Source of the DNA: a candidate division FCPU426 bacterium
Lineage (GTDB): Bacteria > Oederibacteriota > PGYV01 > Palsa-1178
Length of the DNA stretch: 64,000 bases
Assembly: GCA_963840035.1 (NCBI GenBank)
Contig: CAWIXE010000001.1
Coordinates: 320,001 to 384,000, forward strand
Direction: 5' to 3'
The position numbers and the translations under genes were made by a program. This document shows positions 1 through 64,000 of this stretch, piece by piece (positions within the stretch are counted from its first letter, which is position 1; every line of letters starts with the position of its first letter). A model generated the notes under the pieces. It ran no database searches. It was not told where the DNA came from and saw only the letters and a list, made by a program, of their open reading frames with translations.

Positions 1-388
1 CAACCTCATATTGCGAGTGTATGTTAGCCGCAGCCTTTCCGTACTCAAACATAAGCCCGGGGTAAACCGGCCATGAGGGGAATATATTTGCCTTTATGCC
101 CGCGTATACCGGAAGAAACGAGCAGTTCTCCTGGGGGTTTGCGGTGAATATGAAAGGCTGAAAAGACCCTCCTATATATACCTCCGCCCACCTGCAGATG
201 GAAACTCCGGCCTTGGCGTCAAATAGCGCGGTATCATAGGTTCCTGTGGAGTTGTTCTCGATGTTCCTCGGCGTTATCATTGAGCCGTATGAAACGCCGT
301 ATTCCGTAAATACAAATTTTTCAGCCATTACAGGCGCGAAAAACGCCGTGACAGCCAGCAAAGCAAGTACAATAATTTTGTTTTTCAT
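1..388 (-). CDS. Secreted/outer-membrane protein, N-terminal part (runs off window start)
   Basis: ATG at 388 directly after the MarR stop; translated by hand MKNKIIVLALLAVTAFFAPVMA-EKFVFTEYG (signal peptide-like). Confidence 0.6.
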   Translation of the reverse strand, partial: MKNKIIVLALLAVTAFFAPVMAEKFVFTEYGVSYGSMITPRNIENNSTGTYDTALFDAKAGVSICRWAEVYIGGSFQPFIFTANPQENCSFLPVYAGIKANIFPSWPVYPGLMFEYGKAAANIHSQYEV

Positions 389-389
389 G

Positions 390-830
390 TCAGTTTGCCC
401 TTTCCATGTATTTTTTTAATTTTTTGAGTATGTTCAAAGCCTGTTTCTTTTCTTCAGTGCTGAGCACGGACATAAGGCCGCTTACTTCATCGTCCTTCTG
501 CTTTATGTGTCCGCATACCATCTTTTCCACGTTCTTAGTGATATGCACCCATACCGTGCGCCTGTCTTTTTCGTCATGCTCCCTTTTTAAAAGCCCCATG
601 CCCACCAGCCTGTTTACGGTGTCTGTCATGGAAGGAAGTTTCACCTCGGCGAATTTTGCCAGTTCGCTCATCTTTGCCTTCTTTTTTTCATAAAGGAAAG
701 CCATGAGGTTCAGCTGGGAAATGGTGATGTCCTTTACCCCTCCCTTAAAAGGAGACTGGACTTTCCGCCCCTTGGCAAAAGGGGACATGCTCTTTAGCAT
801 TATTACCAGTTCTTTAGTCAGCTCGTCCAT
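390..830 (-). CDS. MarR family transcriptional regulator
   Basis: wHTH pattern MSELAKFAEVKLPSMTDTVNRLVGMGLLKREHDEKDRR; RBS GAGG upstream. Confidence 0.9.
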   Translation of the reverse strand: MDELTKELVIMLKSMSPFAKGRKVQSPFKGGVKDITISQLNLMAFLYEKKKAKMSELAKFAEVKLPSMTDTVNRLVGMGLLKREHDEKDRRTVWVHITKNVEKMVCGHIKQKDDEVSGLMSVLSTEEKKQALNILKKLKKYMERAN

Positions 831-852
831 GTTTTTACCTCGATACTTTTAA

Positions 853-869
853 TACCTAATAGTTAGGTA
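853..869. promoter_or_regulatory. Palindromic operator candidate upstream of MarR gene
   Basis: TACCTAA-TAG-TTAGGTA inverted repeat between the promoter region and start codon. Confidence 0.55.
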
Positions 870-986
870 GCCGAAGTATATCAGTGAGGGGGGTGTTTGT
901 CAAGATTAAAATGCAATCACAAATCTCAAATCACATATCCCAAATTAAGTCCGATAAAAACCCTGGTTTTGGGATTTGTGATTTCT

Positions 987-1361
987 TTACTCCAGGTAGT
1001 CCACAAACTCATCGCTTGTCATGGTCTTCATAAAGTGTTCCTTCGCGAAGTCCGTTATCTTCCTGTCGGATGAGACTATGAGGTGGTTTTTTGCCTTGCC
1101 TTTGCGTTTTTTTATCATTTCTATTATATAGTCGTCTGCTATCTCTCCCTGGGCCGAGTAATACAGCTTTATTCCGGATTTCACGTCCATGCCGCGCTGG
1201 GTGGATGGATTGTTCCTGCCGTCAAAAACCACGAGCATTTCATTGGGGTTAATAGCCAGAAACTCCGCGAGTATCTCAAGCATCTTTTCCCGCTTACGCT
1301 CAAGCGAGCCCTCCACGCCGAGCCTGTACATTAAATTATAACCGTCGATGATGATCTTCAT
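987..1361 (-). CDS. YacP-like NYN domain RNase
   Basis: IIIDGYNL, VVFDG, ADDYI, VSSDR motifs; likely ATG at 1361. Confidence 0.85.
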   Translation of the reverse strand: MKIIIDGYNLMYRLGVEGSLERKREKMLEILAEFLAINPNEMLVVFDGRNNPSTQRGMDVKSGIKLYYSAQGEIADDYIIEMIKKRKGKAKNHLIVSSDRKITDFAKEHFMKTMTSDEFVDYLE

Positions 1362-1450
1362 AAGATCCCTTTCTAACTGAAAACTTAAAACTGAAAGTTG
1401 AAACAATACAAGCCGCATCAACTTTCAGTTTTAAGTTTTCAGCTTTACGT

Positions 1451-2515
1451 TTACGAATCTATCCTATACCCCGCCAGCATATTTATATCCATCGGTTTTA
1501 CTTTCACCGTCTCTTTGACCATGCCTTTTGAAACTTCTATCTCCACTTCCGCGTCCGGGTTTGCCTTGGCGTGCGAGTAGCCCGCGGTAGCCGAGGCTAT
1601 GAACATTTTTGAGTCATCGTCCATCTCGCCTAAGGCCAATGTGACTGGCCCGGGCATTCCTTTGCACTCGAATATGTATCCCTTGTCCTTAAATTTTAAT
1701 ATCTCAATATTCTCGTCGTGTTTCCTGCCGACTATGAACTTCATCTTATGCCTGGCAAACTGCCTGCCTAATGTGAGCAGATATACATCATCTTTTTGTA
1801 TCTCGCCTTTATACCGTATTAAAAAATCACGGAGCCGCTTGGCGTAGCTTTCATCCGTGAGTATGCATCCGCCCGCAGGCGCTTTTACATAATCGCCCCA
1901 GCCTATGTCCTCGGCCATTTGCAGCTGCGGTTTCCTCGTCCTTCCGGAAAAATCCAGGAGTTTTTCCCTGTCCACCCAGCCGAGTTTTTCGGGTTCAGTG
2001 GGTTCCAGGTGTTTCGCGCACAAAGGACGCAGGAGGTATCCTTCAAGCCCCGATTCTTTTTCAATTTTTACAATTGCCTGCGGGTTCTGGGTCATAGGCC
2101 TCTGCCCGATGACCTCGCCGGTAATAAGGAACCCCGCGTCAAAAGCCGGGAGAAGTTCCTTGATTTTCCTCATCATCATTATCTTGCAGTCGATGCACGG
2201 GTTCATGTTTGACCCGAAACCGTGAACCGGAGCGCGCATCATCCGGAAAAAATCCTTTGAAATGTCCACTACCACCGGGTTTATCTCAGGCGGCATGACA
2301 CCCTTGAATTTTTTTTCCTCAATTGTCCCGTTCTTATAAAGAGCCGCAAATTCAATCAGCTGATCGCCGGGGGCAAGTTCCTCATAAGCCCCGAAAAAGA
2401 ATCCATGGTCAAAGTTTACAGGTATGACCTTAATCCCCTGGTCAAGCATAACGCGGATTGCAAGCAAAGAGTCCAGCCCGCCGGAAAACATAGCCAAACA
2501 AGTTTTTTCTTTCAT
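1451..2515 (-). CDS. ThiI/MnmA-like PP-loop tRNA thiolation-family protein
   Basis: SGGLDS PP-loop, NPCIDCK, TGEVIGQRPM, PAGGC. Confidence 0.8.
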   Translation of the reverse strand: MKEKTCLAMFSGGLDSLLAIRVMLDQGIKVIPVNFDHGFFFGAYEELAPGDQLIEFAALYKNGTIEEKKFKGVMPPEINPVVVDISKDFFRMMRAPVHGFGSNMNPCIDCKIMMMRKIKELLPAFDAGFLITGEVIGQRPMTQNPQAIVKIEKESGLEGYLLRPLCAKHLEPTEPEKLGWVDREKLLDFSGRTRKPQLQMAEDIGWGDYVKAPAGGCILTDESYAKRLRDFLIRYKGEIQKDDVYLLTLGRQFARHKMKFIVGRKHDENIEILKFKDKGYIFECKGMPGPVTLALGEMDDDSKMFIASATAGYSHAKANPDAEVEIEVSKGMVKETVKVKPMDINMLAGYRIDS

Positions 2516-2611
2516 TTTATAATTACCTTTCCTCATAATGGTTTAATAAACAACCCAATTATACCACAGTTCCTGTTGCTTTTCAAAACTACGTTGTGCG
2601 CTATTGCCTCT

Positions 2612-2816
2612 GTAGGGCGATTCGTGCAAAGTCCCGTGGAAATCGCCCCTACAAATACAAAATAAATAACACCAACAAAAACAACCCGTAGAGAGGCGGC
2701 TTGCTGCCTCTCTACGCGGGTCTTTGCCTCCGTAAGCGGGAGCAAGCCCCCGCTCTACAGTGGAATTTAAGTTGCAGCCGTTGCCCTTGTAGGGGCGATT
2801 CACGAATCGCCCAACA
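2612..2816. repeat. Cluster of four GTAG-footed REP-like palindromes
   Basis: GTAGGGCGATT..AATCGCCCCTAC; GTAGAGAGGCGGCTTGCTGCCTCTCTAC; GTAAGCGGGAGCAAGCCCCCGCTCTAC; GTAGGGGCGATTCACGAATCGCCC. Confidence 0.75.
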
Positions 2817-2842
2817 GGGACAAAACCAAATCATATAAAAAC

Positions 2843-2865
2843 AAAAAGCGGGGCTTTCGCCCCGC
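2843..2865 (-). terminator. Rho-independent terminator
   Basis: GCGGGGC-TTTC-GCCCCGC hairpin with A-run (U-tract on minus) downstream of the 912-aa gene. Confidence 0.7.
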
Positions 2866-2905
2866 CTGTATGCTTTCAATCCAGAATCCAGAATCTAGAA
2901 TTGTT

Positions 2906-5644
2906 TCAGCGCAAAACCGCCAATTTTGATATACAGAACTTCTTCTCAGAATTTCTCTTCGCGTCTATCCTGTAAAAATATATCCCGGTCGCCGCCTTAT
3001 TCCCCGCGTCGTTTAATCCGTCCCACCTTACGCGGTTCTCTCCGCCCCTGGTGTCTGCCTGGCCGACAAGCAGCGTCTTAAACACAGCCCACGGTATGGT
3101 GCGGATGAGCTCGCCTGATATGGTGTAGACCTTCAGCGAACAGTCAGCCTGTACTGTGAGGGTAAATAGTATAGTGGTATCGCCCGCGAACGGGTTCGGG
3201 TAATTTGTCACCGGCTTTAGGTCAAGCACAGGCACATTTGAAATCAGGTTCGTCATATTGGAGGCAAACGACCCCAGAGACCCCGCGGAACTCGCGTAAG
3301 CAGTGTTCTGATACGTCTCGCCTGAATTTAAGTTGTTATTCATATATGCGATAAACCACACATCCACCCCGGGCGCGCCCGTCGGCAGGCTCGGTATGGT
3401 CCATCGCATGACCCCCGCAGCGTCAGGAGGCGTGCCCCCCGGGCTTATGGATGAGAATAAGTGTTTGTTAGGCAGTGTGTCCCAGATGTTTACGCCGGCC
3501 GCCGCTACATTTGAACTTTCTATATGTATGTTATAACTCACGGTATCGCCCGGCCCGGCTGTCAGCGGGCTGACTGATTTTGTAAGGACAAGGGTTGTGA
3601 TGGGAGTCGCTGTCGGAGTAGCGGTATATGTAGGGGTAGCCGTCTGTGTTGCGGTGGGCGTGCCAGAAGGTGTAGCTGAAGGCGTGGCAGTGCTTGTAAA
3701 TGTTGAAGTAGGTGACGCGGTTTTTGTAGGAGTATATGTAAATGTCTCCGTAAACGTAGCCGTCTGCGGGCAGACCGTGACATTCATTGAAACAGTATTT
3801 GAATCTGTTGGAGGGGCTTCTACCGTGTCAAGTGTCGCCTTATTTAAAAGCGTCCCGCAATAATTAACTACAGCCCATAACTCCATGTGATATACCACAT
3901 CTGTAAACGCCGTGAAAATTTTCCACAATACAGGAGTTCCTGCTCCGCCGGGATTTGTCGGGCCTGAATGCGTTATGTCCGCGGCAGTGCCGCCTATGTA
4001 TGTCAGTTCTGTAGGCAGTGTGTCATACAACACCGGATAAGACATTGTTGTTTTATCTATTTTAAGGTTATCATATCTGTTCCCGTTTGTCCTGTGAGCC
4101 TGAAAGCCAACGTAACCGCAATCAGGTATTGGCGCGGTTACGTCAGTGGCATCAAGTGTATATGCCCCAGGCTCTGCCGTTCCCCTTACCCAAACTTTTG
4201 CCTGTACCCTTACCCCGTTACCCGGATCCGTAACATGGATTTTTATTGTATACCATGTTGCAACATTTATTGCCGGTGAAGGTACCCCAAACCCGAAAGC
4301 GCCTCCCGGTATTCCAGTGCAATATTTTTGGATCCACAATCTATGATTGTTGTCCCCGTCAGGACCATCCGTTGAAATTCCAACACCATAAGCGCATCCG
4401 GGCGCTCCTGAGAGGTTATTATCCCTGAATGCAATTAACGCGTCATTATTTACGCCTGACTCTATGTACACATCACCCTGAATGTCTCCAAAACAAAAAT
4501 TTGTAGGAGTATCTCTTAATAAATGGGGATAATATCCGGGATCCGGCCCAGCCTGCGCAACGGAAGCTACATAACCTCCGCCGTTTGTAAACCCGGGTCC
4601 TGGCCCTACAGTATGAAATCCGGCAAGGGTGCTGTCAAAATTATCAATGGACCAGAACGCCAGCCCACCTGCGTTAAAATCATATGTGTAAGTCACAGTA
4701 TCACCTATCGCCGCGTCGGTTACATTTTCACTTTTTGTAAAAGAAAAATCAGGGCCTATCATGACCGGCGCGTCGGCGCTTGAGCCCGTGACTGTCCCGA
4801 GCGTGCCCGGGTCTATCAATGACCAGCTTGCTATATCGCTTATTACCGTACCAGGAGGCGTGCCCGAATTTATCTGGACCACATACCATACTTTGTCTAT
4901 TATGCGTGACGCGGTGTTTCCAATATTCCATGTAAGCCCGGATCCCGCGGCAGTGCCGCCGCTTGTCCCGCCCAGGCTCTGGGATATCAGGGTACAGTTT
5001 GCCGGCACAGCATCTGTAATTTGACAGCTGTTCGCGTTTGCAAAATTATAATCTATGGTATGCAGCACATAATCTCCGGGCCTTGCGGTAGTTGCCTCAA
5101 CTGTTTTTGATATGACGCCGCCTGTCATAGGCGGCGGGGTTGAAAATGATATGTAATCATAAGTAGAGCCTAATACACGGCTTGTCCAATCGCCTCCGCA
5201 GTCTATGGAGTAATCCTTTGCCCCGACTATTATAAAATATGACATGCCTTCGGACAGAGTTGATGGAACTGTTAAATTATAAGTCCATGTAAACGCAACA
5301 GTTGACCCTCCGGACCCATTGTCATTTGTGTCATAACCTTTTGTATAACCTGAAACAGGCGGGCCGTTCTGGTTGTTTTCATAGGTTACAAAATACTGCC
5401 CGGTTGTTGCTCCGCTGTTGCAGTCCTGTGTATTTGATACATTTGAAAACGCTATCATAAGGAATGTTTTTGTATATGATGGCACATCATACCTGAAAGT
5501 CACGGCAACCGTGCTTCCGGGAGCTGCAACGGGAGGAACCACGCTTATTACATCAACACCGCTGATTGGGCCCGCAGATATGTTTGAAACTGAAAAGAAA
5601 AGGATTGCGAGACTAAAAATAAGGATGCTTGTTTTGTTCTTCAT
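2906..5644 (-). CDS. Secreted multidomain protein: DUF11-like Ig repeats, Thr/Pro linker, C-terminal FlgD-Ig/T9SS-CTD-like domain
   Basis: Signal peptide; TKS..AxPGDTVxY repeats; TPT-rich linker; NYPNPF..KVYTISGELIRT..WDG..GIYFY..KLAVLR C-terminus. Confidence 0.8.
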   Translation of the reverse strand: MKNKTSILIFSLAILFFSVSNISAGPISGVDVISVVPPVAAPGSTVAVTFRYDVPSYTKTFLMIAFSNVSNTQDCNSGATTGQYFVTYENNQNGPPVSGYTKGYDTNDNGSGGSTVAFTWTYNLTVPSTLSEGMSYFIIVGAKDYSIDCGGDWTSRVLGSTYDYISFSTPPPMTGGVISKTVEATTARPGDYVLHTIDYNFANANSCQITDAVPANCTLISQSLGGTSGGTAAGSGLTWNIGNTASRIIDKVWYVVQINSGTPPGTVISDIASWSLIDPGTLGTVTGSSADAPVMIGPDFSFTKSENVTDAAIGDTVTYTYDFNAGGLAFWSIDNFDSTLAGFHTVGPGPGFTNGGGYVASVAQAGPDPGYYPHLLRDTPTNFCFGDIQGDVYIESGVNNDALIAFRDNNLSGAPGCAYGVGISTDGPDGDNNHRLWIQKYCTGIPGGAFGFGVPSPAINVATWYTIKIHVTDPGNGVRVQAKVWVRGTAEPGAYTLDATDVTAPIPDCGYVGFQAHRTNGNRYDNLKIDKTTMSYPVLYDTLPTELTYIGGTAADITHSGPTNPGGAGTPVLWKIFTAFTDVVYHMELWAVVNYCGTLLNKATLDTVEAPPTDSNTVSMNVTVCPQTATFTETFTYTPTKTASPTSTFTSTATPSATPSGTPTATQTATPTYTATPTATPITTLVLTKSVSPLTAGPGDTVSYNIHIESSNVAAAGVNIWDTLPNKHLFSSISPGGTPPDAAGVMRWTIPSLPTGAPGVDVWFIAYMNNNLNSGETYQNTAYASSAGSLGSFASNMTNLISNVPVLDLKPVTNYPNPFAGDTTILFTLTVQADCSLKVYTISGELIRTIPWAVFKTLLVGQADTRGGENRVRWDGLNDAGNKAATGIYFYRIDAKRNSEKKFCISKLAVLR

Positions 5645-5886
5645 TTTTCCCCGCTTTTTCTTTTAAAATGTAATGTTTACCGTTAAACACCATTATAATA
5701 CTTTTGACACCCGTTTTCAAGAATAGTTTTGCTTTTATTGAATTTAATTATTTTGTCAGTATAACACGCCGTTAAAACAAGCGGTATTTTGCCTGTTTTC
5801 ATGTTAAAACCGGCTTGTGTATTTTAACCTCGCCCTCTTTACCCGCTCTGTGTTATAATATGGAAAACCAAAATACGGAGGGTCTT

Positions 5887-6789
5887 TTGAACCTTATTGC
5901 TTCAGTTTCTCTGGGACTTCTTGCGGCGTTCATTATTATAACCCTTGCCGCTTACCGCAAAAACCTGCCCGCGCTTTTTTCCTCGGCGCGCGTTTCGCGC
6001 CATTTTTATTACAGCGCCATATTTTCCGCGGGTTTTTTTCTTTACCCGGAAAAGATGAACATGCCCTGGCTGCCGCAGTTTATATCCGGGCTGGTGCTTA
6101 TCAACCTTCTTTTCGCATCCAGCATGGTATTAAATAATATCTATGACGTAAAAATAGACAAAGAAAACTCAAAATCAAACGCCCTGCTCATAAAAGGGTT
6201 TTCAAAAAAACGCTACTACCTTTTTTACGTAGTGCCTTTCATCCTCTCCGTCCCTTTTTCCCTTTCTCTTTCACTGAAGGTTTTATACGCCAGCCTTGCC
6301 ATACACTTTACCGCGTGGGCCTACTCCTGCCCTCCCATGCGGCTGAAGAAATATTTTCCCGTGAACATCATGCTCATATCCTTTTCCACGGTGCTGGCCT
6401 TTATCCTCGGCTTTAATTCCTCCCCGTTTCCGGGAAGGGAATTCCCCTTCCGCCTCGCGCTGGCTTTCTTTGGCGCGCTCTCGCTGGCATTTAACACCAA
6501 GGACATAAATGATTATTCCGGCGATAAAAAATACGGTGTCTCGACCATCATGACCATCTTCGGCGCCAAAAAAGGCAAAAACATAATAGCGCTCCTGGCC
6601 CTTGCGGGTTATTTCTTTGTCCCGGTCATACTCGGCGCGTGGAACATCCTGCCCCAGGCGGCGCTCTGCGGCACAGCCACCTGCGCGCACATACTCATAG
6701 CGAAGGAAAAAGTAAACGAACCGCTCATCTTTTTTATATTTTTCCTCTTCGCAGGTTTTTTTGCGGCTTCATTTTTCCCGTTTAAGTAG
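5887..6789 (+). CDS. UbiA family prenyltransferase
   Basis: NNIYDVKIDKEN and KDINDYSGD Asp-rich motifs, YSCPPMRLK; TTG at 5887 after GGAGG. Confidence 0.8.
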   Translation: MNLIASVSLGLLAAFIIITLAAYRKNLPALFSSARVSRHFYYSAIFSAGFFLYPEKMNMPWLPQFISGLVLINLLFASSMVLNNIYDVKIDKENSKSNALLIKGFSKKRYYLFYVVPFILSVPFSLSLSLKVLYASLAIHFTAWAYSCPPMRLKKYFPVNIMLISFSTVLAFILGFNSSPFPGREFPFRLALAFFGALSLAFNTKDINDYSGDKKYGVSTIMTIFGAKKGKNIIALLALAGYFFVPVILGAWNILPQAALCGTATCAHILIAKEKVNEPLIFFIFFLFAGFFAASFFPFK

Positions 6790-6811
6790 GAAATTACCGT
6801 TTTTCAGGGCC

Positions 6812-7145
6812 TTCCCCCTCTCCTCTTAGGAGAGGGCCGGGGTGAGGTGAAACAAGCCTGCGTCCCCTCACCCTACCCTCTCCCGGAGGGAGAGGGATAA
6901 AAAATCATACAACCGCTGTTCTTTTTCCTTTTGTTTTATACAGATTTTCCCCCCTCTCCTCTTAGGAGAGGCCCGGGGTGAGGTGAAACAAGCCTGAGCC
7001 CCCTCACCCTACCATCTCCCGGAGGGAGAGGGATAAAAAATCAAACAACCGCTGTTTTTTTTACTTTTCTTTTATACAGATCTTCCCCCTCTCCTCTTAG
7101 GAGAGGGCCGGGGTGAGGTGAAACAAGCCTGTGTCCCCTTAACCT
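6812..7145. repeat. Three tandem ~135-bp BoxC-like palindromic units
   Basis: CCCCTCTCCTCTTAGGAGAGGGCCGGGGTGAGG..CCCTCACCCTACCCTCTCCCGGAGGGAGAGGG repeated at ~6812, ~6947, ~7083 (third truncated). Confidence 0.85.
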
Positions 7146-7309
7146 GCCCTCCCTCTGCCGCAGGAGTGACTATAAATAGCCGGGGGATATGGACAAAAGC
7201 ACATATCCCTGTCTTCATTTTGTGTTATTGTTATGCTATAATACCTTAAATGAGGTTATGTTCACTTCTGACTTATAACTTATTATTTATCACTTAACCT
7301 GGAGGTTCC

Positions 7310-8062
7310 ATGTACCCGTACTACTACCTCGGCACTTACACGGTTTCCACATACTATGTCATGGCGGCGCTCGGCTCCATAGCCGGGTTCCTCGCGCTTT
7401 TATACAACACCCGCGCTGAAAAAAAATCCGTCATCCGTTCTTATTTTATATTTGCCGCCCTTATCTTCATCCCTTTTTACGCAGGCGCGCGGCTGGGATA
7501 TATTGTGGAATGTATTGCCTTTAAAAGGGAATCCTGCGGCCTTGGATTTTTCGGCGCTGCCTCGCTGTGGCCCGGGCTGGTAACCGCGACGCTCTGCGCT
7601 TTTCCCCTGGCCCATTTTTTAAAAACCGATGTTTGGAAGGCGGCTGATTATTTTTCCCCTTCCATTGCCATTGGCGGATTTTTCATGCGCCTGGGCTGCC
7701 TTTTGCGCGGCTGCTGCTTTGGCACTCCGTGCCCGCTTGATAACCCCCTGGGAACTTTTTTTTCCCCTTACTCATCCGCGTACAGCACTTACGGCAACGT
7801 GCCGTTATACCCTTCGCAGGTATTTTCATCCCTTGCCTGGCTTGTTGTTTTCATCATCCTGGAAATAAGAATTTCCAGGAAATCATTTAAAGGCGAAATA
7901 ATACTTATAATGACTTTCCTGTATTCTTTGTTTACCCTGATTATTGACCGGTTCAGGTACCACGACACTTCCTTTCCCGAAAACAGCGGTTTCTCCATTT
8001 TTTTCATGGTTGTATCGGCAATTCTGTATGCCCTATTCTACAGGAAAATCCTTAAAAACTGA
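7310..8062 (+). CDS. Prolipoprotein diacylglyceryl transferase (Lgt) family protein, divergent paralog
   Basis: GARLGY, RLGCLLRGCCFG, PLYPSQV, multiple TM segments; GGAGG RBS. Confidence 0.75.
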   Translation: MYPYYYLGTYTVSTYYVMAALGSIAGFLALLYNTRAEKKSVIRSYFIFAALIFIPFYAGARLGYIVECIAFKRESCGLGFFGAASLWPGLVTATLCAFPLAHFLKTDVWKAADYFSPSIAIGGFFMRLGCLLRGCCFGTPCPLDNPLGTFFSPYSSAYSTYGNVPLYPSQVFSSLAWLVVFIILEIRISRKSFKGEIILIMTFLYSLFTLIIDRFRYHDTSFPENSGFSIFFMVVSAILYALFYRKILKN

Positions 8063-8143
8063 GCAAAGCAATACATTTGGATATGCGTTCATGTTTTCTT
8101 CTATATTATATGCATAATATAAAATCATAAGTTTACAAATTAC

Positions 8144-8172
8144 TTGACAAAATATTGCCTGCTGATTATACT
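8144..8172 (+). promoter_or_regulatory. Sigma70 promoter for pilin cluster
   Basis: TTGACA-17 bp-TATACT. Confidence 0.65.
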
Positions 8173-8208
8173 ATTAATGAGGGATCTACAGACTAAAAGG
8201 ATGATGCC

Positions 8209-10827
8209 ATGAAAACTCTAAGGAAAAAGAGCGGTTTTACTTTCATAGAGACCATGATTTCCGCGATTGTTGTTACTTTCGTTATTTTAGCCACTATAAA
8301 CCTCATGACTTCAGTATATAAGGGCATTGTAACCCTTCAGCAAAAGACCTTTTCCACATCCATTGCCACTGAAGAACTTGACCTCATGAAACAGACCGGC
8401 TTTGCCAACCTGCCCATTACGCCTGACGACTGCCTTCCCGAGCCTTTGAACAACCTTTACAGCGCGACAAACCTGATGCCTCCGGTCACCTCAAAAAACA
8501 CCAGTTTTGGATATACTGTTTTTAAAGTGGTGCAGCAGGCACAGGAAGACTCGGACGGCACCATAAAGCCCGTTCTGCAGGCCGACCTTCCCGCTGACGC
8601 GGACCTTAACATAAAATACCTCGCCGTATATGTGGCCTACCAGTCCATGGGAGTTACAAAAACCACCAGGGCAACCGGACTTCTTGCAAACAGGGAAATC
8701 GGCCTGAAAGGCTCCTCTGTTTCCGGCAGAATATATAAAATACTCCCCAGCGGCACTCCTGTGGCGCCCGGCGTGGGTTCAAACGCCACTGTGTATGTAG
8801 TCGGCTTCCCTGAGTACACTTCGCTGCAGTACGACGCAAACGGGAATTATACTATTGAAAATGTCATGCCCGGCTCGTTCATACTCCACGCGGCCGGCGT
8901 CGGCTTTGCCGATACATATTACGCTTCCAACCCCCTTGTTATATCCAGCACCGCGCAGACAATAACCGGGGTTAATTTTAACTGCGCCGCCGTTGACGGC
9001 GCGTCTGTCACAGGAAATGTTTACATCGGCATTGTCATTACCCCGTCCGCGACGCCGACGCCTCTTGCCACCGTAGCCACAGCAGCGCCTACCGCGGTGT
9101 GCAACACTGCCGTGCTTATGGCCACGGGCATCATGGGGTCAAAAGTATCTGACTGGGACAACCATGACGAAATAACGTACCAGGATAGCCGCTGGGCAAG
9201 CGAGTCTTCCACAAATGACAAACTCATCTATACTAACTTTGATGACACTACCATAGCAAATGTTGTTATTTCAAACGTCGAGGTAAAGGCATACACGCAA
9301 ATACGGTACCTTCTGTTTAACCCGGGCACCAGGGTGTCCAATCTGCAGATAACAAATAACAGCGGCACCAGCTGGGCTAATACCTGCTGCCCTTCGCCAA
9401 ATGGATGGACCGGCACAATTACCACAAGTTTCGCCGGAATTACATTCGCGAACGCTGCCGCTGTGCAGTCCATAAACATAACAAGCCTTTATACCACATG
9501 GGACTGGGCAAAAGTAAACGCACTGGGCGCTGCTGTGCGCACAAAAAATCTCACATCATGGAGCGGAGCTTACATGGACGCCATGTGGCTTGAGGTTGAT
9601 TACTGCCAGTTTACGCCGACTCCGGTAAACACAAATACGTTTACGCCCACTCCAAACTCCACACCGACGGCAACGCCCATTCCGTGCGCTAACGGCGCCA
9701 TTGTAAAAGCCCTGGACGGCCTTTCCCTTCAGACCACCACGTCAGGTTGTTACTACCAGATAACGGATATAAACCCTGCCACGGGGTTTACTTCAGTGTC
9801 AGCTTCTTTTGCCTACGCCGGCCGCTCATACTACAAGCTCATGACAGGCGTGCCTGTCGCGGCAAGCGTTACCACTTACCTGGATATAATGCTTGAGGAA
9901 ACTTCCGGCATACCTACCATAAACGGCTTTGTATATGACGCGCAGAATACTTCCCTGCCATTAGTCGGGGTGGACGTTTATCTGTCCGACCCCACGGCAG
10001 TATCGCCCACCACTTCCGGCGGCGGCGCTTACACCATAAACCCGGCTGATACAGGCACCTGGACTCTCTATGCGGCAGCGCCGGGTTATGTCATACAAAA
10101 CAACATTAACATAACCGTCGTAAACGGCATTAATACAGCCCCGAATATCTACATGTACAGGGTGGGCGACCTCTCAGGCGTTGTCACTGATTATTCCGAC
10201 GGCTCGCCCGTGGCAGGCAGGGAGATACAGATCCTTGACAGCTCCAATACCGTTATAAAAACAGGTACCTCTGACGTTGACGGAAACTATCTGATTAAGG
10301 ACATCCCCGTTGCCGCGAATTATAAGGTTTACATAAACCTTACATCTTCAGGGTACACATGCTCTTTCCCCTCGGCAGGTTATTACAAGCCGGTATCCAT
10401 CATTCACGGCGGCACAGTCACCAATAAGAACTTCAAGATAAAGCAGACCACAGATTTAATAAAAGGAAAGATCCAGTTAAACGGCGCGGACATACCTGAC
10501 GGCGTCATGGTCCTGGCTTACCCGTCTTCCGTCACCTATCATGCCCAGGATTACATAAAAACCAGCACTAACCCACTGCTCCAGTCTTTTACAGGCCGCA
10601 ACAGGATGACATACCCCATATACGGTTTTATCAGCCAGCGCGACGCCTCATACTCCATCGACGTCCCCACCGGCGTTAATTACGACATATACGCCTATTA
10701 CTCCATTATTAATTACACCACCAATCCAAGGACGGTCACAAATTACTATAAAAAAATTACAGGCATAGCGCCTGGAAGCTCGGGCCAGGATATCACCGGA
10801 AACTTATCAGCCTGGACTCCATACTAA
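8209..10827 (+). CDS. Very large type IV pilin-like (PilV-like) protein with carboxypeptidase-regulatory-like Ig domains
   Basis: Class III signal KKSG|FTFIE plus hydrophobic helix; repeated G-x-V..G-x-Y-x-I beta-sandwich motifs; TPT linkers. Confidence 0.75.
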   Translation: MKTLRKKSGFTFIETMISAIVVTFVILATINLMTSVYKGIVTLQQKTFSTSIATEELDLMKQTGFANLPITPDDCLPEPLNNLYSATNLMPPVTSKNTSFGYTVFKVVQQAQEDSDGTIKPVLQADLPADADLNIKYLAVYVAYQSMGVTKTTRATGLLANREIGLKGSSVSGRIYKILPSGTPVAPGVGSNATVYVVGFPEYTSLQYDANGNYTIENVMPGSFILHAAGVGFADTYYASNPLVISSTAQTITGVNFNCAAVDGASVTGNVYIGIVITPSATPTPLATVATAAPTAVCNTAVLMATGIMGSKVSDWDNHDEITYQDSRWASESSTNDKLIYTNFDDTTIANVVISNVEVKAYTQIRYLLFNPGTRVSNLQITNNSGTSWANTCCPSPNGWTGTITTSFAGITFANAAAVQSINITSLYTTWDWAKVNALGAAVRTKNLTSWSGAYMDAMWLEVDYCQFTPTPVNTNTFTPTPNSTPTATPIPCANGAIVKALDGLSLQTTTSGCYYQITDINPATGFTSVSASFAYAGRSYYKLMTGVPVAASVTTYLDIMLEETSGIPTINGFVYDAQNTSLPLVGVDVYLSDPTAVSPTTSGGGAYTINPADTGTWTLYAAAPGYVIQNNINITVVNGINTAPNIYMYRVGDLSGVVTDYSDGSPVAGREIQILDSSNTVIKTGTSDVDGNYLIKDIPVAANYKVYINLTSSGYTCSFPSAGYYKPVSIIHGGTVTNKNFKIKQTTDLIKGKIQLNGADIPDGVMVLAYPSSVTYHAQDYIKTSTNPLLQSFTGRNRMTYPIYGFISQRDASYSIDVPTGVNYDIYAYYSIINYTTNPRTVTNYYKKITGIAPGSSGQDITGNLSAWTPY

Positions 10828-10839
10828 TAAGGCGGACTT

Positions 10840-11499
10840 ATGAATCTGATAAAAAAGAAAAAAGGCTTTACGCTGCTTGAGCTCATGCTTTCCGTGGCCA
10901 TTTTATCCATAGTCGGCGTCGGTCTGCTCGGCCTTTTCAGGGACGGACTGATGATGTGGAACATGGGCACTGCCAGGCTCTCCCTTACAGCCGAGGCCAG
11001 GGTGGCCATGATGGCGGTAAGGAAAATGATACAGCAGTGCCAGGGCGCCACCATATCCATATCCCGTTTTAACAGCAGCCAGCCTGCCAACAGTTACATC
11101 TCGGCAGTGCTTATGGAGTCCGTGTTTATCGAAACCGTGCAGACCCGCTGCGGCTGCGGCGGAGCCACAGATCCCATCACCGTAGGCGCCACAGGCGCGC
11201 CGGTTGAACTTTTTCAGAAAGGCACCAACCTTTTAAGCGTTTTTCCCGTTGTCGCGCCCGGTACTGACTGGACGGATAAGGCGGAGGTTACCGCAAACAC
11301 GACATATAAGACGCTTACCATATCGGCAAACGTAGAGTCCATCATGTTCTCCTTCCTTGACTCTAAAAAAGGCAACGTCGTCGTGGTCGGCGCCAGGTTC
11401 TCAAAAAAGGCCTGGCAGAACAGGCCTCCTGTTAGCGTATATATTAAAGAATCCGTCATAGTAAAACATATGCATTCAGCCGGATATTACTACAATTAG
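10840..11499 (+). CDS. Minor pilin (PilW/GspJ-like)
   Basis: KKKKG|FTLLELMLSVAILSIV prepilin motif. Confidence 0.85.
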   Translation: MNLIKKKKGFTLLELMLSVAILSIVGVGLLGLFRDGLMMWNMGTARLSLTAEARVAMMAVRKMIQQCQGATISISRFNSSQPANSYISAVLMESVFIETVQTRCGCGGATDPITVGATGAPVELFQKGTNLLSVFPVVAPGTDWTDKAEVTANTTYKTLTISANVESIMFSFLDSKKGNVVVVGARFSKKAWQNRPPVSVYIKESVIVKHMHSAGYYYN

Positions 11500-11509
11500 A
11501 GTTTGGCTC

Positions 11510-13177
11510 ATGAGAGGCAGAAAAATGAATAAAAAAAAGGTAAAGAAACAAAAAAACATATTAAGAAAACTAAAAAAAACAAAAGGACAGTCCCTGCCCG
11601 TCATACTGGTGCTTGCCTCGCTTTTGGGCATTCTCGCTACAGCACTGTTAAACCTGCTGGTTTATGAGTCAAAATTCATGGTCAAATCCAGCTGCATCAC
11701 GCAAAAACAGGAGCTAGCTACGCTGGCCCTGGAGCATGTCATGTACAAACTCCAGCAGGAGGATCTGTGGACAAATCCGCCTGCCACTTTTTACGGTTAC
11801 ACCCATGAGTTTACATCCGACCTCGGCAATTACGCGGTCCATGTGACCCCGGGAAACTTGTTTTTTACCACCCTTACAGACCCGTCCACAAGGCAGGCTA
11901 AAACCGAGTTTAAAACCATAGGTATAAAGGTCAAGACATCCACCTTAAACTGCACCGGCGCCTATTATGCCGTTATCCAGCGCATGTCCTTTGGCGGCCC
12001 TCTTGTGTCCAAGGGCAAGATAGCTCTTCCATGCACTACGGCAAAAGCGGACGACCCTAATTTTTACTGGGGCGATATTTTCTCCGCGAATACAAATACA
12101 GGCTACTGCAGGATTCCCCTTGTAAACGTCACCAAACAGGTGGCCGGCTACCGCGCGCAGTGGCTGCCTAAAGTTTATTCAAATAACGACATCTTCACCA
12201 CCGTGGGTTACGGCACAGGCAGGACCGGCACATACATTTTTGCCACCACTTATGACGACATGAGCCCGACCGCGCACTGCCACCCTTACTCGGAATTCGC
12301 GCAGGCACCTGAAGTGGATTATGATTCATACAGGATGCAGGCAAAACTGCAGGGTTCCTATTACGGGCCCCCGACTATCCCCGGCATTGGCGCGAATCCG
12401 TACTACATAAACGACGGTCTTCACGACGTTGTCACTGCCGGCACCATGACAAATGACGTAACTCAGGCAAATGTCGTGAACATCATGGGAAAACTGCGCA
12501 ATATCGCCTCAGTACTCTTCATAGACACCACAGACGGCCTGCCTGTAAGGACAACGCCATGCAACACATACGCAGGCAGCGTCAACATAACCGCGAACTA
12601 CGCCACTGATAAAGCACTGCGTTTCTATGTCAGCGACACAAACCAGTATATGACAGCAGGGACCCTTGTTGTTCAGGGGCCGCTCATGCTTATCGGCGAC
12701 AGGCCTGATAAAATAGCGGCGCCGGGCGGTTTTATCTGGGGCTACGGCTTCGGGTCAGGCACCACAGCGGACGATATCTGGAACGTAAAGCACCCTGATA
12801 ATAATTACTACCCTCAAAATAACGACGGAGCCCATTATGTCAGGAACTTTGCGGACGACTCCCTTTCACGCCTTGAAAATGTCAAACACTACGGCACCAT
12901 ATATATGGGCGGCGAACTGCGCATAGGCGGCCCGCGCACAGCCGGCGCTCCTGTTTCCAACGTGTGTATCTACGGCGCCATTTACCTGGATCCTCTTGGA
13001 AAACTCAGCATGGAAGGCGAAACAGCCACCACATATGACAATTCCCTTCTTTATGTTTACTATAACAGGGATTTTAATTCTTTCGGCATGCAGGGCGGCT
13101 CGGTTGAAGTGGTCTCTTTCAGCGAATTTACTTTCCTTATACCCACTCCGAACCCGGTTTATCCCGCTTCCTTCTGA
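11510..13177 (+). CDS. PilX/GspK-like minor pilin
   Basis: Basic leader then KG|QSLPVILVLASLL (no Glu5, typical of PilX/GspK); follows PilV/PilW-like genes. Confidence 0.7.
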   Translation: MRGRKMNKKKVKKQKNILRKLKKTKGQSLPVILVLASLLGILATALLNLLVYESKFMVKSSCITQKQELATLALEHVMYKLQQEDLWTNPPATFYGYTHEFTSDLGNYAVHVTPGNLFFTTLTDPSTRQAKTEFKTIGIKVKTSTLNCTGAYYAVIQRMSFGGPLVSKGKIALPCTTAKADDPNFYWGDIFSANTNTGYCRIPLVNVTKQVAGYRAQWLPKVYSNNDIFTTVGYGTGRTGTYIFATTYDDMSPTAHCHPYSEFAQAPEVDYDSYRMQAKLQGSYYGPPTIPGIGANPYYINDGLHDVVTAGTMTNDVTQANVVNIMGKLRNIASVLFIDTTDGLPVRTTPCNTYAGSVNITANYATDKALRFYVSDTNQYMTAGTLVVQGPLMLIGDRPDKIAAPGGFIWGYGFGSGTTADDIWNVKHPDNNYYPQNNDGAHYVRNFADDSLSRLENVKHYGTIYMGGELRIGGPRTAGAPVSNVCIYGAIYLDPLGKLSMEGETATTYDNSLLYVYYNRDFNSFGMQGGSVEVVSFSEFTFLIPTPNPVYPASF

Positions 13178-13180
13178 TAA

Positions 13181-14947
13181 ATGGCAGCCATGCTGAATAA
13201 GGCCTTAAAACTTTCGCCGCTTTTTTTTATTCTATCAATGCTTTTCTTTTCATCCAATTTGTATGATTCGTTTCAGCTGGCAAAAACCGCGGCTCTGGCC
13301 CTCGGGCTGGTTTTTTTTCTGATTATTTACCTTATCTCCGGCAGCAAACCCATGTTTTCCTTTTCCCTTGCGGCCGCGTTCCTGCTTTTTTTATGGTTCT
13401 CATTCTCCCTTATTTCTTCGCGCAATAACCCGCCGCTTTTTCAGGGGCTTTTGTTTTTAGCCCCGGCAGCGTTCTTTGTTTTTTACCTGAAACCTCCCCA
13501 TATCCGCAGTCTCCTGCTTGCCTTAAACCTGACGGCCCTCACAGCCATGGCATACGGCCTGTGGCAGTTTTCCTTTGGAGGGCAGTCAAGGCCGTACTCG
13601 TTTTTCGGCAACCCTATTTTTTTCGCCGAATTCTGCGCCGGGCTGCTCCCTTTCATGCTTGCCGGCCTGATAATACCCGGCAGGCACAGGATTTTTTCGC
13701 TTGTGAATGTTGTCCTTTTTCCGGCGGTGCTCATCGTGTGCTCTTCAAGGGGCGCAGCCATTTCCTCTGCGGTATCGTTGGCGGTGTTCATATACTATTA
13801 CGCGCGTTCGGGATATAAGAACGGCCCAGGCTTAAAAACAGCCGGTATTATTCTGGCCTCTTTTCTTGCCGTCGCAATTTTACTGCCTGGGTTTTCCTCT
13901 TCCCTGCAGTCAGCCGTATCCAGGGCAAAATTTCTCATCTCCTCCTCAAACCCGGAAATTAAGAACAGGATATTGATGGTAAAAACAGCCGCTGAAATTT
14001 TTAAAACATCCCCTGCCGCGGGCGCCGGCGCGGGCGCGGTCAGGCTGCTGCATCCGGCCATGCAGGCAAAGGAAATAAAGAACAACCCCGGATTTGATTA
14101 TGTCAGCACTTCCTACTCCCACAACGACTACGCCCAGCTCCTGGCTGAGACAGGCGCCGTGGGGCTGCTGCTATACCTTGCCTTTATATTCTCCGTAATG
14201 GCAGGCGCTGAAAAAGCGGCGCCGTACATGGATAAGGACAGCCTTATTATTTCCTCCGCGGGCGCGTGCTCCATTCTTTTTTTCATGTGTGAATCATTTT
14301 TCAATTTTCCCCTTTTTTCCATGCCCTCCGCGCTGCTGCTTTTCGCCGTCTGCGGCATTACGGCCTCCATCACCCTAAAGTTCACTGAAAAAATCATAAT
14401 ACTGCCCCGCGCTGTAACTGCCGCGGCTGTTATCGTCATACTGACCATAACCGGTTTTTGCGCTTTCCGCGGAGCGGGCCCTCTTGTGTCAAATTTTTCC
14501 CTTAAATACGCGCAGGCCCTGGACGCGCAGGATAGCCCCTACGCGGATGTTTACTATAAAAAAGCCATAAAGCTTGACCCGTCCGGTTTTTACGCTTATG
14601 CGGCCTTCGCGGATTACCTTGCCAGGTATAAGGCGTTAAACGAGGCCTTTGACATGTACGCGTTGGCCTCAAAAATAATGCCCTATTCCTCCGACATGAT
14701 ATATAATATGGGAAACATGCTTTTTATGCTTAACAGGCCTGAGGATGCCGTTGCGTACTATGAGAAAGCCATATTTTATTTCCCGGCGTTCGCGCAGGCT
14801 CATTACATGATGTACAGGTCGCTGATGGCCCTTAAAAAGGAAAATGAAGCTGTTAAATTCCTGCAGGCCGCCATCAAAGCCGACCCTTCAGTGGTAAAAA
14901 ACTCATTCAAGGGGCAGATAATGTATTTCGGGGAAGTGACAAAATGA
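13181..14947 (+). CDS. O-antigen ligase/O-oligosaccharyltransferase family protein with C-terminal TPRs
   Basis: FFGNPIFFA, SSRGA, GAGAG, SHNDYAQLLAETGAVG; TPR-like C-terminus. Confidence 0.85.
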   Translation: MAAMLNKALKLSPLFFILSMLFFSSNLYDSFQLAKTAALALGLVFFLIIYLISGSKPMFSFSLAAAFLLFLWFSFSLISSRNNPPLFQGLLFLAPAAFFVFYLKPPHIRSLLLALNLTALTAMAYGLWQFSFGGQSRPYSFFGNPIFFAEFCAGLLPFMLAGLIIPGRHRIFSLVNVVLFPAVLIVCSSRGAAISSAVSLAVFIYYYARSGYKNGPGLKTAGIILASFLAVAILLPGFSSSLQSAVSRAKFLISSSNPEIKNRILMVKTAAEIFKTSPAAGAGAGAVRLLHPAMQAKEIKNNPGFDYVSTSYSHNDYAQLLAETGAVGLLLYLAFIFSVMAGAEKAAPYMDKDSLIISSAGACSILFFMCESFFNFPLFSMPSALLLFAVCGITASITLKFTEKIIILPRAVTAAAVIVILTITGFCAFRGAGPLVSNFSLKYAQALDAQDSPYADVYYKKAIKLDPSGFYAYAAFADYLARYKALNEAFDMYALASKIMPYSSDMIYNMGNMLFMLNRPEDAVAYYEKAIFYFPAFAQAHYMMYRSLMALKKENEAVKFLQAAIKADPSVVKNSFKGQIMYFGEVTK

Positions 14948-16428
14948 AGGAAAAAAAAGGAAACACCGGGGTTGAAAAACTTTTTTCATACGCTGAAAAC
15001 TACCCCATAACGCCCGCGGCCTACATGGCTGTGTTTTTATGCATTTCATTCATAAGGAATTTTATGGAAGGAGCCCTTGAAAAATCCCGCTCCATCGGAA
15101 CACACCCCGCGTCCATAGATACGACATTCATGCAGATGGGCGTGCTCTTTAACCTGGAGTGGATAACCCTTCTGGCTGCCATTGCCCTTGCCGTACGCGC
15201 CGCCACAGGCCAAAAAATAGCCGCTGTCATGAAAGTCATTCTTTTTTTCTACGTATGGATTGCAATTGTCCCCTTCTTTGATTTTTTCGCCTATTACCCA
15301 TCCGGCTGCTCCATTGAATATCTTTATACCTTTAAGGACTATCTGAACGCCCTGGCCTTCTTTTTTGTCCCTTTTAAGGACGCGGGCGTATGCGCCGGCA
15401 TCAGATTTGAGGTTTTTGCCGCCTTTATTTTCTGCGCCGCCTATGTTTTTATCAAAACAAGATCGCTGTTAAAATCATCATCCGCGGCGCTGGCGCTTTA
15501 TTTTCTGGCAGTCTCTTCCATGGCTTTCCCGGTTTTCATACTCCTGCCCGCGCTTCCCTTTAACATGCCCAGCAGCGACAGCTTCATAAAGACATTTTTC
15601 TTCGGAGTTTCATACGGCCCGGACTTTTTTGGCAGGGTTTCCCTTATGATTATTTTTCTTCTTGTCCCTGTATTAACGGCGGTTTTATACCTTCACAAAG
15701 GCGCGGCTGAATTTAAAAAAACCATATCTTCGCTTTTTTCGCCTTTTGCCCTGGCTTTCCCCGCGCTTTATCTTGCCGGAGCGCTTCAATATAAAGGCGG
15801 CCTTGAGCTTCCTTTCTTATCCTATCCCTTTGACCCGGCGTACCTTGCGGCAGGCCTGCTCGGCGCCCTGCTTGTCGGGTTTTTTGTGGAATCTTTTTCA
15901 AAACAGGCTGGCGGGTTTTCCGCTTCTTTTATCCCGGCCCTTGCCGGATTCCTGTTCGTTGCGCTTTCATTCAGGGTCTTCCTCGTATATGTTTTTATCA
16001 TGAGCCTTGTTTATCTTTTTTACTCCGCTCCGTTTAAGCTTTCGCGCTTTAAGGGTTTTGAACCCCTGTTTTTTGCCCTGATTTTCCCCTGCGTTTTTTT
16101 ATCAGGCTACGCGTCCGTCGCCGGCGCCTCATTTTTATCGCTGAACCTGCAGCTGGCTGCCTCGATAATTCCACTGTGCCTGTTTGCGTCATTAAAACCA
16201 GGCATACTTCCAAAATCCGCCCACGCTTCGCTTATGATGCTTTCATGCCTGATGATTCCTGTGGCGGCGCGGGTTCCTTCGCTATTTTTCCCGGCAATCG
16301 CCGCGGCCCTGATATCGGCGGCAATAGTCTTCATAAAAATCCCCGACAACCGTAAGAAGACGCTGCTTTATACCTTGCTTTCATTATTTATGGTGATGCT
16401 GGGGGTTTATATTAAGTTTGGTGGGTAG
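14944..16428 (+). CDS. Polytopic membrane protein, C-terminal part resembles degenerate UbiA fold
   Basis: Many TM segments; FYSAPFKLSRF resembles YSxPPxRLK; ATGA overlap with upstream gene. Confidence 0.6.
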   Translation: MKEKKGNTGVEKLFSYAENYPITPAAYMAVFLCISFIRNFMEGALEKSRSIGTHPASIDTTFMQMGVLFNLEWITLLAAIALAVRAATGQKIAAVMKVILFFYVWIAIVPFFDFFAYYPSGCSIEYLYTFKDYLNALAFFFVPFKDAGVCAGIRFEVFAAFIFCAAYVFIKTRSLLKSSSAALALYFLAVSSMAFPVFILLPALPFNMPSSDSFIKTFFFGVSYGPDFFGRVSLMIIFLLVPVLTAVLYLHKGAAEFKKTISSLFSPFALAFPALYLAGALQYKGGLELPFLSYPFDPAYLAAGLLGALLVGFFVESFSKQAGGFSASFIPALAGFLFVALSFRVFLVYVFIMSLVYLFYSAPFKLSRFKGFEPLFFALIFPCVFLSGYASVAGASFLSLNLQLAASIIPLCLFASLKPGILPKSAHASLMMLSCLMIPVAARVPSLFFPAIAAALISAAIVFIKIPDNRKKTLLYTLLSLFMVMLGVYIKFGG

Positions 16429-16444
16429 TGGGTGGTGGCGCTGC

Positions 16445-16644
16445 CGGCGGCGGGAGTGGCTGGTGTTTTTTGATACAGCACAGGCTCAAACTGCTGCTTC
16501 AAGTAAACTCGCGACATTTTCTCCGGCACGTGCGGATACTCTCAAAGTAACCCTCTGAACCTCACGCGTGTTATATTCCCCACTTTTGGATAACCTCGCC
16601 CAATTAAACCCGTATCAAAAAAACAGCAGACGCTCACACCGACG
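16445..16644 (+). repeat. ~200-nt structured repeat element, copy 1
   Basis: Terminal imperfect IRs CGGCGGCGGGAGTGGCTGGTGTTTTTTGATA / TATCAAAAAAACAGCAGACGCTCAC; homologous to 16714 and 27889. Confidence 0.85.
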
Positions 16645-16713
16645 GCTATGGGATGTGGGTTGAAGGTAAGGTCAAAAGTGGACAGGATATGGCAAAAATA
16701 ACCGCAACGCTGC

Positions 16714-16914
16714 CGGCGGCGGGAGTGGCTGGTGTTTTTTTGATATAGCACAGGCTCAAACTACTGCTTCAAAATATCTCCCGCAAATCTCTCCGGCACG
16801 TCCGCACACCCTCAAAGTAACCCTCTGAACCTCACGCGTGTTATATTATCAACTTCCGGATAACCTCGCCCAATTAAACATGTATCAAAAAAACAGCAGA
16901 CGCTCACGCCGCCG
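16714..16914 (+). repeat. ~200-nt structured repeat element, copy 2
   Basis: Near-identical tandem copy of 16445-16644. Confidence 0.85.
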
Positions 16915-17008
16915 TACAATGGGCTATGTGTAATATTTTTCCGGGTTCCAGCGTGCGGGCCGCCACATGGGGCGGCCCCTACATGGTAAGTAATAATTCA
17001 TAAAACAC

Positions 17009-17032
17009 AAAAGCGGGCTTTCGCCCGCTTTT
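17009..17032. terminator. Bidirectional Rho-independent terminator
   Basis: AAAAGCGGGC-TTTC-GCCCGCTTTT between convergent genes. Confidence 0.75.
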
Positions 17033-17115
17033 GTTTGTTTCTATTTTATTCTTTCTTCTGGTTTTATCTTTACTTCTGTCTCTTGTCTCCTGACTCTTGC
17101 CTCCTAAAATTTTCG

Positions 17116-18903
17116 CTAAACGAAAATTTTAGCGCACACCATGTCAGGGTTATTGCCCAGCACCCTTTGTATCACGGCGTCTTCCTTTACTATCTTTTTT
17201 ACCATTTCCCTGCCGGCTTCCGCGCTTCTGTTGGTGTACTTCATGATAGTGTCCCGCACTTCCGTGGGTTCTGACTGCGCCACGTACTGAAGCAGCAGCT
17301 TTACGTTATTCTCTATCGAATAAATGGTAGCGTACCTTAAAAGTATGTTTATGCGCCTTTTTGACATCTTAGGCGGCGGCCCGAGGCCGTTTAAGCAGTT
17401 GAACACAAAGTCCATGTAATTGGCGACCGCGTCGTCGCGCGAAGCCGCGTCGACAAGTTCCGATGATATGACCATGTTCATTTTCTTGTCCTGGCCGGTC
17501 CACTTTACCTGTGCCGTCTTTTCAATTTTTCCGGTATAGTCTCCCATGAACGTGCCTTCATTTATTTCGCCGCGGTAATCAAATATTGCGTCCTTGGCAA
17601 GGTACATGCCGATGGCTTTCATGACCTGAAAATCAATCGGTGAAAATGAAACTTTAGCGCCTTTTTTGCCCGGCTCGCCGGTGACAAAACCCATGATAAA
17701 CCTGTCTTCAAGGAAATCAACGTAATTCCTGATGGGTTCTATTAGGATGGGCGGTATAAGCCAGTTGCCATCCTCATCTTTAGGGAAGGCGTTCGTGTGT
17801 ATGGCAAGAAGTTTTTTAAGCGATTCCATTACCGCGCCCGGCGTGCAGAAATAGGAATCATTCGCGCGCGCAAGATCCGGTATCTGCGAGTTTAAAAGTA
17901 TCCTGGCCCCTGAATAGGGCACCCTGTTTCCTGACTTTTCCGAAGCGCTTACTATGAAGCTGTTGATTATGGATACGTCCCGTTTTATAAGGTCCGTATG
18001 CTCCGATGTAAAGGAATCCACGGCGCTGTTATCCTCGGCCGCGACAGCCGATGAAGCCTTCATTATCTCCAGTTCCTTCTGCTTTATGTCGTCTATCTTT
18101 TCCTTTATCTGGTCCACGCATTCCTGCGACCTGGCGAAAGCCTCGGCGTAAAGCTTTGTGAAGTCCGAGAGCATTTTTGCCATCATGTCGGTCCTTGCCG
18201 CGAGCAGGTCTTTCATTTTCTTTTCCTCGGGCGCAAGCTTGTTTCCCTTGCCGAGTATCCCCAGGTATGTGTTAAGGCCGTCATAATTGAGCTTTAGATT
18301 TTTCAGCTTTATGGCGTCTATCTGGCTTATTTTGTCGAAATATGAACCCAGCGTCCTTATGGTGTTCGCGGCTATCTTTAAACTGTCGTTTTTCTTCCAT
18401 TCAAGCGCGGCTTTGAGTTTCTTCGGGTCAACCTTGTCTTCAAGCTTTTTGGATTTTCTTTTTCCCGAGGTGTCTATGAGCTCTATCTTTCCTTCCGCTA
18501 TGGCTTTCATCTTGTCGGTAACGGAATAAACTATGTTCGCGAACGGGCTGTTTTCCTCTTTTTTCCAGAAATCCGCGAAGAGCTGCGCGTAAACGGCCGG
18601 GTCCATGAGCGTTACCTTATTGCCGTTAAAGTCCACAGTGTCCGCTATGGCGCCGGTGCACATGAAAAGTTCCTGATGTTTGTTCATGGTGTTCATTTTT
18701 TCGTTTATCAGGGCCGTCACAAGGGTGTTGTACGCGTTCCTGAGCTTGTTTACCTTTACCACATCCTCTATCTTGTTTCCATTGTCTGATTTTTCCTTGC
18801 CGAAAAATTCCAGCGCGGTCATCACGCTTTCTCTAACGGCAGGGTCCAGCCCTTCAAAAATGTGATTTATTGCTTCTCCCTCTTTTACCTGCGTTGCTTC
18901 CAT
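17116..18903 (-). CDS. Hypothetical cytoplasmic protein with central coiled coil
   Basis: 595-aa ORF, host-like composition, GAAGGAG RBS; no family recognised. Confidence 0.75.
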   Translation of the reverse strand: MEATQVKEGEAINHIFEGLDPAVRESVMTALEFFGKEKSDNGNKIEDVVKVNKLRNAYNTLVTALINEKMNTMNKHQELFMCTGAIADTVDFNGNKVTLMDPAVYAQLFADFWKKEENSPFANIVYSVTDKMKAIAEGKIELIDTSGKRKSKKLEDKVDPKKLKAALEWKKNDSLKIAANTIRTLGSYFDKISQIDAIKLKNLKLNYDGLNTYLGILGKGNKLAPEEKKMKDLLAARTDMMAKMLSDFTKLYAEAFARSQECVDQIKEKIDDIKQKELEIMKASSAVAAEDNSAVDSFTSEHTDLIKRDVSIINSFIVSASEKSGNRVPYSGARILLNSQIPDLARANDSYFCTPGAVMESLKKLLAIHTNAFPKDEDGNWLIPPILIEPIRNYVDFLEDRFIMGFVTGEPGKKGAKVSFSPIDFQVMKAIGMYLAKDAIFDYRGEINEGTFMGDYTGKIEKTAQVKWTGQDKKMNMVISSELVDAASRDDAVANYMDFVFNCLNGLGPPPKMSKRRINILLRYATIYSIENNVKLLLQYVAQSEPTEVRDTIMKYTNRSAEAGREMVKKIVKEDAVIQRVLGNNPDMVCAKIFV

Positions 18904-18949
18904 TTTTTCTTTCTCCTTCCATTTTATAAGAAAAGAATTTTAGTCTGTA

Positions 18950-19363
18950 TTATTTTTTTGCGCGTCTTTTAGCGAGAACTTCGTTTATTATCGCGGCGAT
19001 TTTCGGGTTGGAAAGAAGTATTTTTTTAAAGTCCTTTTTATAAAGTATGAAAAGTTCCCCGGATTCCACGGTGGTGACTGTCGCGGTCCTTGGAAGGTCG
19101 GTGACAAGCGCCATTTCCCCGAAGAAAGCCCCCTGCCCGAGTTCCGCCACTTTTTTGTTGTTTATTGTTACGGCGAATGCGCCGGCGCCGATCAAGAAAA
19201 ATTTATCGCCAATCTCGCCCTGTTTGATTATGACTTCGCCCTTTTTTGCCATCCTTTTTTTCAGGGATTTTATAAGCGCGTCAAGGTCGGAAATATTCAG
19301 CGAGTAAAAAAAATCGACCTGTTTTAATGAATCCCTTAACATTGACATGTCGTCTAAAGCCAT
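18950..19363 (-). CDS. Stand-alone cyclic-nucleotide-binding domain protein
   Basis: GEVIIKQGEIGDKFFLI..FFGEMALVTDLPRTATV. Confidence 0.9.
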   Translation of the reverse strand: MALDDMSMLRDSLKQVDFFYSLNISDLDALIKSLKKRMAKKGEVIIKQGEIGDKFFLIGAGAFAVTINNKKVAELGQGAFFGEMALVTDLPRTATVTTVESGELFILYKKDFKKILLSNPKIAAIINEVLAKRRAKK

Positions 19364-19916
19364 TGCCGTCACCTCTATGCAGATAGTTTAACCCCGCCGG
19401 TAAGCCGGCGCGCCGCCTTAAATAACCCCCATGGCTAAAACCAGCGGCACGGGTTCTTTTCACGCCAAATTCCTTTTAAAACAACAACAAAATCCATTTT
19501 ATACCTGTTTTTTTACTTTGTCAACGGTGTTTTATAATAGGGAAAGGGGGTAGTAAAACCAAATATAAGTCATAAACCAGGAAGAATCTCAGACCGGATG
19601 TCCGCAAGGATGTGATAATAATCGCTTTATTTGACAACAAATAATAATATCATTATATTTTATTAGGGTTTATTTTGATAATGTCTTGAATCAAGGCACA
19701 GTGTTGGGTTTGTTGGCTTGCGGTGTTCGGCGGGTATAAGAAGAATAATTTTATTCCAATTTTGTAAGTTTTACATGCATTTGCACATTGTGCTTTATTT
19801 ATAAGGGTGTTTTTCTGCCATTGTCTATTGTCAAGGCACGATGTTGTGTTGTTATTAATCGCACTTAATGTGCGAAAAATACTTGATGTTATCTTCATTT
19901 CCGGTTGTTTTCCCGA

Positions 19917-20639
19917 TTAATCAAGATCAAATGGGAATTTTTTAATGGGCACAAATACAATTACAAAAAACGCAAATAACAATCTTAAACTCAATAATAT
20001 TTTTGCATTATTATTGATACAACTTCCAAATATTTCTTCAACATTTGCCAACATAAAAAAAACAAGAAAAACAAAAACCATAATTATTCGAAAAAATATT
20101 TTATAGTTTTTTCTTCTTGAAACTGCTTTATCAAAGTTATCTCTTAGCATTTCAAGCTTTTTCAATTTATTAATTATTCTGTTATTTTCCATTATATGTG
20201 CTTTGCATTTATTTAATACTTCAAAAAAGAAAAAGTTGCTGTTGAATAGACCGCTTATTTGTAAGTTTTCCTTGTCGTTGTTTTTGTATAAAATTTCTAA
20301 ACCATATGAATCAAACATATCCGAAAGCATAATTCCATAAATTTTATTGTATTGAATCTCATTTCGTAAAGTTTTTCCACTAAATAACAACTGTACAATT
20401 GTAAACCTATCCTCTTCCATTTCTATCCATTCCCTTCCAACCCGTCTTAAAAACTTCCCGTCATAAATCATAATTATAATACTTGCCACAGCCATACCGA
20501 ATCCTGACTTATCTCTAACCGCATTATCTATACCAAATATTAATATTTCAAAAACTAATATAAATACAGCAAATAATACCATTAACATTAAATATTTGTA
20601 CCTATATAAATCATACTTGTATTTTTTAATCATACTCAT
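19917..20639 (-). CDS. Putative membrane immunity protein
   Basis: Very AT-rich, ~4 TM segments, abuts stop of RHS C-terminal ORF. Confidence 0.6.
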   Translation of the reverse strand: MSMIKKYKYDLYRYKYLMLMVLFAVFILVFEILIFGIDNAVRDKSGFGMAVASIIIMIYDGKFLRRVGREWIEMEEDRFTIVQLLFSGKTLRNEIQYNKIYGIMLSDMFDSYGLEILYKNNDKENLQISGLFNSNFFFFEVLNKCKAHIMENNRIINKLKKLEMLRDNFDKAVSRRKNYKIFFRIIMVFVFLVFFMLANVEEIFGSCINNNAKILLSLRLLFAFFVIVFVPIKKFPFDLD

Positions 20640-21297
20640 TTACTTTCCTTCTATACATATAGGTTTAATTATAAAATGATTTATTAATGCGATACTAAGC
20701 GGAATTTCTGGTGCAAATAAAGACGTTACAACCATAGCAACTGAAACTGTACATTCATAACTCATTTTATAAAGTGCTTTTTTAGGATCTTTTTCACTTT
20801 CTTGTATATATTTTAAATTTGAATCAAGTGAAATGGCTTCAAATATTCCACCTTCTAATTTAAAAATTCTACTAAGTTTAAGAAAATTCGCTTTTTTAAT
20901 CAAATGTGCGCTTTTTTCAAGTGAGTATGAAATTAATATCGTTCCGAATGAACTTTCCTCAACAAATTCTCGACTATAATTTTCTGTAGCTAATCCTTTA
21001 TCCCCATCTTCGTAATTTTCCTTAACTTTGCTTCCATTTTCTTTACTTTGTTCTTCAAAATCAGCATCTAAATGAGCCTTCATTGCTTTTAGCGCTTCTT
21101 TATAAGCATCACTTCCTGGTTCTAATGTATTTATTCCATATGAGTCTGAATTATATTCCCCAGCAGCAACATTTATATAATAACGCCCATTCTCATCATA
21201 TGCTTCCCCATATTTATCAGTTAATCCTAAAGGATTGTTGTTACAATACTCATAACTATTTATTATATTATTTTCATTCAGCACAGGATCAATTTCT
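20640..21297 (-). pseudogene. Orphan RHS C-terminal (toxin) cassette, truncated at the element end
   Basis: EIDPVLNENNIINSYEYCNNNPLGLTDKYG matches end of the RHS-associated core; cut at 21297 by the IR. Confidence 0.8.
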
Positions 21298-21325
21298 TGT
21301 CCTGCCTGTCAATTATTGTCACTTT

Positions 21326-22375
21326 TTACCCCGCAAATTGGTTGACATTTTGTTCTCCGGATTTGATCAAACACAACCCCATATCTACAACTGATTTTAC
21401 CACGGCCTTCCTCACAACGTCAAGTTTATCCAGTCCCGGTATTTTCTGTTTTTCAATTTCCGCAATCGCATTTTCAGCTTTTTTAATTAGCTCATGCTTT
21501 TCTTCGTTTTTGTATATTTCTCCGTTTTTGAAAACTTCAGCGCTTGTTTTGCCGTCAAATATACGCCGCGGCATTTCGTGATTAATCTCATAAATCGCTC
21601 TTTCAAATTTGGCGTATACTTTTTCGTAATTTAACCCTCCTTTTTCAGTTTTCAGATATTTCTCAAATATCTGATTTTCGCGCTCCAGTTTCCCGTTGAA
21701 AAGCGGATAATGCCCGGGGCTGGGCATCGTGAGAATCTCTTTTTCTTTCAAATAACTTATTAATACTTCGTTCTGAAACTCAGAACCCCTGTCAGTTTTA
21801 ACCACAAGCGGTTTTATTCCCTGCTCGTTCATCACGCGTTCAAGCAGGATTTTCGCCTTTTCACCGGTATTTGAATAACTCATAATCCAACCAAGCACAC
21901 ACCTTGAGTACTCCTCAAATACCAGCTGAACATACACATACCCTTCTTCGCAGCGTATTTTAATCGTATCTAGCGCCCAGCTGACATGCTTTTTTAGCCA
22001 TTCAACTGACTTGTACTCTTTCTTTCCCGCTTTTTGCTTTTTCCTGGGCCCAAAATACTCATAAACTATTTTTGCAACGCTGCTTGGCGATATACCCGCT
22101 TTTATTGCCAAAACATAATTAGTTGATATTTCCGAAAACCTCCGTTTTAATTCCAGCACCCGGAGTATTGTTTCACCAGACAAGGCCCACGGCGCATGTT
22201 TCGGCCCTGTCTTTTGGGGTTCCAGGGTATCTTTCTTTTTCCACGCATAATAATACTCCCTTGGAACCCCGATTGAATCAAAATACGCCTTTATACTTCC
22301 TCCGTTTTGTACGGTTTCTTCGGCACTTCTGAGTATATTTCTTTTAACACTTTCCGCATATTGGCGTTTTTTTTT
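21326..22375 (-). CDS. IS3-like OrfB DDE integrase-core transposase, probably expressed as OrfAB by -1 frameshift
   Basis: WALD, KTDRGSEF, NGKLERE; frame checked open upstream of 22183 to 22384, through the A9 run, adding IGVPREYYYAWKKK. Confidence 0.8.
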   Translation of the reverse strand, partial: KKKRQYAESVKRNILRSAEETVQNGGSIKAYFDSIGVPREYYYAWKKKDTLEPQKTGPKHAPWALSGETILRVLELKRRFSEISTNYVLAIKAGISPSSVAKIVYEYFGPRKKQKAGKKEYKSVEWLKKHVSWALDTIKIRCEEGYVYVQLVFEEYSRCVLGWIMSYSNTGEKAKILLERVMNEQGIKPLVVKTDRGSEFQNEVLISYLKEKEILTMPSPGHYPLFNGKLERENQIFEKYLKTEKGGLNYEKVYAKFERAIYEINHEMPRRIFDGKTSAEVFKNGEIYKNEEKHELIKKAENAIAEIEKQKIPGLDKLDVVRKAVVKSVVDMGLCLIKSGEQNVNQFAG

Positions 22376-22797
22376 GCGCCGTCTTCATCGTTTTTTTCAA
22401 AGAAGCTCGTTGCTTTCCTGGCTATCTGCAGTTCCTGTGTCGCCTTTTTCTTTTCTTCCTCCAGTATCCGGATCTTTTCCTCCAGCTTCCGCTGTTCTTC
22501 CTGCGCCTTTGTCACTGTTTCCCTCAGATCCTCTTCCTTCACGTAGTTCTTCGGCTTCCTGCCTCTCTTCTCCGTCTTCAGGAACGCCCTGGCTATCCCT
22601 TCCAGCGCTATTTTCTTCCACTCCCGGAACGTCTCCCTCGATATATCCATCTCCTCGCAGACCTGTTTCACCTTCTTTTCCTTTGCCATTACTTTCAGTA
22701 CTGCCTGAAACTTCACCTCGTATGGGATTTCCCTGTAGTACTTCGTGGATTTCTGTTCCATCATTTCCTGCTGAATTTTCTCCTGTTCCATTTTCAA
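22291..22797 (-). CDS. IS3-like OrfA (HTH plus coiled coil)
   Basis: VKFQAVLKVM..VKQVCEEMDISRETFREWKK; GRKP; slippery GCA AAA AAA AAC near the 3' end. Confidence 0.8.
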   Translation of the reverse strand: MKMEQEKIQQEMMEQKSTKYYREIPYEVKFQAVLKVMAKEKKVKQVCEEMDISRETFREWKKIALEGIARAFLKTEKRGRKPKNYVKEEDLRETVTKAQEEQRKLEEKIRILEEEKKKATQELQIARKATSFFEKNDEDGAKKNANMRKVLKEIYSEVPKKPYKTEEV

Positions 22798-23971
22798 TTA
22801 CCCCCTTATTTTCTTTATTTTCCTTTTTTTCCTCCACTGCATCTAACCCCTCAACCATAACACTTCCTTCTTTTGCTATTACCCGTATTTCTTTTCCGCC
22901 TATTTTTCCGATTAAATACATAGGCTCTTTTAATTTTCTCGGGTCAACAATTAGCGCGTCTTTTACCATTCCTGCCCCTTTTTCCATAACTTCACGCACC
23001 GACTTTTCAACGCTGAAAAACCTGTCAGCAGGCAGTAACCCATCAATCCCCTGATGCGGCCTTTTGAAGTTATACCATTCCACCCATTTTCCTATCTTTT
23101 CCTGCGCGTCTTCAAAGCTGGATATCGGCTCTTTACTTAGTAATTCCTGGTACATATTCCGCCAGAGCGATTCAACTTTTCCGCAGGTTTGGGGATGATA
23201 CGGCCGGCTTCTCAAATGGCTTATTCCGCTTCTTGTAAGGAATTTTTGAAATGTGCTTTTCCCCCTCCAACTGGCAAACTGCCTGCCGTTATCAGTAAGC
23301 ACTTCTTTTGGCATGCCGTACTTTTCTATCGCGTTTTTTAGCACATCCAGGACCCTGTCGCTGGTTTGGTTCCGAAATACCCCTATACTGACGACAAACC
23401 GCGAATAATCATCCAGACATGCTATTACATATATCCGGTACAGCCCCTGCAGCATAAATGTCATTATATCCATCTGGTACATGTCGCCGGGTTTGCTTCT
23501 TTCAAAACGCTGCGGTTCCTTTTGACTATTTCCATGCCGCAGGCTTTTTTCCTGTACCATTGTTGCTGTCTGAGGGTCGGTTCGGAGGACTTTTTCAATA
23601 CCGTCGCGGCATACTTTTACGAACTTATTGCGCATCAAATAATCCCCGATTTTCTTAACTCCAATTCCGGGATTTTCCAGCTTTAATTTGACTATTTCCG
23701 CTTTTACCGCTTCCGGTACTTCCTGCGCTACTTTGCCGCCGCGGTTATCTTCCAGCCCCTCTTCACCGCCTGTTTTGTACCTTTCTTGCCAGCTTTTAAA
23801 AGTACCGACGCCCATTCCATACCACTTACAGAACATAGTAATAGGCGCACCTATCTGTTCAAATTCTTTTAGCAGTTTTAGTTTTTCTTCTTTTGAGTAG
23901 ATTTTACCGGCGGAGTCGCTTTTTGTGTATTTTCTCTTTCCCTTTTCTTTCTTTTTCTTCATGAACCACAT
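22397..23971 (-). CDS. IS481-like DDE transposase
   Basis: N-terminal HTH, RFERSKPGDMYQMD, LTDNGRQF, HPQTCGKVE, WYNFKRPHQGI; AGGAGG RBS. Confidence 0.9.
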   Translation of the reverse strand: MWFMKKKKEKGKRKYTKSDSAGKIYSKEEKLKLLKEFEQIGAPITMFCKWYGMGVGTFKSWQERYKTGGEEGLEDNRGGKVAQEVPEAVKAEIVKLKLENPGIGVKKIGDYLMRNKFVKVCRDGIEKVLRTDPQTATMVQEKSLRHGNSQKEPQRFERSKPGDMYQMDIMTFMLQGLYRIYVIACLDDYSRFVVSIGVFRNQTSDRVLDVLKNAIEKYGMPKEVLTDNGRQFASWRGKSTFQKFLTRSGISHLRSRPYHPQTCGKVESLWRNMYQELLSKEPISSFEDAQEKIGKWVEWYNFKRPHQGIDGLLPADRFFSVEKSVREVMEKGAGMVKDALIVDPRKLKEPMYLIGKIGGKEIRVIAKEGSVMVEGLDAVEEKKENKENKGVIENGTGENSAGNDGTEIHEVLQGNPIRGEVSGSTESNGKGKEGETGLRGDGYIEGDVPGVEENSAGRDSQGVPEDGEERQEAEELREGRGSEGNSDKGAGRTAEAGGKDPDTGGRKEKGDTGTADSQESNELL

Positions 23972-24062
23972 ATATTTTACCTCCTCTTTCGTTGAATTTC
24001 CAGAGGTAAAATGTCAACCTATTTCAATGGGTTAGCAGTTATGATAATTGACGGCTAGGATA

Positions 24063-24175
24063 ACCCTTGTCTTCCCGCTTCCGGCGCCGGCAAGAATCAG
24101 TATGGGCCCGTCCTTGTGCTTTACAGCCTCAAGCTGTTCTTTATTCATAAGTTCATTAATATTGCTGTTTGTCAA
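24063..24175 (-). pseudogene. pcrA: 5' stub of UvrD/PcrA helicase
   Basis: [29 protein letters not shown] (Q motif plus Walker A) ending at the element IR; own TTGACA/TATAAT promoter at 24224-24251. Confidence 0.8.
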
Positions 24176-24357
24176 TGCTTTGGCTCCATGTTTTTTTCCT
24201 GAGTGGTCATACAATTCCTAAAGATTATATAATGGAAAGGAGTTTTGTCAAGCAAGGATTAAAAACATTTCTAATCTTATTTATATATATAATTATATTT
24301 CTCGTAATTTATTTGGTTGCGTTTCTTTGAAACTGAGTATTAACGCACGAGTTAGAT

Positions 24358-24807
24358 TTAAGTATTTGTGCCCTTCCGTTTCCTTAAAACTGTTGACATA
24401 CAATCTATTAACAACACACTTAGCGACATACCAAATATGCATGTTATTATTCCGATTTTAAATGCCATCTGAAAAAACTCCCTATACTTGATAAATTTTT
24501 TTGATTCCTCTATTAGGTCGTTGTTAAAAATTAAAAACAAAAAAAACACCGCGGATGTAATTATTATGCTTATAATAATTCTTGCATATCGCCGTATTTT
24601 ATTTTTATCCCCCAAAACAGAGTAAGCATCCTCAACAAAAAACGGAATTAATATAACAAACATAAGGTATGTGGAAATTAAATAAGAAATATATTTTTTA
24701 AATCCAACTTTTTCCAATAACAATGATAATACAACACAGCTTATTAACACACAACTATATACAATAAATTTTAATATTGCCTTTTCGTTTTTTTTAGGTT
24801 TGTTCAA
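24358..24807 (-). CDS. Putative membrane immunity protein
   Basis: AT-rich 4-TM ORF right after the RHS C-terminal ORF. Confidence 0.6.
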   Translation of the reverse strand: MNKPKKNEKAILKFIVYSCVLISCVVLSLLLEKVGFKKYISYLISTYLMFVILIPFFVEDAYSVLGDKNKIRRYARIIISIIITSAVFFLFLIFNNDLIEESKKFIKYREFFQMAFKIGIITCIFGMSLSVLLIDCMSTVLRKRKGTNT

Positions 24808-24813
24808 CTCAAA

Positions 24814-25650
24814 TCATCTCCAGCCTTCAATAATATCCGTTAAAGCTAAATAACCACCTTGTTCTATTAAAATAAGTCCTGTCCCCTTTGCAAGGAATCC
24901 TGGCAATCCCGGTATATTGGTTTTAAGCAATAAACTTCCAGCTCCGATCAGGTATGTTTTAAGCTTTCCGTCACTCATGTCAAATGGATCAAATTCTTGT
25001 TTAACTAATGGTTGTGTCATTAAAACCGCATCAAATATCAAACAAGAATTATCGTAAAAGTCCGAAGAGAAAAAGTCATTGTCTGTTGTTTCTAAGTAAT
25101 TGTTGTCACTAATTACTTTATCATCACCATTTATATACTCAATCTCAGCTTCGTTGGGACAAGAAGTATTATAAGGATTTCCATAATTATCATTATTCGG
25201 GTCATCATACATATTCGTTGATTTTGGATTTCTCCAATCGTTTTCTTCATCAACTTCATAATCAACATCATTATTTGAAGTAGCTTCCTCCTCAGATCTC
25301 ATTTCCTCACAATCTGCCTCAATATGAGTCCATCCATCAGAATCAACATAATCCTCTCCATACCTATCTATTAGATTTGTGGGATTGTTTGCGCAATACT
25401 CATACGTATTAATTATGTTATTTCCTTCCAACACAGGATCGTTTTCAATAAATCTCCCCGTATTTGCATCATACCACCTTGCGGCAAAGTAGTAAAGCCC
25501 GGTGTCGGGGTCGTACATGTTTGAGGACAGGCCGAATTTGCTTATGCCGTTTCCTGTCCTTTTCCCGAACTCATCATCTGTTTCCCTCTCCAGCACCTGT
25601 CCTTTCTCATCACAGACCATATATACGCTTCCTATGCGGTCGGGGTATTG
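24814..25650 (-). pseudogene. Orphan RHS-associated core plus C-terminal toxin domain
   Basis: QYPDRIGSVYMVCDEKG..DEFG..YDPDTGLYYFAARWYDANTGRFIENDPV..YEYCANNPTNLIDRYG; no upstream YD-repeat body. Confidence 0.85.
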
Positions 25651-25820
25651 CTAAGACAGCGTCTTCAGTTCTACTTCCAAATAATGGGCGAGGTATTTCA
25701 GAAACTGGCTGTTGTCAGGTAAAAAAAAGGTGAATTTACGGTTGTTTTTTCCGATATATTTAATAGTTGCTATTTTAAAACATATGGCTTAAAATTAAAA
25801 AAGTAAAAATTACGGGGTGA

Positions 25821-27791
25821 ATGTTGAAAAAGTTCATGTTTTCCGCGGTATTCATATGCTTTTTAAGCGGCTTTTCGTTTGCCGGCGCCGAGCTTGTCGG
25901 CACAACAAGCGAAAATTTCAGCAAGATACCCCCTTTTGCCAGGGCCGCGGCCATGGGTGAGGCTTTTACGGCCGTGTCCGACGGCACATACGGACTTTAT
26001 TACAACCCCGCCGGTATGACCCTTATATCGGGTTATGAGGCGCAGCTAACGCATATAGCCTGGTTCCAGGACATTAATTATGAATTCTTATCTCTTGTCG
26101 CGCCTTTTCCCATGATGGACTTTGGGAAGATAGGCCTTGCGCTCGCGTGGTTCCGCGTGGACGAGCTTACAAAAACATCCGCTCTTGCTTCATACGACCC
26201 GGCATACCTTGACACTGTTGACTACTCCCAGTTCACGGAAAAATTTTCCCCATTTGACCTTTCAGTCACCCTTGCCTACGCCCTGGACCTCAAGGAAAAC
26301 TTTTCGGCCGGCGCTTCGCTTAAATACACCTCGCAGTTCATAGACAAATTCAACGGCTCCAACATTACCGCCGAGATAGGCTTCCTGTACCGCGTGATAT
26401 CATACGGCAATTACCTCCGCCTGGGAATTGATATGACCAACCTGGGCTCTGACTTAAAGCTGCACGACATAGGTTTTGAGCCGCCGAAACTTTTAAAGGT
26501 CGGCCTCTCAGACCAGCTGCAGATATGGAACGGCACCATGTTAATCGCGGCGCAGGCGGTCCTACCCGCGGATTACGCGCCGGTTTATTCCATAGGATTT
26601 GAATACTGGCTTTTTGACATGGTGGCTCTGCGCTTCGGTTATAAGACAGGCGGCTTTGACCACCCCACCTTTGGCGCCGGTTTCCGGTATAATAATTTTG
26701 AAATTGATTACGCTTACATACGTTACGATGAGCTCGGCAACACGCACAGGTTTTCCCTTCTTTACAGCTGGGGCTCGCCCGCGGTAAAGCTTAAAGTTAC
26801 CCCGGCCCTTTTCTCGCCCAATAAGGATAACTTCCTTGATACTGTTTCATTCATACCCGTGTTAAAAAACCCGGAGAAGCTCAAGGCCCTTAAGCTTTCC
26901 ATATTCGGCGGCGATAAGGAAACCGCGCTTGCCTCATTTAATCTCCAGGATAAGGCGGCTAAGTCTGTGCCGTGGGGCGGAAACACTAAAGCGGGAGTCC
27001 TCCCTGACGCTGTTTACCAGGCCTCCATCACCGCCGAGTATGATAACGGCACCTCCGAATCAAACCGTGTCTCAGTTGAGATAGACAACACGCCGCCGGT
27101 AACAAAAGTGGACGGCGACCCGAAGCTGTTAAAACCCGGGCAAAAAGACTCGCTCATCATACCCGCCACATTCACTTTCTTCGCGCAAGACAGGAATAAG
27201 GTTTCGAAGTGGCAGTTTGTAATATGGGATTACGATAAAAAAGTGTTTTACTCCACACAGGGCAGCGGCGAACCTCCGCTCTCCATAATATGGGACGGCA
27301 AAAGCAACGACGGCTCATACGTAAAAACAGGCGAAGTTTATCATTACAGCCTTATCGCCTATGATACCGTGGGCAACCGCGGGCAGACAGCGATACAGTC
27401 AGTGGTTGTGCTCTTAAAGGAAATAAAGCTTACCTTCGCCTCAGACGCGCTTTTTGACCTTGGCGAGGCGGACGTTAAGATCTCCGCATACTCTGTCTTA
27501 AAAGATATGAAAAAGACCATAGACGCGCACCCTGATTCGGAAATAGTTGTCGCCGGATATACGGATAACATACAGCCCAGGGGCATAAAGTATAAGGACA
27601 ACACCGAACTTTCAAAAGCGAGGGCCGACGCTGTCAAGTTCTTCATGGTAAACCTTCTTGAATACGATGAAAAAAGGATCAAGACCGAGGGTTACGGGGA
27701 GCTTATGCCCATTGCCGATAATAACACGGAAGAAGGCAGGCTGAAAAACCGCAGGGTGGATATCATCATACGCAGTACCATTTATAAATAA
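25821..27791 (+). CDS. PorV/PorQ-family beta-barrel fused to FlgD-Ig-like domains and C-terminal OmpA domain
   Basis: ARAAAMGEAFTAVSD..LYYNPAG; ELGNTHRFSL; FSPNKD, WDGK; VAGYTDN..LSKARA..NRRVDI. Confidence 0.85.
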   Translation: MLKKFMFSAVFICFLSGFSFAGAELVGTTSENFSKIPPFARAAAMGEAFTAVSDGTYGLYYNPAGMTLISGYEAQLTHIAWFQDINYEFLSLVAPFPMMDFGKIGLALAWFRVDELTKTSALASYDPAYLDTVDYSQFTEKFSPFDLSVTLAYALDLKENFSAGASLKYTSQFIDKFNGSNITAEIGFLYRVISYGNYLRLGIDMTNLGSDLKLHDIGFEPPKLLKVGLSDQLQIWNGTMLIAAQAVLPADYAPVYSIGFEYWLFDMVALRFGYKTGGFDHPTFGAGFRYNNFEIDYAYIRYDELGNTHRFSLLYSWGSPAVKLKVTPALFSPNKDNFLDTVSFIPVLKNPEKLKALKLSIFGGDKETALASFNLQDKAAKSVPWGGNTKAGVLPDAVYQASITAEYDNGTSESNRVSVEIDNTPPVTKVDGDPKLLKPGQKDSLIIPATFTFFAQDRNKVSKWQFVIWDYDKKVFYSTQGSGEPPLSIIWDGKSNDGSYVKTGEVYHYSLIAYDTVGNRGQTAIQSVVVLLKEIKLTFASDALFDLGEADVKISAYSVLKDMKKTIDAHPDSEIVVAGYTDNIQPRGIKYKDNTELSKARADAVKFFMVNLLEYDEKRIKTEGYGELMPIADNNTEEGRLKNRRVDIIIRSTIYK

Positions 27792-27888
27792 GTTGTGCTT
27801 GTTCCAGAAATCCCTCTCTCATCTCCCTTTCTAAAACAAAGGGAGACGATTACGGTACTTGTATTTATCGTTGAGGCGGATGGACCTG

Positions 27889-28089
27889 CGGCGGCGGGAG
27901 TGGCTGGTATTTTTTTGATATAACTTTGGCTCAAACTTCCGCTGCAAGTAGACTCCCGGAAATCTCTCCGGCCCGGTTGAATACCCGCAAAGTAATCCCT
28001 GAACCTCCCGCGTGTCATATTATTATTTTCCGGACAACCTCGCCAAATTTGACATATTATCAAAAAAATAGCGGACGCTCACGCCGCCG
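27889..28089 (+). repeat. ~200-nt structured repeat element, copy 3 (diverged)
   Basis: Same terminal IRs and core (GGCTCAAACT, AAAGTAA, CTGAACCTC, AACCTCGCC) as 16445/16714. Confidence 0.8.
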
Positions 28090-28148
28090 TGTGGGTTTTG
28101 GTTTGAAATTTGGAGATGTTTGAATGGTATTGATTTAATCACTGGAAC

Positions 28149-28583
28149 TTATTTCTTCTTTTTCTTTCCTGTTTGTTTCTTTTCTGTTTTCTTTTCCGGT
28201 GTGGGCTTGTATTGCTTGTTCAGGGCTTCCATCTTTGCCGCTGTCTCGTCGCTCATGTGGTGTTCCATTCCGCAGGATTCCTCTTTTGCTTTTTCCGGGT
28301 CGGATTTTAAGACGTTTGTGAGGAATTCAAATAACGCCTTGTTCTTTGCCAGTATTTTTTCCGCGATGGACTTTCCGGCCTCGGTTAATGTTATAAAGCC
28401 GTAGCGTTCGTGGGTTATGAGCTCGTTTTTCTTCAGGTATGTGACTGCCGCCACCACGCTGGCTTTTTTTACGTTTAAGTGCCTGCCTATGTCTGAAACT
28501 CTCGCTACTTTGCTTTTGTTTTCAAGCTGGAGAATTGTTTTTATATAATCTTCCATTGCCGCTGAAAGATTTACATCCTGCAT
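28149..28583 (-). CDS. DtxR/MntR family metal-dependent repressor
   Basis: LSAAMEDYIKTI, ARVSDI, ESCGMEHHMS. Confidence 0.9.
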   Translation of the reverse strand: MQDVNLSAAMEDYIKTILQLENKSKVARVSDIGRHLNVKKASVVAAVTYLKKNELITHERYGFITLTEAGKSIAEKILAKNKALFEFLTNVLKSDPEKAKEESCGMEHHMSDETAAKMEALNKQYKPTPEKKTEKKQTGKKKKK

Positions 28584-28603
28584 CGAACACCGCCCTTAAC
28601 TTC

Positions 28604-28625
28604 TAAGTTATATCTGCCTAACAAA
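28604..28625. promoter_or_regulatory. Candidate DtxR/MntR autoregulatory operator
   Basis: GTTA-N8-TAAC imperfect palindrome just upstream of the repressor gene. Confidence 0.4.
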
Positions 28626-28724
28626 TATTGTAATACTCAAACAAAAAATGTCAATAGTATTTACTTGCATAAATTCATTTTGTTTGTTTTTTGATTTTTT
28701 AACTTGACATTTAGTCCTGCTTTT

Positions 28725-30437
28725 TTATGCGGCTTTTTTATTTTTCACGATGATATATATATTGACGCATATTATTACGGCGCACCAGGCCGCTATTATG
28801 CCGGGCCTTATTTTTCCGGCATCCCATAGCTGCGGGAATATCCACGATATGTCAGACCGCGCTGCCTGGGATAAAAATTTCATGACCCAGTTTACGCCGT
28901 TCCCTTTGTTCCACCTGAACCACGGTACCAGAAGGATTATGTACGTCATAAACAGCCCCCAGCATGCCGCAGCCTTAAAAACCGCTTTTTCAATCTTCCC
29001 TTTTGCCTCTTTATAAACCGCCGCGATAAAGAGCGAGAATATGAATATTACCGCCACCATGAACCGCGAAGATGCGCCGCCGCCGCCGTTCCATACGACC
29101 CACGAGGAAACAAGCGCGTAGTAAGGCACTATTAAAAGCAGCGTGTAATAGAATACCTTTTTGCTTTCCCTGTATAAAAACCAGGCGCCGACTAAGAAAA
29201 GCATGTACACGGGCGTGTAAAAGAAAAGCCCGAACTCCTGGTCCAGAAGCGTCCCCAAAAACCCGTTTATGCCCGTTAAAAACTGCTTTGATATATCCGC
29301 AGCCTGCTGGGTCTGCCTCGGTATCAGCTGCCTGAAATGGGCGTAATTAAAGGAAAACAGGGCCGCCAGGGAAATGGCCTGAAAAAGGAGGAAAAATGCG
29401 GTTTCCTTTATCCTGGCGCGGTTCTCCCAGACAAAGATGGCTGCCAGAAACGCCCACAAAAATCCGTTGCGGACATGCGCCCACGGCGCCAAAGCCAGGA
29501 TAATCGAGGCAAAAACAGGGTGCTGCTTTTTATACAATATCATGTAGAAAGCCGAAACCACGATAAGCCCGCTTAAGGATTCGGCGCATATCTGGTTTGC
29601 GTACATTATCACAGGCATGGAAAGCCCTGTAATGAGCGCCGTATGCGCGGCAATCCTGTTATCCTTAAAAACAGCCGCGACCAGCAGGAATATTATTGCC
29701 ATATAAAGCGCCGTAACAAAGTCTGTTAATAATGTCGCGCCGAATCTGCCTGCTGCAAGGTAAAAAGGCTGTATGATGAATGATATCAGCATGGGGTGGT
29801 ACGGATAAAGTTTCCCGGAGACTTCTATCTCCTGCGGCGCGAGTTCTTTGTCATAAAACCCCAGGTAGTCCCTGTTTTCATAATTATTTTTCAAGTCTAT
29901 GTCCCTGTCATGGATCATGCTGTGCGCCGCAAGCAAGTAAACAGGCTCGTCGCCGGTCGGCTGGTTGGCGTAGTTAAACCACAGGGTCACGCCGAAATAA
30001 AAAACCATGAAGAAAGTAAAAATGGAAATAAACAATTTTTTTTCCGTGGTTTTCATGTAATCCGCGGACTTATTTACCATGAAAATAACCTGGCCGGCTA
30101 GGACAGCGATAAAAGTGGCGTATGACGCGCCGAGTAAAAGTTCAAACTTCCTCAGAGTAAAATTATGCGGGTCCGGAAAAACAACTTTCATGACAACGGG
30201 CGCAAGGAAAAGTATTAAAAATGAAAATGTTGCCGGCGAAAGCTTTTTAAAAATTTTGAAAAACCCTTCCTTGGTCCAGCATCTGACGCCTGCAGCTGCC
30301 AGCGATAAAAAAATATATACTGCCGCCGGGAGAATATAAACCGGATATATGAACCCTCCGGGATTGTTCAGCGCGAATGCTTTCATGTAAACAATATAAC
30401 TTATGACAAAACATATGTTTGCCGCAAGCGCGAGCAT
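28725..30437 (-). CDS. GT-C fold membrane glycosyltransferase-like protein
   Basis: TGDEPVYLLAAHS, GLFFYTP, SRF motifs; many TM segments. Confidence 0.7.
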   Translation of the reverse strand: MLALAANICFVISYIVYMKAFALNNPGGFIYPVYILPAAVYIFLSLAAAGVRCWTKEGFFKIFKKLSPATFSFLILFLAPVVMKVVFPDPHNFTLRKFELLLGASYATFIAVLAGQVIFMVNKSADYMKTTEKKLFISIFTFFMVFYFGVTLWFNYANQPTGDEPVYLLAAHSMIHDRDIDLKNNYENRDYLGFYDKELAPQEIEVSGKLYPYHPMLISFIIQPFYLAAGRFGATLLTDFVTALYMAIIFLLVAAVFKDNRIAAHTALITGLSMPVIMYANQICAESLSGLIVVSAFYMILYKKQHPVFASIILALAPWAHVRNGFLWAFLAAIFVWENRARIKETAFFLLFQAISLAALFSFNYAHFRQLIPRQTQQAADISKQFLTGINGFLGTLLDQEFGLFFYTPVYMLFLVGAWFLYRESKKVFYYTLLLIVPYYALVSSWVVWNGGGGASSRFMVAVIFIFSLFIAAVYKEAKGKIEKAVFKAAACWGLFMTYIILLVPWFRWNKGNGVNWVMKFLSQAARSDISWIFPQLWDAGKIRPGIIAAWCAVIICVNIYIIVKNKKAA

Positions 30438-30439
30438 CG

Positions 30440-32044
30440 CTATTTTAACTCCAGCAAAAATATATCATCAGCATAAAAACTTTCCTTCTTTGATACCTTA
30501 TAATACCTGCTGACCCACGGCAGTTTATTTATGTCAGGCGGCTCCCCTGAATCATAATTTGAATTCCATATATTTCCTATCGGCAGCCATATTTCTTTCA
30601 TGCCTATCTTGTTGTCCCTGACAAACCATACCCTCCTGTATTTCCCCGGGAGACCCATGGCGTCCTGTGAAGTCAGCGTGTTTTTGTCAAAACCCGCGTA
30701 TATATCCATCCCGAATTTCTTCAGCAGCACTTCATTCTTGAAGGCCCTCCACATGTCCCTTATTTTAAACCTCAGCCCGCTGCCTTTAAATTCAGGTATT
30801 TCGCCCATGAGCCTGTTGGATATTTTAGTGTTGCTCATGTACCTGCTGTAGAATTCAAATGACGAGTATGAAGCCATGAAGCTGTGGACAATGACGTCCC
30901 CTTCCCTGAAATTTTCAGCTACCTGCGTGTACTGCTTTTTATAATCCGCTTTCTGGTATTTTTCCACAAAATAATAATTGTATAAAGCCAGCGAGTATAT
31001 CCCGAACATGACTGTCATGGCCAGTGTTTTACCCTGCATAGACATATATGATATCCCTATGGAAAGCAGCACGATGATAAGAGCTGAAACAAGTATGAAC
31101 GTCCTTTCCGAGTATATGGACTTCCCGGTCAGAACCGATATGATCCACGGAAACAACATGAACCCGGCCGAGACCCAGAATATTATGCCTGTTATTTTTA
31201 TGGATTTTTGCCTGTAAGTAAACGCGCCTATTATGACAAGGTAAAGGGCCGCGACAAGGGCTATGACCGTGAAAATACCCCAGTCAAAAGTCATGCCGAA
31301 GAGGTAATTTTTCATGGAATAAAACGGGGCTAAAAACATCTGCATGTTGTGGTAGTATGACTCCGCGGAAGAGGCTTTAAGCAGGAACATGAACATCGGC
31401 AGGAGAAAAACGGCTATTACTGCCTGCGCTTTAAGCCACAGGTTGAGCCTTATCTCCTCCCTGTATCCTATTATAAGCACTCCATTCATCACCAAAAGCA
31501 GTATGACGGCAAAAGCGTGCGTATATATTCCCAGCACGCTCCAGAATACGAAAGGCCCCGCCATGAAGGAATTGTATTTTATCGACATCAGGAAGTAGTA
31601 CATCATGAGCATGGATACCACCAGGAACATGGTATAATTTCTGGCTTCCTGCGCGTAATATATCTGATACGGGTTCAGGCAGAAAAGCGCCGTGGCAATC
31701 AGGCTCGTCTCCTCGCTAAAAAACGCCCTCACAAATCTGTAGAAAACAAACATGGAAATGACGCCGAAAACAAACGGCAGGAACCTTAAACTGAGCTCGC
31801 TGTACCCGAAGATGCCGCAGAAAATATGCTCAAGCATGTAAAACATTGGCGGATGCATGTCCTTGGCAAAAACGTCCCAGAAGACCATGATCAGGTCCTT
31901 ATTTGCGGCAAACCGCGCCGTGCAGAACTCGTCTATCCAGACAGACTGGCCGCCCAATTTAAAGAACCTTAAAAATATTCCAATTGCGAATATGATTATG
32001 AGTATGACCGTACTCTTGTTTTTTATTTGTATTACCTGTTTCAT
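30440..32044 (-). CDS. GT39/PMT_2-like (ArnT-like) glycosyltransferase
   Basis: LRFFKLGGQSVWIDE, HPPMFY, SELSLR, YYAQEARNY. Confidence 0.85.
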   Translation of the reverse strand: MKQVIQIKNKSTVILIIIFAIGIFLRFFKLGGQSVWIDEFCTARFAANKDLIMVFWDVFAKDMHPPMFYMLEHIFCGIFGYSELSLRFLPFVFGVISMFVFYRFVRAFFSEETSLIATALFCLNPYQIYYAQEARNYTMFLVVSMLMMYYFLMSIKYNSFMAGPFVFWSVLGIYTHAFAVILLLVMNGVLIIGYREEIRLNLWLKAQAVIAVFLLPMFMFLLKASSAESYYHNMQMFLAPFYSMKNYLFGMTFDWGIFTVIALVAALYLVIIGAFTYRQKSIKITGIIFWVSAGFMLFPWIISVLTGKSIYSERTFILVSALIIVLLSIGISYMSMQGKTLAMTVMFGIYSLALYNYYFVEKYQKADYKKQYTQVAENFREGDVIVHSFMASYSSFEFYSRYMSNTKISNRLMGEIPEFKGSGLRFKIRDMWRAFKNEVLLKKFGMDIYAGFDKNTLTSQDAMGLPGKYRRVWFVRDNKIGMKEIWLPIGNIWNSNYDSGEPPDINKLPWVSRYYKVSKKESFYADDIFLLELK

Positions 32045-32146
32045 TTTACACCTTTCAATGCCGTTATTTAATATCATGCATACATCTATTTTAACAAAAC
32101 AAAGAATTAATTCAATTTTTATTATGTCTTTTATGAATGGATCTGC

Positions 32147-33283
32147 CTACGGAGTCGGTGTTATAGTGGGAGTCGGTGTTACAGTTGCGGTCGCTGATGT
32201 TATCAGATCCACCTGCAATACCTCATTTGTATAAACACCGCCGGCTTTTAATCCGGCTGTCATCCAGTATTGCCCGTTCAGGTCAACTAGCCCCTGAAAC
32301 GCCCTTCCTGTGAAATCTTCGTCCTGTGTCTCGCGGACCCAGTTTATCCCGTTATCCGTCGACCATATCTCTCCATATTGTGTTGAGGCATCCGCGCCTC
32401 CTACCGCCCATAGTCTTCCATTTGCGCTTATCAATCCCATTGCGCACCTCGGACTGAATCCGGGCGACGCCGTTGCTCTGCTCCATGTCGCTCCATCGGT
32501 TGAATGCCACACTTCGCTGCTGTACGACCCTCCACCGAAATTGCCGCCAACAACCCATATCTCTCCATTGAAAACAGCACATCCTATCAGGTCCCTCGGC
32601 GTGAACCCGGCTGATGACGTCTCCTGCATCCATGTTGTTCCATTGCTTGAGCTCCACACGTCATTTTTCATTACACCGCCGGTCGTATTTCCGGCTATTA
32701 TCCACATTTTCCCGTTGAATACCACACTGCCGTGGTTTGTCCGGTATCCTACTGACGTAGTAGAGGCTTCCAACGCCCATATCACTCCATCTGTGGAACT
32801 GTATATGTCCCTCTTTATCGCTCCTGAATATCCTCCCATGATCCACATCCTGCCGTTATATGCCACTGAGGAGTGACCGTACCTTTCGGAAAATGCCGCG
32901 GATCCTGTTGCCTGCGTCCATGATACCCCGTCAGGCGAATACCAGACATCGTTCATGTCTCCGCCAACGCTGCTCGATCCCGCTATTATCCATATCTTAT
33001 TATTGTATATCAGGGTCGTATGCGCCGCCCTTCCCGGTAACGTCGCTGTAAAAGTCGGGGTAAAGGTCCTGGTTATCGTGCTGGTTGGAGAAAATGTTCT
33101 GGTGTTTGTTTGCGAAGGTGTTTTTGTTGTAAAAGTCAAGGTCGGTGTTATCTGGGTTGAGGTGAATGTTAGGCTCGGCGTTGGAAATACAGGTGACGGA
33201 AGGTTTCTTTTAGAACTGCATGCCTGGAAAAAAAATATGGCACACACCAATAATAATATCGCTGTCCTCAAGAATTTAGCCAT
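32147..33283 (-). CDS. Kelch-like repeat lipoprotein with Thr/Pro linkers
   Basis: Lipobox FQA-C; repeats R..H..v.fNGkmWiiGG..NDVWxSxDG. Confidence 0.8.
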   Translation of the reverse strand: MAKFLRTAILLLVCAIFFFQACSSKRNLPSPVFPTPSLTFTSTQITPTLTFTTKTPSQTNTRTFSPTSTITRTFTPTFTATLPGRAAHTTLIYNNKIWIIAGSSSVGGDMNDVWYSPDGVSWTQATGSAAFSERYGHSSVAYNGRMWIMGGYSGAIKRDIYSSTDGVIWALEASTTSVGYRTNHGSVVFNGKMWIIAGNTTGGVMKNDVWSSSNGTTWMQETSSAGFTPRDLIGCAVFNGEIWVVGGNFGGGSYSSEVWHSTDGATWSRATASPGFSPRCAMGLISANGRLWAVGGADASTQYGEIWSTDNGINWVRETQDEDFTGRAFQGLVDLNGQYWMTAGLKAGGVYTNEVLQVDLITSATATVTPTPTITPTP

Positions 33284-33442
33284 GAAAACACCCTCCAATT
33301 ATTTATCGTTTTTATATTATAACATATCAGGAAATGATATGGGCATATGTTTTCTGATATATATGCATAATGATGTAATATTTAAATTAACTGGGGTTTA
33401 ATGATTGATAAGAATTTTCGGAAAGTTTGTATATTTGCTTTT

Positions 33443-34585
33443 TTATTGTGCTAGTTTTGCATATATTTTAAGAGTTTCTTCCGCAGTCTCTTTCCATGAA
33501 AATTTTTCCGCCTGCTTAAACCCCTTTTCCTTCAGGGACTCCCTTTTTGACTCGCTCTTTTCAAGCTCATCGAGCCCGCGGACAATGTCCTCCACGGAAA
33601 AAGGGTCTATGAGCATGGCCGCGTCCCCGGCCACCTCTGAGAGCGACGTATTGTTTGAAGTCACCACAGGCAGCCCGCAAAGAAAAGCCTCCAGCACCTG
33701 CAGCCCGAAACCTTCCCACATGGAAGGGAACAGGAACATGAACGCCGCGTTATAAAGCAGGATCATGTCCTCCTCGGGCGCGTACTCTGTTATAATCACG
33801 TGCTTTTCCAGGTTCAGTTCCTTAATTATATCCGCGATATTCGTGGTGTCCATCTCTTTTTTTCCGATGGAGGTGATCACCAGCTGGTATTTGAATTCCG
33901 TCATGTTATTGAACATGTTAAAGGCTTCAAGCGAGCGCGCAGTGTTTTTCCTCATGTCGGAGGCCGCGCTTAAAAGTACAAACGGCTTTGTGATGCCGTA
34001 TTTCTGTTTTATGCCGGCAATCTTTTTTTCGTCGTTTATGACGCGGTATTTTTTATCCGCGGCTTCCTTTATGACTGTCACTTTTTCTTCTTTGACGTGC
34101 ATGTGCTTCATAATGTCCGATTTTGAATATTCGGAAACAGTTATTACATGGTCCGCTATCCTGCCGGAATGGGGTATTGAAAATTTATTATACGCGTCCA
34201 CCATGCGCTGCTTGAACGTCGGTTTTGATATTGCTTTTGCCAGCGGCCGCACGAACATGGTGTCGTGTATGGTCACTACCTTTTTTCCCTGATAGTAAGG
34301 GCTTAAATACGGAAGCGTATTGTCGGTCCCGTGCAGTATGTCGAGCTTATCCTTCGCCGCTTCCATAGGAAGCAGAAACTGCTCATATAAAAGGGCGTTC
34401 GCGGTATTTAACCTCTTGAACCTGCAGTTTTTCGCCGCTATATATTCATTAAGGGTGGAACGCTTGTCCAGGTAAACGATGTATTCGTTTTTTTTGTCTA
34501 TCTCAAGGAGGTTCTTAACCAGGTTTTCAATATACCTGCCCACACCCCTCTTGAAAATTATCCTGGCGTCAATTCCTATTCTCAC
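33443..34585 (-). CDS. Glycosyltransferase family 4
   Basis: MRIGIDAR, GVGRY, VVTIHD, EGFGLQVLEA. Confidence 0.9.
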   Translation of the reverse strand: MRIGIDARIIFKRGVGRYIENLVKNLLEIDKKNEYIVYLDKRSTLNEYIAAKNCRFKRLNTANALLYEQFLLPMEAAKDKLDILHGTDNTLPYLSPYYQGKKVVTIHDTMFVRPLAKAISKPTFKQRMVDAYNKFSIPHSGRIADHVITVSEYSKSDIMKHMHVKEEKVTVIKEAADKKYRVINDEKKIAGIKQKYGITKPFVLLSAASDMRKNTARSLEAFNMFNNMTEFKYQLVITSIGKKEMDTTNIADIIKELNLEKHVIITEYAPEEDMILLYNAAFMFLFPSMWEGFGLQVLEAFLCGLPVVTSNNTSLSEVAGDAAMLIDPFSVEDIVRGLDELEKSESKRESLKEKGFKQAEKFSWKETAEETLKIYAKLAQ

Positions 34586-34652
34586 AATTCACCGCTTTTT
34601 TGTTCATTGTTCCTCGTTCATTGTTCTGTTGCCACCCTCCACTCACCACCCA

Positions 34653-35429
34653 CTACTCACAACTTTCTATACCCTTCTTTCTCCCCACCACTATAAACCC
34701 TCCGCCTTTTTCCGGCAGAAGTTTTGTCATTATCGCGTCTATGGCGTCAAGCTTCCAAAATATGAATTTTTCCGGCAATTTGCCTATGATATTCTCAAGG
34801 CCCTTGGGCATCCTTAAATAATTTGTTGATATGGTCTTTTCCACTTCAAACCCGGCCTTATACATGAGATCTTTTACCTCTTTCGGGTTGAAGTTAAAAA
34901 GGTGGTCCTTGTGCTCTATCTCCAGTTTTTTCGCGTGCTTTTTAAACATGAGCTTATAAAACGCGTCCTTGTTGGTGAGGGTTACTATTATGATGCCGCC
35001 TTCTTTTAAGGCGTTGTAGGCGTTTTTTATGACCTTGCCGGGCTCATAGGTGTGGTCAAGGACTTCCTTTATCAGGCAGGCGTCGTACGCGCAGGATTCC
35101 TCCAGCGTCTCGCCTGTGCCGTGCCTTAACTCAAAATCCTCTTCCTTTATCTCGTCATGAAGCATGTTCTCGGATGGCTCTATGCCGGTATATTTTTTTA
35201 CAATATCGCGCGAGAGCTTGTAAAAATCCCCCCTGCCCGCCCCTATATCCAGCAGGCTTAAGTACTCATTGCGCGCCACGACTTCCTTGGCCAGTATGGA
35301 GATGACGGTCTTATTGAGCCTTTTCCACTTTTTTTTCATCATCTCTGTGGCAGAGCTCTCCAGCAGCTCGGTATCATCCCACTTAAGCTGCGTCTCTTCC
35401 CAGGCTTTTACCTTATCGTCGTTTTCCAT
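34653..35429 (-). CDS. Class I SAM-dependent methyltransferase
   Basis: LLDIGAGRG, GIEPS, EVLDH, LKEGG; likely ATG at 35429. Confidence 0.85.
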   Translation of the reverse strand: MENDDKVKAWEETQLKWDDTELLESSATEMMKKKWKRLNKTVISILAKEVVARNEYLSLLDIGAGRGDFYKLSRDIVKKYTGIEPSENMLHDEIKEEDFELRHGTGETLEESCAYDACLIKEVLDHTYEPGKVIKNAYNALKEGGIIIVTLTNKDAFYKLMFKKHAKKLEIEHKDHLFNFNPKEVKDLMYKAGFEVEKTISTNYLRMPKGLENIIGKLPEKFIFWKLDAIDAIMTKLLPEKGGGFIVVGRKKGIESCE

Positions 35430-35516
35430 AAATCTCCCGGCTGTTGTGTTGATATGACTTATTTTAACAAAAACAGAGGTATATTTAAAGGTGTAATAAG
35501 GGATTTTATTGTTCTC

Positions 35517-35679
35517 GTAGAGAGGGGGCTTGCCCCCTCTCAAACGCAGGCCTGCCTTGAGATCCAGCAAGCCGGCTCTCTACAGTTATATAAAACCACA
35601 ACAAAGTTCTCGTAGAGAGGGGGCTTGCCCCCTCTCCAGCGCAGGTCCTGCCCTGAGAGGCAGCAAGCCGCCTCTCTAC
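35517..35679. repeat. REP doublets flanking RAYT (3' side)
   Basis: GTAGAGAGGGGGCTTGCCCCCTCTC paired with GAGA..CAGCAAGCCG.CTCTCTAC, twice. Confidence 0.85.
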
Positions 35680-36200
35680 AGGTTCTCTAACTTCTTCCGT
35701 TCCTCAAACAATTCATACCATTCCTTCTCTTCCATGCCGGGTTCATAAACCATTGGGTTGTTTAATATATACTCACTTGCAAAAAAATACTCAAATTCTC
35801 CCCGTATTATCCTGTCATAAAACCCTTCCTGCCAAAATTTCCTGCCGGGTTTCTGTTGTAATTTATTAATTGCTATCGTTGATTTTGATTTAAAAACGCA
35901 TATCATATCGTGGAGTGTTTTGCCTGTTTTCCTGCCAATCCGGATAATACCGTGCATATGATCCGGCATAAACATAAAATCGCCAAGAGCAATGTTTTCA
36001 AACTTACTTTTTAGTTCGATCCAGCATGCTGTTGCCGCCTTTCCGGCGTCTGACAAAAACATTTTTCGGTCTTTTATAGAACCAAAAAAGTTATGCCGTT
36101 TATCAAGACAGATGGTGACAGAATAATCCCCTTCCGATGAATAGTCATATTCTTTTAAATGATTTGATTCGATACGGTATTTGTTGTTGTAAAGCGACAT
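35676..36200 (-). CDS. REP-associated tyrosine transposase (RAYT, Y1 HUH)
   Basis: YDYS..YSVTIC, MPDHMHGII (HUH), FKS, FWQEGFYDRIIR, YILNNP; flanked by REPs. Confidence 0.9.
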   Translation of the reverse strand: MSLYNNKYRIESNHLKEYDYSSEGDYSVTICLDKRHNFFGSIKDRKMFLSDAGKAATACWIELKSKFENIALGDFMFMPDHMHGIIRIGRKTGKTLHDMICVFKSKSTIAINKLQQKPGRKFWQEGFYDRIIRGEFEYFFASEYILNNPMVYEPGMEEKEWYELFEERKKLENL

Positions 36201-36245
36201 ATAAACCCCTCTATTTTACGATTTATATCCCCAAAATACGTTTTA

Positions 36246-36397
36246 CTTGCCCCCTCTCAAACGCAGTCCAGCCCTGAGAGCCAGCAAGCCGGCTCTCTAC
36301 AGTTTTATAAATACAAAACAACGCTCTCGTAGAGAGGGGGCTTGCCCCCTCTCAAACGCAGGCCCTGCCCTGAGAGCCAGCAAGCCGGCTCTCTACA
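36246..36397. repeat. REP doublets flanking RAYT (5' side)
   Basis: Same REP pairs as 35517-35679; first one truncated. Confidence 0.85.
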
Positions 36398-36408
36398 AAT
36401 TATATATA

Positions 36409-37476
36409 TTATTTAACTTCCGCCTTATACTTCACCAGCCGCTGTTTTTTCTTCCCTTCCAGCATCTCCAGCGCGAGCCTTCCTATGAACTCAGCTGGTA
36501 TTTCCAGGCATTCCTTGTAAATGTCCTTCCTGTTGCATATGGCAAGCCCGCACGGGCTGCATTTGACGTGCCTGTCTACTATTACGGCCTTGTCTCCCAT
36601 GGCTCCCCACTCCTGGTACCTTGCGGAACCGCTGAATATGGTGAGCGACTTTACGCCGAAAGCCGCCGCGATATGGACGGCCGCGGAATCATTACCTATG
36701 ACGAGAGAGGCGTGTTTTATAATGGCTTTCATTTCCTTTAAGTTGAGCATACCTGCCAGGTTTACCACGTGCCTGCCGCGTATCTTTTCTATGCCCCTGT
36801 CTTTTTTCCCGCCGACTACGACGGTCTTTATGCCGCGCGACATGAATTCAGCCAGGCTGTTGTACTTTTCCATGTCCCAGTCTTTGGACGTGTGCCCAGA
36901 GACAGGGTGCATGACTATGTATTTCGTGACTTTTCCTTTTTCAAGAAGGGCTTTTATGTTGTCTTCCGATACCTTATCTGTTTTAAGCGCTGTTTTTGCT
37001 GGAAGCTTTACGCCTGTTATTTCTTTTAGCAGGAGCATGTTTTTTTCCGCGGCGTGGGATGAGATCGGCGGGTGGCTTACAATATGGTTGATGCCAAACC
37101 CCATTTTGCCGGTATCGTATCCGTATTTGTCCTTTGCCTTTGCCATGGAGAGTATAAACGAAGTGAGCCTGTCCTGCCAGCGCATGCCAATTATCATGTC
37201 ATACTTTCCGGCGTTTAAAAGGGATATGAGTTTGAATGCGGAAAACCATCTTACGAAAAACGGCTTTGGCTCGTACTTAAGCCATTGCGCGTCAAATGTC
37301 TTAACTTCATCAAAACACCCGAGCCCGTCTAAAACCTGCGAGCCCGCGGGGCTTAAGAACGCGGTGATGTGGGCGTCCTTAAAATGTTTCCTCAGTCCCA
37401 AAAAAAATGGAGACGCAAGTACTGCGTCTCCGATACCGTCTGTTTTTATGACCGCGATGCGTAGCCTGTTTTCCAT
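36409..37476 (-). CDS. Glycosyltransferase family 9 (heptosyltransferase-like)
   Basis: DGIGDAVL, HPVSG..KDW, IGNDSAAVHIAAA. Confidence 0.9.
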   Translation of the reverse strand: MENRLRIAVIKTDGIGDAVLASPFFLGLRKHFKDAHITAFLSPAGSQVLDGLGCFDEVKTFDAQWLKYEPKPFFVRWFSAFKLISLLNAGKYDMIIGMRWQDRLTSFILSMAKAKDKYGYDTGKMGFGINHIVSHPPISSHAAEKNMLLLKEITGVKLPAKTALKTDKVSEDNIKALLEKGKVTKYIVMHPVSGHTSKDWDMEKYNSLAEFMSRGIKTVVVGGKKDRGIEKIRGRHVVNLAGMLNLKEMKAIIKHASLVIGNDSAAVHIAAAFGVKSLTIFSGSARYQEWGAMGDKAVIVDRHVKCSPCGLAICNRKDIYKECLEIPAEFIGRLALEMLEGKKKQRLVKYKAEVK

Positions 37477-37568
37477 GATGTGCCGCCCACAATCACAGAT
37501 CCCAAATCACATATCCCAAATTATTACAAAATCTTTGGGATTTGTGATATGGGATTTGTGATTATTAT

Positions 37569-39308
37569 TTAATCTAAAAACCCTTTTAAATTCTTCGCCC
37601 TCGCCGGGTGCCTGAGTTTGCGGAGCGCCTTTGCCTCTATCTGCCTGACGCGCTCGCGGGTGACTTTGAATATCTTTCCCACTTCTTCCAGCGTATGCGG
37701 CACTCCGTCGCCTATGCCGAACCTTAAGCGCAGCACTTCGGCTTCCCTATCCTTTAATGTGTGGAGTACTTTTTCAATCTGTTCCTTTAAGAGTACGTTA
37801 ACCGCTGCCGATGCCGGCGATACCGCGTCTTTGTCCTCTATGAAATCCCCTAAGTGCGAGTCTTTTTCCTCGCCTATGGGCGTCTCAAGCGATATGGGGT
37901 GCTGTGATATTTTCAGCACTGACCTTACCTTGTCGGCTGACATGGCCATCTTTTTTGCGATTTCTTCCGGCTTTGGCTCCCTGCCGAACTGCTGTACAAA
38001 AATCCTGGCGACCTTGTTAAGTTTGTTTATGGTCTCTATCATATGGACGGGTATCCTGATGGTCCTTGCCTGGTCGGCAATCGCCCTTGTGATAGCCTGC
38101 CTTATCCACCATGTGGCGTACGTTGAGAACTTATATCCCCTCTTGTACTCGAACCTCTCCACCGCCCTCATCAGCCCGATGTTTCCTTCCTGTATGAGGT
38201 CCAAAAATGAGAGGCCTTTGTTTATGTATTTTTTGGCGATGGAAACCACGAGCCTTAAATTGGCCACCACAAGCTCTTTCCTGGTCTTCCTGGCTTCGAA
38301 CATGTTCTTCCTTATCATGTGCGCGAGCCCTTTTAAGTCCTCGTACTTCATGCCTATCTCGTTTTCTTCATTGCGTATTAAAGCCATAATCTCGCTTACT
38401 TTTGCCGTTATCTTCTTGAATTCCTCGCCCTTCATGCGTTTCTTTTTAAGGAGAAGCTTGAACTCTTTCCTGCTCCTCTGGAGGTTCTTTACCTCGGCCA
38501 TTTTCATGCCGAAGCGCTTTTCATATCCCTGCAGTTCCTTCTCGTCCTTGGTTATCTTCGAGACCATGTTTATTATCTTTTTTGCTATGAGGTTTATCTG
38601 CTCGTTATTTAGCTTAAGCATGTGCAGGTAATCGCGTTTTTTCTTCCTGAACTTTTCGAATATCCTCTTGTACTTTTCCCTCTGCTTGGGCTTTAAGTTC
38701 TTCTTTTCAAGTTTTTCCTTTACGCGCTCTATTTCCTTCTGTGACTTTTCCGCCTGCCTTATGTATTTTTCAAAGCGCTCCTTGAGCCGCTCTTCCACCG
38801 AAGGCGGTATGTCGCCCTCGAGTTTTGTCTTGATGATGTCCGTGATGCGCACTGTGCCGTTCTTTAAATCGTCGTTTATTTTTTCAAGCTCGTCAAATCC
38901 GACCTTTGTGTCAAAGATCGCGTTCTTCATGTTTATTTCCGCGTTCTCTATCTTCTTTGCTATCCTGACCTCGTCCTCCCTGCGCTCCAAAAGCGGGACC
39001 TTTCCCATTTCATGAAGGTACATCTGTACCGGGTCGGATGAGAAGCCTTCGGCGTCAAGGAAATCCACTTCCTCGGCCTTTTCAGCCTGCTTGCCGGATA
39101 GGATCTTGTCTATCTTTCCTTCTTCCCTTATCTCAATGTCCATCTCGTCCATGATGTTTAACATGTCGTCGATGTCCTCGACGGATGTAAAATCCTGGGG
39201 AAGGGAATCGTTGAGCTCCTCGTAGGTTAAGAACCCTTTTTCCTTGCCTTTTTTTATCAGTTCCTGTACTTCAGGAAGACTCTTTAGATTCTTACTCAAA
39301 ATCGCCAC
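37569..39308 (-). CDS. rpoD: RNA polymerase primary sigma factor
   Basis: Region 1.1, [54 protein letters not shown]. Confidence 0.97.
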
Positions 39309-41130
39309 CTCTTTGATTTAATATTTTTTGCAGCCTCTGTTTTTCAACCATGGCCGCCTTTAGTTTTTCCATGTCTCCCGAGCTTTCAGCCTGCATCATG
39401 GCCTCATTTACGCCTTCCATGTCCCTGGCCGCTTTTTCTTTCTGCAGTTTCTGGATCCAGTCTGAAATGGGCTTTAAAATATCCTGGCTTTGTTTCTTAA
39501 GTTTCGGGTCTTTTGCCTTTTCATCCATTTCCCTGCGGGCTCTTTCAGCCAGCAGTTCCGATATGATGGAATTTAAATCGTCGTTATCCACGTAATCCAT
39601 CTCTATTTTCTTCAATATTTCCTTTTCGCCCGCGTTAAAGTAGGCCTTTATCTTCTGCATTATCTGGCTGTATGCCGTGTTCTTAAAATCCTCATATTTT
39701 AGCCCCGCCAGTTCCCTGCGCTCGGCTATGTGCCTGAGCACAGTAGCCTCATCGTCGGTTCCCAGGCAGTTTACTGCCGCGGATATTATATTTCTTTCCG
39801 CCAGCTTCATTCCCTTTTCGCTTAACACCCTGGTGTCGTCAACCATCTCATCGACCTGCGCGGCTGATTCCTGCTTTATATCCAGGTACCTTTCCACGAC
39901 GTTAGGCTGCACAAAGAGCATGTCAGCCGTCTTCCTTACCGCGTCGCCGCGGACTATGGATGAGTCCGACTTTGATATGAGTGCCGCCACTTCCTTAATG
40001 ATCGTTTCCTTGTAATATGAATTATTCGCGTCCCCGTCTTTTTTCAGCTGGTTTATCTTATAGCTTATAAAGGGTTCGGCCTTGGCTATTTTTTCCTTAA
40101 GTTTTTCCACTCCGAACTTTTTAATATAATCGTCCGGGTCCTTTACCTCATCAAAGCTGACCACGTACGCGTCCATGCCTTCCGCGAATAAATGGTCGCC
40201 CGCGCGCACGGCGCCCTGCCTGCCGGCGTCGTCCATGTCGTACATGATGACCGCTTTTGCCGCGTATCTTTTTAAGAGCTTTGCCTGGTCCGCTGTCATG
40301 GCCGTACCCAGCGTGGCCACCACGTTCTTGATGCCCGCGCTGTAAACGCTCACGCAATCCATGTAGCCTTCCACTATTACCGCGGTCCCGTCCGTATGCT
40401 TGCGGGCGTTATTTAAGTTATATAGGTTCCTTCCCTTAATATAAATGGAAGTTTCCTTTGAATTAATATACTTGGCCGGATTGTCGTCCATGGCCCTTCC
40501 GCCGAACGCTATCGCGTCCCCGTAGATGTTGAATATCGGGAACATGAACCTGTCGCGGAATGTGTCATAGATGCCCGTGGTGCCTTTATTGACAAGCCAT
40601 GATTTTATCGCCGCGTCTTCGGTGATGCCTTTGTTTTTAAGGTATACGGCAAGCCCTCCTTCTCCCGGCGCGAAACCGATCTTGAAATCATCCAGCGCGG
40701 TTTCATTCAAGCCTCTTGATACGGCGTATGCCTTTGCCTTATCGCTTTTTAAGAACATCTCATGAAAATAATTTATAGCTTCCTTGTTCGCGGCGAGGAG
40801 TTTTTCCTTCTCGCTGTAATCCGTGGCGTTATAATTCCTGTCTTCGTCTATGTTTATGCCGGCTCTTTTCGCCAGCATCCTGACAGACTCGACAAAGTTC
40901 AGGTTCTCTATCCTTTGTATAAAAGTGAACGCGTTCCCGCCCTGGCCGCAGCCGAAGCAGTGGAATATCTGCTTTTCGCGGTTGACCATGAATGACGGCG
41001 TCTTTTCCTGGTGGAAAGGGCAAAGCCCCTTAAAACTTGAGCCTGCCTGCCGCAGCGCGAGGTAGCCGCCTATAACGTCAACTATGTCGCTCGCGTTTTT
41101 TATTTCCTCGATCTTTTCCTGCGATATCAA
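39292..41130 (-). CDS. dnaG: DNA primase
   Basis: [15 protein letters not shown] zinc finger; VEGYMD, YDMDDAG, KDPD TOPRIM. Confidence 0.97.
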
Positions 41131-41591
41131 TTGCCTGCACCTGTTCCCTTTAAAATTGCTTTTTCTATTGAAGCTCCGAGCCTTTTGCGGTCGTCCGCCG
41201 TGTACGCTGACGGCCCGCTTATCCTCGGCTTGCCTTTTTTAGCGCGCATCGCTTTTTTTTCAATTGCCGCGATGTTTACTTTTCTTTCCAGTTCGTCCTC
41301 GCCGTAAATCCTGCCGCGCTGGCTTACCACAGTCACGCCTTTTGAAGCCAGAAATAACGCGAGCCCCGTATCCGAGGTAACCGCTATGTCGCCTTTTTCA
41401 GCGAGGTTCATTATCTTTATATCAGCTTCCTGCTTGCGGTTGTCCACAAGCACTGTCATGTCCGCGCCGATATCGTTTTCCGAGTAATGCGAGACGCTCA
41501 TTACAAAGAGCGTCTTTATCCCGTGCTTTTTTGCCGCCGCTGTTATTGCGTCCTTTGCCGGCTGCGAATCAGCGTCTACGATTATTTTCAA
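41127..41591 (-). CDS. YaiI/YqxD (DUF188) family protein
   Basis: IIVDADS, EADIKI, GDIAVTSDTGLA; upstream of dnaG. Confidence 0.85.
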   Translation of the reverse strand: MKIIVDADSQPAKDAITAAAKKHGIKTLFVMSVSHYSENDIGADMTVLVDNRKQEADIKIMNLAEKGDIAVTSDTGLALFLASKGVTVVSQRGRIYGEDELERKVNIAAIEKKAMRAKKGKPRISGPSAYTADDRKRLGASIEKAILKGTGAGN

Positions 41592-41594
41592 AGG

Positions 41595-42560
41595 CTACTT
41601 CTTTTTGTCCCTGCTGAATCTGGTAAAACCTGAAGCTTCAATAACTTCAAACTTGCCCAGTTTTTTCATCATCTTATCAAGCAGCACGTTCATGCCGAGC
41701 GAATCCGATGATATATGGCCGGCTATTACGGCGTTTAACTGCGCCTCTTCTATGGCTTTCTTATGGTCTGCCGAGAAATGCATGCCCACGACCGTGTCCA
41801 CGCCTTTATCGCACAGTTTTTTATAAACATCAGCCGGCCCTTCTGTCCCGCCTGTCATGTCCACGAATACTTTCTGCACCCTGCGGCTTTTATCGCCCAC
41901 AAGGATAACCGGCGGAGCGCTGCGCTTTGCGGATTCCGCGTACTCAGGCTCCTCATAAAGCATGTCCATTATGTCGGATACCCTTTTTGGCTTTTCCTTA
42001 TCAAACCTTTCCTGAAGGTATTTCACCACGCAGTTATCCGCGGGCGTATGCATGTTAAATATGGATAAGTTCAGCAGTTTTGCCGCGTCAGCTGTCTGAT
42101 AGTGGTTTGAAGGCATGAAGCGCTCGTTGACGTCCCTCATCCTTTTGGAAAGCATGGATTCGGCCGACGAGATGGTAACGCCGAATTTATTGAAGATGTC
42201 TGACTGCATGTTCATAACGTCAGTGAATCCGGCGGAGGCCTTGCCGCTGGGATGGTGCGCGAAAACAGCGTCTATCTTTTTTCCTTTTTCATTGAGCCTG
42301 TCGGCCAGCACAAGCTCGCCGACTTCCATGTCTATGCCGGCTATGACGCACTTGATATCCTTGCCCGAGTCAAATATGATGCGGGAGTCATTATAAGGGT
42401 TGGTAAGGCATTCTTCGTCAAAATACTTTTTTTCTTTTTCGGAAAGGGCTTCATATTTTTTTTTCTGGTTTTTAAGGTATTCATTAACATCCGCGGCGCT
42501 GCGCGGGTCCATGGAGATGCCTATTTCAACTGCCGCTGAGTAAAGTTGTTTTAACTTCAT
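41595..42560 (-). CDS. NIF3 (NGG1p interacting factor 3) family protein
   Basis: NPYNDSRI, AHHP, HTPADN, DMTGGTEG, IAGHISSDSLG. Confidence 0.85.
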   Translation of the reverse strand: MKLKQLYSAAVEIGISMDPRSAADVNEYLKNQKKKYEALSEKEKKYFDEECLTNPYNDSRIIFDSGKDIKCVIAGIDMEVGELVLADRLNEKGKKIDAVFAHHPSGKASAGFTDVMNMQSDIFNKFGVTISSAESMLSKRMRDVNERFMPSNHYQTADAAKLLNLSIFNMHTPADNCVVKYLQERFDKEKPKRVSDIMDMLYEEPEYAESAKRSAPPVILVGDKSRRVQKVFVDMTGGTEGPADVYKKLCDKGVDTVVGMHFSADHKKAIEEAQLNAVIAGHISSDSLGMNVLLDKMMKKLGKFEVIEASGFTRFSRDKKK

Positions 42561-42657
42561 ATCGCCTCCGGTGTTATTGTTGATAGTAGATTGTTGATTG
42601 CGGATTAAATTTCTCAATGAACCTGTTCATTAATCCGCATTCTTCAATCCAAAATCT

Positions 42658-43242
42658 TCAATTACTTACGTACTTATTTCCCTTTATCCAAAACCTCCAC
42701 TTTAAGTGAAGGCCGTTCTTTATCCCTATCCTGGAGCCGCGTAAAATAATCACTTTTTCCTTTTTTCCTTCAGCCACGTAAAGCTCGTTGCCCAGCAGTC
42801 CTGCGTGGTTTTGTTCCCTGCTAATCCCAAGCGCCTGCGTCAGTTTGCCCGGGCCGTTGGTGAGTTTTTCTATGATTGCGGTCCTGCGTAATTTTTTCAT
42901 GGTCTCAATGCCCGATACAGGCTCCAGCGCCCTGATAAGAACCGCGCCTGCTGTCCCTTCTTTTTCCGTCACTATGTTAAAGAGAAAATGGTTCCCGTAA
43001 CAAAAGTAAACGTAAGCGACAGCGGGAGGCCCGAACATTACGGAGTTTCTGGGAGTTTTACTTTTATAGGCGTGGCTTCCGGGGTCATTTTTTCCGGTGT
43101 AAGCTTCCGTTTCGACAATTTTACCGGCCAGGATTTTTCCCTTGTATTTTCTTACCAGGTATTTTCCCAGGAGGCTCCTTGCGATTGTAACCGTGGGTTT
43201 TTCATAAAACCCGGGTTTGAGCTTACGTAACTTGTTTGCCGT
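42658..43242 (-). CDS. mpg: DNA-3-methyladenine glycosylase (MPG family), apparent ACG start
   Basis: Frame extended by hand: IARSLLGKYL..GKIVETEAY..DPGSHAY..MFGPP..YVYFCYG..AVLIRALEP..NGPGKL..RIGI. Confidence 0.85.
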   Translation of the reverse strand, partial: TANKLRKLKPGFYEKPTVTIARSLLGKYLVRKYKGKILAGKIVETEAYTGKNDPGSHAYKSKTPRNSVMFGPPAVAYVYFCYGNHFLFNIVTEKEGTAGAVLIRALEPVSGIETMKKLRRTAIIEKLTNGPGKLTQALGISREQNHAGLLGNELYVAEGKKEKVIILRGSRIGIKNGLHLKWRFWIKGNKYVSN

Positions 43243-43246
43243 TTTA

Positions 43247-43693
43247 TTAACCCTTCAGCATTTCTTTTAATATGTTGTTAATCCGCCCGCCGTCAGCCCT
43301 TCCCTTGACCTTCGGCATTACCACGGCCATGACTTTTCCCATTTCTTTTATAGTCGAGGCGGCGGTCGATTTGACCGCCTCCTCAACTATTGTTTTAAGC
43401 TCGGCGTCAGAAAGCTGCTCGGGAAGGTACGCTTTAAGGATGGCCATTTCCAGCTCTTCCTTGGCGATCAAGTCTTCCCTGCCTCCCTTTCTGAAACTCT
43501 CGATAGATTCCACATGCGATTTTGCGAGCGATGCTATGACATCTATGACCTCTGTGTCGGAAAGGTCCTTCTTTTTGGCGACTTCCTTTTTCATGACCTC
43601 GGTTTTAATCTGCCTTAGGCAGTTCATCCGGGTCTCATCTTTGGCTTTCATGGCTTCTTTTAAATCGCTGTTTATCTTTTCGAGTTGAGTCAT
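43247..43693 (-). CDS. yqeY: GatB/YqeY domain protein
   Basis: DLKEAMKAKD, GGREDL, YLPEQLS, MGKVM..KGRADG. Confidence 0.9.
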   Translation of the reverse strand: MTQLEKINSDLKEAMKAKDETRMNCLRQIKTEVMKKEVAKKKDLSDTEVIDVIASLAKSHVESIESFRKGGREDLIAKEELEMAILKAYLPEQLSDAELKTIVEEAVKSTAASTIKEMGKVMAVVMPKVKGRADGGRINNILKEMLKG

Positions 43694-43697
43694 ATGC

Positions 43698-43889
43698 TTA
43701 TACCCTTCTTTTCACTTTTTTCCTTTTCTTGCTCGCTGCCCACATCTTCTGCTTGCGCTTGACTGAAGGCGGTTCATAGAATTCCCTTTTCTTCATTTCC
43801 TGGAGAATACCCGCGTCCTGGACTTTTTTCTTAAAGCGTTTCATCGCGTCGTCTAAGGACTCGTTCTCCTTGATAAGGATCTCTGTCAT
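43698..43889 (-). CDS. rpsU: 30S ribosomal protein S21
   Basis: [35 protein letters not shown]. Confidence 0.95.
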
Positions 43890-43945
43890 TTAAATCATCA
43901 CCCGTCTTTCTATTATGAATTTAAGTTCTTTAATTCAACTTTGAC

Positions 43946-44012
43946 GTCATTGCGAGGAGCCGCTTTTATATTTATGGCGACGAAGCAATCTCTTCCTTAC
44001 AACGCAATGACA
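43946..44012. repeat. RPE-like palindromic element (short copy)
   Basis: GTCATTGCGAGGAGCCG..GGCGACGAAGCAATCTC..CGCAATGAC; related copies at 52071 and 61003. Confidence 0.75.
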
Positions 44013-44394
44013 ACTTAAAACCACACAAATAAAAAAGTAGCCTGTCAAGTATGCAAAAATCACGGGAAAACCCGCGAAATACTTAACAGACTGGTGTTAC
44101 AGGTAAATTATACACCATAGAAAACGTAAGTCAAGTTTATTCTATATTATATAGGGGCTTTTCCAGATATTTCCCACATTAAGAAACTGATTTCTTAATA
44201 TGAAACAAGCTATTTTGTTCCATATTTTAAAGGCCTTTGTATGGTTGTTTGTATAGATTTGTTCGCATCTACTAACATTTGGCGTCATCAGAAAAAAAAT
44301 TATATTTTGAGTTAAATTTGAATTCAACAGGTTAATGATGTATATTTTATACAGGGCATCCCTGAATCAAACCTATCCTTTATGGAGGTGTTTT

Positions 44395-44847
44395 ATGAAA
44401 GTTTATCTTGTCCAGCACGGCAAAGCGGCTGATGAAAAACAGGATCCCAACAGGCCGCTGACGAAAGAGGGCGTCGATGAAACAAAATCAGTGGCGCAGA
44501 TAGCGTTGATGGGCATGATAAGGCCGGCCATGATATTCCACAGCGGAAAGATCAGGGCCATGCAGACCGCGGAAATATTTGATGACGCGCTGAAGCCCTC
44601 CAGGGGCGTGCATGAACTTGATTCCATGGCTCCCAACGACGATGTTTTAAGGGCTCTCGAAGTGATAAATTCCGAGTCCATTGACATCATGCTGGTGGGC
44701 CATCTGCCGCACCTGTCAAAACTTGTTTCAAAACTGGTGACAGGGGATGAAAAAAAGAAAATTGTGTCATTTAAAAACTCAGGTATTATTTGTCTTGAAA
44801 AACAGGAGGACTCATCCTGGGCAATAGTGCCCCTGGTTTTTTATTAA
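44395..44847 (+). CDS. sixA: Phosphohistidine phosphatase SixA family
   Basis: YLVQHGKA, RPLT, SGKIRAMQTA, MLVGHLP. Confidence 0.85.
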   Translation: MKVYLVQHGKAADEKQDPNRPLTKEGVDETKSVAQIALMGMIRPAMIFHSGKIRAMQTAEIFDDALKPSRGVHELDSMAPNDDVLRALEVINSESIDIMLVGHLPHLSKLVSKLVTGDEKKKIVSFKNSGIICLEKQEDSSWAIVPLVFY

Positions 44848-44867
44848 TCCAGAATTTAGAATTAAAC

Positions 44868-46268
44868 TTACTCAATAAATATCGAGCTCTTAATTACCTT
44901 TTCCATATGGGGGTATGAGGAATACGTCGCCATAATCCTTAAATTAACCCCGTAAGTATTCCCGCTTTTTAAAATAGAACTGTATACCGCGGGGATATCC
45001 CATTCTATCGAATTCCTGCCCATCTCCAGACCCGTTGAATTGCACACCTCAACGGGTTTTACCCCGTCGTCCGGCGGGACCAGTTCAATGCATACATAAC
45101 TTTTTTCCGTGAGCATGAAATCAAACCTCAGCCTGATTACGTCCTCTATTTTTGTGCTTCTGACGGTAAAATCCCTCGCGTCGCTGCCTATCCAGAAATA
45201 TTGCGCGGATTCTTTGTCGGAAATAAATACCTGGCCGTAGTGCTTGTAAATGGCTATACCCGTCGGGTTCTCAAACTCATAGTCATTATTTCCGTATTTC
45301 CCGAACTCCGCGATGAAGCGCAGGTCAGGCGAAAATTTATATATCATGGAGTTTAAGGTGTCCACTATGTACACGTTGCCGTAATAGTCCTGTTCAAGCG
45401 TCGTTAAGAAGACATTCCTCCCGAGTATTTCATTGACCCTGATGGACTGAAGGAGGTTCCCGTTAAAATCAAATTTCTGCATCCTGTTGTTGTTGCCGTC
45501 TATTATGTAAATGCAGTTCTGCCTGTATCCGGTGTAACGCTCGCCGTCATCGCAAACACATATACCCTGAGGGTTTAGAATCCCTTTTTCCTGCCCGATT
45601 GAAGCTAGGTACCCTCCGGACTTGCCGAAAAGCTGTATCCTGTTGTTCCCGGAATCGGAAACATAAATCCTTCCTGCTGAGTCAAGCGCCACATAGGAAG
45701 GGTTGAGGAACTTCCCCTTGTCGCTGCCCTTGCCGCCGATGGTCCTTATGAATTTTACTTTTTTTCCGTTGTTATAATAGCGTACTATCCTGTTGTTTCC
45801 GGTATCGGCTATGTAAATGTCCCCGTACTCGTTGCAGGCAATGCCCTTTGGGTCAAGCATCTCTCCCTCTCCGCTTCCGCGGCCGCCAAATACGGCGAGC
45901 GTGTGCATTGACGGGTTATAAATGACCTCTCCCCTGCCGGAATTTACCCCATAAACGGTCAGCTGCCAGTCGTCCTTATCCTTGTTTATCTTGCCGTAAT
46001 CCTTAAGCAGTTTGGTGCACGCCAAATCCTGCGGCCCGTCAAAAAAAGTCCTGGTCCCGAGGAAAAGTTTTAAATGCATCTGGGTGCCTTTATGTATGCC
46101 AAAAGGGGTATGCCAGAAACTCGGGTAAATGAGGGTGGTGGGCTGGTCCATGACCGTGGTCATCTTGTTCTCGTCATCCTCCGCCGTGGAGGCTTTAGTG
46201 TCCTCCGCGAGAATAAAACAAGATGATGAAATAATCAGTGATAATATAAGCAGCAGCCTTTTTAGCAT
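44868..46268 (-). CDS. Secreted NHL-repeat protein
   Basis: Signal peptide; PKGIA..IYIADTGNNRI, IYVSDSGNNRIQLF repeats. Confidence 0.85.
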   Translation of the reverse strand: MLKRLLLILSLIISSSCFILAEDTKASTAEDDENKMTTVMDQPTTLIYPSFWHTPFGIHKGTQMHLKLFLGTRTFFDGPQDLACTKLLKDYGKINKDKDDWQLTVYGVNSGRGEVIYNPSMHTLAVFGGRGSGEGEMLDPKGIACNEYGDIYIADTGNNRIVRYYNNGKKVKFIRTIGGKGSDKGKFLNPSYVALDSAGRIYVSDSGNNRIQLFGKSGGYLASIGQEKGILNPQGICVCDDGERYTGYRQNCIYIIDGNNNRMQKFDFNGNLLQSIRVNEILGRNVFLTTLEQDYYGNVYIVDTLNSMIYKFSPDLRFIAEFGKYGNNDYEFENPTGIAIYKHYGQVFISDKESAQYFWIGSDARDFTVRSTKIEDVIRLRFDFMLTEKSYVCIELVPPDDGVKPVEVCNSTGLEMGRNSIEWDIPAVYSSILKSGNTYGVNLRIMATYSSYPHMEKVIKSSIFIE

Positions 46269-46292
46269 CCTTCACCCTGAATTGCATTTTTT

Positions 46293-46605
46293 TGTAGAGA
46301 CACAGCTTGCTGTGTCTCGCATTTAACGCCTGGAACCCAACGTCTGAGACGCAGCCATTCGATATGTATATGTCATGAGAGTATTATAGGACTCATGGCA
46401 TATGCAAGCTGCGTCTCTACAGAAAACTAAAAACACTACATTAACCGTTTATGTATTTCGTAGAGACACAGCTTGCTGTGTCTCGCCTTAACACCTGGAA
46501 TCCAACGTCTGAGACGCAGGCAAGTCTGCGTCTCTACAGAGAACTAAAAGAACACTACATTAACCGTTTATGTATTTCGTAGAGACACAGCTTGCTGTGT
46601 CTCGC
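46293..46605. repeat. REP doublet cluster (2.5 units)
   Basis: GTAGAGACACAGCTTGCTGTGTCTC x3 with partner GAGACGCAG..CTGCGTCTCTAC x2. Confidence 0.85.
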
Positions 46606-46632
46606 CTTTCAGTCCGCGTCCCTGGCAGAAAC

Positions 46633-47394
46633 CTAAAAATTATACGACAAACTAACGCCGTTCATCGCGGGCGTAAATGATACGTTCTTGGGCATGTCAA
46701 GGTTGTTTATGACTTTTCCCGTCACAATACCTATCACCGCGCCCAGAAGCACGTCCGATGGCCAGTGCGCGCCCCTGTAGATACGCGCGATCCCTGTCAG
46801 CGCTGCGGCCGGATATGTGATCCATCCTATGTCATACCTGTCGCCAATTATCGTCGCGGCCACAAATGCCGTTGTGGTATGCCCCGAAGGATACGCCGCG
46901 TCGTCAAACGTAAACCAGGTGAATGCAAGTGAGTCGTCAGTCTGCGACGGCCTTTCCCTTCCGCAGATTATTTTTATTACGTTTGTAATGGCCCCTGCCA
47001 CCGCAAGCCCTTCAACCACGCTCACGGCGGTTTTCTTTTCTTTCTCCCCGCCGAGAGAAAATAAGAGGGCGTCCCCGGCAAGTACAGTCAGACCGTCGCC
47101 GCCGCGGTTGAAAATATCAAAAAAAGTGTCTTTAAATTTATTTGGCCCTGACCTTACTGTTTTTGATATCCACAAATCGTTTTTAATCAGAAGGTAAGTG
47201 GCCGCCCCGAACCCGGCCGTAATTAATCCTGTTTTTAAAGGGTCCTCAATCACCGCGCCGCCGATAGCCTTAAAATCATCAAAAAAAACGCGGTTCCATA
47301 TGGTATCCTCCGCGAAAACAGAAGAATAAAAAAACAATAAAACCAGTATTGTTATTATTTCATACTTCAGGATAGAAGCTCCGGACTTTTTCAT
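46633..47394 (-). CDS. PAP2 family phosphatase
   Basis: KIICGRERP, YPSGH, ARIYRGAHWPSDV. Confidence 0.9.
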   Translation of the reverse strand: MKKSGASILKYEIITILVLLFFYSSVFAEDTIWNRVFFDDFKAIGGAVIEDPLKTGLITAGFGAATYLLIKNDLWISKTVRSGPNKFKDTFFDIFNRGGDGLTVLAGDALLFSLGGEKEKKTAVSVVEGLAVAGAITNVIKIICGRERPSQTDDSLAFTWFTFDDAAYPSGHTTTAFVAATIIGDRYDIGWITYPAAALTGIARIYRGAHWPSDVLLGAVIGIVTGKVINNLDMPKNVSFTPAMNGVSLSYNF

Positions 47395-47481
47395 TTGTTC
47401 TTTATGCCCCACTTTTGACTTTTGAGTTTTGACATTTGACTTTACCTGCAGCCCGCCACTCACTACCCACCACCCACTCCG

Positions 47482-48081
47482 CTATTTGTAAAGTTTCTGT
47501 TCCTTTATATACCCGCTCACCTTTGCCCCGAGCTCCTCGGTGCAGTCCTCGCCGCTTCTTAACCTGAACCTGATGTCTGTTGAGGATATGTGTATGAGCC
47601 CGGTGTGCGCCCAGAAAGCCGCGTTGGTGAGCTTCTCGAGCTTTTTGGCAATCATGTCCTTGGTAAAGCCCGCCCTGGGGAAAACTATGAAGTCTATGAG
47701 CGATACGAGCTCCTGCGATTTTTTCCATGTATCTATGTGGAAGAAGGCGTCCGAACCTATGAGAAAGTGTATTTTTGCCTCCGGGAATTCCGTCCTGAAA
47801 TGTTTTATGGTATCTATGGAGTATGATACCGACTTTTTATTTATCTCGTAATCCGAAAGTATGAAGTCCTCGTTGCCGTTTATAAGGAGCTTAACCATCT
47901 CCATCCTGTTCTCGGCGTCCATTACGTTCCTGGGTTCCTTGTGTGGCGGGATGTAAGCAGGCACGAAAAATACCTTATCCAGGTTAAACTCGGTTTTTGC
48001 TTCCTTTGCCAGGGCGTAGTGTCCCATGTGGGGAGGGTTGAAGGTCCCGCCGAATATCCCTATGTTCTTATAGTTAGCCAC
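47482..48081 (-). CDS. nadD: Nicotinate-nucleotide adenylyltransferase
   Basis: GIFGGTFNPPHMGH, PPHK, SYSIDT, IGSD, ISSTDIR. Confidence 0.95.
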   Translation of the reverse strand: MANYKNIGIFGGTFNPPHMGHYALAKEAKTEFNLDKVFFVPAYIPPHKEPRNVMDAENRMEMVKLLINGNEDFILSDYEINKKSVSYSIDTIKHFRTEFPEAKIHFLIGSDAFFHIDTWKKSQELVSLIDFIVFPRAGFTKDMIAKKLEKLTNAAFWAHTGLIHISSTDIRFRLRSGEDCTEELGAKVSGYIKEQKLYK

Positions 48082-49333
48082 GTATCTGCCCGCTTCCCCT
48101 TACTATGTACTTCTCAGAGGTAAGTTCATTTAATCCCATGGGCCCGCGCACGTGGAGCTTCTGGTTTGAGATTCCCATCTCGGCGCCGAGCCCGAATTCA
48201 AAGCCGTCGTGCAGGCGCGTCGAGGCGTTTACAAAGACAGCGGCCGAATCCACCTCGGCCTCAAAACGTTCCGCTGCTTTTTTATCCCTGGTGATGATGG
48301 CGTCTGAGTGGTGCGAGCCGTACGTGTTTATGTGGCTGATGGCCTCGTCAAGCGACGCCACAACCTTTATATTAAGTTTTAAATCATTGTATTCTTTCCT
48401 GAAATCCTCATCAGCCGCGTTTTTCGCCGTAGGAAGGAATTTTTTAGCCGCTGCTTCGGCCTTTAACTCCACATTCCCGTTTAAAAATTCCTTTTCCGCC
48501 ATAGGCAGGAATTTTTCAGCTATGTCCTTATGCACCAGCAGCGTCTCCATGGCGTTGCATGTGGAGGGCCTCTGTACCTTCGCGTTATATGATACCTTTA
48601 TTGCCATTTCCAGGTCGGCCTGCTTATCCACGTAAGTGTGGCATATGCCCGCGTCATGGTATATTACCGGTATCATGGAATTCTCCGCGACAAAATCAAC
48701 AAGCCCTTTTCCTCCGCGCGGGATTATGACGTCTATGTAGTCCTTTAATTTGAGCATCTCGGCTATCGCGTCCCTGTCCGTGGTTTCCACGACTTCGACG
48801 CACCCTTCAGGCAGCCCGGCTTTTACAAGAGCTCCGCGTATTATTTTCCCGAGGCACATGTTGGAATTATAAGCGTCGGAACCGCCGCGCAGTATCACGC
48901 TGTTTCCTGATTTAAGGGTAAGCGATGAAGCCTCCACACCGACATTGGGCCTTGATTCAAATATTATGCCGACCGTTCCCAGGGGCATCCTGACCTTCAT
49001 TACCCTCATGCCATTCGGGCGTTTTACGCTTGATGTTACCTTACCCACGGGGTCAGGCAGTTTTATGACGTCCTTAACAGACTTTATCATGGTGTCTATG
49101 TATTTGTCGTCCAGGGTAAGCCTGTCTATGAATGCTTTGGTAAGGCCGCTTTTTATCCCGGCTTCTATGTCTTTTTTATTCTCGGCGATAATTACAGCCC
49201 TGTTCTTATCAAGCTCTTCTGCTATGGTGTTTAAGGCCGCGTTCTTTACCTTGGTGGCTGTCTTCATCAGCACATAAGACGCGTCCTTCGCCCTCTTTGC
49301 CTGTTGTAGTATCTTTTCCTTAATGTCCGCCAT
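48074..49333 (-). CDS. proA: Gamma-glutamyl phosphate reductase
   Basis: IFESRPNV, IPRGG, CNAMETLLVH, VNASTR, GAEMGISNQKLHVRGPMGL. Confidence 0.95.
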   Translation of the reverse strand: MADIKEKILQQAKRAKDASYVLMKTATKVKNAALNTIAEELDKNRAVIIAENKKDIEAGIKSGLTKAFIDRLTLDDKYIDTMIKSVKDVIKLPDPVGKVTSSVKRPNGMRVMKVRMPLGTVGIIFESRPNVGVEASSLTLKSGNSVILRGGSDAYNSNMCLGKIIRGALVKAGLPEGCVEVVETTDRDAIAEMLKLKDYIDVIIPRGGKGLVDFVAENSMIPVIYHDAGICHTYVDKQADLEMAIKVSYNAKVQRPSTCNAMETLLVHKDIAEKFLPMAEKEFLNGNVELKAEAAAKKFLPTAKNAADEDFRKEYNDLKLNIKVVASLDEAISHINTYGSHHSDAIITRDKKAAERFEAEVDSAAVFVNASTRLHDGFEFGLGAEMGISNQKLHVRGPMGLNELTSEKYIVRGSGQIRG

Positions 49334-49357
49334 GTTTCATCCTTTTTGTTTTGTAAA

Positions 49358-49470
49358 ACCTTAACCCTTATCCTCATCCTTATCCTAAGCCTGTAGCTCT
49401 TGCTTTTAGATCTAAGGCTAAGTGCTAAGGGTAAGGATTAAGTATAAGGATAAGGTTCTTCCTAACCCTT
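49358..49470. repeat. Single copy of hexamer-based hairpin repeat
   Basis: CCTTAACCCTTATCCTCATCCTTATCCTAAGCCTGTAGCTCTTGC..GCTAAGGGTAAGG, homologous to the 50619 array unit. Confidence 0.8.
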
Positions 49471-49471
49471 G

Positions 49472-50593
49472 TTAAAAGAACTTCTGTATTATCTCATTTG
49501 ATATCAAAAAGCCCTTCCTGGTCAGGCTGAAGCTTTCGCCGCTTTTATTAGCCAGCCCTTCGTCCGCCAGTCTGGCTACAATATTACTATATTTTGAATA
49601 AAAATCATATTTAAAAATCCTCTCAAACTCCTTAAAATCAATCCCTTCGCAGGTACGGAGCTTGAGCATGATGTATTCTTTCCGGGAGTTTTCCGGGGTC
49701 ACGGTTTCCGTAATATCCGCCGGGTCGTCGGATTTTTTCAGCCTTTTAATATACTCCGCGGGTGACGTTGTATTTGTGTACCTTTTGCCCTGGAAAAACG
49801 AGGAAGCTGCCGAGCCTATGCCTATGTATTCCCCGGAATCCCAGTAGTTAAGGTTATGCACGCATTTCTTTCCGGGCATGGCGAAGTTTGAAATTTCATA
49901 CTGCTTGTATCCGGCTTTTTCAAGCTCTTCCGCGCCCCTTAAATACATGTGCTCTAAAACCTCTTCATGCGGCAGGTTTAAAAGCCCGCTCTCCGCCTTT
50001 TTACCGAAAGGCGTGTGTCCGTAAAGGGTCAGCATATAAAATGACACGTGCTCCGGCTTTAACTTTATCGCCTCACCTATGTTGTGGAGCACGTCAGCCG
50101 TGGACTGCCCTTCTACACCGTACATAAGGTCTATATTTATGTTCTTTATATTCTGTTTCCTTAAGAGTTCATAAGCGCTGTATATGGCCTTGGTGCCGTG
50201 TATCCTGGTGAGCTTTTCCAGGAACTTGTCGTGAAAACTCTGGCACCCCAGGCTTACCCTGTTTACATTCGCTTCCAATACCCTGGCTTTTCTTTCCGTA
50301 ATGGTCTCGGGGTTTGCCTCTATGGTGATTTCCCTGAGTTTCTTCCTTTCAACCATGCCGTATATACCGGTAAAAAGCGAATCAAGCTGCTTGTCGGTGA
50401 GCACCGTGGGCGTCCCGCCGCCGATGAATAAGGTATCGAATGATATTTCAAAATTATTCCTGTAATACTTAAGTTCCCTTAACGCGGCTTCTATGTAGTC
50501 GTCGGCCAGGTATATGACATCGTCATAAGAGGAAAAATCGCAGTACTCGCATTTTTTGACGCAGAAAGGGATGTGCAGGTAAAGGCCGGGCAT
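49472..50593 (-). CDS. hemW: Radical SAM heme chaperone HemW (HemN-like)
   Basis: LYLHIPFCVKKCEYCDF, GGGTP, IEANP, YEISNFA..HNLNYW. Confidence 0.9.
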   Translation of the reverse strand: MPGLYLHIPFCVKKCEYCDFSSYDDVIYLADDYIEAALRELKYYRNNFEISFDTLFIGGGTPTVLTDKQLDSLFTGIYGMVERKKLREITIEANPETITERKARVLEANVNRVSLGCQSFHDKFLEKLTRIHGTKAIYSAYELLRKQNIKNINIDLMYGVEGQSTADVLHNIGEAIKLKPEHVSFYMLTLYGHTPFGKKAESGLLNLPHEEVLEHMYLRGAEELEKAGYKQYEISNFAMPGKKCVHNLNYWDSGEYIGIGSAASSFFQGKRYTNTTSPAEYIKRLKKSDDPADITETVTPENSRKEYIMLKLRTCEGIDFKEFERIFKYDFYSKYSNIVARLADEGLANKSGESFSLTRKGFLISNEIIQKFF

Positions 50594-50618
50594 ATTTACT
50601 CCTTGTGTTTTATATAAA

Positions 50619-51335
50619 ACCTTAACCCTTACCCTCACCCTTATCCTTAGCCTGTAGCTCTTGCATTTAGATTTAGAGCCAGAGCCAAATGCTAAGGTTA
50701 AGAATTAAGGATAAGGGTTAAGGTGCTACTTAACCCTCACCCTTAGCCTGTAGCTCTTGCATTTAGATTTAGAGCCAGAGCCAAATGCTAAGGTTAAGAA
50801 TTAAGGATAAGGGTTAAGGTGCTACTTAACCCTCACCCTTAGCCTGTAGCTCTTGCATTTAGATTTAGAGCCAGAGCCAAATGCTAAGGTTAAGAATTAA
50901 GGATAAGGGTTAAGGTGCTACTTAACCCTTACCCTTACCCTTAGCCTGTAGCTCTTGCATTTAGATTTAGAGCCAAAGCCAAATGCTAAGGTTAAGAATT
51001 AAGGACAAGGGTTAAGGTGCTACTTAACCCTTACCCTCACCCTTAGCCTGTAGCTCTTGCATTTAGATTTAGAGCCAGAGCCAAATGCTAAGGTTAAGAA
51101 TTAAGGATAAGGGTTAAGGTGCTACTTAACCCTTACCCTCATCCTTATCCTTAGCCTGTAGCTCTTGCATTTAGATTTAGAGCCAGAGCCAAATGCTAAG
51201 GTTAAGAATTAAGGATAAGGGTTAAGGTGCTACTTAACCCTTACCCTCATCCTTAGCCTGTAGCTCTTGCATTTAGATTTAGGCCCAGAGCCAAATGCTA
51301 AGGTTAAGAATTAAGGATAAGGATTAAGGTGCTAC
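50619..51335. repeat. Tandem array of seven 96-108 bp hairpin units
   Basis: CTTAGCCTGTAGCTC at 50646, 50742, 50838, 50940, 51042, 51150, 51252. Confidence 0.95.
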
Positions 51336-52048
51336 CTGACTTCCACCGCTGCCGCATTATTCGCCGTATTGCTTTTTACGTCGGCGTCTATAAAGTACTG
51401 CTTTACGACCGTCCATCTTTTCGGCGGCCAGTAAACCAGCCACGCCCTTCCGCGGAAATACTCCCCGGGCAAAAAACCCCAGTGGCGCGAATCAGCCGAA
51501 TTATCCCTGTTGTCGCCCATCATAAAATAGGAACCTGCCGGAACTTTTATCGGCCCGAAATTGTCCCTGTATGAATCACCGTATGTTTTTTTATCGCTGT
51601 GCCACACATAAGGCTCTGATATTATTTTATTATTTATGAATAGCTGTTTGTTCTTTACCTGTATGATGTCCCCCGGCAGGCCGACGCAGCGCTTTATGAA
51701 CATTATATTAATATCCTGGGGATAGCGGAATATAGCGATTTCCCCCCTTTTTGGCATGGGAAACTTTACTGCTTTTTGCGCCTTTTCCGGAAGCAGCGAG
51801 CCGTATGCCCATTTATTAACGAGCAGCTGGTCCCCTTTAAGGAACGTATGCTCCATGGATTCCGAAGGTATCCTGAAGGCCTGTATGAAAAATATCCTTA
51901 AAACCGCCGCCACGGCCATGGCAAAAAACGCCGGCTCCACCCAGTCCCGCAGTTCTGAATCCTTTACGCGTAATATGAATACGATAAGTATCTCAGCGAG
52001 GAAAAGCGTGCCGAACAGGGACCAGAAAATTATTTCCGTTACTTCCAT
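51332..52048 (-). CDS. lepB: Signal peptidase I
   Basis: AFRIPSESM, FIKRCVGLPGD, MMGDNRDNSADSRHWG; ATG at 52048 after GGAG. Confidence 0.93.
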   Translation of the reverse strand: MEVTEIIFWSLFGTLFLAEILIVFILRVKDSELRDWVEPAFFAMAVAAVLRIFFIQAFRIPSESMEHTFLKGDQLLVNKWAYGSLLPEKAQKAVKFPMPKRGEIAIFRYPQDINIMFIKRCVGLPGDIIQVKNKQLFINNKIISEPYVWHSDKKTYGDSYRDNFGPIKVPAGSYFMMGDNRDNSADSRHWGFLPGEYFRGRAWLVYWPPKRWTVVKQYFIDADVKSNTANNAAAVEVR

Positions 52049-52070
52049 GGCATCTCCACTTGTTTTTTTT

Positions 52071-52182
52071 GTCATTGCGAGGAACAGCATTTGTTCCATG
52101 GTGACGAAGCAATCTCTGTATTTTACCGATATAACAGGGATTGCTTCGTCGGCATACTTCAAAAACGCCTTCTCGCAATAAC
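52071..52182. repeat. RPE-like palindromic element
   Basis: GTCATTGCGAGG..GACGAAGCAATCTC..GGATTGCTTCGTCGG..CTCGCAATAAC. Confidence 0.8.
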
Positions 52183-52364
52183 ACCCGCATAAATACAAAA
52201 CCTTGTGTCATTTTAAGTAATTTTACCTGCCCCGTCAATGCATATCTCCTCAAGTAAACGCTGTTATTAAGGAATTATTAGACTCAAACCCGACTTTTAC
52301 CGTAATGCGGTCGTTATTACCGGTATTTTTATATTATAACCCAATAAAATAGGCAGTTTTTTTA

Positions 52365-52393
52365 TTGACATCCGCTATTAAATGGGTTATAAC
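52365..52393 (+). promoter_or_regulatory. Sigma70 promoter of inositol-lipid operon
   Basis: TTGACA-17 bp-TATAAC. Confidence 0.6.
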
Positions 52394-52421
52394 TAAGCAT
52401 AACCAAAAAAACATAACGTAA

Positions 52422-53066
52422 TTGATTTCTTTTTTAAGGAGACTTTTTTTGCCAAAAGCAGGAAAAAGGGAAATTCGCTCCATTTTAAAGGATCTGAGCC
52501 AGAAAATCCTGGCTCCTGTTGTTGTTCTTTTAAAAAAAACAGGAATAACCCCTGACATCCTTACCTGGACAGGGTTCCTGCTGAACTTACCCGCGGTTTA
52601 CTTCATTATTAAGGGTAATTTCGCAATAGCCGCTCTCATAGTTCTTTTTGCCGCCATTTTTGACATGTTAGACGGCGCTTTAGCCCGCATGGGAAACATG
52701 AAGACCAAATTCGGCGGGTTTCTTGATTCTACGGTGGACAGGTTTATAGAGGGAATTTTGTACTTCGGACTTCTTGTATACTATATTGAAACCGGAAATA
52801 AATACGGCATCATGTTAAGTTACGCGGTGTTGTTCTTTTCCTTTCTTGTCAGCTATTTGCGGGCAAGGGCCGGAGGGCTTAAGATTGACTGTGAAGTCGG
52901 GATCTTTACGCGGCCTGAAAGGCTTGTTGTTCTTATATTAGGGCTTCTTTTTAACCTGGTTTTTTATGTGCTGGTTATACTGGTTGTGGCGTCGTTTATC
53001 ACCGCGGTACAGCGCATGATGCTTGTTTATGCTGAGGCCAAAAAGTTGGATAAAAAAAGGAAATAA
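52422..53066 (+). CDS. CDP-alcohol phosphatidyltransferase (phosphatidylinositol phosphate synthase-like)
   Basis: GITPD, DMLDGALAR..GGFLDSTVDR, VSYLRARA, RPERL. Confidence 0.9.
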   Translation: MISFLRRLFLPKAGKREIRSILKDLSQKILAPVVVLLKKTGITPDILTWTGFLLNLPAVYFIIKGNFAIAALIVLFAAIFDMLDGALARMGNMKTKFGGFLDSTVDRFIEGILYFGLLVYYIETGNKYGIMLSYAVLFFSFLVSYLRARAGGLKIDCEVGIFTRPERLVVLILGLLFNLVFYVLVILVVASFITAVQRMMLVYAEAKKLDKKRK

Positions 53067-53081
53067 TTTCAAGGAGGGTTT

Positions 53082-54167
53082 TTGAAGATGGAAAAGAAGA
53101 AAATCAGACTCGCGATTGTCGGACTCGGAAACTGCGCCTGGTCTCTTATGCAGGGGCTGGAGTACTATAAAAACGTAAAAGATGACGCGCAGATACAGGG
53201 ATTAATGCACGCCAACCTCGGCGGTTACAGGATTAAGGACATAGAACTTGTGGCCGCGTTTGATGTTGATTCCAATAAGGTCGGTAAGGACGCCAAAGAA
53301 GCCCTTGAATCACCTCCGAACAATACCATTGAATTCGCGAAATTAAAAAAGACCGGGGTTAAGGTCATGATGGGAAAGACCCTGGACGGCCTCGGCAAAT
53401 ATTACAGGACCGTCGTAAAAGAAGCCACGGCAAAACCCGTTGACATAGCAAAAACATTAAAAAAAGTTAAGGCTGATGTCCTCGTATCATACCTCCCTGT
53501 CGGCTCGGAAAAAGCCGTTAAATTTTACGCTACCGAATGCCTGAAGGCAAAGGTCGCTTTTGTAAACGCCATCCCGGTTTTTGTCGCCTCAAACCCGGAA
53601 TGGGCTGAGAAATTCAAAAAAGCCGGCGTGCCTATTATCGGCGACGACATCAAGTCGCAGGTCGGCGCCACCATAGTACACAGGGTATTAACGCAGCTGT
53701 TCGGAGACAGAGGCTGCAAGATTTACAGGACATACCAGATAAACTTCGGCGGCAATATGGACTTCATGAATATGCTGGAGAGGGAAAGGCTTTACTCCAA
53801 GAAAATATCCAAGACTAACGCCGTGCTAAGCCAGATGCAGAACCCGATAAACGCCGCGGAAGACGTCCACGTCGGCCCGAGCGACTACGTGCCGTGGTTA
53901 AAGGACAGGAAATGGTGCTATATAAAGATAGAAGGCTCCAATTTCGGCGAAGTTCCCATCGACATAGAGCTAAAGCTTGAGGTCTGGGATTCCCCCAACA
54001 GCGCCGGAGTTATCATTGACGCTGTAAGATGCGCGAAGATCGCCCTGGACAGGAAGATCGGCGGCATACTTGAAGGCCCTTCGGCGTATTTCATGAAAAC
54101 GCCTCCCAAACAGTACAACGACTCAAAAGCAAAGCAAATGGTCGAGGACTTCATTAAGGAAAGATAA
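53082..54167 (+). CDS. ino1: myo-Inositol-1-phosphate synthase
   Basis: [43 protein letters not shown]. Confidence 0.95.
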
Positions 54168-55034
54168 ATGTACATACTGCTCAAACTCACAGAGCTGATA
54201 ATACAAAATATCCCGCGTAAAGCGGGATATTTTATTTTTACCGTTTTTTCAAAAATGTCATTCATCTTTAACAAAAAACGCAGGGAGACTCTCCGGGAAA
54301 ACTTGAGCGCAGCCATCGGCGCGGATAAAGTAGATGACGCGCTCTTAAAAAAGGTATTTGTCAATTACGGCAAGTATTACTGCGACCTTTTCATGAAAAC
54401 CACCAGCCTGCAGGCCTATATCCCGGCGGAGTGCGGCAATTATTTTCGTGACACCATTGTTCCCGTTGTAAATTCATACCTTACCAAAGGGCGCGGCGTT
54501 ATTTTTGCGTCCATGCATTACGGCAGCTGGGACATAGCCGGCAGTTTTGCCGCCGGGTACTTTAAGGGAAAGCTCAATGTTGTTGTTGAAAAGCTCTCAG
54601 GCGGTATGTTTAAATGGTTCATGGAGAAACGCGGCGTCCTGGGCATGAAGCCGATCGAATCCACCGACATCAAATCCATGATCAGGGTTTTAAAAGCCGG
54701 CGAAATACTCATCTTAATGGCCGACCGCGACCTGGACAAACGCGGCTATAAAATGGATTATTTCGGGAAGAAAGCGTGCATCCCCAGCGGCCCGGCGAAG
54801 ATATCGTTAATGGCTAAAACCCCGATATTCATAGGCGTGGCACCGAGGGATAAGGACGATAACTTCTGGCCAATGCTTAACATACCGCCGATTAACGCGG
54901 AATGCGTCGAAAGGTCGGAAGAAGCGGCGGAAAACATAACAAAACAGCTTGTCGCCGCGATGGAGAAGTTCGTAAGAAACGACCCGTCACAGTGGTGTAT
55001 GCTGCAGGAGGTCTTTGTAAAGGAAGATAAGTAA
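54168..55034 (+). CDS. Lipid A/PIM acyltransferase family (PatA-like)
   Basis: HYGSWD (HxxxxD), ADRDL, FFG-like YFG..PSGPA, PSQW. Confidence 0.85.
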   Translation: MYILLKLTELIIQNIPRKAGYFIFTVFSKMSFIFNKKRRETLRENLSAAIGADKVDDALLKKVFVNYGKYYCDLFMKTTSLQAYIPAECGNYFRDTIVPVVNSYLTKGRGVIFASMHYGSWDIAGSFAAGYFKGKLNVVVEKLSGGMFKWFMEKRGVLGMKPIESTDIKSMIRVLKAGEILILMADRDLDKRGYKMDYFGKKACIPSGPAKISLMAKTPIFIGVAPRDKDDNFWPMLNIPPINAECVERSEEAAENITKQLVAAMEKFVRNDPSQWCMLQEVFVKEDK

Positions 55035-55109
55035 TAGAAAAACGGAGCTGGATTATCACTTCTCCTGTCTCCAATCTCTTGTCTCTTAACCTCTAAGGAG
55101 CAACAACTT

Positions 55110-56249
55110 TTGACAAAAAGTAAAAGTTTTAAAAAAATAGCCATAGTAACGCCGTACTACTACCCGCTGTTTGGCGGCGTACAGGAGTATGTCTATCACT
55201 TAAAGAAAGAATATAAAAAACTCGGCTACTATGTCCGCGTTATAACCGGCACTTTTAAGAGGGAGCACAGCAAGGACGAGAACGAGGTCCTTCGCATGGG
55301 GCTCGGCGTGCCGATAAAGTTTAACGGCTCGGTAGGCAGGATCATCATGATACGCCGCGGTGAAAAGGTCAGGCAGACCCTTGATTATTATAACTTTGAC
55401 ATCATCCACCTCCAGGAACCCTTTGTTCCCTTCCTTTCGCACGACGTTATTAAGTATTCAAAAGCCGTCAATGTCGCCACCTTCCACGCCAATTTTGAGA
55501 CAAACTTCTTTTACAGCTTTGGCAGGGTTTTCCTCCTGCCTTTGTGGGACAGGCTTGCCGGCAGGATAGCTGTATCGCCTTCGGCTAAATCAAGCATTAC
55601 CAAATATTTCAGCGGCAAAGATGTTGAAATAATACCCAACGGCGTTGACACTTCCCGCTTCACGCCTAAAAACAAAAAGATAAAGAGATTTGATGACGGT
55701 ATGACAAATATTCTTTTTACAGGCAGGGTGGAAAAACGCAAAGGCCTGATATATCTGCTCCAGGCTTTCGGCGGGTTAAAGAAAAAACACCCGAAGATAC
55801 GCCTTATAGTCGTAGGCAGGGGCCCTCTTTTAAAGCATCACAAAAAATATGTAGAAGACAATAAAATCAAAGACGTCCACTTCGAGGGTTTTGTTCCCAT
55901 AGACGACCTTCCGCGTTATTATTCCACGGCCGACATCTACTGCTCCCCGGCTTTATTCGGGGAATCATTCGGCATAGTCCTGCTTGAGGCCATGGCCTCG
56001 GCGGTTCCTGTTGTGGCTTTCAACATAAGCGGGTATAATGACGTGGTCTCGAACTTAAGCGACGGCCTGCTCGCCGAGCCGCGAAACATACACGACCTGG
56101 CAGAAAAGCTGGAACTGCTTATAACCGATAAGAAACTGCGGCGCACTCTCGGGTCAAACGGCCTGAAAAAAGCGCGCAAATTCACATGGAAAGAGATAGC
56201 AGCGCGCAACATTGCGTATTATAAAAAACTCTGGGAGAACAAAAAATAA
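55110..56249 (+). CDS. GT4 phosphatidyl-myo-inositol mannosyltransferase (PimA-like)
   Basis: GGVQ, VPIKFNGSVGRI, IHLQEP, VATFH, IPNGVD, ADIYCSP..GESFGIVLLEAMA, as recalled for mycobacterial PimA. Confidence 0.8.
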   Translation: MTKSKSFKKIAIVTPYYYPLFGGVQEYVYHLKKEYKKLGYYVRVITGTFKREHSKDENEVLRMGLGVPIKFNGSVGRIIMIRRGEKVRQTLDYYNFDIIHLQEPFVPFLSHDVIKYSKAVNVATFHANFETNFFYSFGRVFLLPLWDRLAGRIAVSPSAKSSITKYFSGKDVEIIPNGVDTSRFTPKNKKIKRFDDGMTNILFTGRVEKRKGLIYLLQAFGGLKKKHPKIRLIVVGRGPLLKHHKKYVEDNKIKDVHFEGFVPIDDLPRYYSTADIYCSPALFGESFGIVLLEAMASAVPVVAFNISGYNDVVSNLSDGLLAEPRNIHDLAEKLELLITDKKLRRTLGSNGLKKARKFTWKEIAARNIAYYKKLWENKK

Positions 56250-57118
56250 TGTATTACATCCTCCGCTTTGCCACCTGGTTCATCTGCCTTTTCCCCATTA
56301 AGCCGCTTTACGCATTCGCCGGCTGGGCCACTAAAATAGTTTTTAAGTTCTGGAAGGAAAAACGGGAAAACATCCATAGAAATTACTCCGTGATTCTGTC
56401 AAAAAAGTACGGAAGGCCGGCCACTGGAGAAGAGATTAATGCCGTAATGGAGGATAACTACATCAACTACGGCAAGTTCAATGTAGAGTTCCTCTATATG
56501 AACAAGCTGATAAAAATGTCAAACCTTCCGCCCGCAAGGAATATTGAGCGCATTGACGAAGGCTTAAAACCCGGCAAAGGCCTCATGATATGTACCCTTC
56601 ACTTTTCCAACTGGGACGTGGCAGGCGCCATCATATCCGGCCATTATAAAGATAAATGCGAAGTCTGGGCCATAGCCGACGACTTAGGCGGCGGTTATTC
56701 AAAGTTCATCCAGGATTCCAGAAACCGCTACGGCATCAAGATAGTTCTGGGTAACAAGAACATAAAAGACGCCTACGGCTGCTTAAACAGGGGCGGCATA
56801 TTGAACGTGCTCTTAGACAGGCCATTGCCCCGCACAGACAAAAGCGGCGTTGAAGTGGAATTCTTCGGCAAAAAGATATGGGTAGCCTCCACAGCCGCCC
56901 GCATAGCCCTTAAAACAGGCTGCAGGATGTTAGTAGGCTACGCAGTAAGGGAAGGCATGTCCTTCTACGGCCAGCCCGGCCCGCTGCTGGAATACACCCT
57001 CACAGGCGACAAAGACAAGGACGTCCAGATAATCACCCAGTCAGCCATGAGAGACGCGGAAAAACTCATCATGGACCACCCGGAACAGTGGTATATGTTC
57101 AGGAATATGTGGACTTAA
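56249..57118 (+). CDS. Second PatA-like acyltransferase
   Basis: HFSNWD, LLDR, VEFFG, HPEQWYMF. Confidence 0.85.
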   Translation: MYYILRFATWFICLFPIKPLYAFAGWATKIVFKFWKEKRENIHRNYSVILSKKYGRPATGEEINAVMEDNYINYGKFNVEFLYMNKLIKMSNLPPARNIERIDEGLKPGKGLMICTLHFSNWDVAGAIISGHYKDKCEVWAIADDLGGGYSKFIQDSRNRYGIKIVLGNKNIKDAYGCLNRGGILNVLLDRPLPRTDKSGVEVEFFGKKIWVASTAARIALKTGCRMLVGYAVREGMSFYGQPGPLLEYTLTGDKDKDVQIITQSAMRDAEKLIMDHPEQWYMFRNMWT

Positions 57119-57255
57119 AACAAATTTTCAATTCTAAATTTTCAATTTTCAATTAAATTCTTGCGTTTTAATAATCGCACTGTATAATGTCTTTTGTTAT
57201 TATTTGTTATTAATTGAAAATTTAAAATATAAAATTGAAAATCGGAAGGTTGACA

Positions 57256-57984
57256 ATGCCAAAAAAAGTATTTAAAAACAACAAACTACCAAAAGGTTTT
57301 TCAAAGGCCGACTACCACATCCACACCTCCATAGGCGACGCGGTAATGACGCCTCAGGAGCTGGTTGACTTCTGCGAGCATAAGACCGACTTAAAAGTAA
57401 TCGCCGTCACAGACCACGACCAGATAAAAGGGGCCATAGAGGCTCAGCAGTACGCCAAAAAGAAAAAGTACAAGCTGGAAGTCATAGTGGGTGAGGAAGT
57501 CTCCACACTTAAAGGCCACCTCATAGGCCTCTTCATGAAACAGCGCATCAGAAGGTACACGACGCTCCCCAAAACCATAAAGATGATACACGAACAGGGC
57601 GGCATAGTCATAGTCCCCCACCCATTGTCATGGTTGACCACCAGCGTGGGTGAGATGGCCTTCAGGCAGATAATAAAGTCAAAGGATCCCAACATATATT
57701 TCGACGCTGTAGAATTAATAAATCCGGCGATAGCCGGGAAGATAACGGACGGAAAGGCTCAGAAACTTAACGATAAAGTTTGGAAACTCCCCGTCACAGG
57801 CGGCTCAGACGCCCACTCCATAGACGGCATAGGCTCAGCATACACAATCTTCAAAGGCAAAACCGCCGAAGACTTCCGCAAAGCGATCTTAAACGGCACA
57901 ACCACATACGGCGGTTGTTACTGGAACTTCAGGGAGCATTGGGATTTGTTTGTGGAAAAATTTAAAAAGTTTAAAGTTTTTTAA
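57256..57984 (+). CDS. PHP domain phosphoesterase
   Basis: ADYHIHT, AVTDHD, GEEV, PHP, GGSDAH. Confidence 0.9.
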   Translation: MPKKVFKNNKLPKGFSKADYHIHTSIGDAVMTPQELVDFCEHKTDLKVIAVTDHDQIKGAIEAQQYAKKKKYKLEVIVGEEVSTLKGHLIGLFMKQRIRRYTTLPKTIKMIHEQGGIVIVPHPLSWLTTSVGEMAFRQIIKSKDPNIYFDAVELINPAIAGKITDGKAQKLNDKVWKLPVTGGSDAHSIDGIGSAYTIFKGKTAEDFRKAILNGTTTYGGCYWNFREHWDLFVEKFKKFKVF

Positions 57985-58146
57985 TTTAATATTTCTATTA
58001 AACCTTTAATATAAAACATTCCTGCGTTTCAAAACATAACATTTCTGTTCTATTTTTTAACATTTTCCGTTCTATTTTTAAACACTTTTATCCACATTTC
58101 CCCATTATAAATCACAAATAGTAAATTTTAAATGGGTTTTTCACTC

Positions 58147-58162
58147 TGGCACACCCCTTGCT
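58147..58162 (+). promoter_or_regulatory. Sigma54 (-24/-12) promoter
   Basis: TGGCACACCCCTTGCT, exact GG-N10-GC spacing. Confidence 0.7.
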
Positions 58163-58220
58163 TTTTAATAATTTGAAACCGCTAACAATGGCGGGAATAA
58201 AAAACAAGGAGGCGAGTTGT

Positions 58221-58655
58221 ATGAGACATCTTGAAAGGCACGACTTACCGGTTTTAAGAAGTAACACCTTTTTTCCCAGCTTTTTCGACGACTTTTTAGG
58301 GAAAGAGGACTTCATGGGGCTTTCGAAGTTTACGCCGGCGGTTGATGTCGCGGAGGAAAAGGACAGGTATGTTGTGAAGGCGGATTTCCCGGGCATGAAA
58401 CAGGAAGACATCAGGGTTGAGGTGGACGCTAACACGCTGACTATCTCGGGGGAAAGAAAGCACGAGAAAGAGGAAAAAGACGACAAAAAACACTACCACT
58501 ACTATGAGCGCAGCTACGGCTCTTTCGAACGCACCTTCACCCTCCCGCACGACGCTGACGGCGACAAGATCAAAGCCAAAGTGGAACACGGGGTCCTCAC
58601 GGTTGACATACCGAAATCAGAGACGAAAAAGGCTAAGGAAATAAAGGTGGAGTAA
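58221..58655 (+). CDS. Hsp20/alpha-crystallin small heat shock protein
   Basis: PAVDV, ADFPG, LTISGER, ERSYGSFERTFTLP, GVLTVDIPK. Confidence 0.95.
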   Translation: MRHLERHDLPVLRSNTFFPSFFDDFLGKEDFMGLSKFTPAVDVAEEKDRYVVKADFPGMKQEDIRVEVDANTLTISGERKHEKEEKDDKKHYHYYERSYGSFERTFTLPHDADGDKIKAKVEHGVLTVDIPKSETKKAKEIKVE

Positions 58656-58759
58656 CGCAAGGACAAATGAAACCTGAGGGCGCATAATATGCGCCCTCTA
58701 CGGTTTTATGAATTGTCTTCCTCCTAAACCCCTAATCCTTACCCTTATGTTCCTGCCTT

Positions 58760-59835
58760 GAGACGCAGACAAGCTGCGTCTCTACAATGGTTGTAAATAT
58801 TTCAGCTGTGAAAACCCGTAGAGACGGGACCCGTGCCCGTCTCCGCGCTGCTGCGTTGCTGCCCTGAGACGCAGACAAGCTGCGTCTCTACAGTGTGCGT
58901 AAATATTTCAGTTCTTAAAACCCGTAGAGACGGGACCCGTGCCCGTCTCCGCGCTGCTGCGTTGCTGCCCTGAGACGCAGACAAGCTGCGTCTCTACAGT
59001 GGTTATAAATATTTCAGCTGTAAAAACCGTAGAGACGGGCCTTGTGCCCGTCTCCACGCTGCTGCGTTGTTGCACTGAGACGCAGACAAGCTGCGTCTCT
59101 ACAGTGGGTGTAAATATTTACAGCTGTTAAACCCGCAGAGACGGGACCCGTGCCCGTCTCCGCGCTGCTGCGTTGCTGCCCTGAGACGCAGACAAGCTGC
59201 GTCTCTACAATGGGTGTAAATATTTACAGCTGTTAAACCCGTAGAGACGGGACTCGTGCCCGTCTCCGCGCTGCTGCGTTGCTGCCCTGAGACGCAGACA
59301 AGCTGCGTCTCTACAATGGTTGTAAATATTTCAGCTGTTAAAACCGTAGAGACGGGACCCGTGCCCGTCTCCGCGCTGCTGCGTTGCTGCCCTGAGACGC
59401 AGACAAGCTGCGTCTCTACAATGGTTGTAAATATTTCAGCTGTGAAAACCCGTAGAGACGGGACCCGTGCCCGTCTCCGCGCTGCTGCGTTGCTGCCCTG
59501 AGACGCAGACAAGCTGCGTCTCTACAATGGTTGTAAATATTTCAGCTGTGAAAACCCGTAGAGACGGGACCCGTGCCCGTCTCCGCGCTGCTGCGTTGCT
59601 GCCCTGAGACGCAGACAAGCTGCGTCTCTACAATGGTTGTAAATATTTCAGCTGTTAAAACCGTAGAGACGGGCCTTGTGCCCGTCTCCGCGCTGCTGCG
59701 TTGCTGCCCTGAGACGCAGACAAGCTGCGTCTCTACAATGGTTGTAAATATTTCAGCTGTTAAAACCGTAGAGACGGGCCTCGTGCCCGTCTAAACCCCG
59801 GATCGATCCAGACCCCCACGAGGGGCGTCTCTACG
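58760..59835. repeat. BIME/REPIN-like tandem array, ~10 units of 105-106 bp
   Basis: Alternating GTAGAGACGGG..CCCGTCTC and GAGACGCAGACAAGCTGCGTCTCTAC with near-identical linkers. Confidence 0.95.
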
Positions 59836-59900
59836 AATCTCTTGCATTTTCCTGTCACCTGCAATATAATACATTCATATTAAACAAACGGGGAGATTAT

Positions 59901-60293
59901 ATGATAGACAACAAACAGGAAGACAACATAGACCTGATTAACCTTGTGCTCATGCTCAATCAGAACGCCTTAATATCTTTGGGTGAGGCTTCGCGGTTTG
60001 CCGGCGGGAAAAAGTCAGAGAACCTTCCCCACGCGCGGCAGGCCATCAACATGCTTAAATCCATACAGGAAAAGACCAAAAACAACCTCACTCCCGGCGA
60101 GACAAAGCTTATTTTCAGGCTGCTGGGCGATTTGCAGGCCAAGTATGTGAAAGCCGCCGGGCTCGACAGGCCGGGGGAAGTCAAGTCCTCAAACCCCAAA
60201 CGGGATAAGCTCGAAGCGGCACTGGATAAGTTCAAGACCGATGACCTTGCAAAGATACTCGCTGACCTCGCCAAAAAATCAGCAGATAAATAA
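59901..60293 (+). CDS. DUF1844 family protein
   Basis: ALISLG..NLPHARQAINML..EKTKNNLT..E..L..LQ. Confidence 0.75.
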   Translation: MIDNKQEDNIDLINLVLMLNQNALISLGEASRFAGGKKSENLPHARQAINMLKSIQEKTKNNLTPGETKLIFRLLGDLQAKYVKAAGLDRPGEVKSSNPKRDKLEAALDKFKTDDLAKILADLAKKSADK

Positions 60294-60299
60294 TACCTG

Positions 60300-60800
60300 A
60301 TGCTTCAATATCAAAACATAAAAAAAATAGGAGTTATTTCGGATACCCACATACCCACGCGCGCCGAGAGCCTTCCTGAAAAAATATCTTCAATTTTTAA
60401 GGGCGTTGACCTTATAATTCATTGCGGCGATATTGTTTCCGATGACGTTCTTGTGGAACTCTCTTCCATAGCGCCTGTGGCCGCTGTAAAGGGCAACATG
60501 GACTCATACGGAATAAGCCTTCCTGTTGAGGAAATCATAAAAATAAATGACACCTTCACCATTTGCGCGTCCCACGGCGCGGGTTCTCCTTTTAGCATTA
60601 AAGAACGCCTTTATAAGGCCTTTAAACAATACGCCCCGTCCTTGGTCTTATACGGCCACACGCACATAGCAGCGAAGGATGAATACATGGGCATACCATT
60701 TTTTAATCCGGGCAGCCCCACGGCAGGCTCTTCTTTTGACTCCGTGGGCATTATACTTATAGAAGAAAATATATTAAATACAGAAGTTATAAAGCTCTAA
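60300..60800 (+). CDS. YfcE-type metallophosphoesterase
   Basis: ISDTH, HCGD, VKGNMD, SHG, YGHTH, NPGS. Confidence 0.9.
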   Translation: MLQYQNIKKIGVISDTHIPTRAESLPEKISSIFKGVDLIIHCGDIVSDDVLVELSSIAPVAAVKGNMDSYGISLPVEEIIKINDTFTICASHGAGSPFSIKERLYKAFKQYAPSLVLYGHTHIAAKDEYMGIPFFNPGSPTAGSSFDSVGIILIEENILNTEVIKL

Positions 60801-61002
60801 CTTTTGAAATACGTTTACTTATTGTGAATTCGTACCTTTGGGGGCATTACCAACCAATAAAACACCTTAAAAATATAGCATTTATTATACTGGTGTTATT
60901 GTGTATAAGTGTTAATTGATTGTGGATAAGTAGGAGTTTGTACGAAAATTTCCGAAAACACATAATACCTTATTTTCTACGATTTTAGTATTTGTTAGGA
61001 TT

Positions 61003-61114
61003 GTCATTGCGAGGAGCCGTATTTGTCTTATGGCGACGAAGCAATCTCTGTATTTCGCCAGTAGAACAGAGATTGCTTCGTCGGCGAAATTCAAATTCGC
61101 CTCCTCGCAATGAC
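61003..61114. repeat. RPE-like palindromic element
   Basis: GTCATTGCGAGGAG..GACGAAGCAATCTCTG..CAGAGATTGCTTCGTC..CTCCTCGCAATGAC. Confidence 0.85.
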
Positions 61115-61125
61115 GTCTATATATA

Positions 61126-62343
61126 CTACTCTTTCGCCCTTATTATCGAATATGGCCCCGGGACTTCATTTGACCCTATTTCAATTACATAATCTTTATA
61201 CTGCTTTGTATGCGTGTATTCCATTCCATCCGTGTCCGTAATCCCCTTAATTACAATATTAAATGTTTTACCCTCCGGCGTATACACTTCAAAGGTATCG
61301 CCTATCTTCATGGTGGCTTTCACATCAGCTAAAAACCTGTTCTTATCCCTGTTCTCCCTGATAAAACCCGCGTATCTGTACGTGGCCTGGTAGTCTGATG
61401 ATTTGTAATTCTGGTTTATCCCGCCATCAGGAAAATAAAGCCCGTCAGTGAATTCCCTGTGAGAAACTTTTTCAAGTTCTTTTATGTATTCAGTGTTAAA
61501 AACATATCCGCCGGGGTCTTTCATGTATGAGTCCACGATGCTCCTGTATACCGAGGCTGTAACCGCCGCGTAATGTGACGACTTCATCCTTCCTTCTATC
61601 TTGAAACTTTCAATCCCTATCTCCATAAACTTATGCAGTTCCGGCGCAGAGCACAGGTCTTTTGAGTTGAATATATAAGTGCCTCTTTCATCCTCCATGA
61701 CCGGCATGTATTCTCCCGGCCTTTTTTCCTCCACCAGTTTATAGCTCCACCTGCACGGCTGGCTGCACTCGCCCTTGTTCGCGTCCCTGCCTGTCATATA
61801 GTTTGACATCAGGCACCTGCCGGACAATGACATGCATATGGCGCCGTGGACAAATACCTCAAGCTCCATGTCCGGGCACTTTTCCCTTATTGTTTTAATG
61901 TCGGCAAACGGAAGTTCCCTGGCCAGCACCACCCTTTTCGCGCCCGCCTTCTGCCATGCCTTAACTTCCATATAGTTCATATTGTTCGCCTGCACTGATA
62001 TGTGCGCGGCAAGAGAAGGAGCCTCTTCTTTGAGCAGCTGCATGACACCGGGGTCTGAAATGATGACAGCGTCAACCTTAAGGCTTTCAAGATAACGGAA
62101 ATAAACCCTCATGGGTTCTATGTCGCTGTTATACGGGAAGATGTTGGCGGTTATATAGATTTTTTTTCCGGCGGCGTGTGTTTTTTCAACCGCGGTTTTT
62201 AATCCGTCATGGCTGAAATTTCCCGCGGAAGAGCGCAGGCCGAAGTTTTCGCCCGCGGCGTACACCGCGTCAGCTCCGAAACGCAGGGCAAACTCAAGTT
62301 TTTCCAGGTTTCCGGCGGGGGAGAGTATCTCAGGCTTTTTCAT
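61126..62343 (-). CDS. U32 peptidase family (TrhP-like tRNA hydroxylation protein)
   Basis: PEILSPAG, GADAVY, VVLARE, VHGAICMSLSGRC, CSQPCRW, KIEGRMK. Confidence 0.9.
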   Translation of the reverse strand: MKKPEILSPAGNLEKLEFALRFGADAVYAAGENFGLRSSAGNFSHDGLKTAVEKTHAAGKKIYITANIFPYNSDIEPMRVYFRYLESLKVDAVIISDPGVMQLLKEEAPSLAAHISVQANNMNYMEVKAWQKAGAKRVVLARELPFADIKTIREKCPDMELEVFVHGAICMSLSGRCLMSNYMTGRDANKGECSQPCRWSYKLVEEKRPGEYMPVMEDERGTYIFNSKDLCSAPELHKFMEIGIESFKIEGRMKSSHYAAVTASVYRSIVDSYMKDPGGYVFNTEYIKELEKVSHREFTDGLYFPDGGINQNYKSSDYQATYRYAGFIRENRDKNRFLADVKATMKIGDTFEVYTPEGKTFNIVIKGITDTDGMEYTHTKQYKDYVIEIGSNEVPGPYSIIRAKE

Positions 62344-62955
62344 TTAAAACATTTCTTTTCTTTCAATTATTGCCTGCCCCAGGGTTATCTCGTCGGCATA
62401 GCGTATATCCGAACCGGTTGGAAGCCCTTTTGCGAGCCTGCTGATCTTTACATTCAGCCCCGCGTCCTTAATGAGCCCTGACAGATATAAAGCCGTGGCG
62501 TCGCCTTCGACGGAATGGTTTATGGCAAGTATGAGTTCGGTTATTGTGTTTCCTTTTTCCCGGATCCTTCCCATTAGCTCTTCTATGCGGAGATTATCCG
62601 GCAGCATGTTGTTTAACGGGTTAATGAGCCCCTGAAGTATGTGGTAGTAGCCCTTAAACTTGCCCGTGCGCTCCACTGTAATGACGTCCTCGGCCGACTC
62701 CAGCACGCATATTACAGTCGCGTCCCTTTCATCGTCGGCGCATATGGTACAAAGGTCCCCTTCGCTGACATTAAAACACTTTTTGCAAAAACGCAGCTGT
62801 TTTATCTCTTCCAGGGTGTTCTTGAATTCATCCAGGTATTCGTGGTCTTTTTTAAGCATATGAAGCGATATTCTTTCGGCCATACGCGGGCCTATGCCCG
62901 GTAGTTTTGATATTTCGTTTATGAGTTTCTGGAGTTTATGCGGATAAGAAAACAT
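62344..62955 (-). CDS. recR: Recombination mediator RecR
   Basis: LPGIGPRMAER, CKKC..CTIC, VEGDATA, LAKGLPTGSD. Confidence 0.95.
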   Translation of the reverse strand: MFSYPHKLQKLINEISKLPGIGPRMAERISLHMLKKDHEYLDEFKNTLEEIKQLRFCKKCFNVSEGDLCTICADDERDATVICVLESAEDVITVERTGKFKGYYHILQGLINPLNNMLPDNLRIEELMGRIREKGNTITELILAINHSVEGDATALYLSGLIKDAGLNVKISRLAKGLPTGSDIRYADEITLGQAIIERKEMF

Positions 62956-62963
62956 TTAACCCT

Positions 62964-63287
62964 TTAGAACAAGCCGGGAATATTCAGCCCGCCGGCTATC
63001 TTTTTTGATTCCTCATCCATCATGGCCTGAGCCTTGTTCATGGCCTCATTTACAGCCGCTTTAACGAGGTCCTGTAGCATTTCATTGTCCCCTGATGACG
63101 CGAGTTCCTTGTCTATCTTTATATCAAGCACCTCTTTGGCGCCGTTTACCTTTACAGTCACAGCCCCGCCGCCCGCGGAAGCTTCCACTTCTTTTTTCTT
63201 AAGGTCTTCCTGCATCTTTGCCAGTTCCATCTGCATTTTCTGGGCCTTCCGCATCATATCGCCCATATTGCCCATTCCTCCGCGCAT
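62964..63287 (-). CDS. ybaB: YbaB/EbfC nucleoid-associated protein
   Basis: MMRKAQKMQ, SAGGGAV, MLQDLVKAAVNEA; between dnaX and recR. Confidence 0.93.
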   Translation of the reverse strand: MRGGMGNMGDMMRKAQKMQMELAKMQEDLKKKEVEASAGGGAVTVKVNGAKEVLDIKIDKELASSGDNEMLQDLVKAAVNEAMNKAQAMMDEESKKIAGGLNIPGLF

Positions 63288-63340
63288 AATATTACCTCCT
63301 CAAGTATGTCATCTCGCCTCCACCATCACCCCATTCATTT

Positions 63341-63376
63341 TCCCTCTCCTTTAAGGAGAGGGCCAGGGTGAGGTGA
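63341..63376. repeat. BoxC-like half unit
   Basis: CCCTCTCCTTTAAGGAGAGGGCCAGGGTGAGG, same family as 6812. Confidence 0.7.
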
Positions 63377-63433
63377 GCATCTGGTGGCGAGCGTTTGATC
63401 TGCCTTTTTTCCATATTCCCAATTACCCATTCC

Positions 63434-64000
63434 CTACTTCACGTTTTTCTTTACCTCAACGCTTGATACCTTGAAAATTGTGCTCAACTGTTTCACTACC
63501 GGGTGGTTCTTGGCTTCTTCCTCCGCCACTTCATGCTTTGCCTTGTGCTTTAAATTATATTCGCTTTTTTCAAGTATGCTCAGCGAGAAATCCCTTTTCA
63601 GTTCCTCTTTTAGAACTTCTTTAATCGCGTCTGAATGTTTTTTCAGTATGTCCGTAAAAAATTTATTCTCGCCGGTTATCAAAAGCGCCGGCTCGGCATA
63701 CGACACGACTCCTGCCGTTGTCATGGACTGGGCAAGCTCTTCCAGGTCCTGCTTGCCCTTTATCCTTTCAATTATTGAGTCCCAGTGGTGCTCTATGACT
63801 TCCCTGGTGACTTTTAATATCTTCTCTTCCTCCACTATCTCGTCGATTAACATCGCGCCACCCTGGGGTTTTTCTTCCTCAGGTTCTTCCGCTTTTATTT
63901 CAACAGGCGCTGCCGCTTCCGCGGTTTTAACCGGCGCAGGCGCCGCCTTTATTTCAGTTTTTACGGGTTCAGTTTTTGCCTCAATTTTTTTTTCAGCGGG
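63434..64000 (-). CDS. dnaX: C-terminal part of DNA polymerase III subunit gamma/tau (runs off window end)
   Basis: Ala/Pro/Glu linker then W..II..HPVV..F C-terminal pattern; synteny with ybaB-recR. Confidence 0.7.
   Translation of the reverse strand, partial: PAEKKIEAKTEPVKTEIKAAPAPVKTAEAAAPVEIKAEEPEEEKPQGGAMLIDEIVEEEKILKVTREVIEHHWDSIIERIKGKQDLEELAQSMTTAGVVSYAEPALLITGENKFFTDILKKHSDAIKEVLKEELKRDFSLSILEKSEYNLKHKAKHEVAEEEAKNHPVVKQLSTIFKVSSVEVKKNVK

Follow-up and report, generated by a model that had tools for sequence, protein, structure and literature searches.

Two predicted DDE transposases within one pair of inverted repeats: evidence for a dedicated element family without a fixed target duplication

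Results

Organization of the element

The window (the whole stretch of 64,000 nucleotides that was analysed) contains an element bounded by a single pair of terminal inverted repeats (IRL and IRR) and carrying genes for two different DDE transposases, D1 and D2, together with a small gene, orfA. The features of the element and its flanks are as follows.

21298..24062, minus strand: whole element, 2,765 bp, delimited by three identical genome copies
24063..24260, minus strand: IRL flank, a pcrA/uvrD 5' fragment cut after the Walker A codons
24008..24062, minus strand: IRL, ~55 bp, begins TAT (TATCC...), carrying GGTTGACA as its inner box in addition to an outer box
23971-22397, minus strand: D1, IS481-like HTH-HTH-DDE transposase, 524 aa
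23468-70, 23291-93, and 23171-73, minus strand: D1 catalytic codons, with 39 residues between the second D and the E
22291..22791, minus strand: OrfA, an HTH protein ending in a charged helical tail and read in the +1 frame relative to the D1 tail
22366..22375, minus strand: slippery A9C run, read as A AAA AAC in the frame of OrfA, with a predicted OrfA-D2 fusion (OrfAB, about 487 aa)
22384-21326, minus strand: D2 open frame, second DDE (integrase-fold) transposase, with 35 residues between the second D and the E
21968-70, 21791-93, and 21683-85, minus strand: D2 catalytic codons
21298..21351, plus strand: IRR, ~54 bp, begins TGT (TGTCC...), containing the D2 stop codon
20640..21297, minus strand: IRR flank, an RHS core remnant and tip, cut on its 5' side and unrelated to the IRL flank

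Three copies without a single difference over 2,765 bp are present in the 98%-complete source genome (C1:341298-344062, C1:589168-591932, and C2:829726-832490). Since these identical copies have different flanks each time, both ends of the element are fixed at 21298 and 24062. The window element is evidently intact and recently copied. Gene order and the A9C run are also the same in a fourth, diverged relative within this genome, with identities of 66%, 29%, and 34%. The imperfect ~55-bp terminal repeats described in an earlier note on this DNA were confirmed, as GTCAATTAT and GGTTGACATTTT are common to both ends of the element at matching offsets. The family IR profile scores 35 and 42 at the true ends and at best -0.6 inside the window element, in agreement with the earlier remark that no internal IR was visible. 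The pcrA/uvrD fragment beside the IRL is 89% identical to an intact pcrA elsewhere and carries a TTGACA...TATAAT promoter-like site.

D1 of the window matches Pfam rve (E 2.5e-20) and HTH_28/HTH_32, and scores 218.7 bits against the NCBIfam IS481 profile NF033577 (cut-off 224); scores range from 186 to 220 bits across seven members (the window element and six relatives). The last ~135 codons of D1 form a low-complexity tail that overlaps OrfA in another frame. In 63 related elements the D1 frame across OrfA is depleted of stop codons (63 seen vs 174 expected), and the overprinted tail is therefore probably under selection. OrfA starts at ATG 22791, preceded by GGGGG, with TTG 22797 as an alternative start, and D2 is entered in the -1 frame by a predicted frameshift at the A9C run. 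D2 of the window matches rve (E 1.1e-10) and scores 78 bits against the IS481 profile and 60.6 bits against the IS3 profile (NF033516); for the window element and its relatives, the IS481 scores range from 47 to 86 bits and the IS3 scores, where there is a match, from 41 to 75 bits (cut-off 160). In comparison, six true IS3 OrfB frames, scored like D2 as the OrfB frame only, reach 207-279 bits. Thus, the earlier description of an IS3-like OrfA/OrfB pair holds for the layout (overlap, A9C run, and -1 shift) but not for the sequence, D2 being no closer to IS3 than to IS481. The predicted structure of D2 (pLDDT 89, pTM 0.82) matches retroviral integrases (best E 1.7e-9), and that of D1 is weaker (pLDDT 77). 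Only HTH and rve-type DDE domains were detected in the element proteins with Pfam and NCBIfam.

Distribution and terminal repeats of the family

Genomes were scanned with a D1 alignment (best 80 of 250 loci used) and metagenomes with a D2 alignment (best 80 of 114 loci used). Genome loci with at least 2.6 kb available were considered to have room for D2, which was sought downstream with a profile built from the metagenome loci. D2 lies downstream of D1 in 58 of the 60 genome loci with room (63/80 overall, 15 others ending too early), and D1 lies upstream of D2 in all 47 metagenome loci with room (55/80 overall, 25 too short). The co-occurrence of the two DDE genes, which the earlier note had proposed to check, is thus found in both directions. 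Additionally, D2 was present in 18 of 20 loci fetched in a separate one-phylum sample. By record title, the 63 genome pairs span at least 13 phyla, most commonly Elusimicrobiota (17), Verrucomicrobiota (13), and Nitrospirota (8). Elements of the family measure 2.6-4.3 kb. One member was found in viral contigs and none among 72,556 plasmid records, where the best matches were single IS481 genes at 30-31%.

In 76 elements, paired IRs of ~55 bp were found, each comprising an outer box and, further in, a GGTTGACAC box, and the family IR profile detected no internal IR in the 54 elements scored (best 8.3 or less). The right end is TGT in 75/76 elements, and the left end is TGT in 57, TAT in 13 (as in the window), and TGC in 6; both ends are TGT in 56/76. 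One locus, L123, has a duplicated IRL tip, and its right end is uncertain. The earlier note had suggested a heteromeric transposase acting asymmetrically on TGT and TAT ends, and the asymmetric action was not supported. In IS2, which has a single transposase, the left end carries TA and the right end serves as donor (PMC3299598, in excerpt), so a TGT/TAT asymmetry needs no second enzyme. With the end counts and the IS2 precedent, this asymmetry was rejected as a reason for two enzymes.

Conservation and phylogeny of D1 and D2

From 97 near-complete loci among 114, 75 non-redundant D1-D2 pairs were compared. The catalytic triads, which had appeared intact in the window on first inspection, were located in both of its transposases and are kept in 75/75 D1 and 74/75 D2 proteins, with core identities averaging 58% and 34%, respectively. 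The D-to-E spacing is 39 residues in 70/75 and 37 in 5/75 D1 proteins, and 35 in 74/75 D2 proteins; W235 and R236, which form a W-R insert, are invariant in D1. Median dN/dS values in 14 non-overlapping close pairs are 0.11 (D1) and 0.24 (D2), superseding a first set that included saturated pairs (0.52 and 0.70). Both genes are, by this measure, under purifying selection, and D2 evolves about 2.2 times faster than D1.

The D1 and D2 trees have 34 of 72 splits in common (shuffled-label mean 0.2; Mantel r 0.83), which is the congruence that the earlier note had put forward as a check. Five well-supported splits in the D1 tree and eight in the D2 tree conflict, all of them among close relatives. 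When 16 outgroups with a single DDE enzyme were included, the D1 sequences formed one clade (support 88) and the D2 sequences another (SH-aLRT 96). The outgroups closest to D1 are IS481-type. The D2 clade is separate from true IS3 OrfBs, with long branches that make the deep order unsure. OrfA is separate in 73/75 elements, with an A6+ run within the overlap in 72/73. Because 36 of these 73 shift from OrfA to D2 by -1 and 37 by +1, polymerase slippage at the A-run is suggested as the route to the OrfA-D2 fusion.

D1-only derivatives and the nested-element alternative

D1 occurs without D2 at L104, L119, and L322, the first two of which look like remnants. Another locus, L087, consists of IRL-D1-IRR (~1.46 kb) without OrfA or D2, and D2 was not found in its (incomplete) genome. 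Eleven short D1-like proteins with intact triads cluster with L087 inside the family; several are on element-sized contigs of 1,458-1,506 bp, and one falls in a 90% cluster with a full-length form. No further D1-only loci were found in 401 genomes of the phylum, 56 genomes of the class, or viral contigs. The D1-only lineage is, from its placement, derived within the two-DDE family. Either D1 alone moves these elements or D2 is borrowed, and D1 may thus be able to move alone. Because this derived lineage has both IRs, an obligate D1-D2 heteromer is unproven.

The earlier note had held that transposases found alone, each with its own IRs and target duplication, would speak against a dedicated element. 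D2 was never found without D1 among the 47 D2 loci with room, whereas D1-only forms with IRs do exist, as derivatives within the family. These derivatives, and the resemblance of the two modules to two known family layouts, are what could be expected of one insertion sequence (IS) nested in another or of a chance composite of IS481 and IS3. However, the internal IR search, the co-divergence of D1 and D2, the position of D2 outside the IS3 OrfB group, the overprinting of OrfA on the D1 tail, and the absence of lone D2 all argue against such an origin, which is extremely improbable. Nesting of one IS in another was rejected on the basis of co-occurrence, congruent trees, separate clades, and the lack of an internal IR. 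Conversely, co-occurrence in both directions, one IR pair in each of 76 elements, congruent trees, and kept triads support the earlier proposal of a dedicated two-DDE element. It is almost certain, as far as sequence comparison can tell, that this is a dedicated two-DDE family, and one without a fixed target duplication.

Absence of a target duplication

No target duplication of 4 bp or more was found at any of 77 insertions (L232 was left out of this count, as its right end was not placed). At 63 unique sites, matches of 0, 1, and 2 bp were seen in 45, 14, and 4 cases, compared with 45.7, 11.3, and 4.6 in shuffled pairs, which also gave 1.1 at 3 bp. Fourteen further sites had matches of 0, 1, 2, and 3 bp in 6, 5, 1, and 2 cases. 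The 3-bp matches (2/77 sites) are close to the approximately 1.7 expected from a chance of 2.3% per site. With 3 nt of slack allowed at each end, 4/63 sites reach 4 bp or more, whereas shuffling gave about 9.6, and the two 150-nt flanks have no 12-mer in common at any of the 63 sites; misplaced ends hiding a duplication were ruled out by these two comparisons. Recombination between copies that shuffled their duplications was likewise ruled out, as six copies on one whole chromosome have no cross-matching duplication above 3 bp. As a positive control, an ordinary IS481-like insertion inside one element copy shows a 5-bp duplication by the same check; IS30-type and IS3/IS481-type control copies in the genome examined had no clean duplication. 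The base preference is alike at both ends, with A at -1 in 4/63 and T at +1 in 5/63. Neither the missing target duplication nor the missing flanking DNA described below had been mentioned in the earlier note.

Absence of flanking DNA

At 14 junctions, a gene is cut at the element without a continuation on the opposite side, and none of the junctions examined was shown to have flanks that are continuous across the element. The references for empty sites were other species or homologous genes rather than the parent strain, and deletion sizes could be measured in giant genes only, at three junctions. For instance, both flanks of copy C belong to one giant gene, whose homologue aligns up to residue 1213 and again from residue 4197, and about 9 kb are absent relative to it. 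At L152, where the two flanks likewise come from one giant gene, about 2,600-2,800 of its codons (about 8 kb) are absent, and at L143 both flanks derive from an RHS gene that lacks about 3.6-4.2 kb. The other cut junctions are the window copy A, with the pcrA start on one side and the RHS remnant opposite; copy B; L160, L127, and L027, where the continuation is absent by homologue comparison; and L035, L125, L145, L134, L141, and L139, where a domain is cut and the opposite flank has no matching frame. L055, L021, L146, and L135 are probably of the same kind. No call was made either way at L111, L123, L063, L161, L092, L052, and L162. Empty sites were not found for L132, L134, and L151 in three related genomes, nor for L111, L123, and L063. 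The right flank of L130 is another whole IS. Sets of identical or near-identical, and thus young, copies number 3, 6, and 4 per genome. L035 and L040 have a common right flank and different left flanks, and deletions can therefore also come after insertion.

Many flanks are rearrangement-prone (RHS, restriction, and other IS genes), which would suit an element that leaves its target uncut and is picked up at pre-existing breaks as host deletions occur; such capture has been proposed for rare IS481 and IS5 events (PMC11708052, in excerpt). However, that precedent is a rare side path and not a rule, the end-adjacent base bias is the same at both ends, as expected of enzyme-chosen sites, and two triads are under selection. 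Break capture is accordingly rated as improbable.

Discussion

Possible mechanism of insertion

What the sequences show is one IR pair, two intact triads kept together in at least 13 phyla, copying that is recent, discontinuous flanks, and no target duplication. We estimate a roughly even chance (about 0.5) that the element is an autonomous two-DDE IS joining each of its ends to a different target site, the two sites lying kilobases apart, and so replacing the DNA between them. By analogy with IS3-family biology (PMC3299598 and PMC11708052, both in excerpt), copying out would produce a circle, the right end being the donor, in agreement with an IRR that is TGT in 75/76 elements while the IRL tolerates TAT or TGC. 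Contigs from two sequencing runs covered only small fragments of the element. OrfA and slippage on the A-run would provide small amounts of D2 as OrfAB. D1 would be the core enzyme, able to engage both ends, and D2 would act together with it in one event. Because two different active sites would be used, the two strand transfers would not be held at a fixed stagger, and the intervening target segment would then be removed by host repair. That this is the first transposon with two DDE enzymes acting jointly, for which kilobase replacement in one event is the normal form of insertion, is given slightly less than even odds.

Alternatively, D1 could perform an ordinary IS481-type insertion, after which D2 (as OrfAB) would soon drive adjacent deletions at one end that erase the duplication from almost all copies that survive. 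These two steps are a possible but less probable course of events. They would agree with the D1-only lineage with both IRs and with the L035/L040 pair; moreover, adjacent deletions become more frequent with a fused OrfAB in IS3-family elements, and of the 68 IS150 events recorded in the Lenski experiment, 14 were deletions of this kind that lacked a duplication (PMC11708052, in excerpt). However, the remaining 54 events in that excerpt were simple insertions with a duplication, and some undeleted copies would likewise be expected here, yet none of the 77 insertions, young copy sets included, has a duplication of 4 bp or more and no junction was shown to be continuous.

It is also conceivable, although unlikely, that D1 itself causes the outcome, its 39-residue spacing and W-R insert altering target capture, with D2 limited to another step, e.g. 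copy-out or second-strand cutting in the manner of TnsA. The distinct spacing of D1 relative to D2, the invariance of W235 and R236, and the faster evolution of D2 point in this direction. In contrast, lone D1-only elements should then be immobile, yet they have diversified, unless they are served in trans.

Relationship to known systems

IS481 elements have a single transposase ORF, whereas members of the family described here have three ORFs with two DDE domains. The TGT...ACA ends and the single-ORF HTH-rve architecture of D1 are IS481-like; the second DDE module with OrfA, the size, the two-box IRs, and the D-to-E spacing of 39 are not. IS3-family elements (IS2, IS150, and IS911) make target duplications of 3-4 bp, whereas 3-bp matches here are at chance level. 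They resemble the present family in an HTH OrfA that overlaps and is frameshift-fused to a DD(35)E OrfB, by a -1 shift at a slippery run in the window, and in two-part IRs. They differ from it in that D2 has its own clade, the shift is about equally often +1, and an extra upstream DDE gene is enclosed by the same IR pair. Tn7-like elements (TnsA and TnsB) similarly keep together two nucleases from one element. TnsA, however, is a restriction-type nuclease and not a DDE enzyme, and Tn7, which depends on the TnsC ATPase, duplicates 5 bp of its target. In the present family the integrase fold is common to the two enzymes, and neither an ATPase nor a TnsA-type nuclease was detected with Pfam and NCBIfam. 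IS21 (NF033546; two ORFs, the partner being an ATPase) and IS1202 (NF033594; one enzyme) have TG...CA ends and an rve-type enzyme, but D1 of the window scores 52.5 and 51.6 bits against their profiles, far under the cut-offs.

IS481 members make duplications of 2-15 bp, mostly 6 bp, and IS1202 members of 5-6, 15-17, or 24-29 bp (PMC10045372, in excerpt), unlike the 0/77 with 4 bp or more found here. The left-end TA tolerance of IS2 (PMC3299598) and the ability of the IS3 family to form adjacent deletions (PMC11708052), both as given in excerpts, are further likenesses, although deletion appears to be the rule here and is a minority outcome in IS3. Overall, by its sequence features the family is outside the defining limits of IS481, IS3, and Tn7-like elements, and yet it probably works like an IS3/IS481-type element.

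Implications

No description of the two-DDE, three-ORF layout was found in open-licence PMC and bioRxiv papers, and the excerpt of PMC13343696 has no mention of "two transposase" or "two DDE". This is a widespread family whose description was not found in the open-licence literature, and one that likely replaces kilobases of DNA upon landing. Annotation misses it, labelling its members as two unrelated transposases.

DDE transposases are taught as homomers in which two active sites act at a fixed stagger and leave a fixed duplication. Here, two catalytically intact-looking DDE enzymes are kept across many phyla, and duplication is not above chance. The family offers a natural split of asymmetric copy-out and symmetric insertion, which are normally packed in one copy-out/paste-in protein. 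Should insertion include deletion, the element would be a mutagen of bacteria in sediment, soil, and groundwater, each jump removing kilobases, and possibly a one-step replacement tool. If joint replacement by the two DDE enzymes is true, DDE transposition would gain a new class of outcome, and the element would be a naturally occurring insert-and-delete machine for genome editing.

Surroundings of the element copies

Directly beside the window copy of the two-DDE element, window 24063-24260 holds a diverged duplicate of the pcrA/uvrD start (promoter and first codons), 89% identical to the intact pcrA elsewhere in the genome. The TTGACA and TATAAT boxes in this fragment, which are oriented toward the IS481-like DDE gene (D1), could drive expression of the window copy. 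The fragment is surrounded by RHS tip and immunity-like cassettes. Two ORFs of RHS origin lie in this region:

Window 19917-21297: RHS core remnant/tip ORF, with a small membrane-protein gene after it
Window 24358-25620: RHS core remnant/tip ORF, with a small membrane-protein gene after it

Orphan toxin-immunity cassette arrays typically have this arrangement. Copy C is adjoined by a palindromic repeat of ~90 bp (G000:C2, about 828950-829040) with >100 matches across the source genome, G000.

Other insertion sequences

Another RHS tip cassette in the source genome lies within a tandem pair of OrfA/OrfB elements (L004, G000:C1 634938-639062). These are 94% identical and have TGTTG ends, and their OrfB scores higher against IS481 than against IS3; no clear target duplication was seen at either. 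At L228 (G061:C2 868000-880000), an IS481-like element of ~2.96 kb, which carries a probable ATPase partner gene, has inserted into a two-DDE copy and is flanked there by a duplication of 5 bp. The distal 1,513 bp of this IS481-like element share 82% identity with sequence adjoining the right end of locus L130.

Diverged members and possible module exchange

The source genome has a fourth, diverged two-DDE family member (L001, G000:C2 about 1596900-1600050), which L086 resembles. Its left end is TGT, no right inverted repeat was found, and its second DDE gene (D2) has a long C-terminal extension followed by small genes, possibly passengers or decay. In a 4,286 bp subtype (L315/L316, L326, and L328), the D2 open frame spans 600-840 codons and includes an OrfA-like stretch; the second module is a longer or fused form.

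Two family copies in G027 (L227, C1 1404000-1420000) are 92% identical and point the same way, with 4 kb between them; they diverge more in the 5' part of D1 than elsewhere. Among the close relatives L090, L094, and L097, the conflict between D1 and D2 trees suggests that modules were swapped between related elements.

Reduced forms

Short pieces consisting of element ends only (L224, G067:C14 217482-217616; L229/L230) are possibly miniature derivatives or remnants. L087 (1-1465) is a derived, D1-only element that has both inverted repeats, and proteins P0061, P0063-P0067, P0069, P0070, and P0072-P0074 group with it. Such D1-only elements are a natural test for the contribution of D2.

Follow-up and report, generated by a model that had tools for sequence, protein, structure and literature searches.

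Organization of the operon and its host

The 64,000-nucleotide stretch of DNA analysed here (the window) contains six intact open reading frames, all on the + strand, which encode in order a PIP synthase, the inositol phosphate synthase Ino1, an acyltransferase (A), a PimA-like GT4 glycosyltransferase, a second acyltransferase (B) and a PHP-family metallophosphoesterase (Table 1). Their family matches (PF01066, PF01658, PF03279, GT4, PF03279 and PHP) agree with those of a first-pass annotation, which had listed the same six co-oriented genes. The intergenic gaps measure 21, 0, 75, -1 and 137 bp, and the gene order is identical in 20/20 loci of relatives as far as the contigs reach (17 complete, three ended by the contig), so the arrangement is not due to chance. 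Translation of the first gene probably begins at the TTG codon preceded by AAGGAG (52436-52441), rather than at the start of the longest reading frame.

Table 1 Features of the operon, with positions counted from the first nucleotide of the window
Feature	Position	Strand	Basis
Sigma70-type promoter-like site, TTGACA-N17-TATAAC	52365..52393	+	sequence
PIP synthase, PgsA1-like	52449..53066 (longest ORF from 52422)	+	PF01066
Myo-inositol-1-phosphate synthase Ino1	53088..54167	+	PF01658
Acyltransferase A (P0003), PatA-type, likely sugar-acylating	54168..55034	+	PF03279
PimA-like GT4 glycosyltransferase	55110..56249	+	PimA match
Acyltransferase B (P0005), second paralogue of the PatA family; candidate enzyme for acylation of a second site, possibly inositol	56249..57118	+	PF03279
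Possible weak promoter inside the operon, TTGCGT-N16-TATAAT, ahead of the PHP gene	57161..57188	+	sequence alone
PHP-family metallophosphoesterase with C-terminal aromatic/basic helix; candidate PIP phosphatase	57256..57984	+	PF02811/PF13263

The sigma70-type promoter-like site, missed by a generic promoter scan that requires a T at the last position, also lies upstream of the first gene in 14/17 relatives examined. The gap before the PHP gene is AT-rich in the window and much shorter in most relatives. The single promoter originally proposed is thus supported as a conserved site before the first gene, but not as the sole one, given the weak second promoter-like site.

RecR and GT4 relatives are labelled Ca. 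Goldbacteria/Goldiibacteriota, and the host genome encodes lpxC, lpxA, lpxD and bamA as well as a separate LpxL; the host is therefore an LPS diderm of Ca. Goldiibacteriota, in agreement with the earlier view of a non-actinobacterial diderm. The GT9 (36409-37476) and OmpA (25821-27791) genes mentioned alongside that view were found, whereas the PorV-type label had no Pfam support. The LpxL-type gene, which gives the host a third enzyme of this family besides A and B, is located away from the operon beside kdsD/kdsC/lptC-like genes. Within the phylum, a PimA-like gene is present in 21/24 genomes of the order and in 0/75 other genomes; one genome of 96% completeness lacks pimA, ino1 and both acyltransferases, indicating that the operon is dispensable. 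PimA/PatA-like genes also occur in other LpxC-bearing genomes. One locus family, in which ino1 lies ~4 kb from a PF03279 gene, was first taken for a second cassette and then rejected: it consists of PIP synthase and ino1 adjoining kdsD-kdsC-lpxL-lpt genes, with no PimA-like gene.

The same six genes form a common Chloroflexota cassette

In Actinomycetes, the first steps of PIM synthesis are encoded by the pgsA1-patA-pimA locus (Rv2612c-Rv2610c), which we observed in Tsukamurella (L140) and Nonomuraea (L141). Like the window, it combines in one operon a PIP synthase with an acyltransferase of the PatA family and a GT4 of the PimA family, and most of the catalytic and acceptor residues are conserved. 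The window differs by the inclusion of ino1 in the operon, by the PHP gene, by a second acyltransferase (the two actinobacterial operons have one each) and by its LPS-diderm host, and its operon lacks HIT and NUDIX genes, which the Tsukamurella one has. The first-pass description of a mycobacterial-style PIM operon holds insofar as PgsA1, PimA and PatA are the closest solved relatives, but the locus is not specifically mycobacterial, because the same six genes make up a common Chloroflexota cassette: the cross-phylum synteny survey recommended with that description found all six together in 25/80 loci from other phyla. The cassette is better named Chloroflexota-type. In this survey, Actinobacteria were sampled by three named records (L140, L141 and L172); L123, whose title reads 'Actinomycetes', was not counted among them as it yielded the same phylum sample as a Thermomicrobium genome.

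The order of genes in the window (PIPS-ino1-A-pimA-B-PHP, PIPS being the PIP synthase) is unlike that of the Chloroflexota/Dormiibacterota cassettes, which read PIPS-ino1-acylB-acylA-PHP-pimA or ino1-acylB-acylA-PHP-pimA-PIPS, and B of the window matches the upstream paralogue of the Chloroflexota pair. The hosts differ as well: among 71 Chloroflexota genomes, PatA-like genes are present in 54, a tandem pair in 34 and LpxC in none (0/71), which argues that the pair is independent of lipid A. PIM-like lipids have reportedly been found in Thermomicrobia and Thermosporothrix, in two papers; our literature search retrieved no description of this operon, nor any of PimA/PatA beyond the Actinobacteria. 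A diderm precedent for PI itself is the Bacteroides thetaiotaomicron cluster BT_1522-BT_1526, which employs Ino1 and PIP synthase together with a PIP phosphatase encoded in the same cluster; the available text of that report describes PI-DAG and inositol sphingolipid as products, with no PimA/PatA-type step (PMC9246714).

PIP synthase and Ino1

The operon proteins stayed below the cut-offs of the curated equivalog models for PIPS, Ino1 and PatA: model NF045883 gave the PIP synthase 145 bits (cut-off 170) and TIGR03450 gave Ino1 536 bits (cut-off 638). The best solved relative of the PIP synthase is PgsA1 (E 2e-22), and on this protein the mycobacterial and archaeal PIPS models outscore that of BT_1523. 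The protein has the CDP-alcohol motif DxxDGxxAR...GxxxDxxxDR and keeps the equivalents of PgsA1 R94, S132, R137, R152, R155 and R195 (for the inositol-phosphate-binding arginines of PgsA1, see PMC6506517); separate pgsA and pssA-like genes are located elsewhere in the host genome. Ino1 is 76-88% identical among relatives. Almost certainly, Ino1 would convert glucose-6-phosphate into inositol phosphate, which the PgsA1-like enzyme would join to CDP-DAG to give PIP. In trees, the window copies of ino1 and PIPS are weakly joined to those of sister lineages (supports 87 and 84), so the operon is perhaps a mosaic; for the PIPS and PimA trees, the outgroups lay too far away to place a root.

The glycosyltransferase resembles PimA

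Compared with solved structures, the operon GT4 scored 154 bits with PimA, 69 bits with the next solved GT4 and 56 bits with PimB'. Invariant in 21/21 copies are Y16 (PimA Tyr9), the NGS loop, HxxEP, H126, R206, R210/K211 and ESFG; the equivalents of PimA Tyr9 and Ser, two residues that differ in PimB' (PMC2988379), are kept in all of them. Together, the scores and the invariant residues bear out the annotation of a PimA-like enzyme. Long branches divide the operon GT4 from the other GT4s of the host in a tree whose root is unplaced, and a topology with direct transfer from Actinobacteria was not the best tree, nor was it rejected (p-AU 0.31). No PimB' gene is present within the operon, and the top one of 11 other host GT4-like proteins, when checked, gave no PimB' match at 1e-8.

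The enzyme would very probably add a sugar at inositol O2, most likely mannose from GDP-Man. The donor specificity of GT4 enzymes is poorly predictable, and it is conceivable, if unlikely, that the same pathway transfers glucose, GlcNAc or another sugar to give an acylated glycosyl-PI instead of a mannoside: the PimA-like family beyond Actinobacteria is uncharacterised, the branch leading to actinobacterial PimA is long, the GDP-Man genes stay below their cut-offs, and no type II ManC was identified. Mannose is favored by the PimA score, more than twice that of the next solved GT4, and by the GESFG loop and acceptor-side motifs, which are common to the operon enzyme and PimA and absent from the other GT4s of the host. 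Two nucleotidyltransferases of the host likewise score best on the mannose-1-phosphate guanylyltransferase model (312 and 279 bits against a cut-off of 440), and one of them is encoded beside a phosphohexomutase. With these two proteins and with manA, which scores above its cut-off, a supply of GDP-Man is plausible.

Two acyltransferases of the PatA family

The best NCBIfam model for acyltransferase A is PRK07920 (140 bits, cut-off 209), its best solved relative is PatA (E 4e-17), and it forms one clade with actinobacterial PatA (support 92/92). PatA residues H126, D131, W130, E149, F160 and R164 are kept as H117, D122, W121, E141, F151 and R155, while E200 and H284 are replaced by D186 and C277 (the E200 position is Asp in both A and B, and also in a Nocardia plasmid copy). 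A scores 1-35 bits higher on the downstream-paralogue profile, a difference within the scatter of the LpxL controls (-18 to +26). This enzyme would probably acylate the sugar at O6, as PatA does.

Acyltransferase B has an intact HX4D motif and a confident predicted structure (pLDDT 94.7) whose fold matches PatA (E 2e-17) better than LpxM (9e-13); identity to characterised enzymes is low (~21% structural identity for B). In contrast to A, it scores 46-75 bits higher on the profile of the upstream Chloroflexota paralogue in 21/21 cases, and it diverges at the acceptor-site residues of PatA (E149, H284 and W84; PMC4792965, PMC8519569), which are replaced by D144, Y282 and N78, the last leaving no aromatic. 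The second acyltransferase of the first-pass annotation is thus real, though its profile scores and residues suggest that it is probably an old paralogue with an altered acceptor site, corresponding to the second Chloroflexota enzyme, and not a local duplicate. B-type genes are accompanied by an A-type partner in 33/33 loci counted (L104, with B alone, was left out because it has too little upstream DNA).

The lipid A secondary acyltransferases LpxL/LpxM share PF03279, the fold and HX4D with A and B but form a clade apart: both operon enzymes fall with PatA, away from LpxL-type proteins, in three quick trees (SH-aLRT 99) and in a careful tree (100/99). The position of B is less settled. It lies outside the A clade in two trees, including the careful one, and beside Goldbacteria A in two quick trees, where A and B together join WOR-3-type rows (SH-aLRT 93-94). 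Grouping with LpxL, a concern raised at the outset, was rejected for A by AU tests (p-AU 0.007-0.03); for B, which the free trees place with PatA, the LpxL-constrained tree was not rejected (p 0.21-0.33), nor was a Goldbacteria-specific clade of A and B (p 0.19-0.33). The underlying 57-row tree left out four long branches (L046, L049, L051 and L130) and 21 near-duplicates, and the 36-row AU set omitted 21 rows more; in an 82-row tree that still included L049 and L051, these two were placed, with a long branch, within the PatA-like clade.

By a narrow margin, we expect B to transfer an acyl chain to a second position. The most attractive one is inositol O3, which would be freed by a phosphatase, although this assignment has less than even odds. 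Somewhat better odds attach to B not acylating inositol, but instead the same mannose O6 with another donor or chain length, another sugar hydroxyl or, least likely, lipid A. The unsettled trees are compatible with this, as are the equal scores on the PatA and lipid A lauroyltransferase models (81.3 and 80.9 bits), and the enzyme that acylates inositol in mycobacteria may be something other than a PatA paralogue, the actinobacterial operons having a single acyltransferase. Against it stand the differences between A and B at the acceptor site, the constant A-type partner and the presence of B-type genes in a phylum sample without LpxC.

The PHP protein and the proposed product

The predicted structure of the last protein has a PHP fold (pLDDT 92) and retains the metal-ligand set (H21, H23, D28, H54, E81, H88, H122, D185 and H187); a C-terminal aromatic/basic motif is kept in 19/19 complete relatives. 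Identity to relatives is 59-74%. The protein nests among the PHPs of Chloroflexota/Dormiibacterota cassettes (supports 83-89). Across phyla, PHP is found in the cassette in 38/80 loci, and 22/23 of the strongest Chloroflexota PHP matches have a PatA-like gene no more than 300 bp away, in a count that took in 46 of 81 PHP rows. It is missing beside PIPS and ino1 in four sister-lineage loci (L201-L204) and from the Tsukamurella and Nonomuraea operons, was not found in a Thermomicrobium genome with the queries used, and is not adjacent in 11/33 Chloroflexota genomes with the tandem acyltransferase pair.

PHP, to which the first-pass annotation gave no function, is a candidate PIP phosphatase that would remove the 3-phosphate from PIP to give PI, a role to which we assign slightly less than even odds. 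Evenly balanced is the possibility that PIP is dephosphorylated by PgpA or an IMPase-family protein, both also encoded by the host, with another role for PHP, for instance on a nucleotide/CoA by-product, on an inositol phosphate in cyclic or soluble form, or on a later B-linked lipid intermediate. The nearest characterised PHP folds are indeed nucleases and nucleotide phosphatases, PI-type loci without PHP exist, and PHP follows B rather than PIPS across loci (29 with both, 28 with neither, 4 and 4 discordant among 65 loci), although after kinship correction the co-occurrence with B is not significant (3 independent pairs, p 0.5), and corrected comparison with A or B is limited by too few independent pairs. 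In addition, the Bacteroides enzyme (BT_1525), to which PHP is not homologous, is of the PgpA family (PMC9246714), and EphE has been put forward for mycobacteria in a 2026 preprint that gives no biochemical proof (10.64898/2026.07.15.738315). Conversely, host pgpA adjoins pgsA and so fits the PG pathway, and PHP is the sole hydrolase of an otherwise complete cassette, kept in two gene orders across phyla. A patchy distribution of PHP is also to be expected, since unrelated folds already serve PIP dephosphorylation in different lineages.

Taken as a whole, we estimate a probability of about two in three that the operon makes an acylated PI-monomannoside like early mycobacterial PIMs. An acylated PI-glycoside, the product originally suggested, is still the best reading of the sequence, given the PimA-like GT4 and the acyltransferases that group with PatA. 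The fullest version, in which PHP strips the inositol 3-phosphate and B acylates the same 3-OH to yield, from this one self-contained operon, a tetra-acylated PI-monomannoside in an LPS diderm, as an old multi-phylum trait of which the actinobacterial operon is a reduced form, appears improbable.

The glycolipids known as PIMs are described from mycobacteria and other actinobacteria (10.64898/2026.07.15.738315); through this operon, conserved with its promoter across nearly the whole order, an LPS diderm would have a PIM-like lipid and lipid A in one envelope. The 5.5-kb cassette offers one candidate each for two activities that are without an identified enzyme in mycobacteria according to the cited accounts, the PIP phosphatase (PMC6506517) and the inositol O3 acyltransferase (PMC4792965, PMC12041525). 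If the proposed roles of PHP and B are true, these would be the first enzymes for two unassigned activities of PIM synthesis, and PIM-type lipids would be old in several phyla; a positive result would define the activities rather than name the mycobacterial enzymes, because the two actinobacterial operons have neither PHP nor B.

Fusion proteins were also surveyed. A PHP-PimA fusion (P0127), the sole match among the longer proteins searched, was rejected as a likely assembly artefact: its GT4 is truncated, and its linker and tail look like out-of-frame translation. No PHP-GT4 fusion was present among the 11 longer proteins scanned from the best 150 PHP representatives; the fusion forms among these 150 were PHP-GT2, PHP-STAS and PHP-PHP.

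Layout of the operon

Reading of the open reading frames shows that the six genes are all intact and lie on the same strand, separated by gaps of, in order, 21, 0, 75, -1 and 137 bp, which bears out the co-oriented genes and the families named in the first-pass annotation. Its claim of one promoter is less certain: a promoter-like TTGACA-17-TATAAC site precedes the operon, and 14 of the 17 relatives examined have a counterpart ahead of gene 1, but a second, weaker sequence of this kind is found 5' of the PHP gene. The conserved site suggests housekeeping expression, and the first gene probably starts at a TTG at 52449, with AAGGAG ahead of the start codon. The operon is flanked by a divergent signal peptidase gene upstream and an HSP20 gene downstream, and the GC content of the locus (46%, against 47% for the genome) fits an old acquisition.

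Features of the operon and of other elements in the window
Feature	Strand	Position
Promoter-like site		52365-52393
Gene 1, CDP-alcohol phosphotransferase (P0001)	+	within 52422-57984
Gene 2, Ino1	+	within 52422-57984
Gene 3, acyltransferase A, PF03279	+	within 52422-57984
Gene 4, GT4 (P0004)	+	within 52422-57984
Gene 5, acyltransferase B, second PF03279 protein	+	within 52422-57984
Gene 6, PHP protein	+	within 52422-57984
RHS-like region		19917-25620
Element with confirmed rve domain		22397-23971
GT-C-like/GT gene region		28725-37476
Y1 (IS200-like) transposase gene	-	35676-36200
REP/BIME-like array		58749-59835

Proposed synthesis of a mannosylated lipid

We propose, at a probability of about two in three, that the operon product is an acylated phosphatidylinositol (PI)-monomannoside-type lipid; a literature search found no paper describing the six-gene operon. 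Ino1 would convert Glc-6-P to inositol phosphate, from which P0001 would form phosphatidylinositol-phosphate (PIP). P0001 is closest to PgsA1, and because it retains the PgsA1 residues tied to inositol-phosphate binding (PMC6506517), its direct product is likely PIP rather than PI. The host genome carries pgsA and pssA-like genes at other sites. The GT4 would likely convert PI to the monomannoside PIM1: P0004 scores 154 bits against PimA, with the next GT4 at 69 and PimB' at 56, and Tyr9 and a Ser, described as differing between PimA and PimB' (PMC2988379), are retained in 21/21 copies and absent in two other host GT4s. No PimB' was identified, one of the 11 other host GT4-like proteins having been checked, and none of the PIP synthase, Ino1, A or B reached an equivalog cut-off. 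As for GDP-Man supply, manA is above cut-off in the host, two proteins best match the mannose-1-phosphate guanylyltransferase model below cut-off, and no type II ManC was found in the host. At L210 1450-3696 (G000:C1 ~1005800-1008000), a mannose-1-phosphate-guanylyltransferase/phosphohexomutase-like gene shows up as a 574-aa ORF with an overlapping ORF after it, possibly through a frameshift. Several GT-C-like (PMT_2) membrane proteins, one GT4 and one GT9 are encoded in window region 28725-37476 and at L033 14469-16073, and some of them might extend the inositol lipid beyond the cytoplasm.

The PHP protein has a PHP fold with a full set of metal ligands, and its C-terminal helix, conserved and aromatic/basic in character, could associate with membranes. 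The pathway requires a PIP phosphatase, described as still to be identified in mycobacteria (PMC6506517); EphE has since been proposed for this role (10.64898/2026.07.15.738315), and the Bacteroides enzyme is reported to be PgpA-type (PMC9246714). As the only hydrolase in the cassette, PHP may dephosphorylate PIP to PI, an assignment we hold at slightly under even odds. A host PgpA or IMPase-family enzyme could act instead, genes for both being present, and PHP, which is not universal, follows B (57/65 loci concordant) more than the PIP synthase, a pattern that is non-significant once kinship is corrected for. Such tracking of B would be explained by inositol O3 bearing the phosphate in PIP and, in Ac2PIM2, the fourth acyl chain (PMC6506517, PMC4792965, PMC12041525). 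A PatA-like gene lies within 300 bp of PHP in 22 of the 23 strongest Chloroflexota hits versus 1 of the 23 weaker hits compared. More distant PHPs are also paired with glycosyltransferases, one overlapping a non-PimA GT4 gene (L135 281-2118, in G085) and one being fused to a GT2 (protein P0313), and the group may generally prepare lipid acceptors.

Two probable PatA-family acyltransferases

The two ACYLTRANSFERASES, A and B, form one clade with actinobacterial PatA, separate from LpxL-type proteins (SH-aLRT 99 in three quick trees, 100/99 in the careful tree). The contrary possibility, that both are LpxL, fails for A, whose placement with LpxL was the sole topology rejected by AU tests; B falls with PatA in free trees, its placement with LpxL being unrejected. 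In PatA numbering, A retains H126, W130, D131, E149, F160, R164 and an aromatic residue at W84, and differs at E200 (Asp) and H284 (Cys). We consider that A would probably acylate PIM1 to AcPIM1. An Asp at the E200 position also occurs in a lone patA-annotated gene amid DUF5994 genes on a Nocardia farcinica plasmid (L172 4474-5382).

The predicted fold of B resembles PatA, and B retains H126, D131 and R164, with E149 replaced by Asp, H284 by Tyr and a non-aromatic residue at W84. These three positions are placed at the PatA acceptor site, and H284 is modelled against inositol O3 (PMC4792965, PMC8519569). The upstream copies of Chloroflexota tandem pairs share the changes of B (Asp 82%, Tyr 84%; n=50). 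On profiles built from 50 non-Goldbacteria pairs only, labelled by position, every one of the 21 B copies scores as upstream (margin 46-75 bits); the 21 A copies, like three PatA, all score as downstream (1-35 bits), with 17 LpxL-type controls spread from -18 to +26 bits. In the careful tree, A copies and PatA share a clade (92/92) and B falls, weakly supported, among upstream copies, and AU tests prefer B with upstream copies; against this, two quick trees unite A and B. B is likely not the duplicate first supposed but an old paralogue whose acceptor site differs. A second acylation by B is somewhat favoured; its location on inositol is a more doubtful suggestion.

Host envelope

Relatives of the window's RecR and GT4 are labelled Ca. 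Goldbacteria/Goldiibacteriota, single Spirochaetia or Firmicutes labels being taken as mislabels, and LpxC is found in the host genome (98% complete) in a cluster reading bamA-skp-lpxD-lpxC-fabZ-lpxA, the neighbours named from translations. The non-actinobacterial diderm of the first-pass annotation is thereby confirmed, as are its GT9 and OmpA genes, but not PorV. A third host PF03279 gene, whose best models are lipid A lauroyltransferases, adjoins kdsD-, kdsC- and lpt-like genes; because of this gene and the LpxC cluster, the host counts as an LPS diderm, one that has an LpxL of its own. Among 20 genomes of the order, 18 carry three PF03279 genes, one carries four, and G008, without the operon, carries one.

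Distribution and origin

With up to 19 candidates scored per genome, a PimA-like gene was found in 21/24 genomes of the order and 0/75 others in the phylum, and gene order is identical in 20/20 loci (17 complete, three ending at contig ends). The gene is missing from G008 (96% complete), G016 (89%) and G014 (82%), the last retaining the PIP synthase and ino1 beside a different neighbour. Family f17 has ino1 in 29/31 genomes; in four such loci examined (three f17, one f20) no PimA-like gene or PHP adjoins ino1, and the PIP synthase was detected beside it in three. At these sister-lineage loci, L201-L204 (G036, G030, G046, G041), ino1 lies directly 3' of an lptB-like gene in a kdsD-kdsC-lpxL-lpt cluster, together with the PIP synthase in those three, an arrangement that suggests plain PI synthesis in those diderms.

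Among the best 80 of 599 PimA-like loci across phyla, with titles mostly from Chloroflexota and Dormiibacterota, 68 hold the PIP synthase and 50 ino1; 45 have an acyltransferase, 38 have PHP, and 25 have all six genes together. A 71-genome Chloroflexota sample holds PatA-like genes in 54, the tandem pair in 34 and LpxC in none. Because six-gene loci and tandem pairs occur there, whereas Tsukamurella and Nonomuraea operons hold only pgsA1-patA-pimA, the gene content is Chloroflexota-type rather than "mycobacterial-style"; PgsA1, PimA and PatA are the closest solved relatives. PIM-like lipids are reportedly known from Thermomicrobia and Thermosporothrix, which, if right, makes PIMs outside Actinobacteria less surprising yet supports our reading. 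PI and unidentified glycolipids are described in Dictyobacter, a Chloroflexota genus (PMC12453558).

Partial cassettes occur in other diderms (A-pimA-PIP synthase in G086, A with pimA in WOR-3-type loci), LpxC being present in 4/5 of these genomes, and KSB1-labelled proteins are PimA-like. In the trees, Chloroflexota copies surround the window PHP, and the nearest group of the GT4 consists of WOR-3 and KSB1-type proteins, both without strong support; ino1 and the PIP synthase group weakly with sister-lineage copies. At the WOR-3-type loci L119 and L128, an A-type acyltransferase gene is followed by a short dUTPase-like gene, then by a PimA-like GT4 and finally by an MFS-like transporter, with a PIP synthase-like gene elsewhere in the genome.

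Other elements in the window

The REP/BIME-like array is built of ten units of 105-106 bp, and every unit contains a pair of palindromes that end in CTAC. The 25-base core occurs in 17 copies at seven genome places, and the second palindrome in 35 copies at 14 places, including a 14-copy array. The Y1 gene looks like a REP-associated tyrosine transposase and might be linked to the REP-like arrays. The RHS-like region contains fragments resembling RHS-repeat C-terminal modules and possible immunity genes, and is broken by two integrase/transposase elements, one with a confirmed rve domain.
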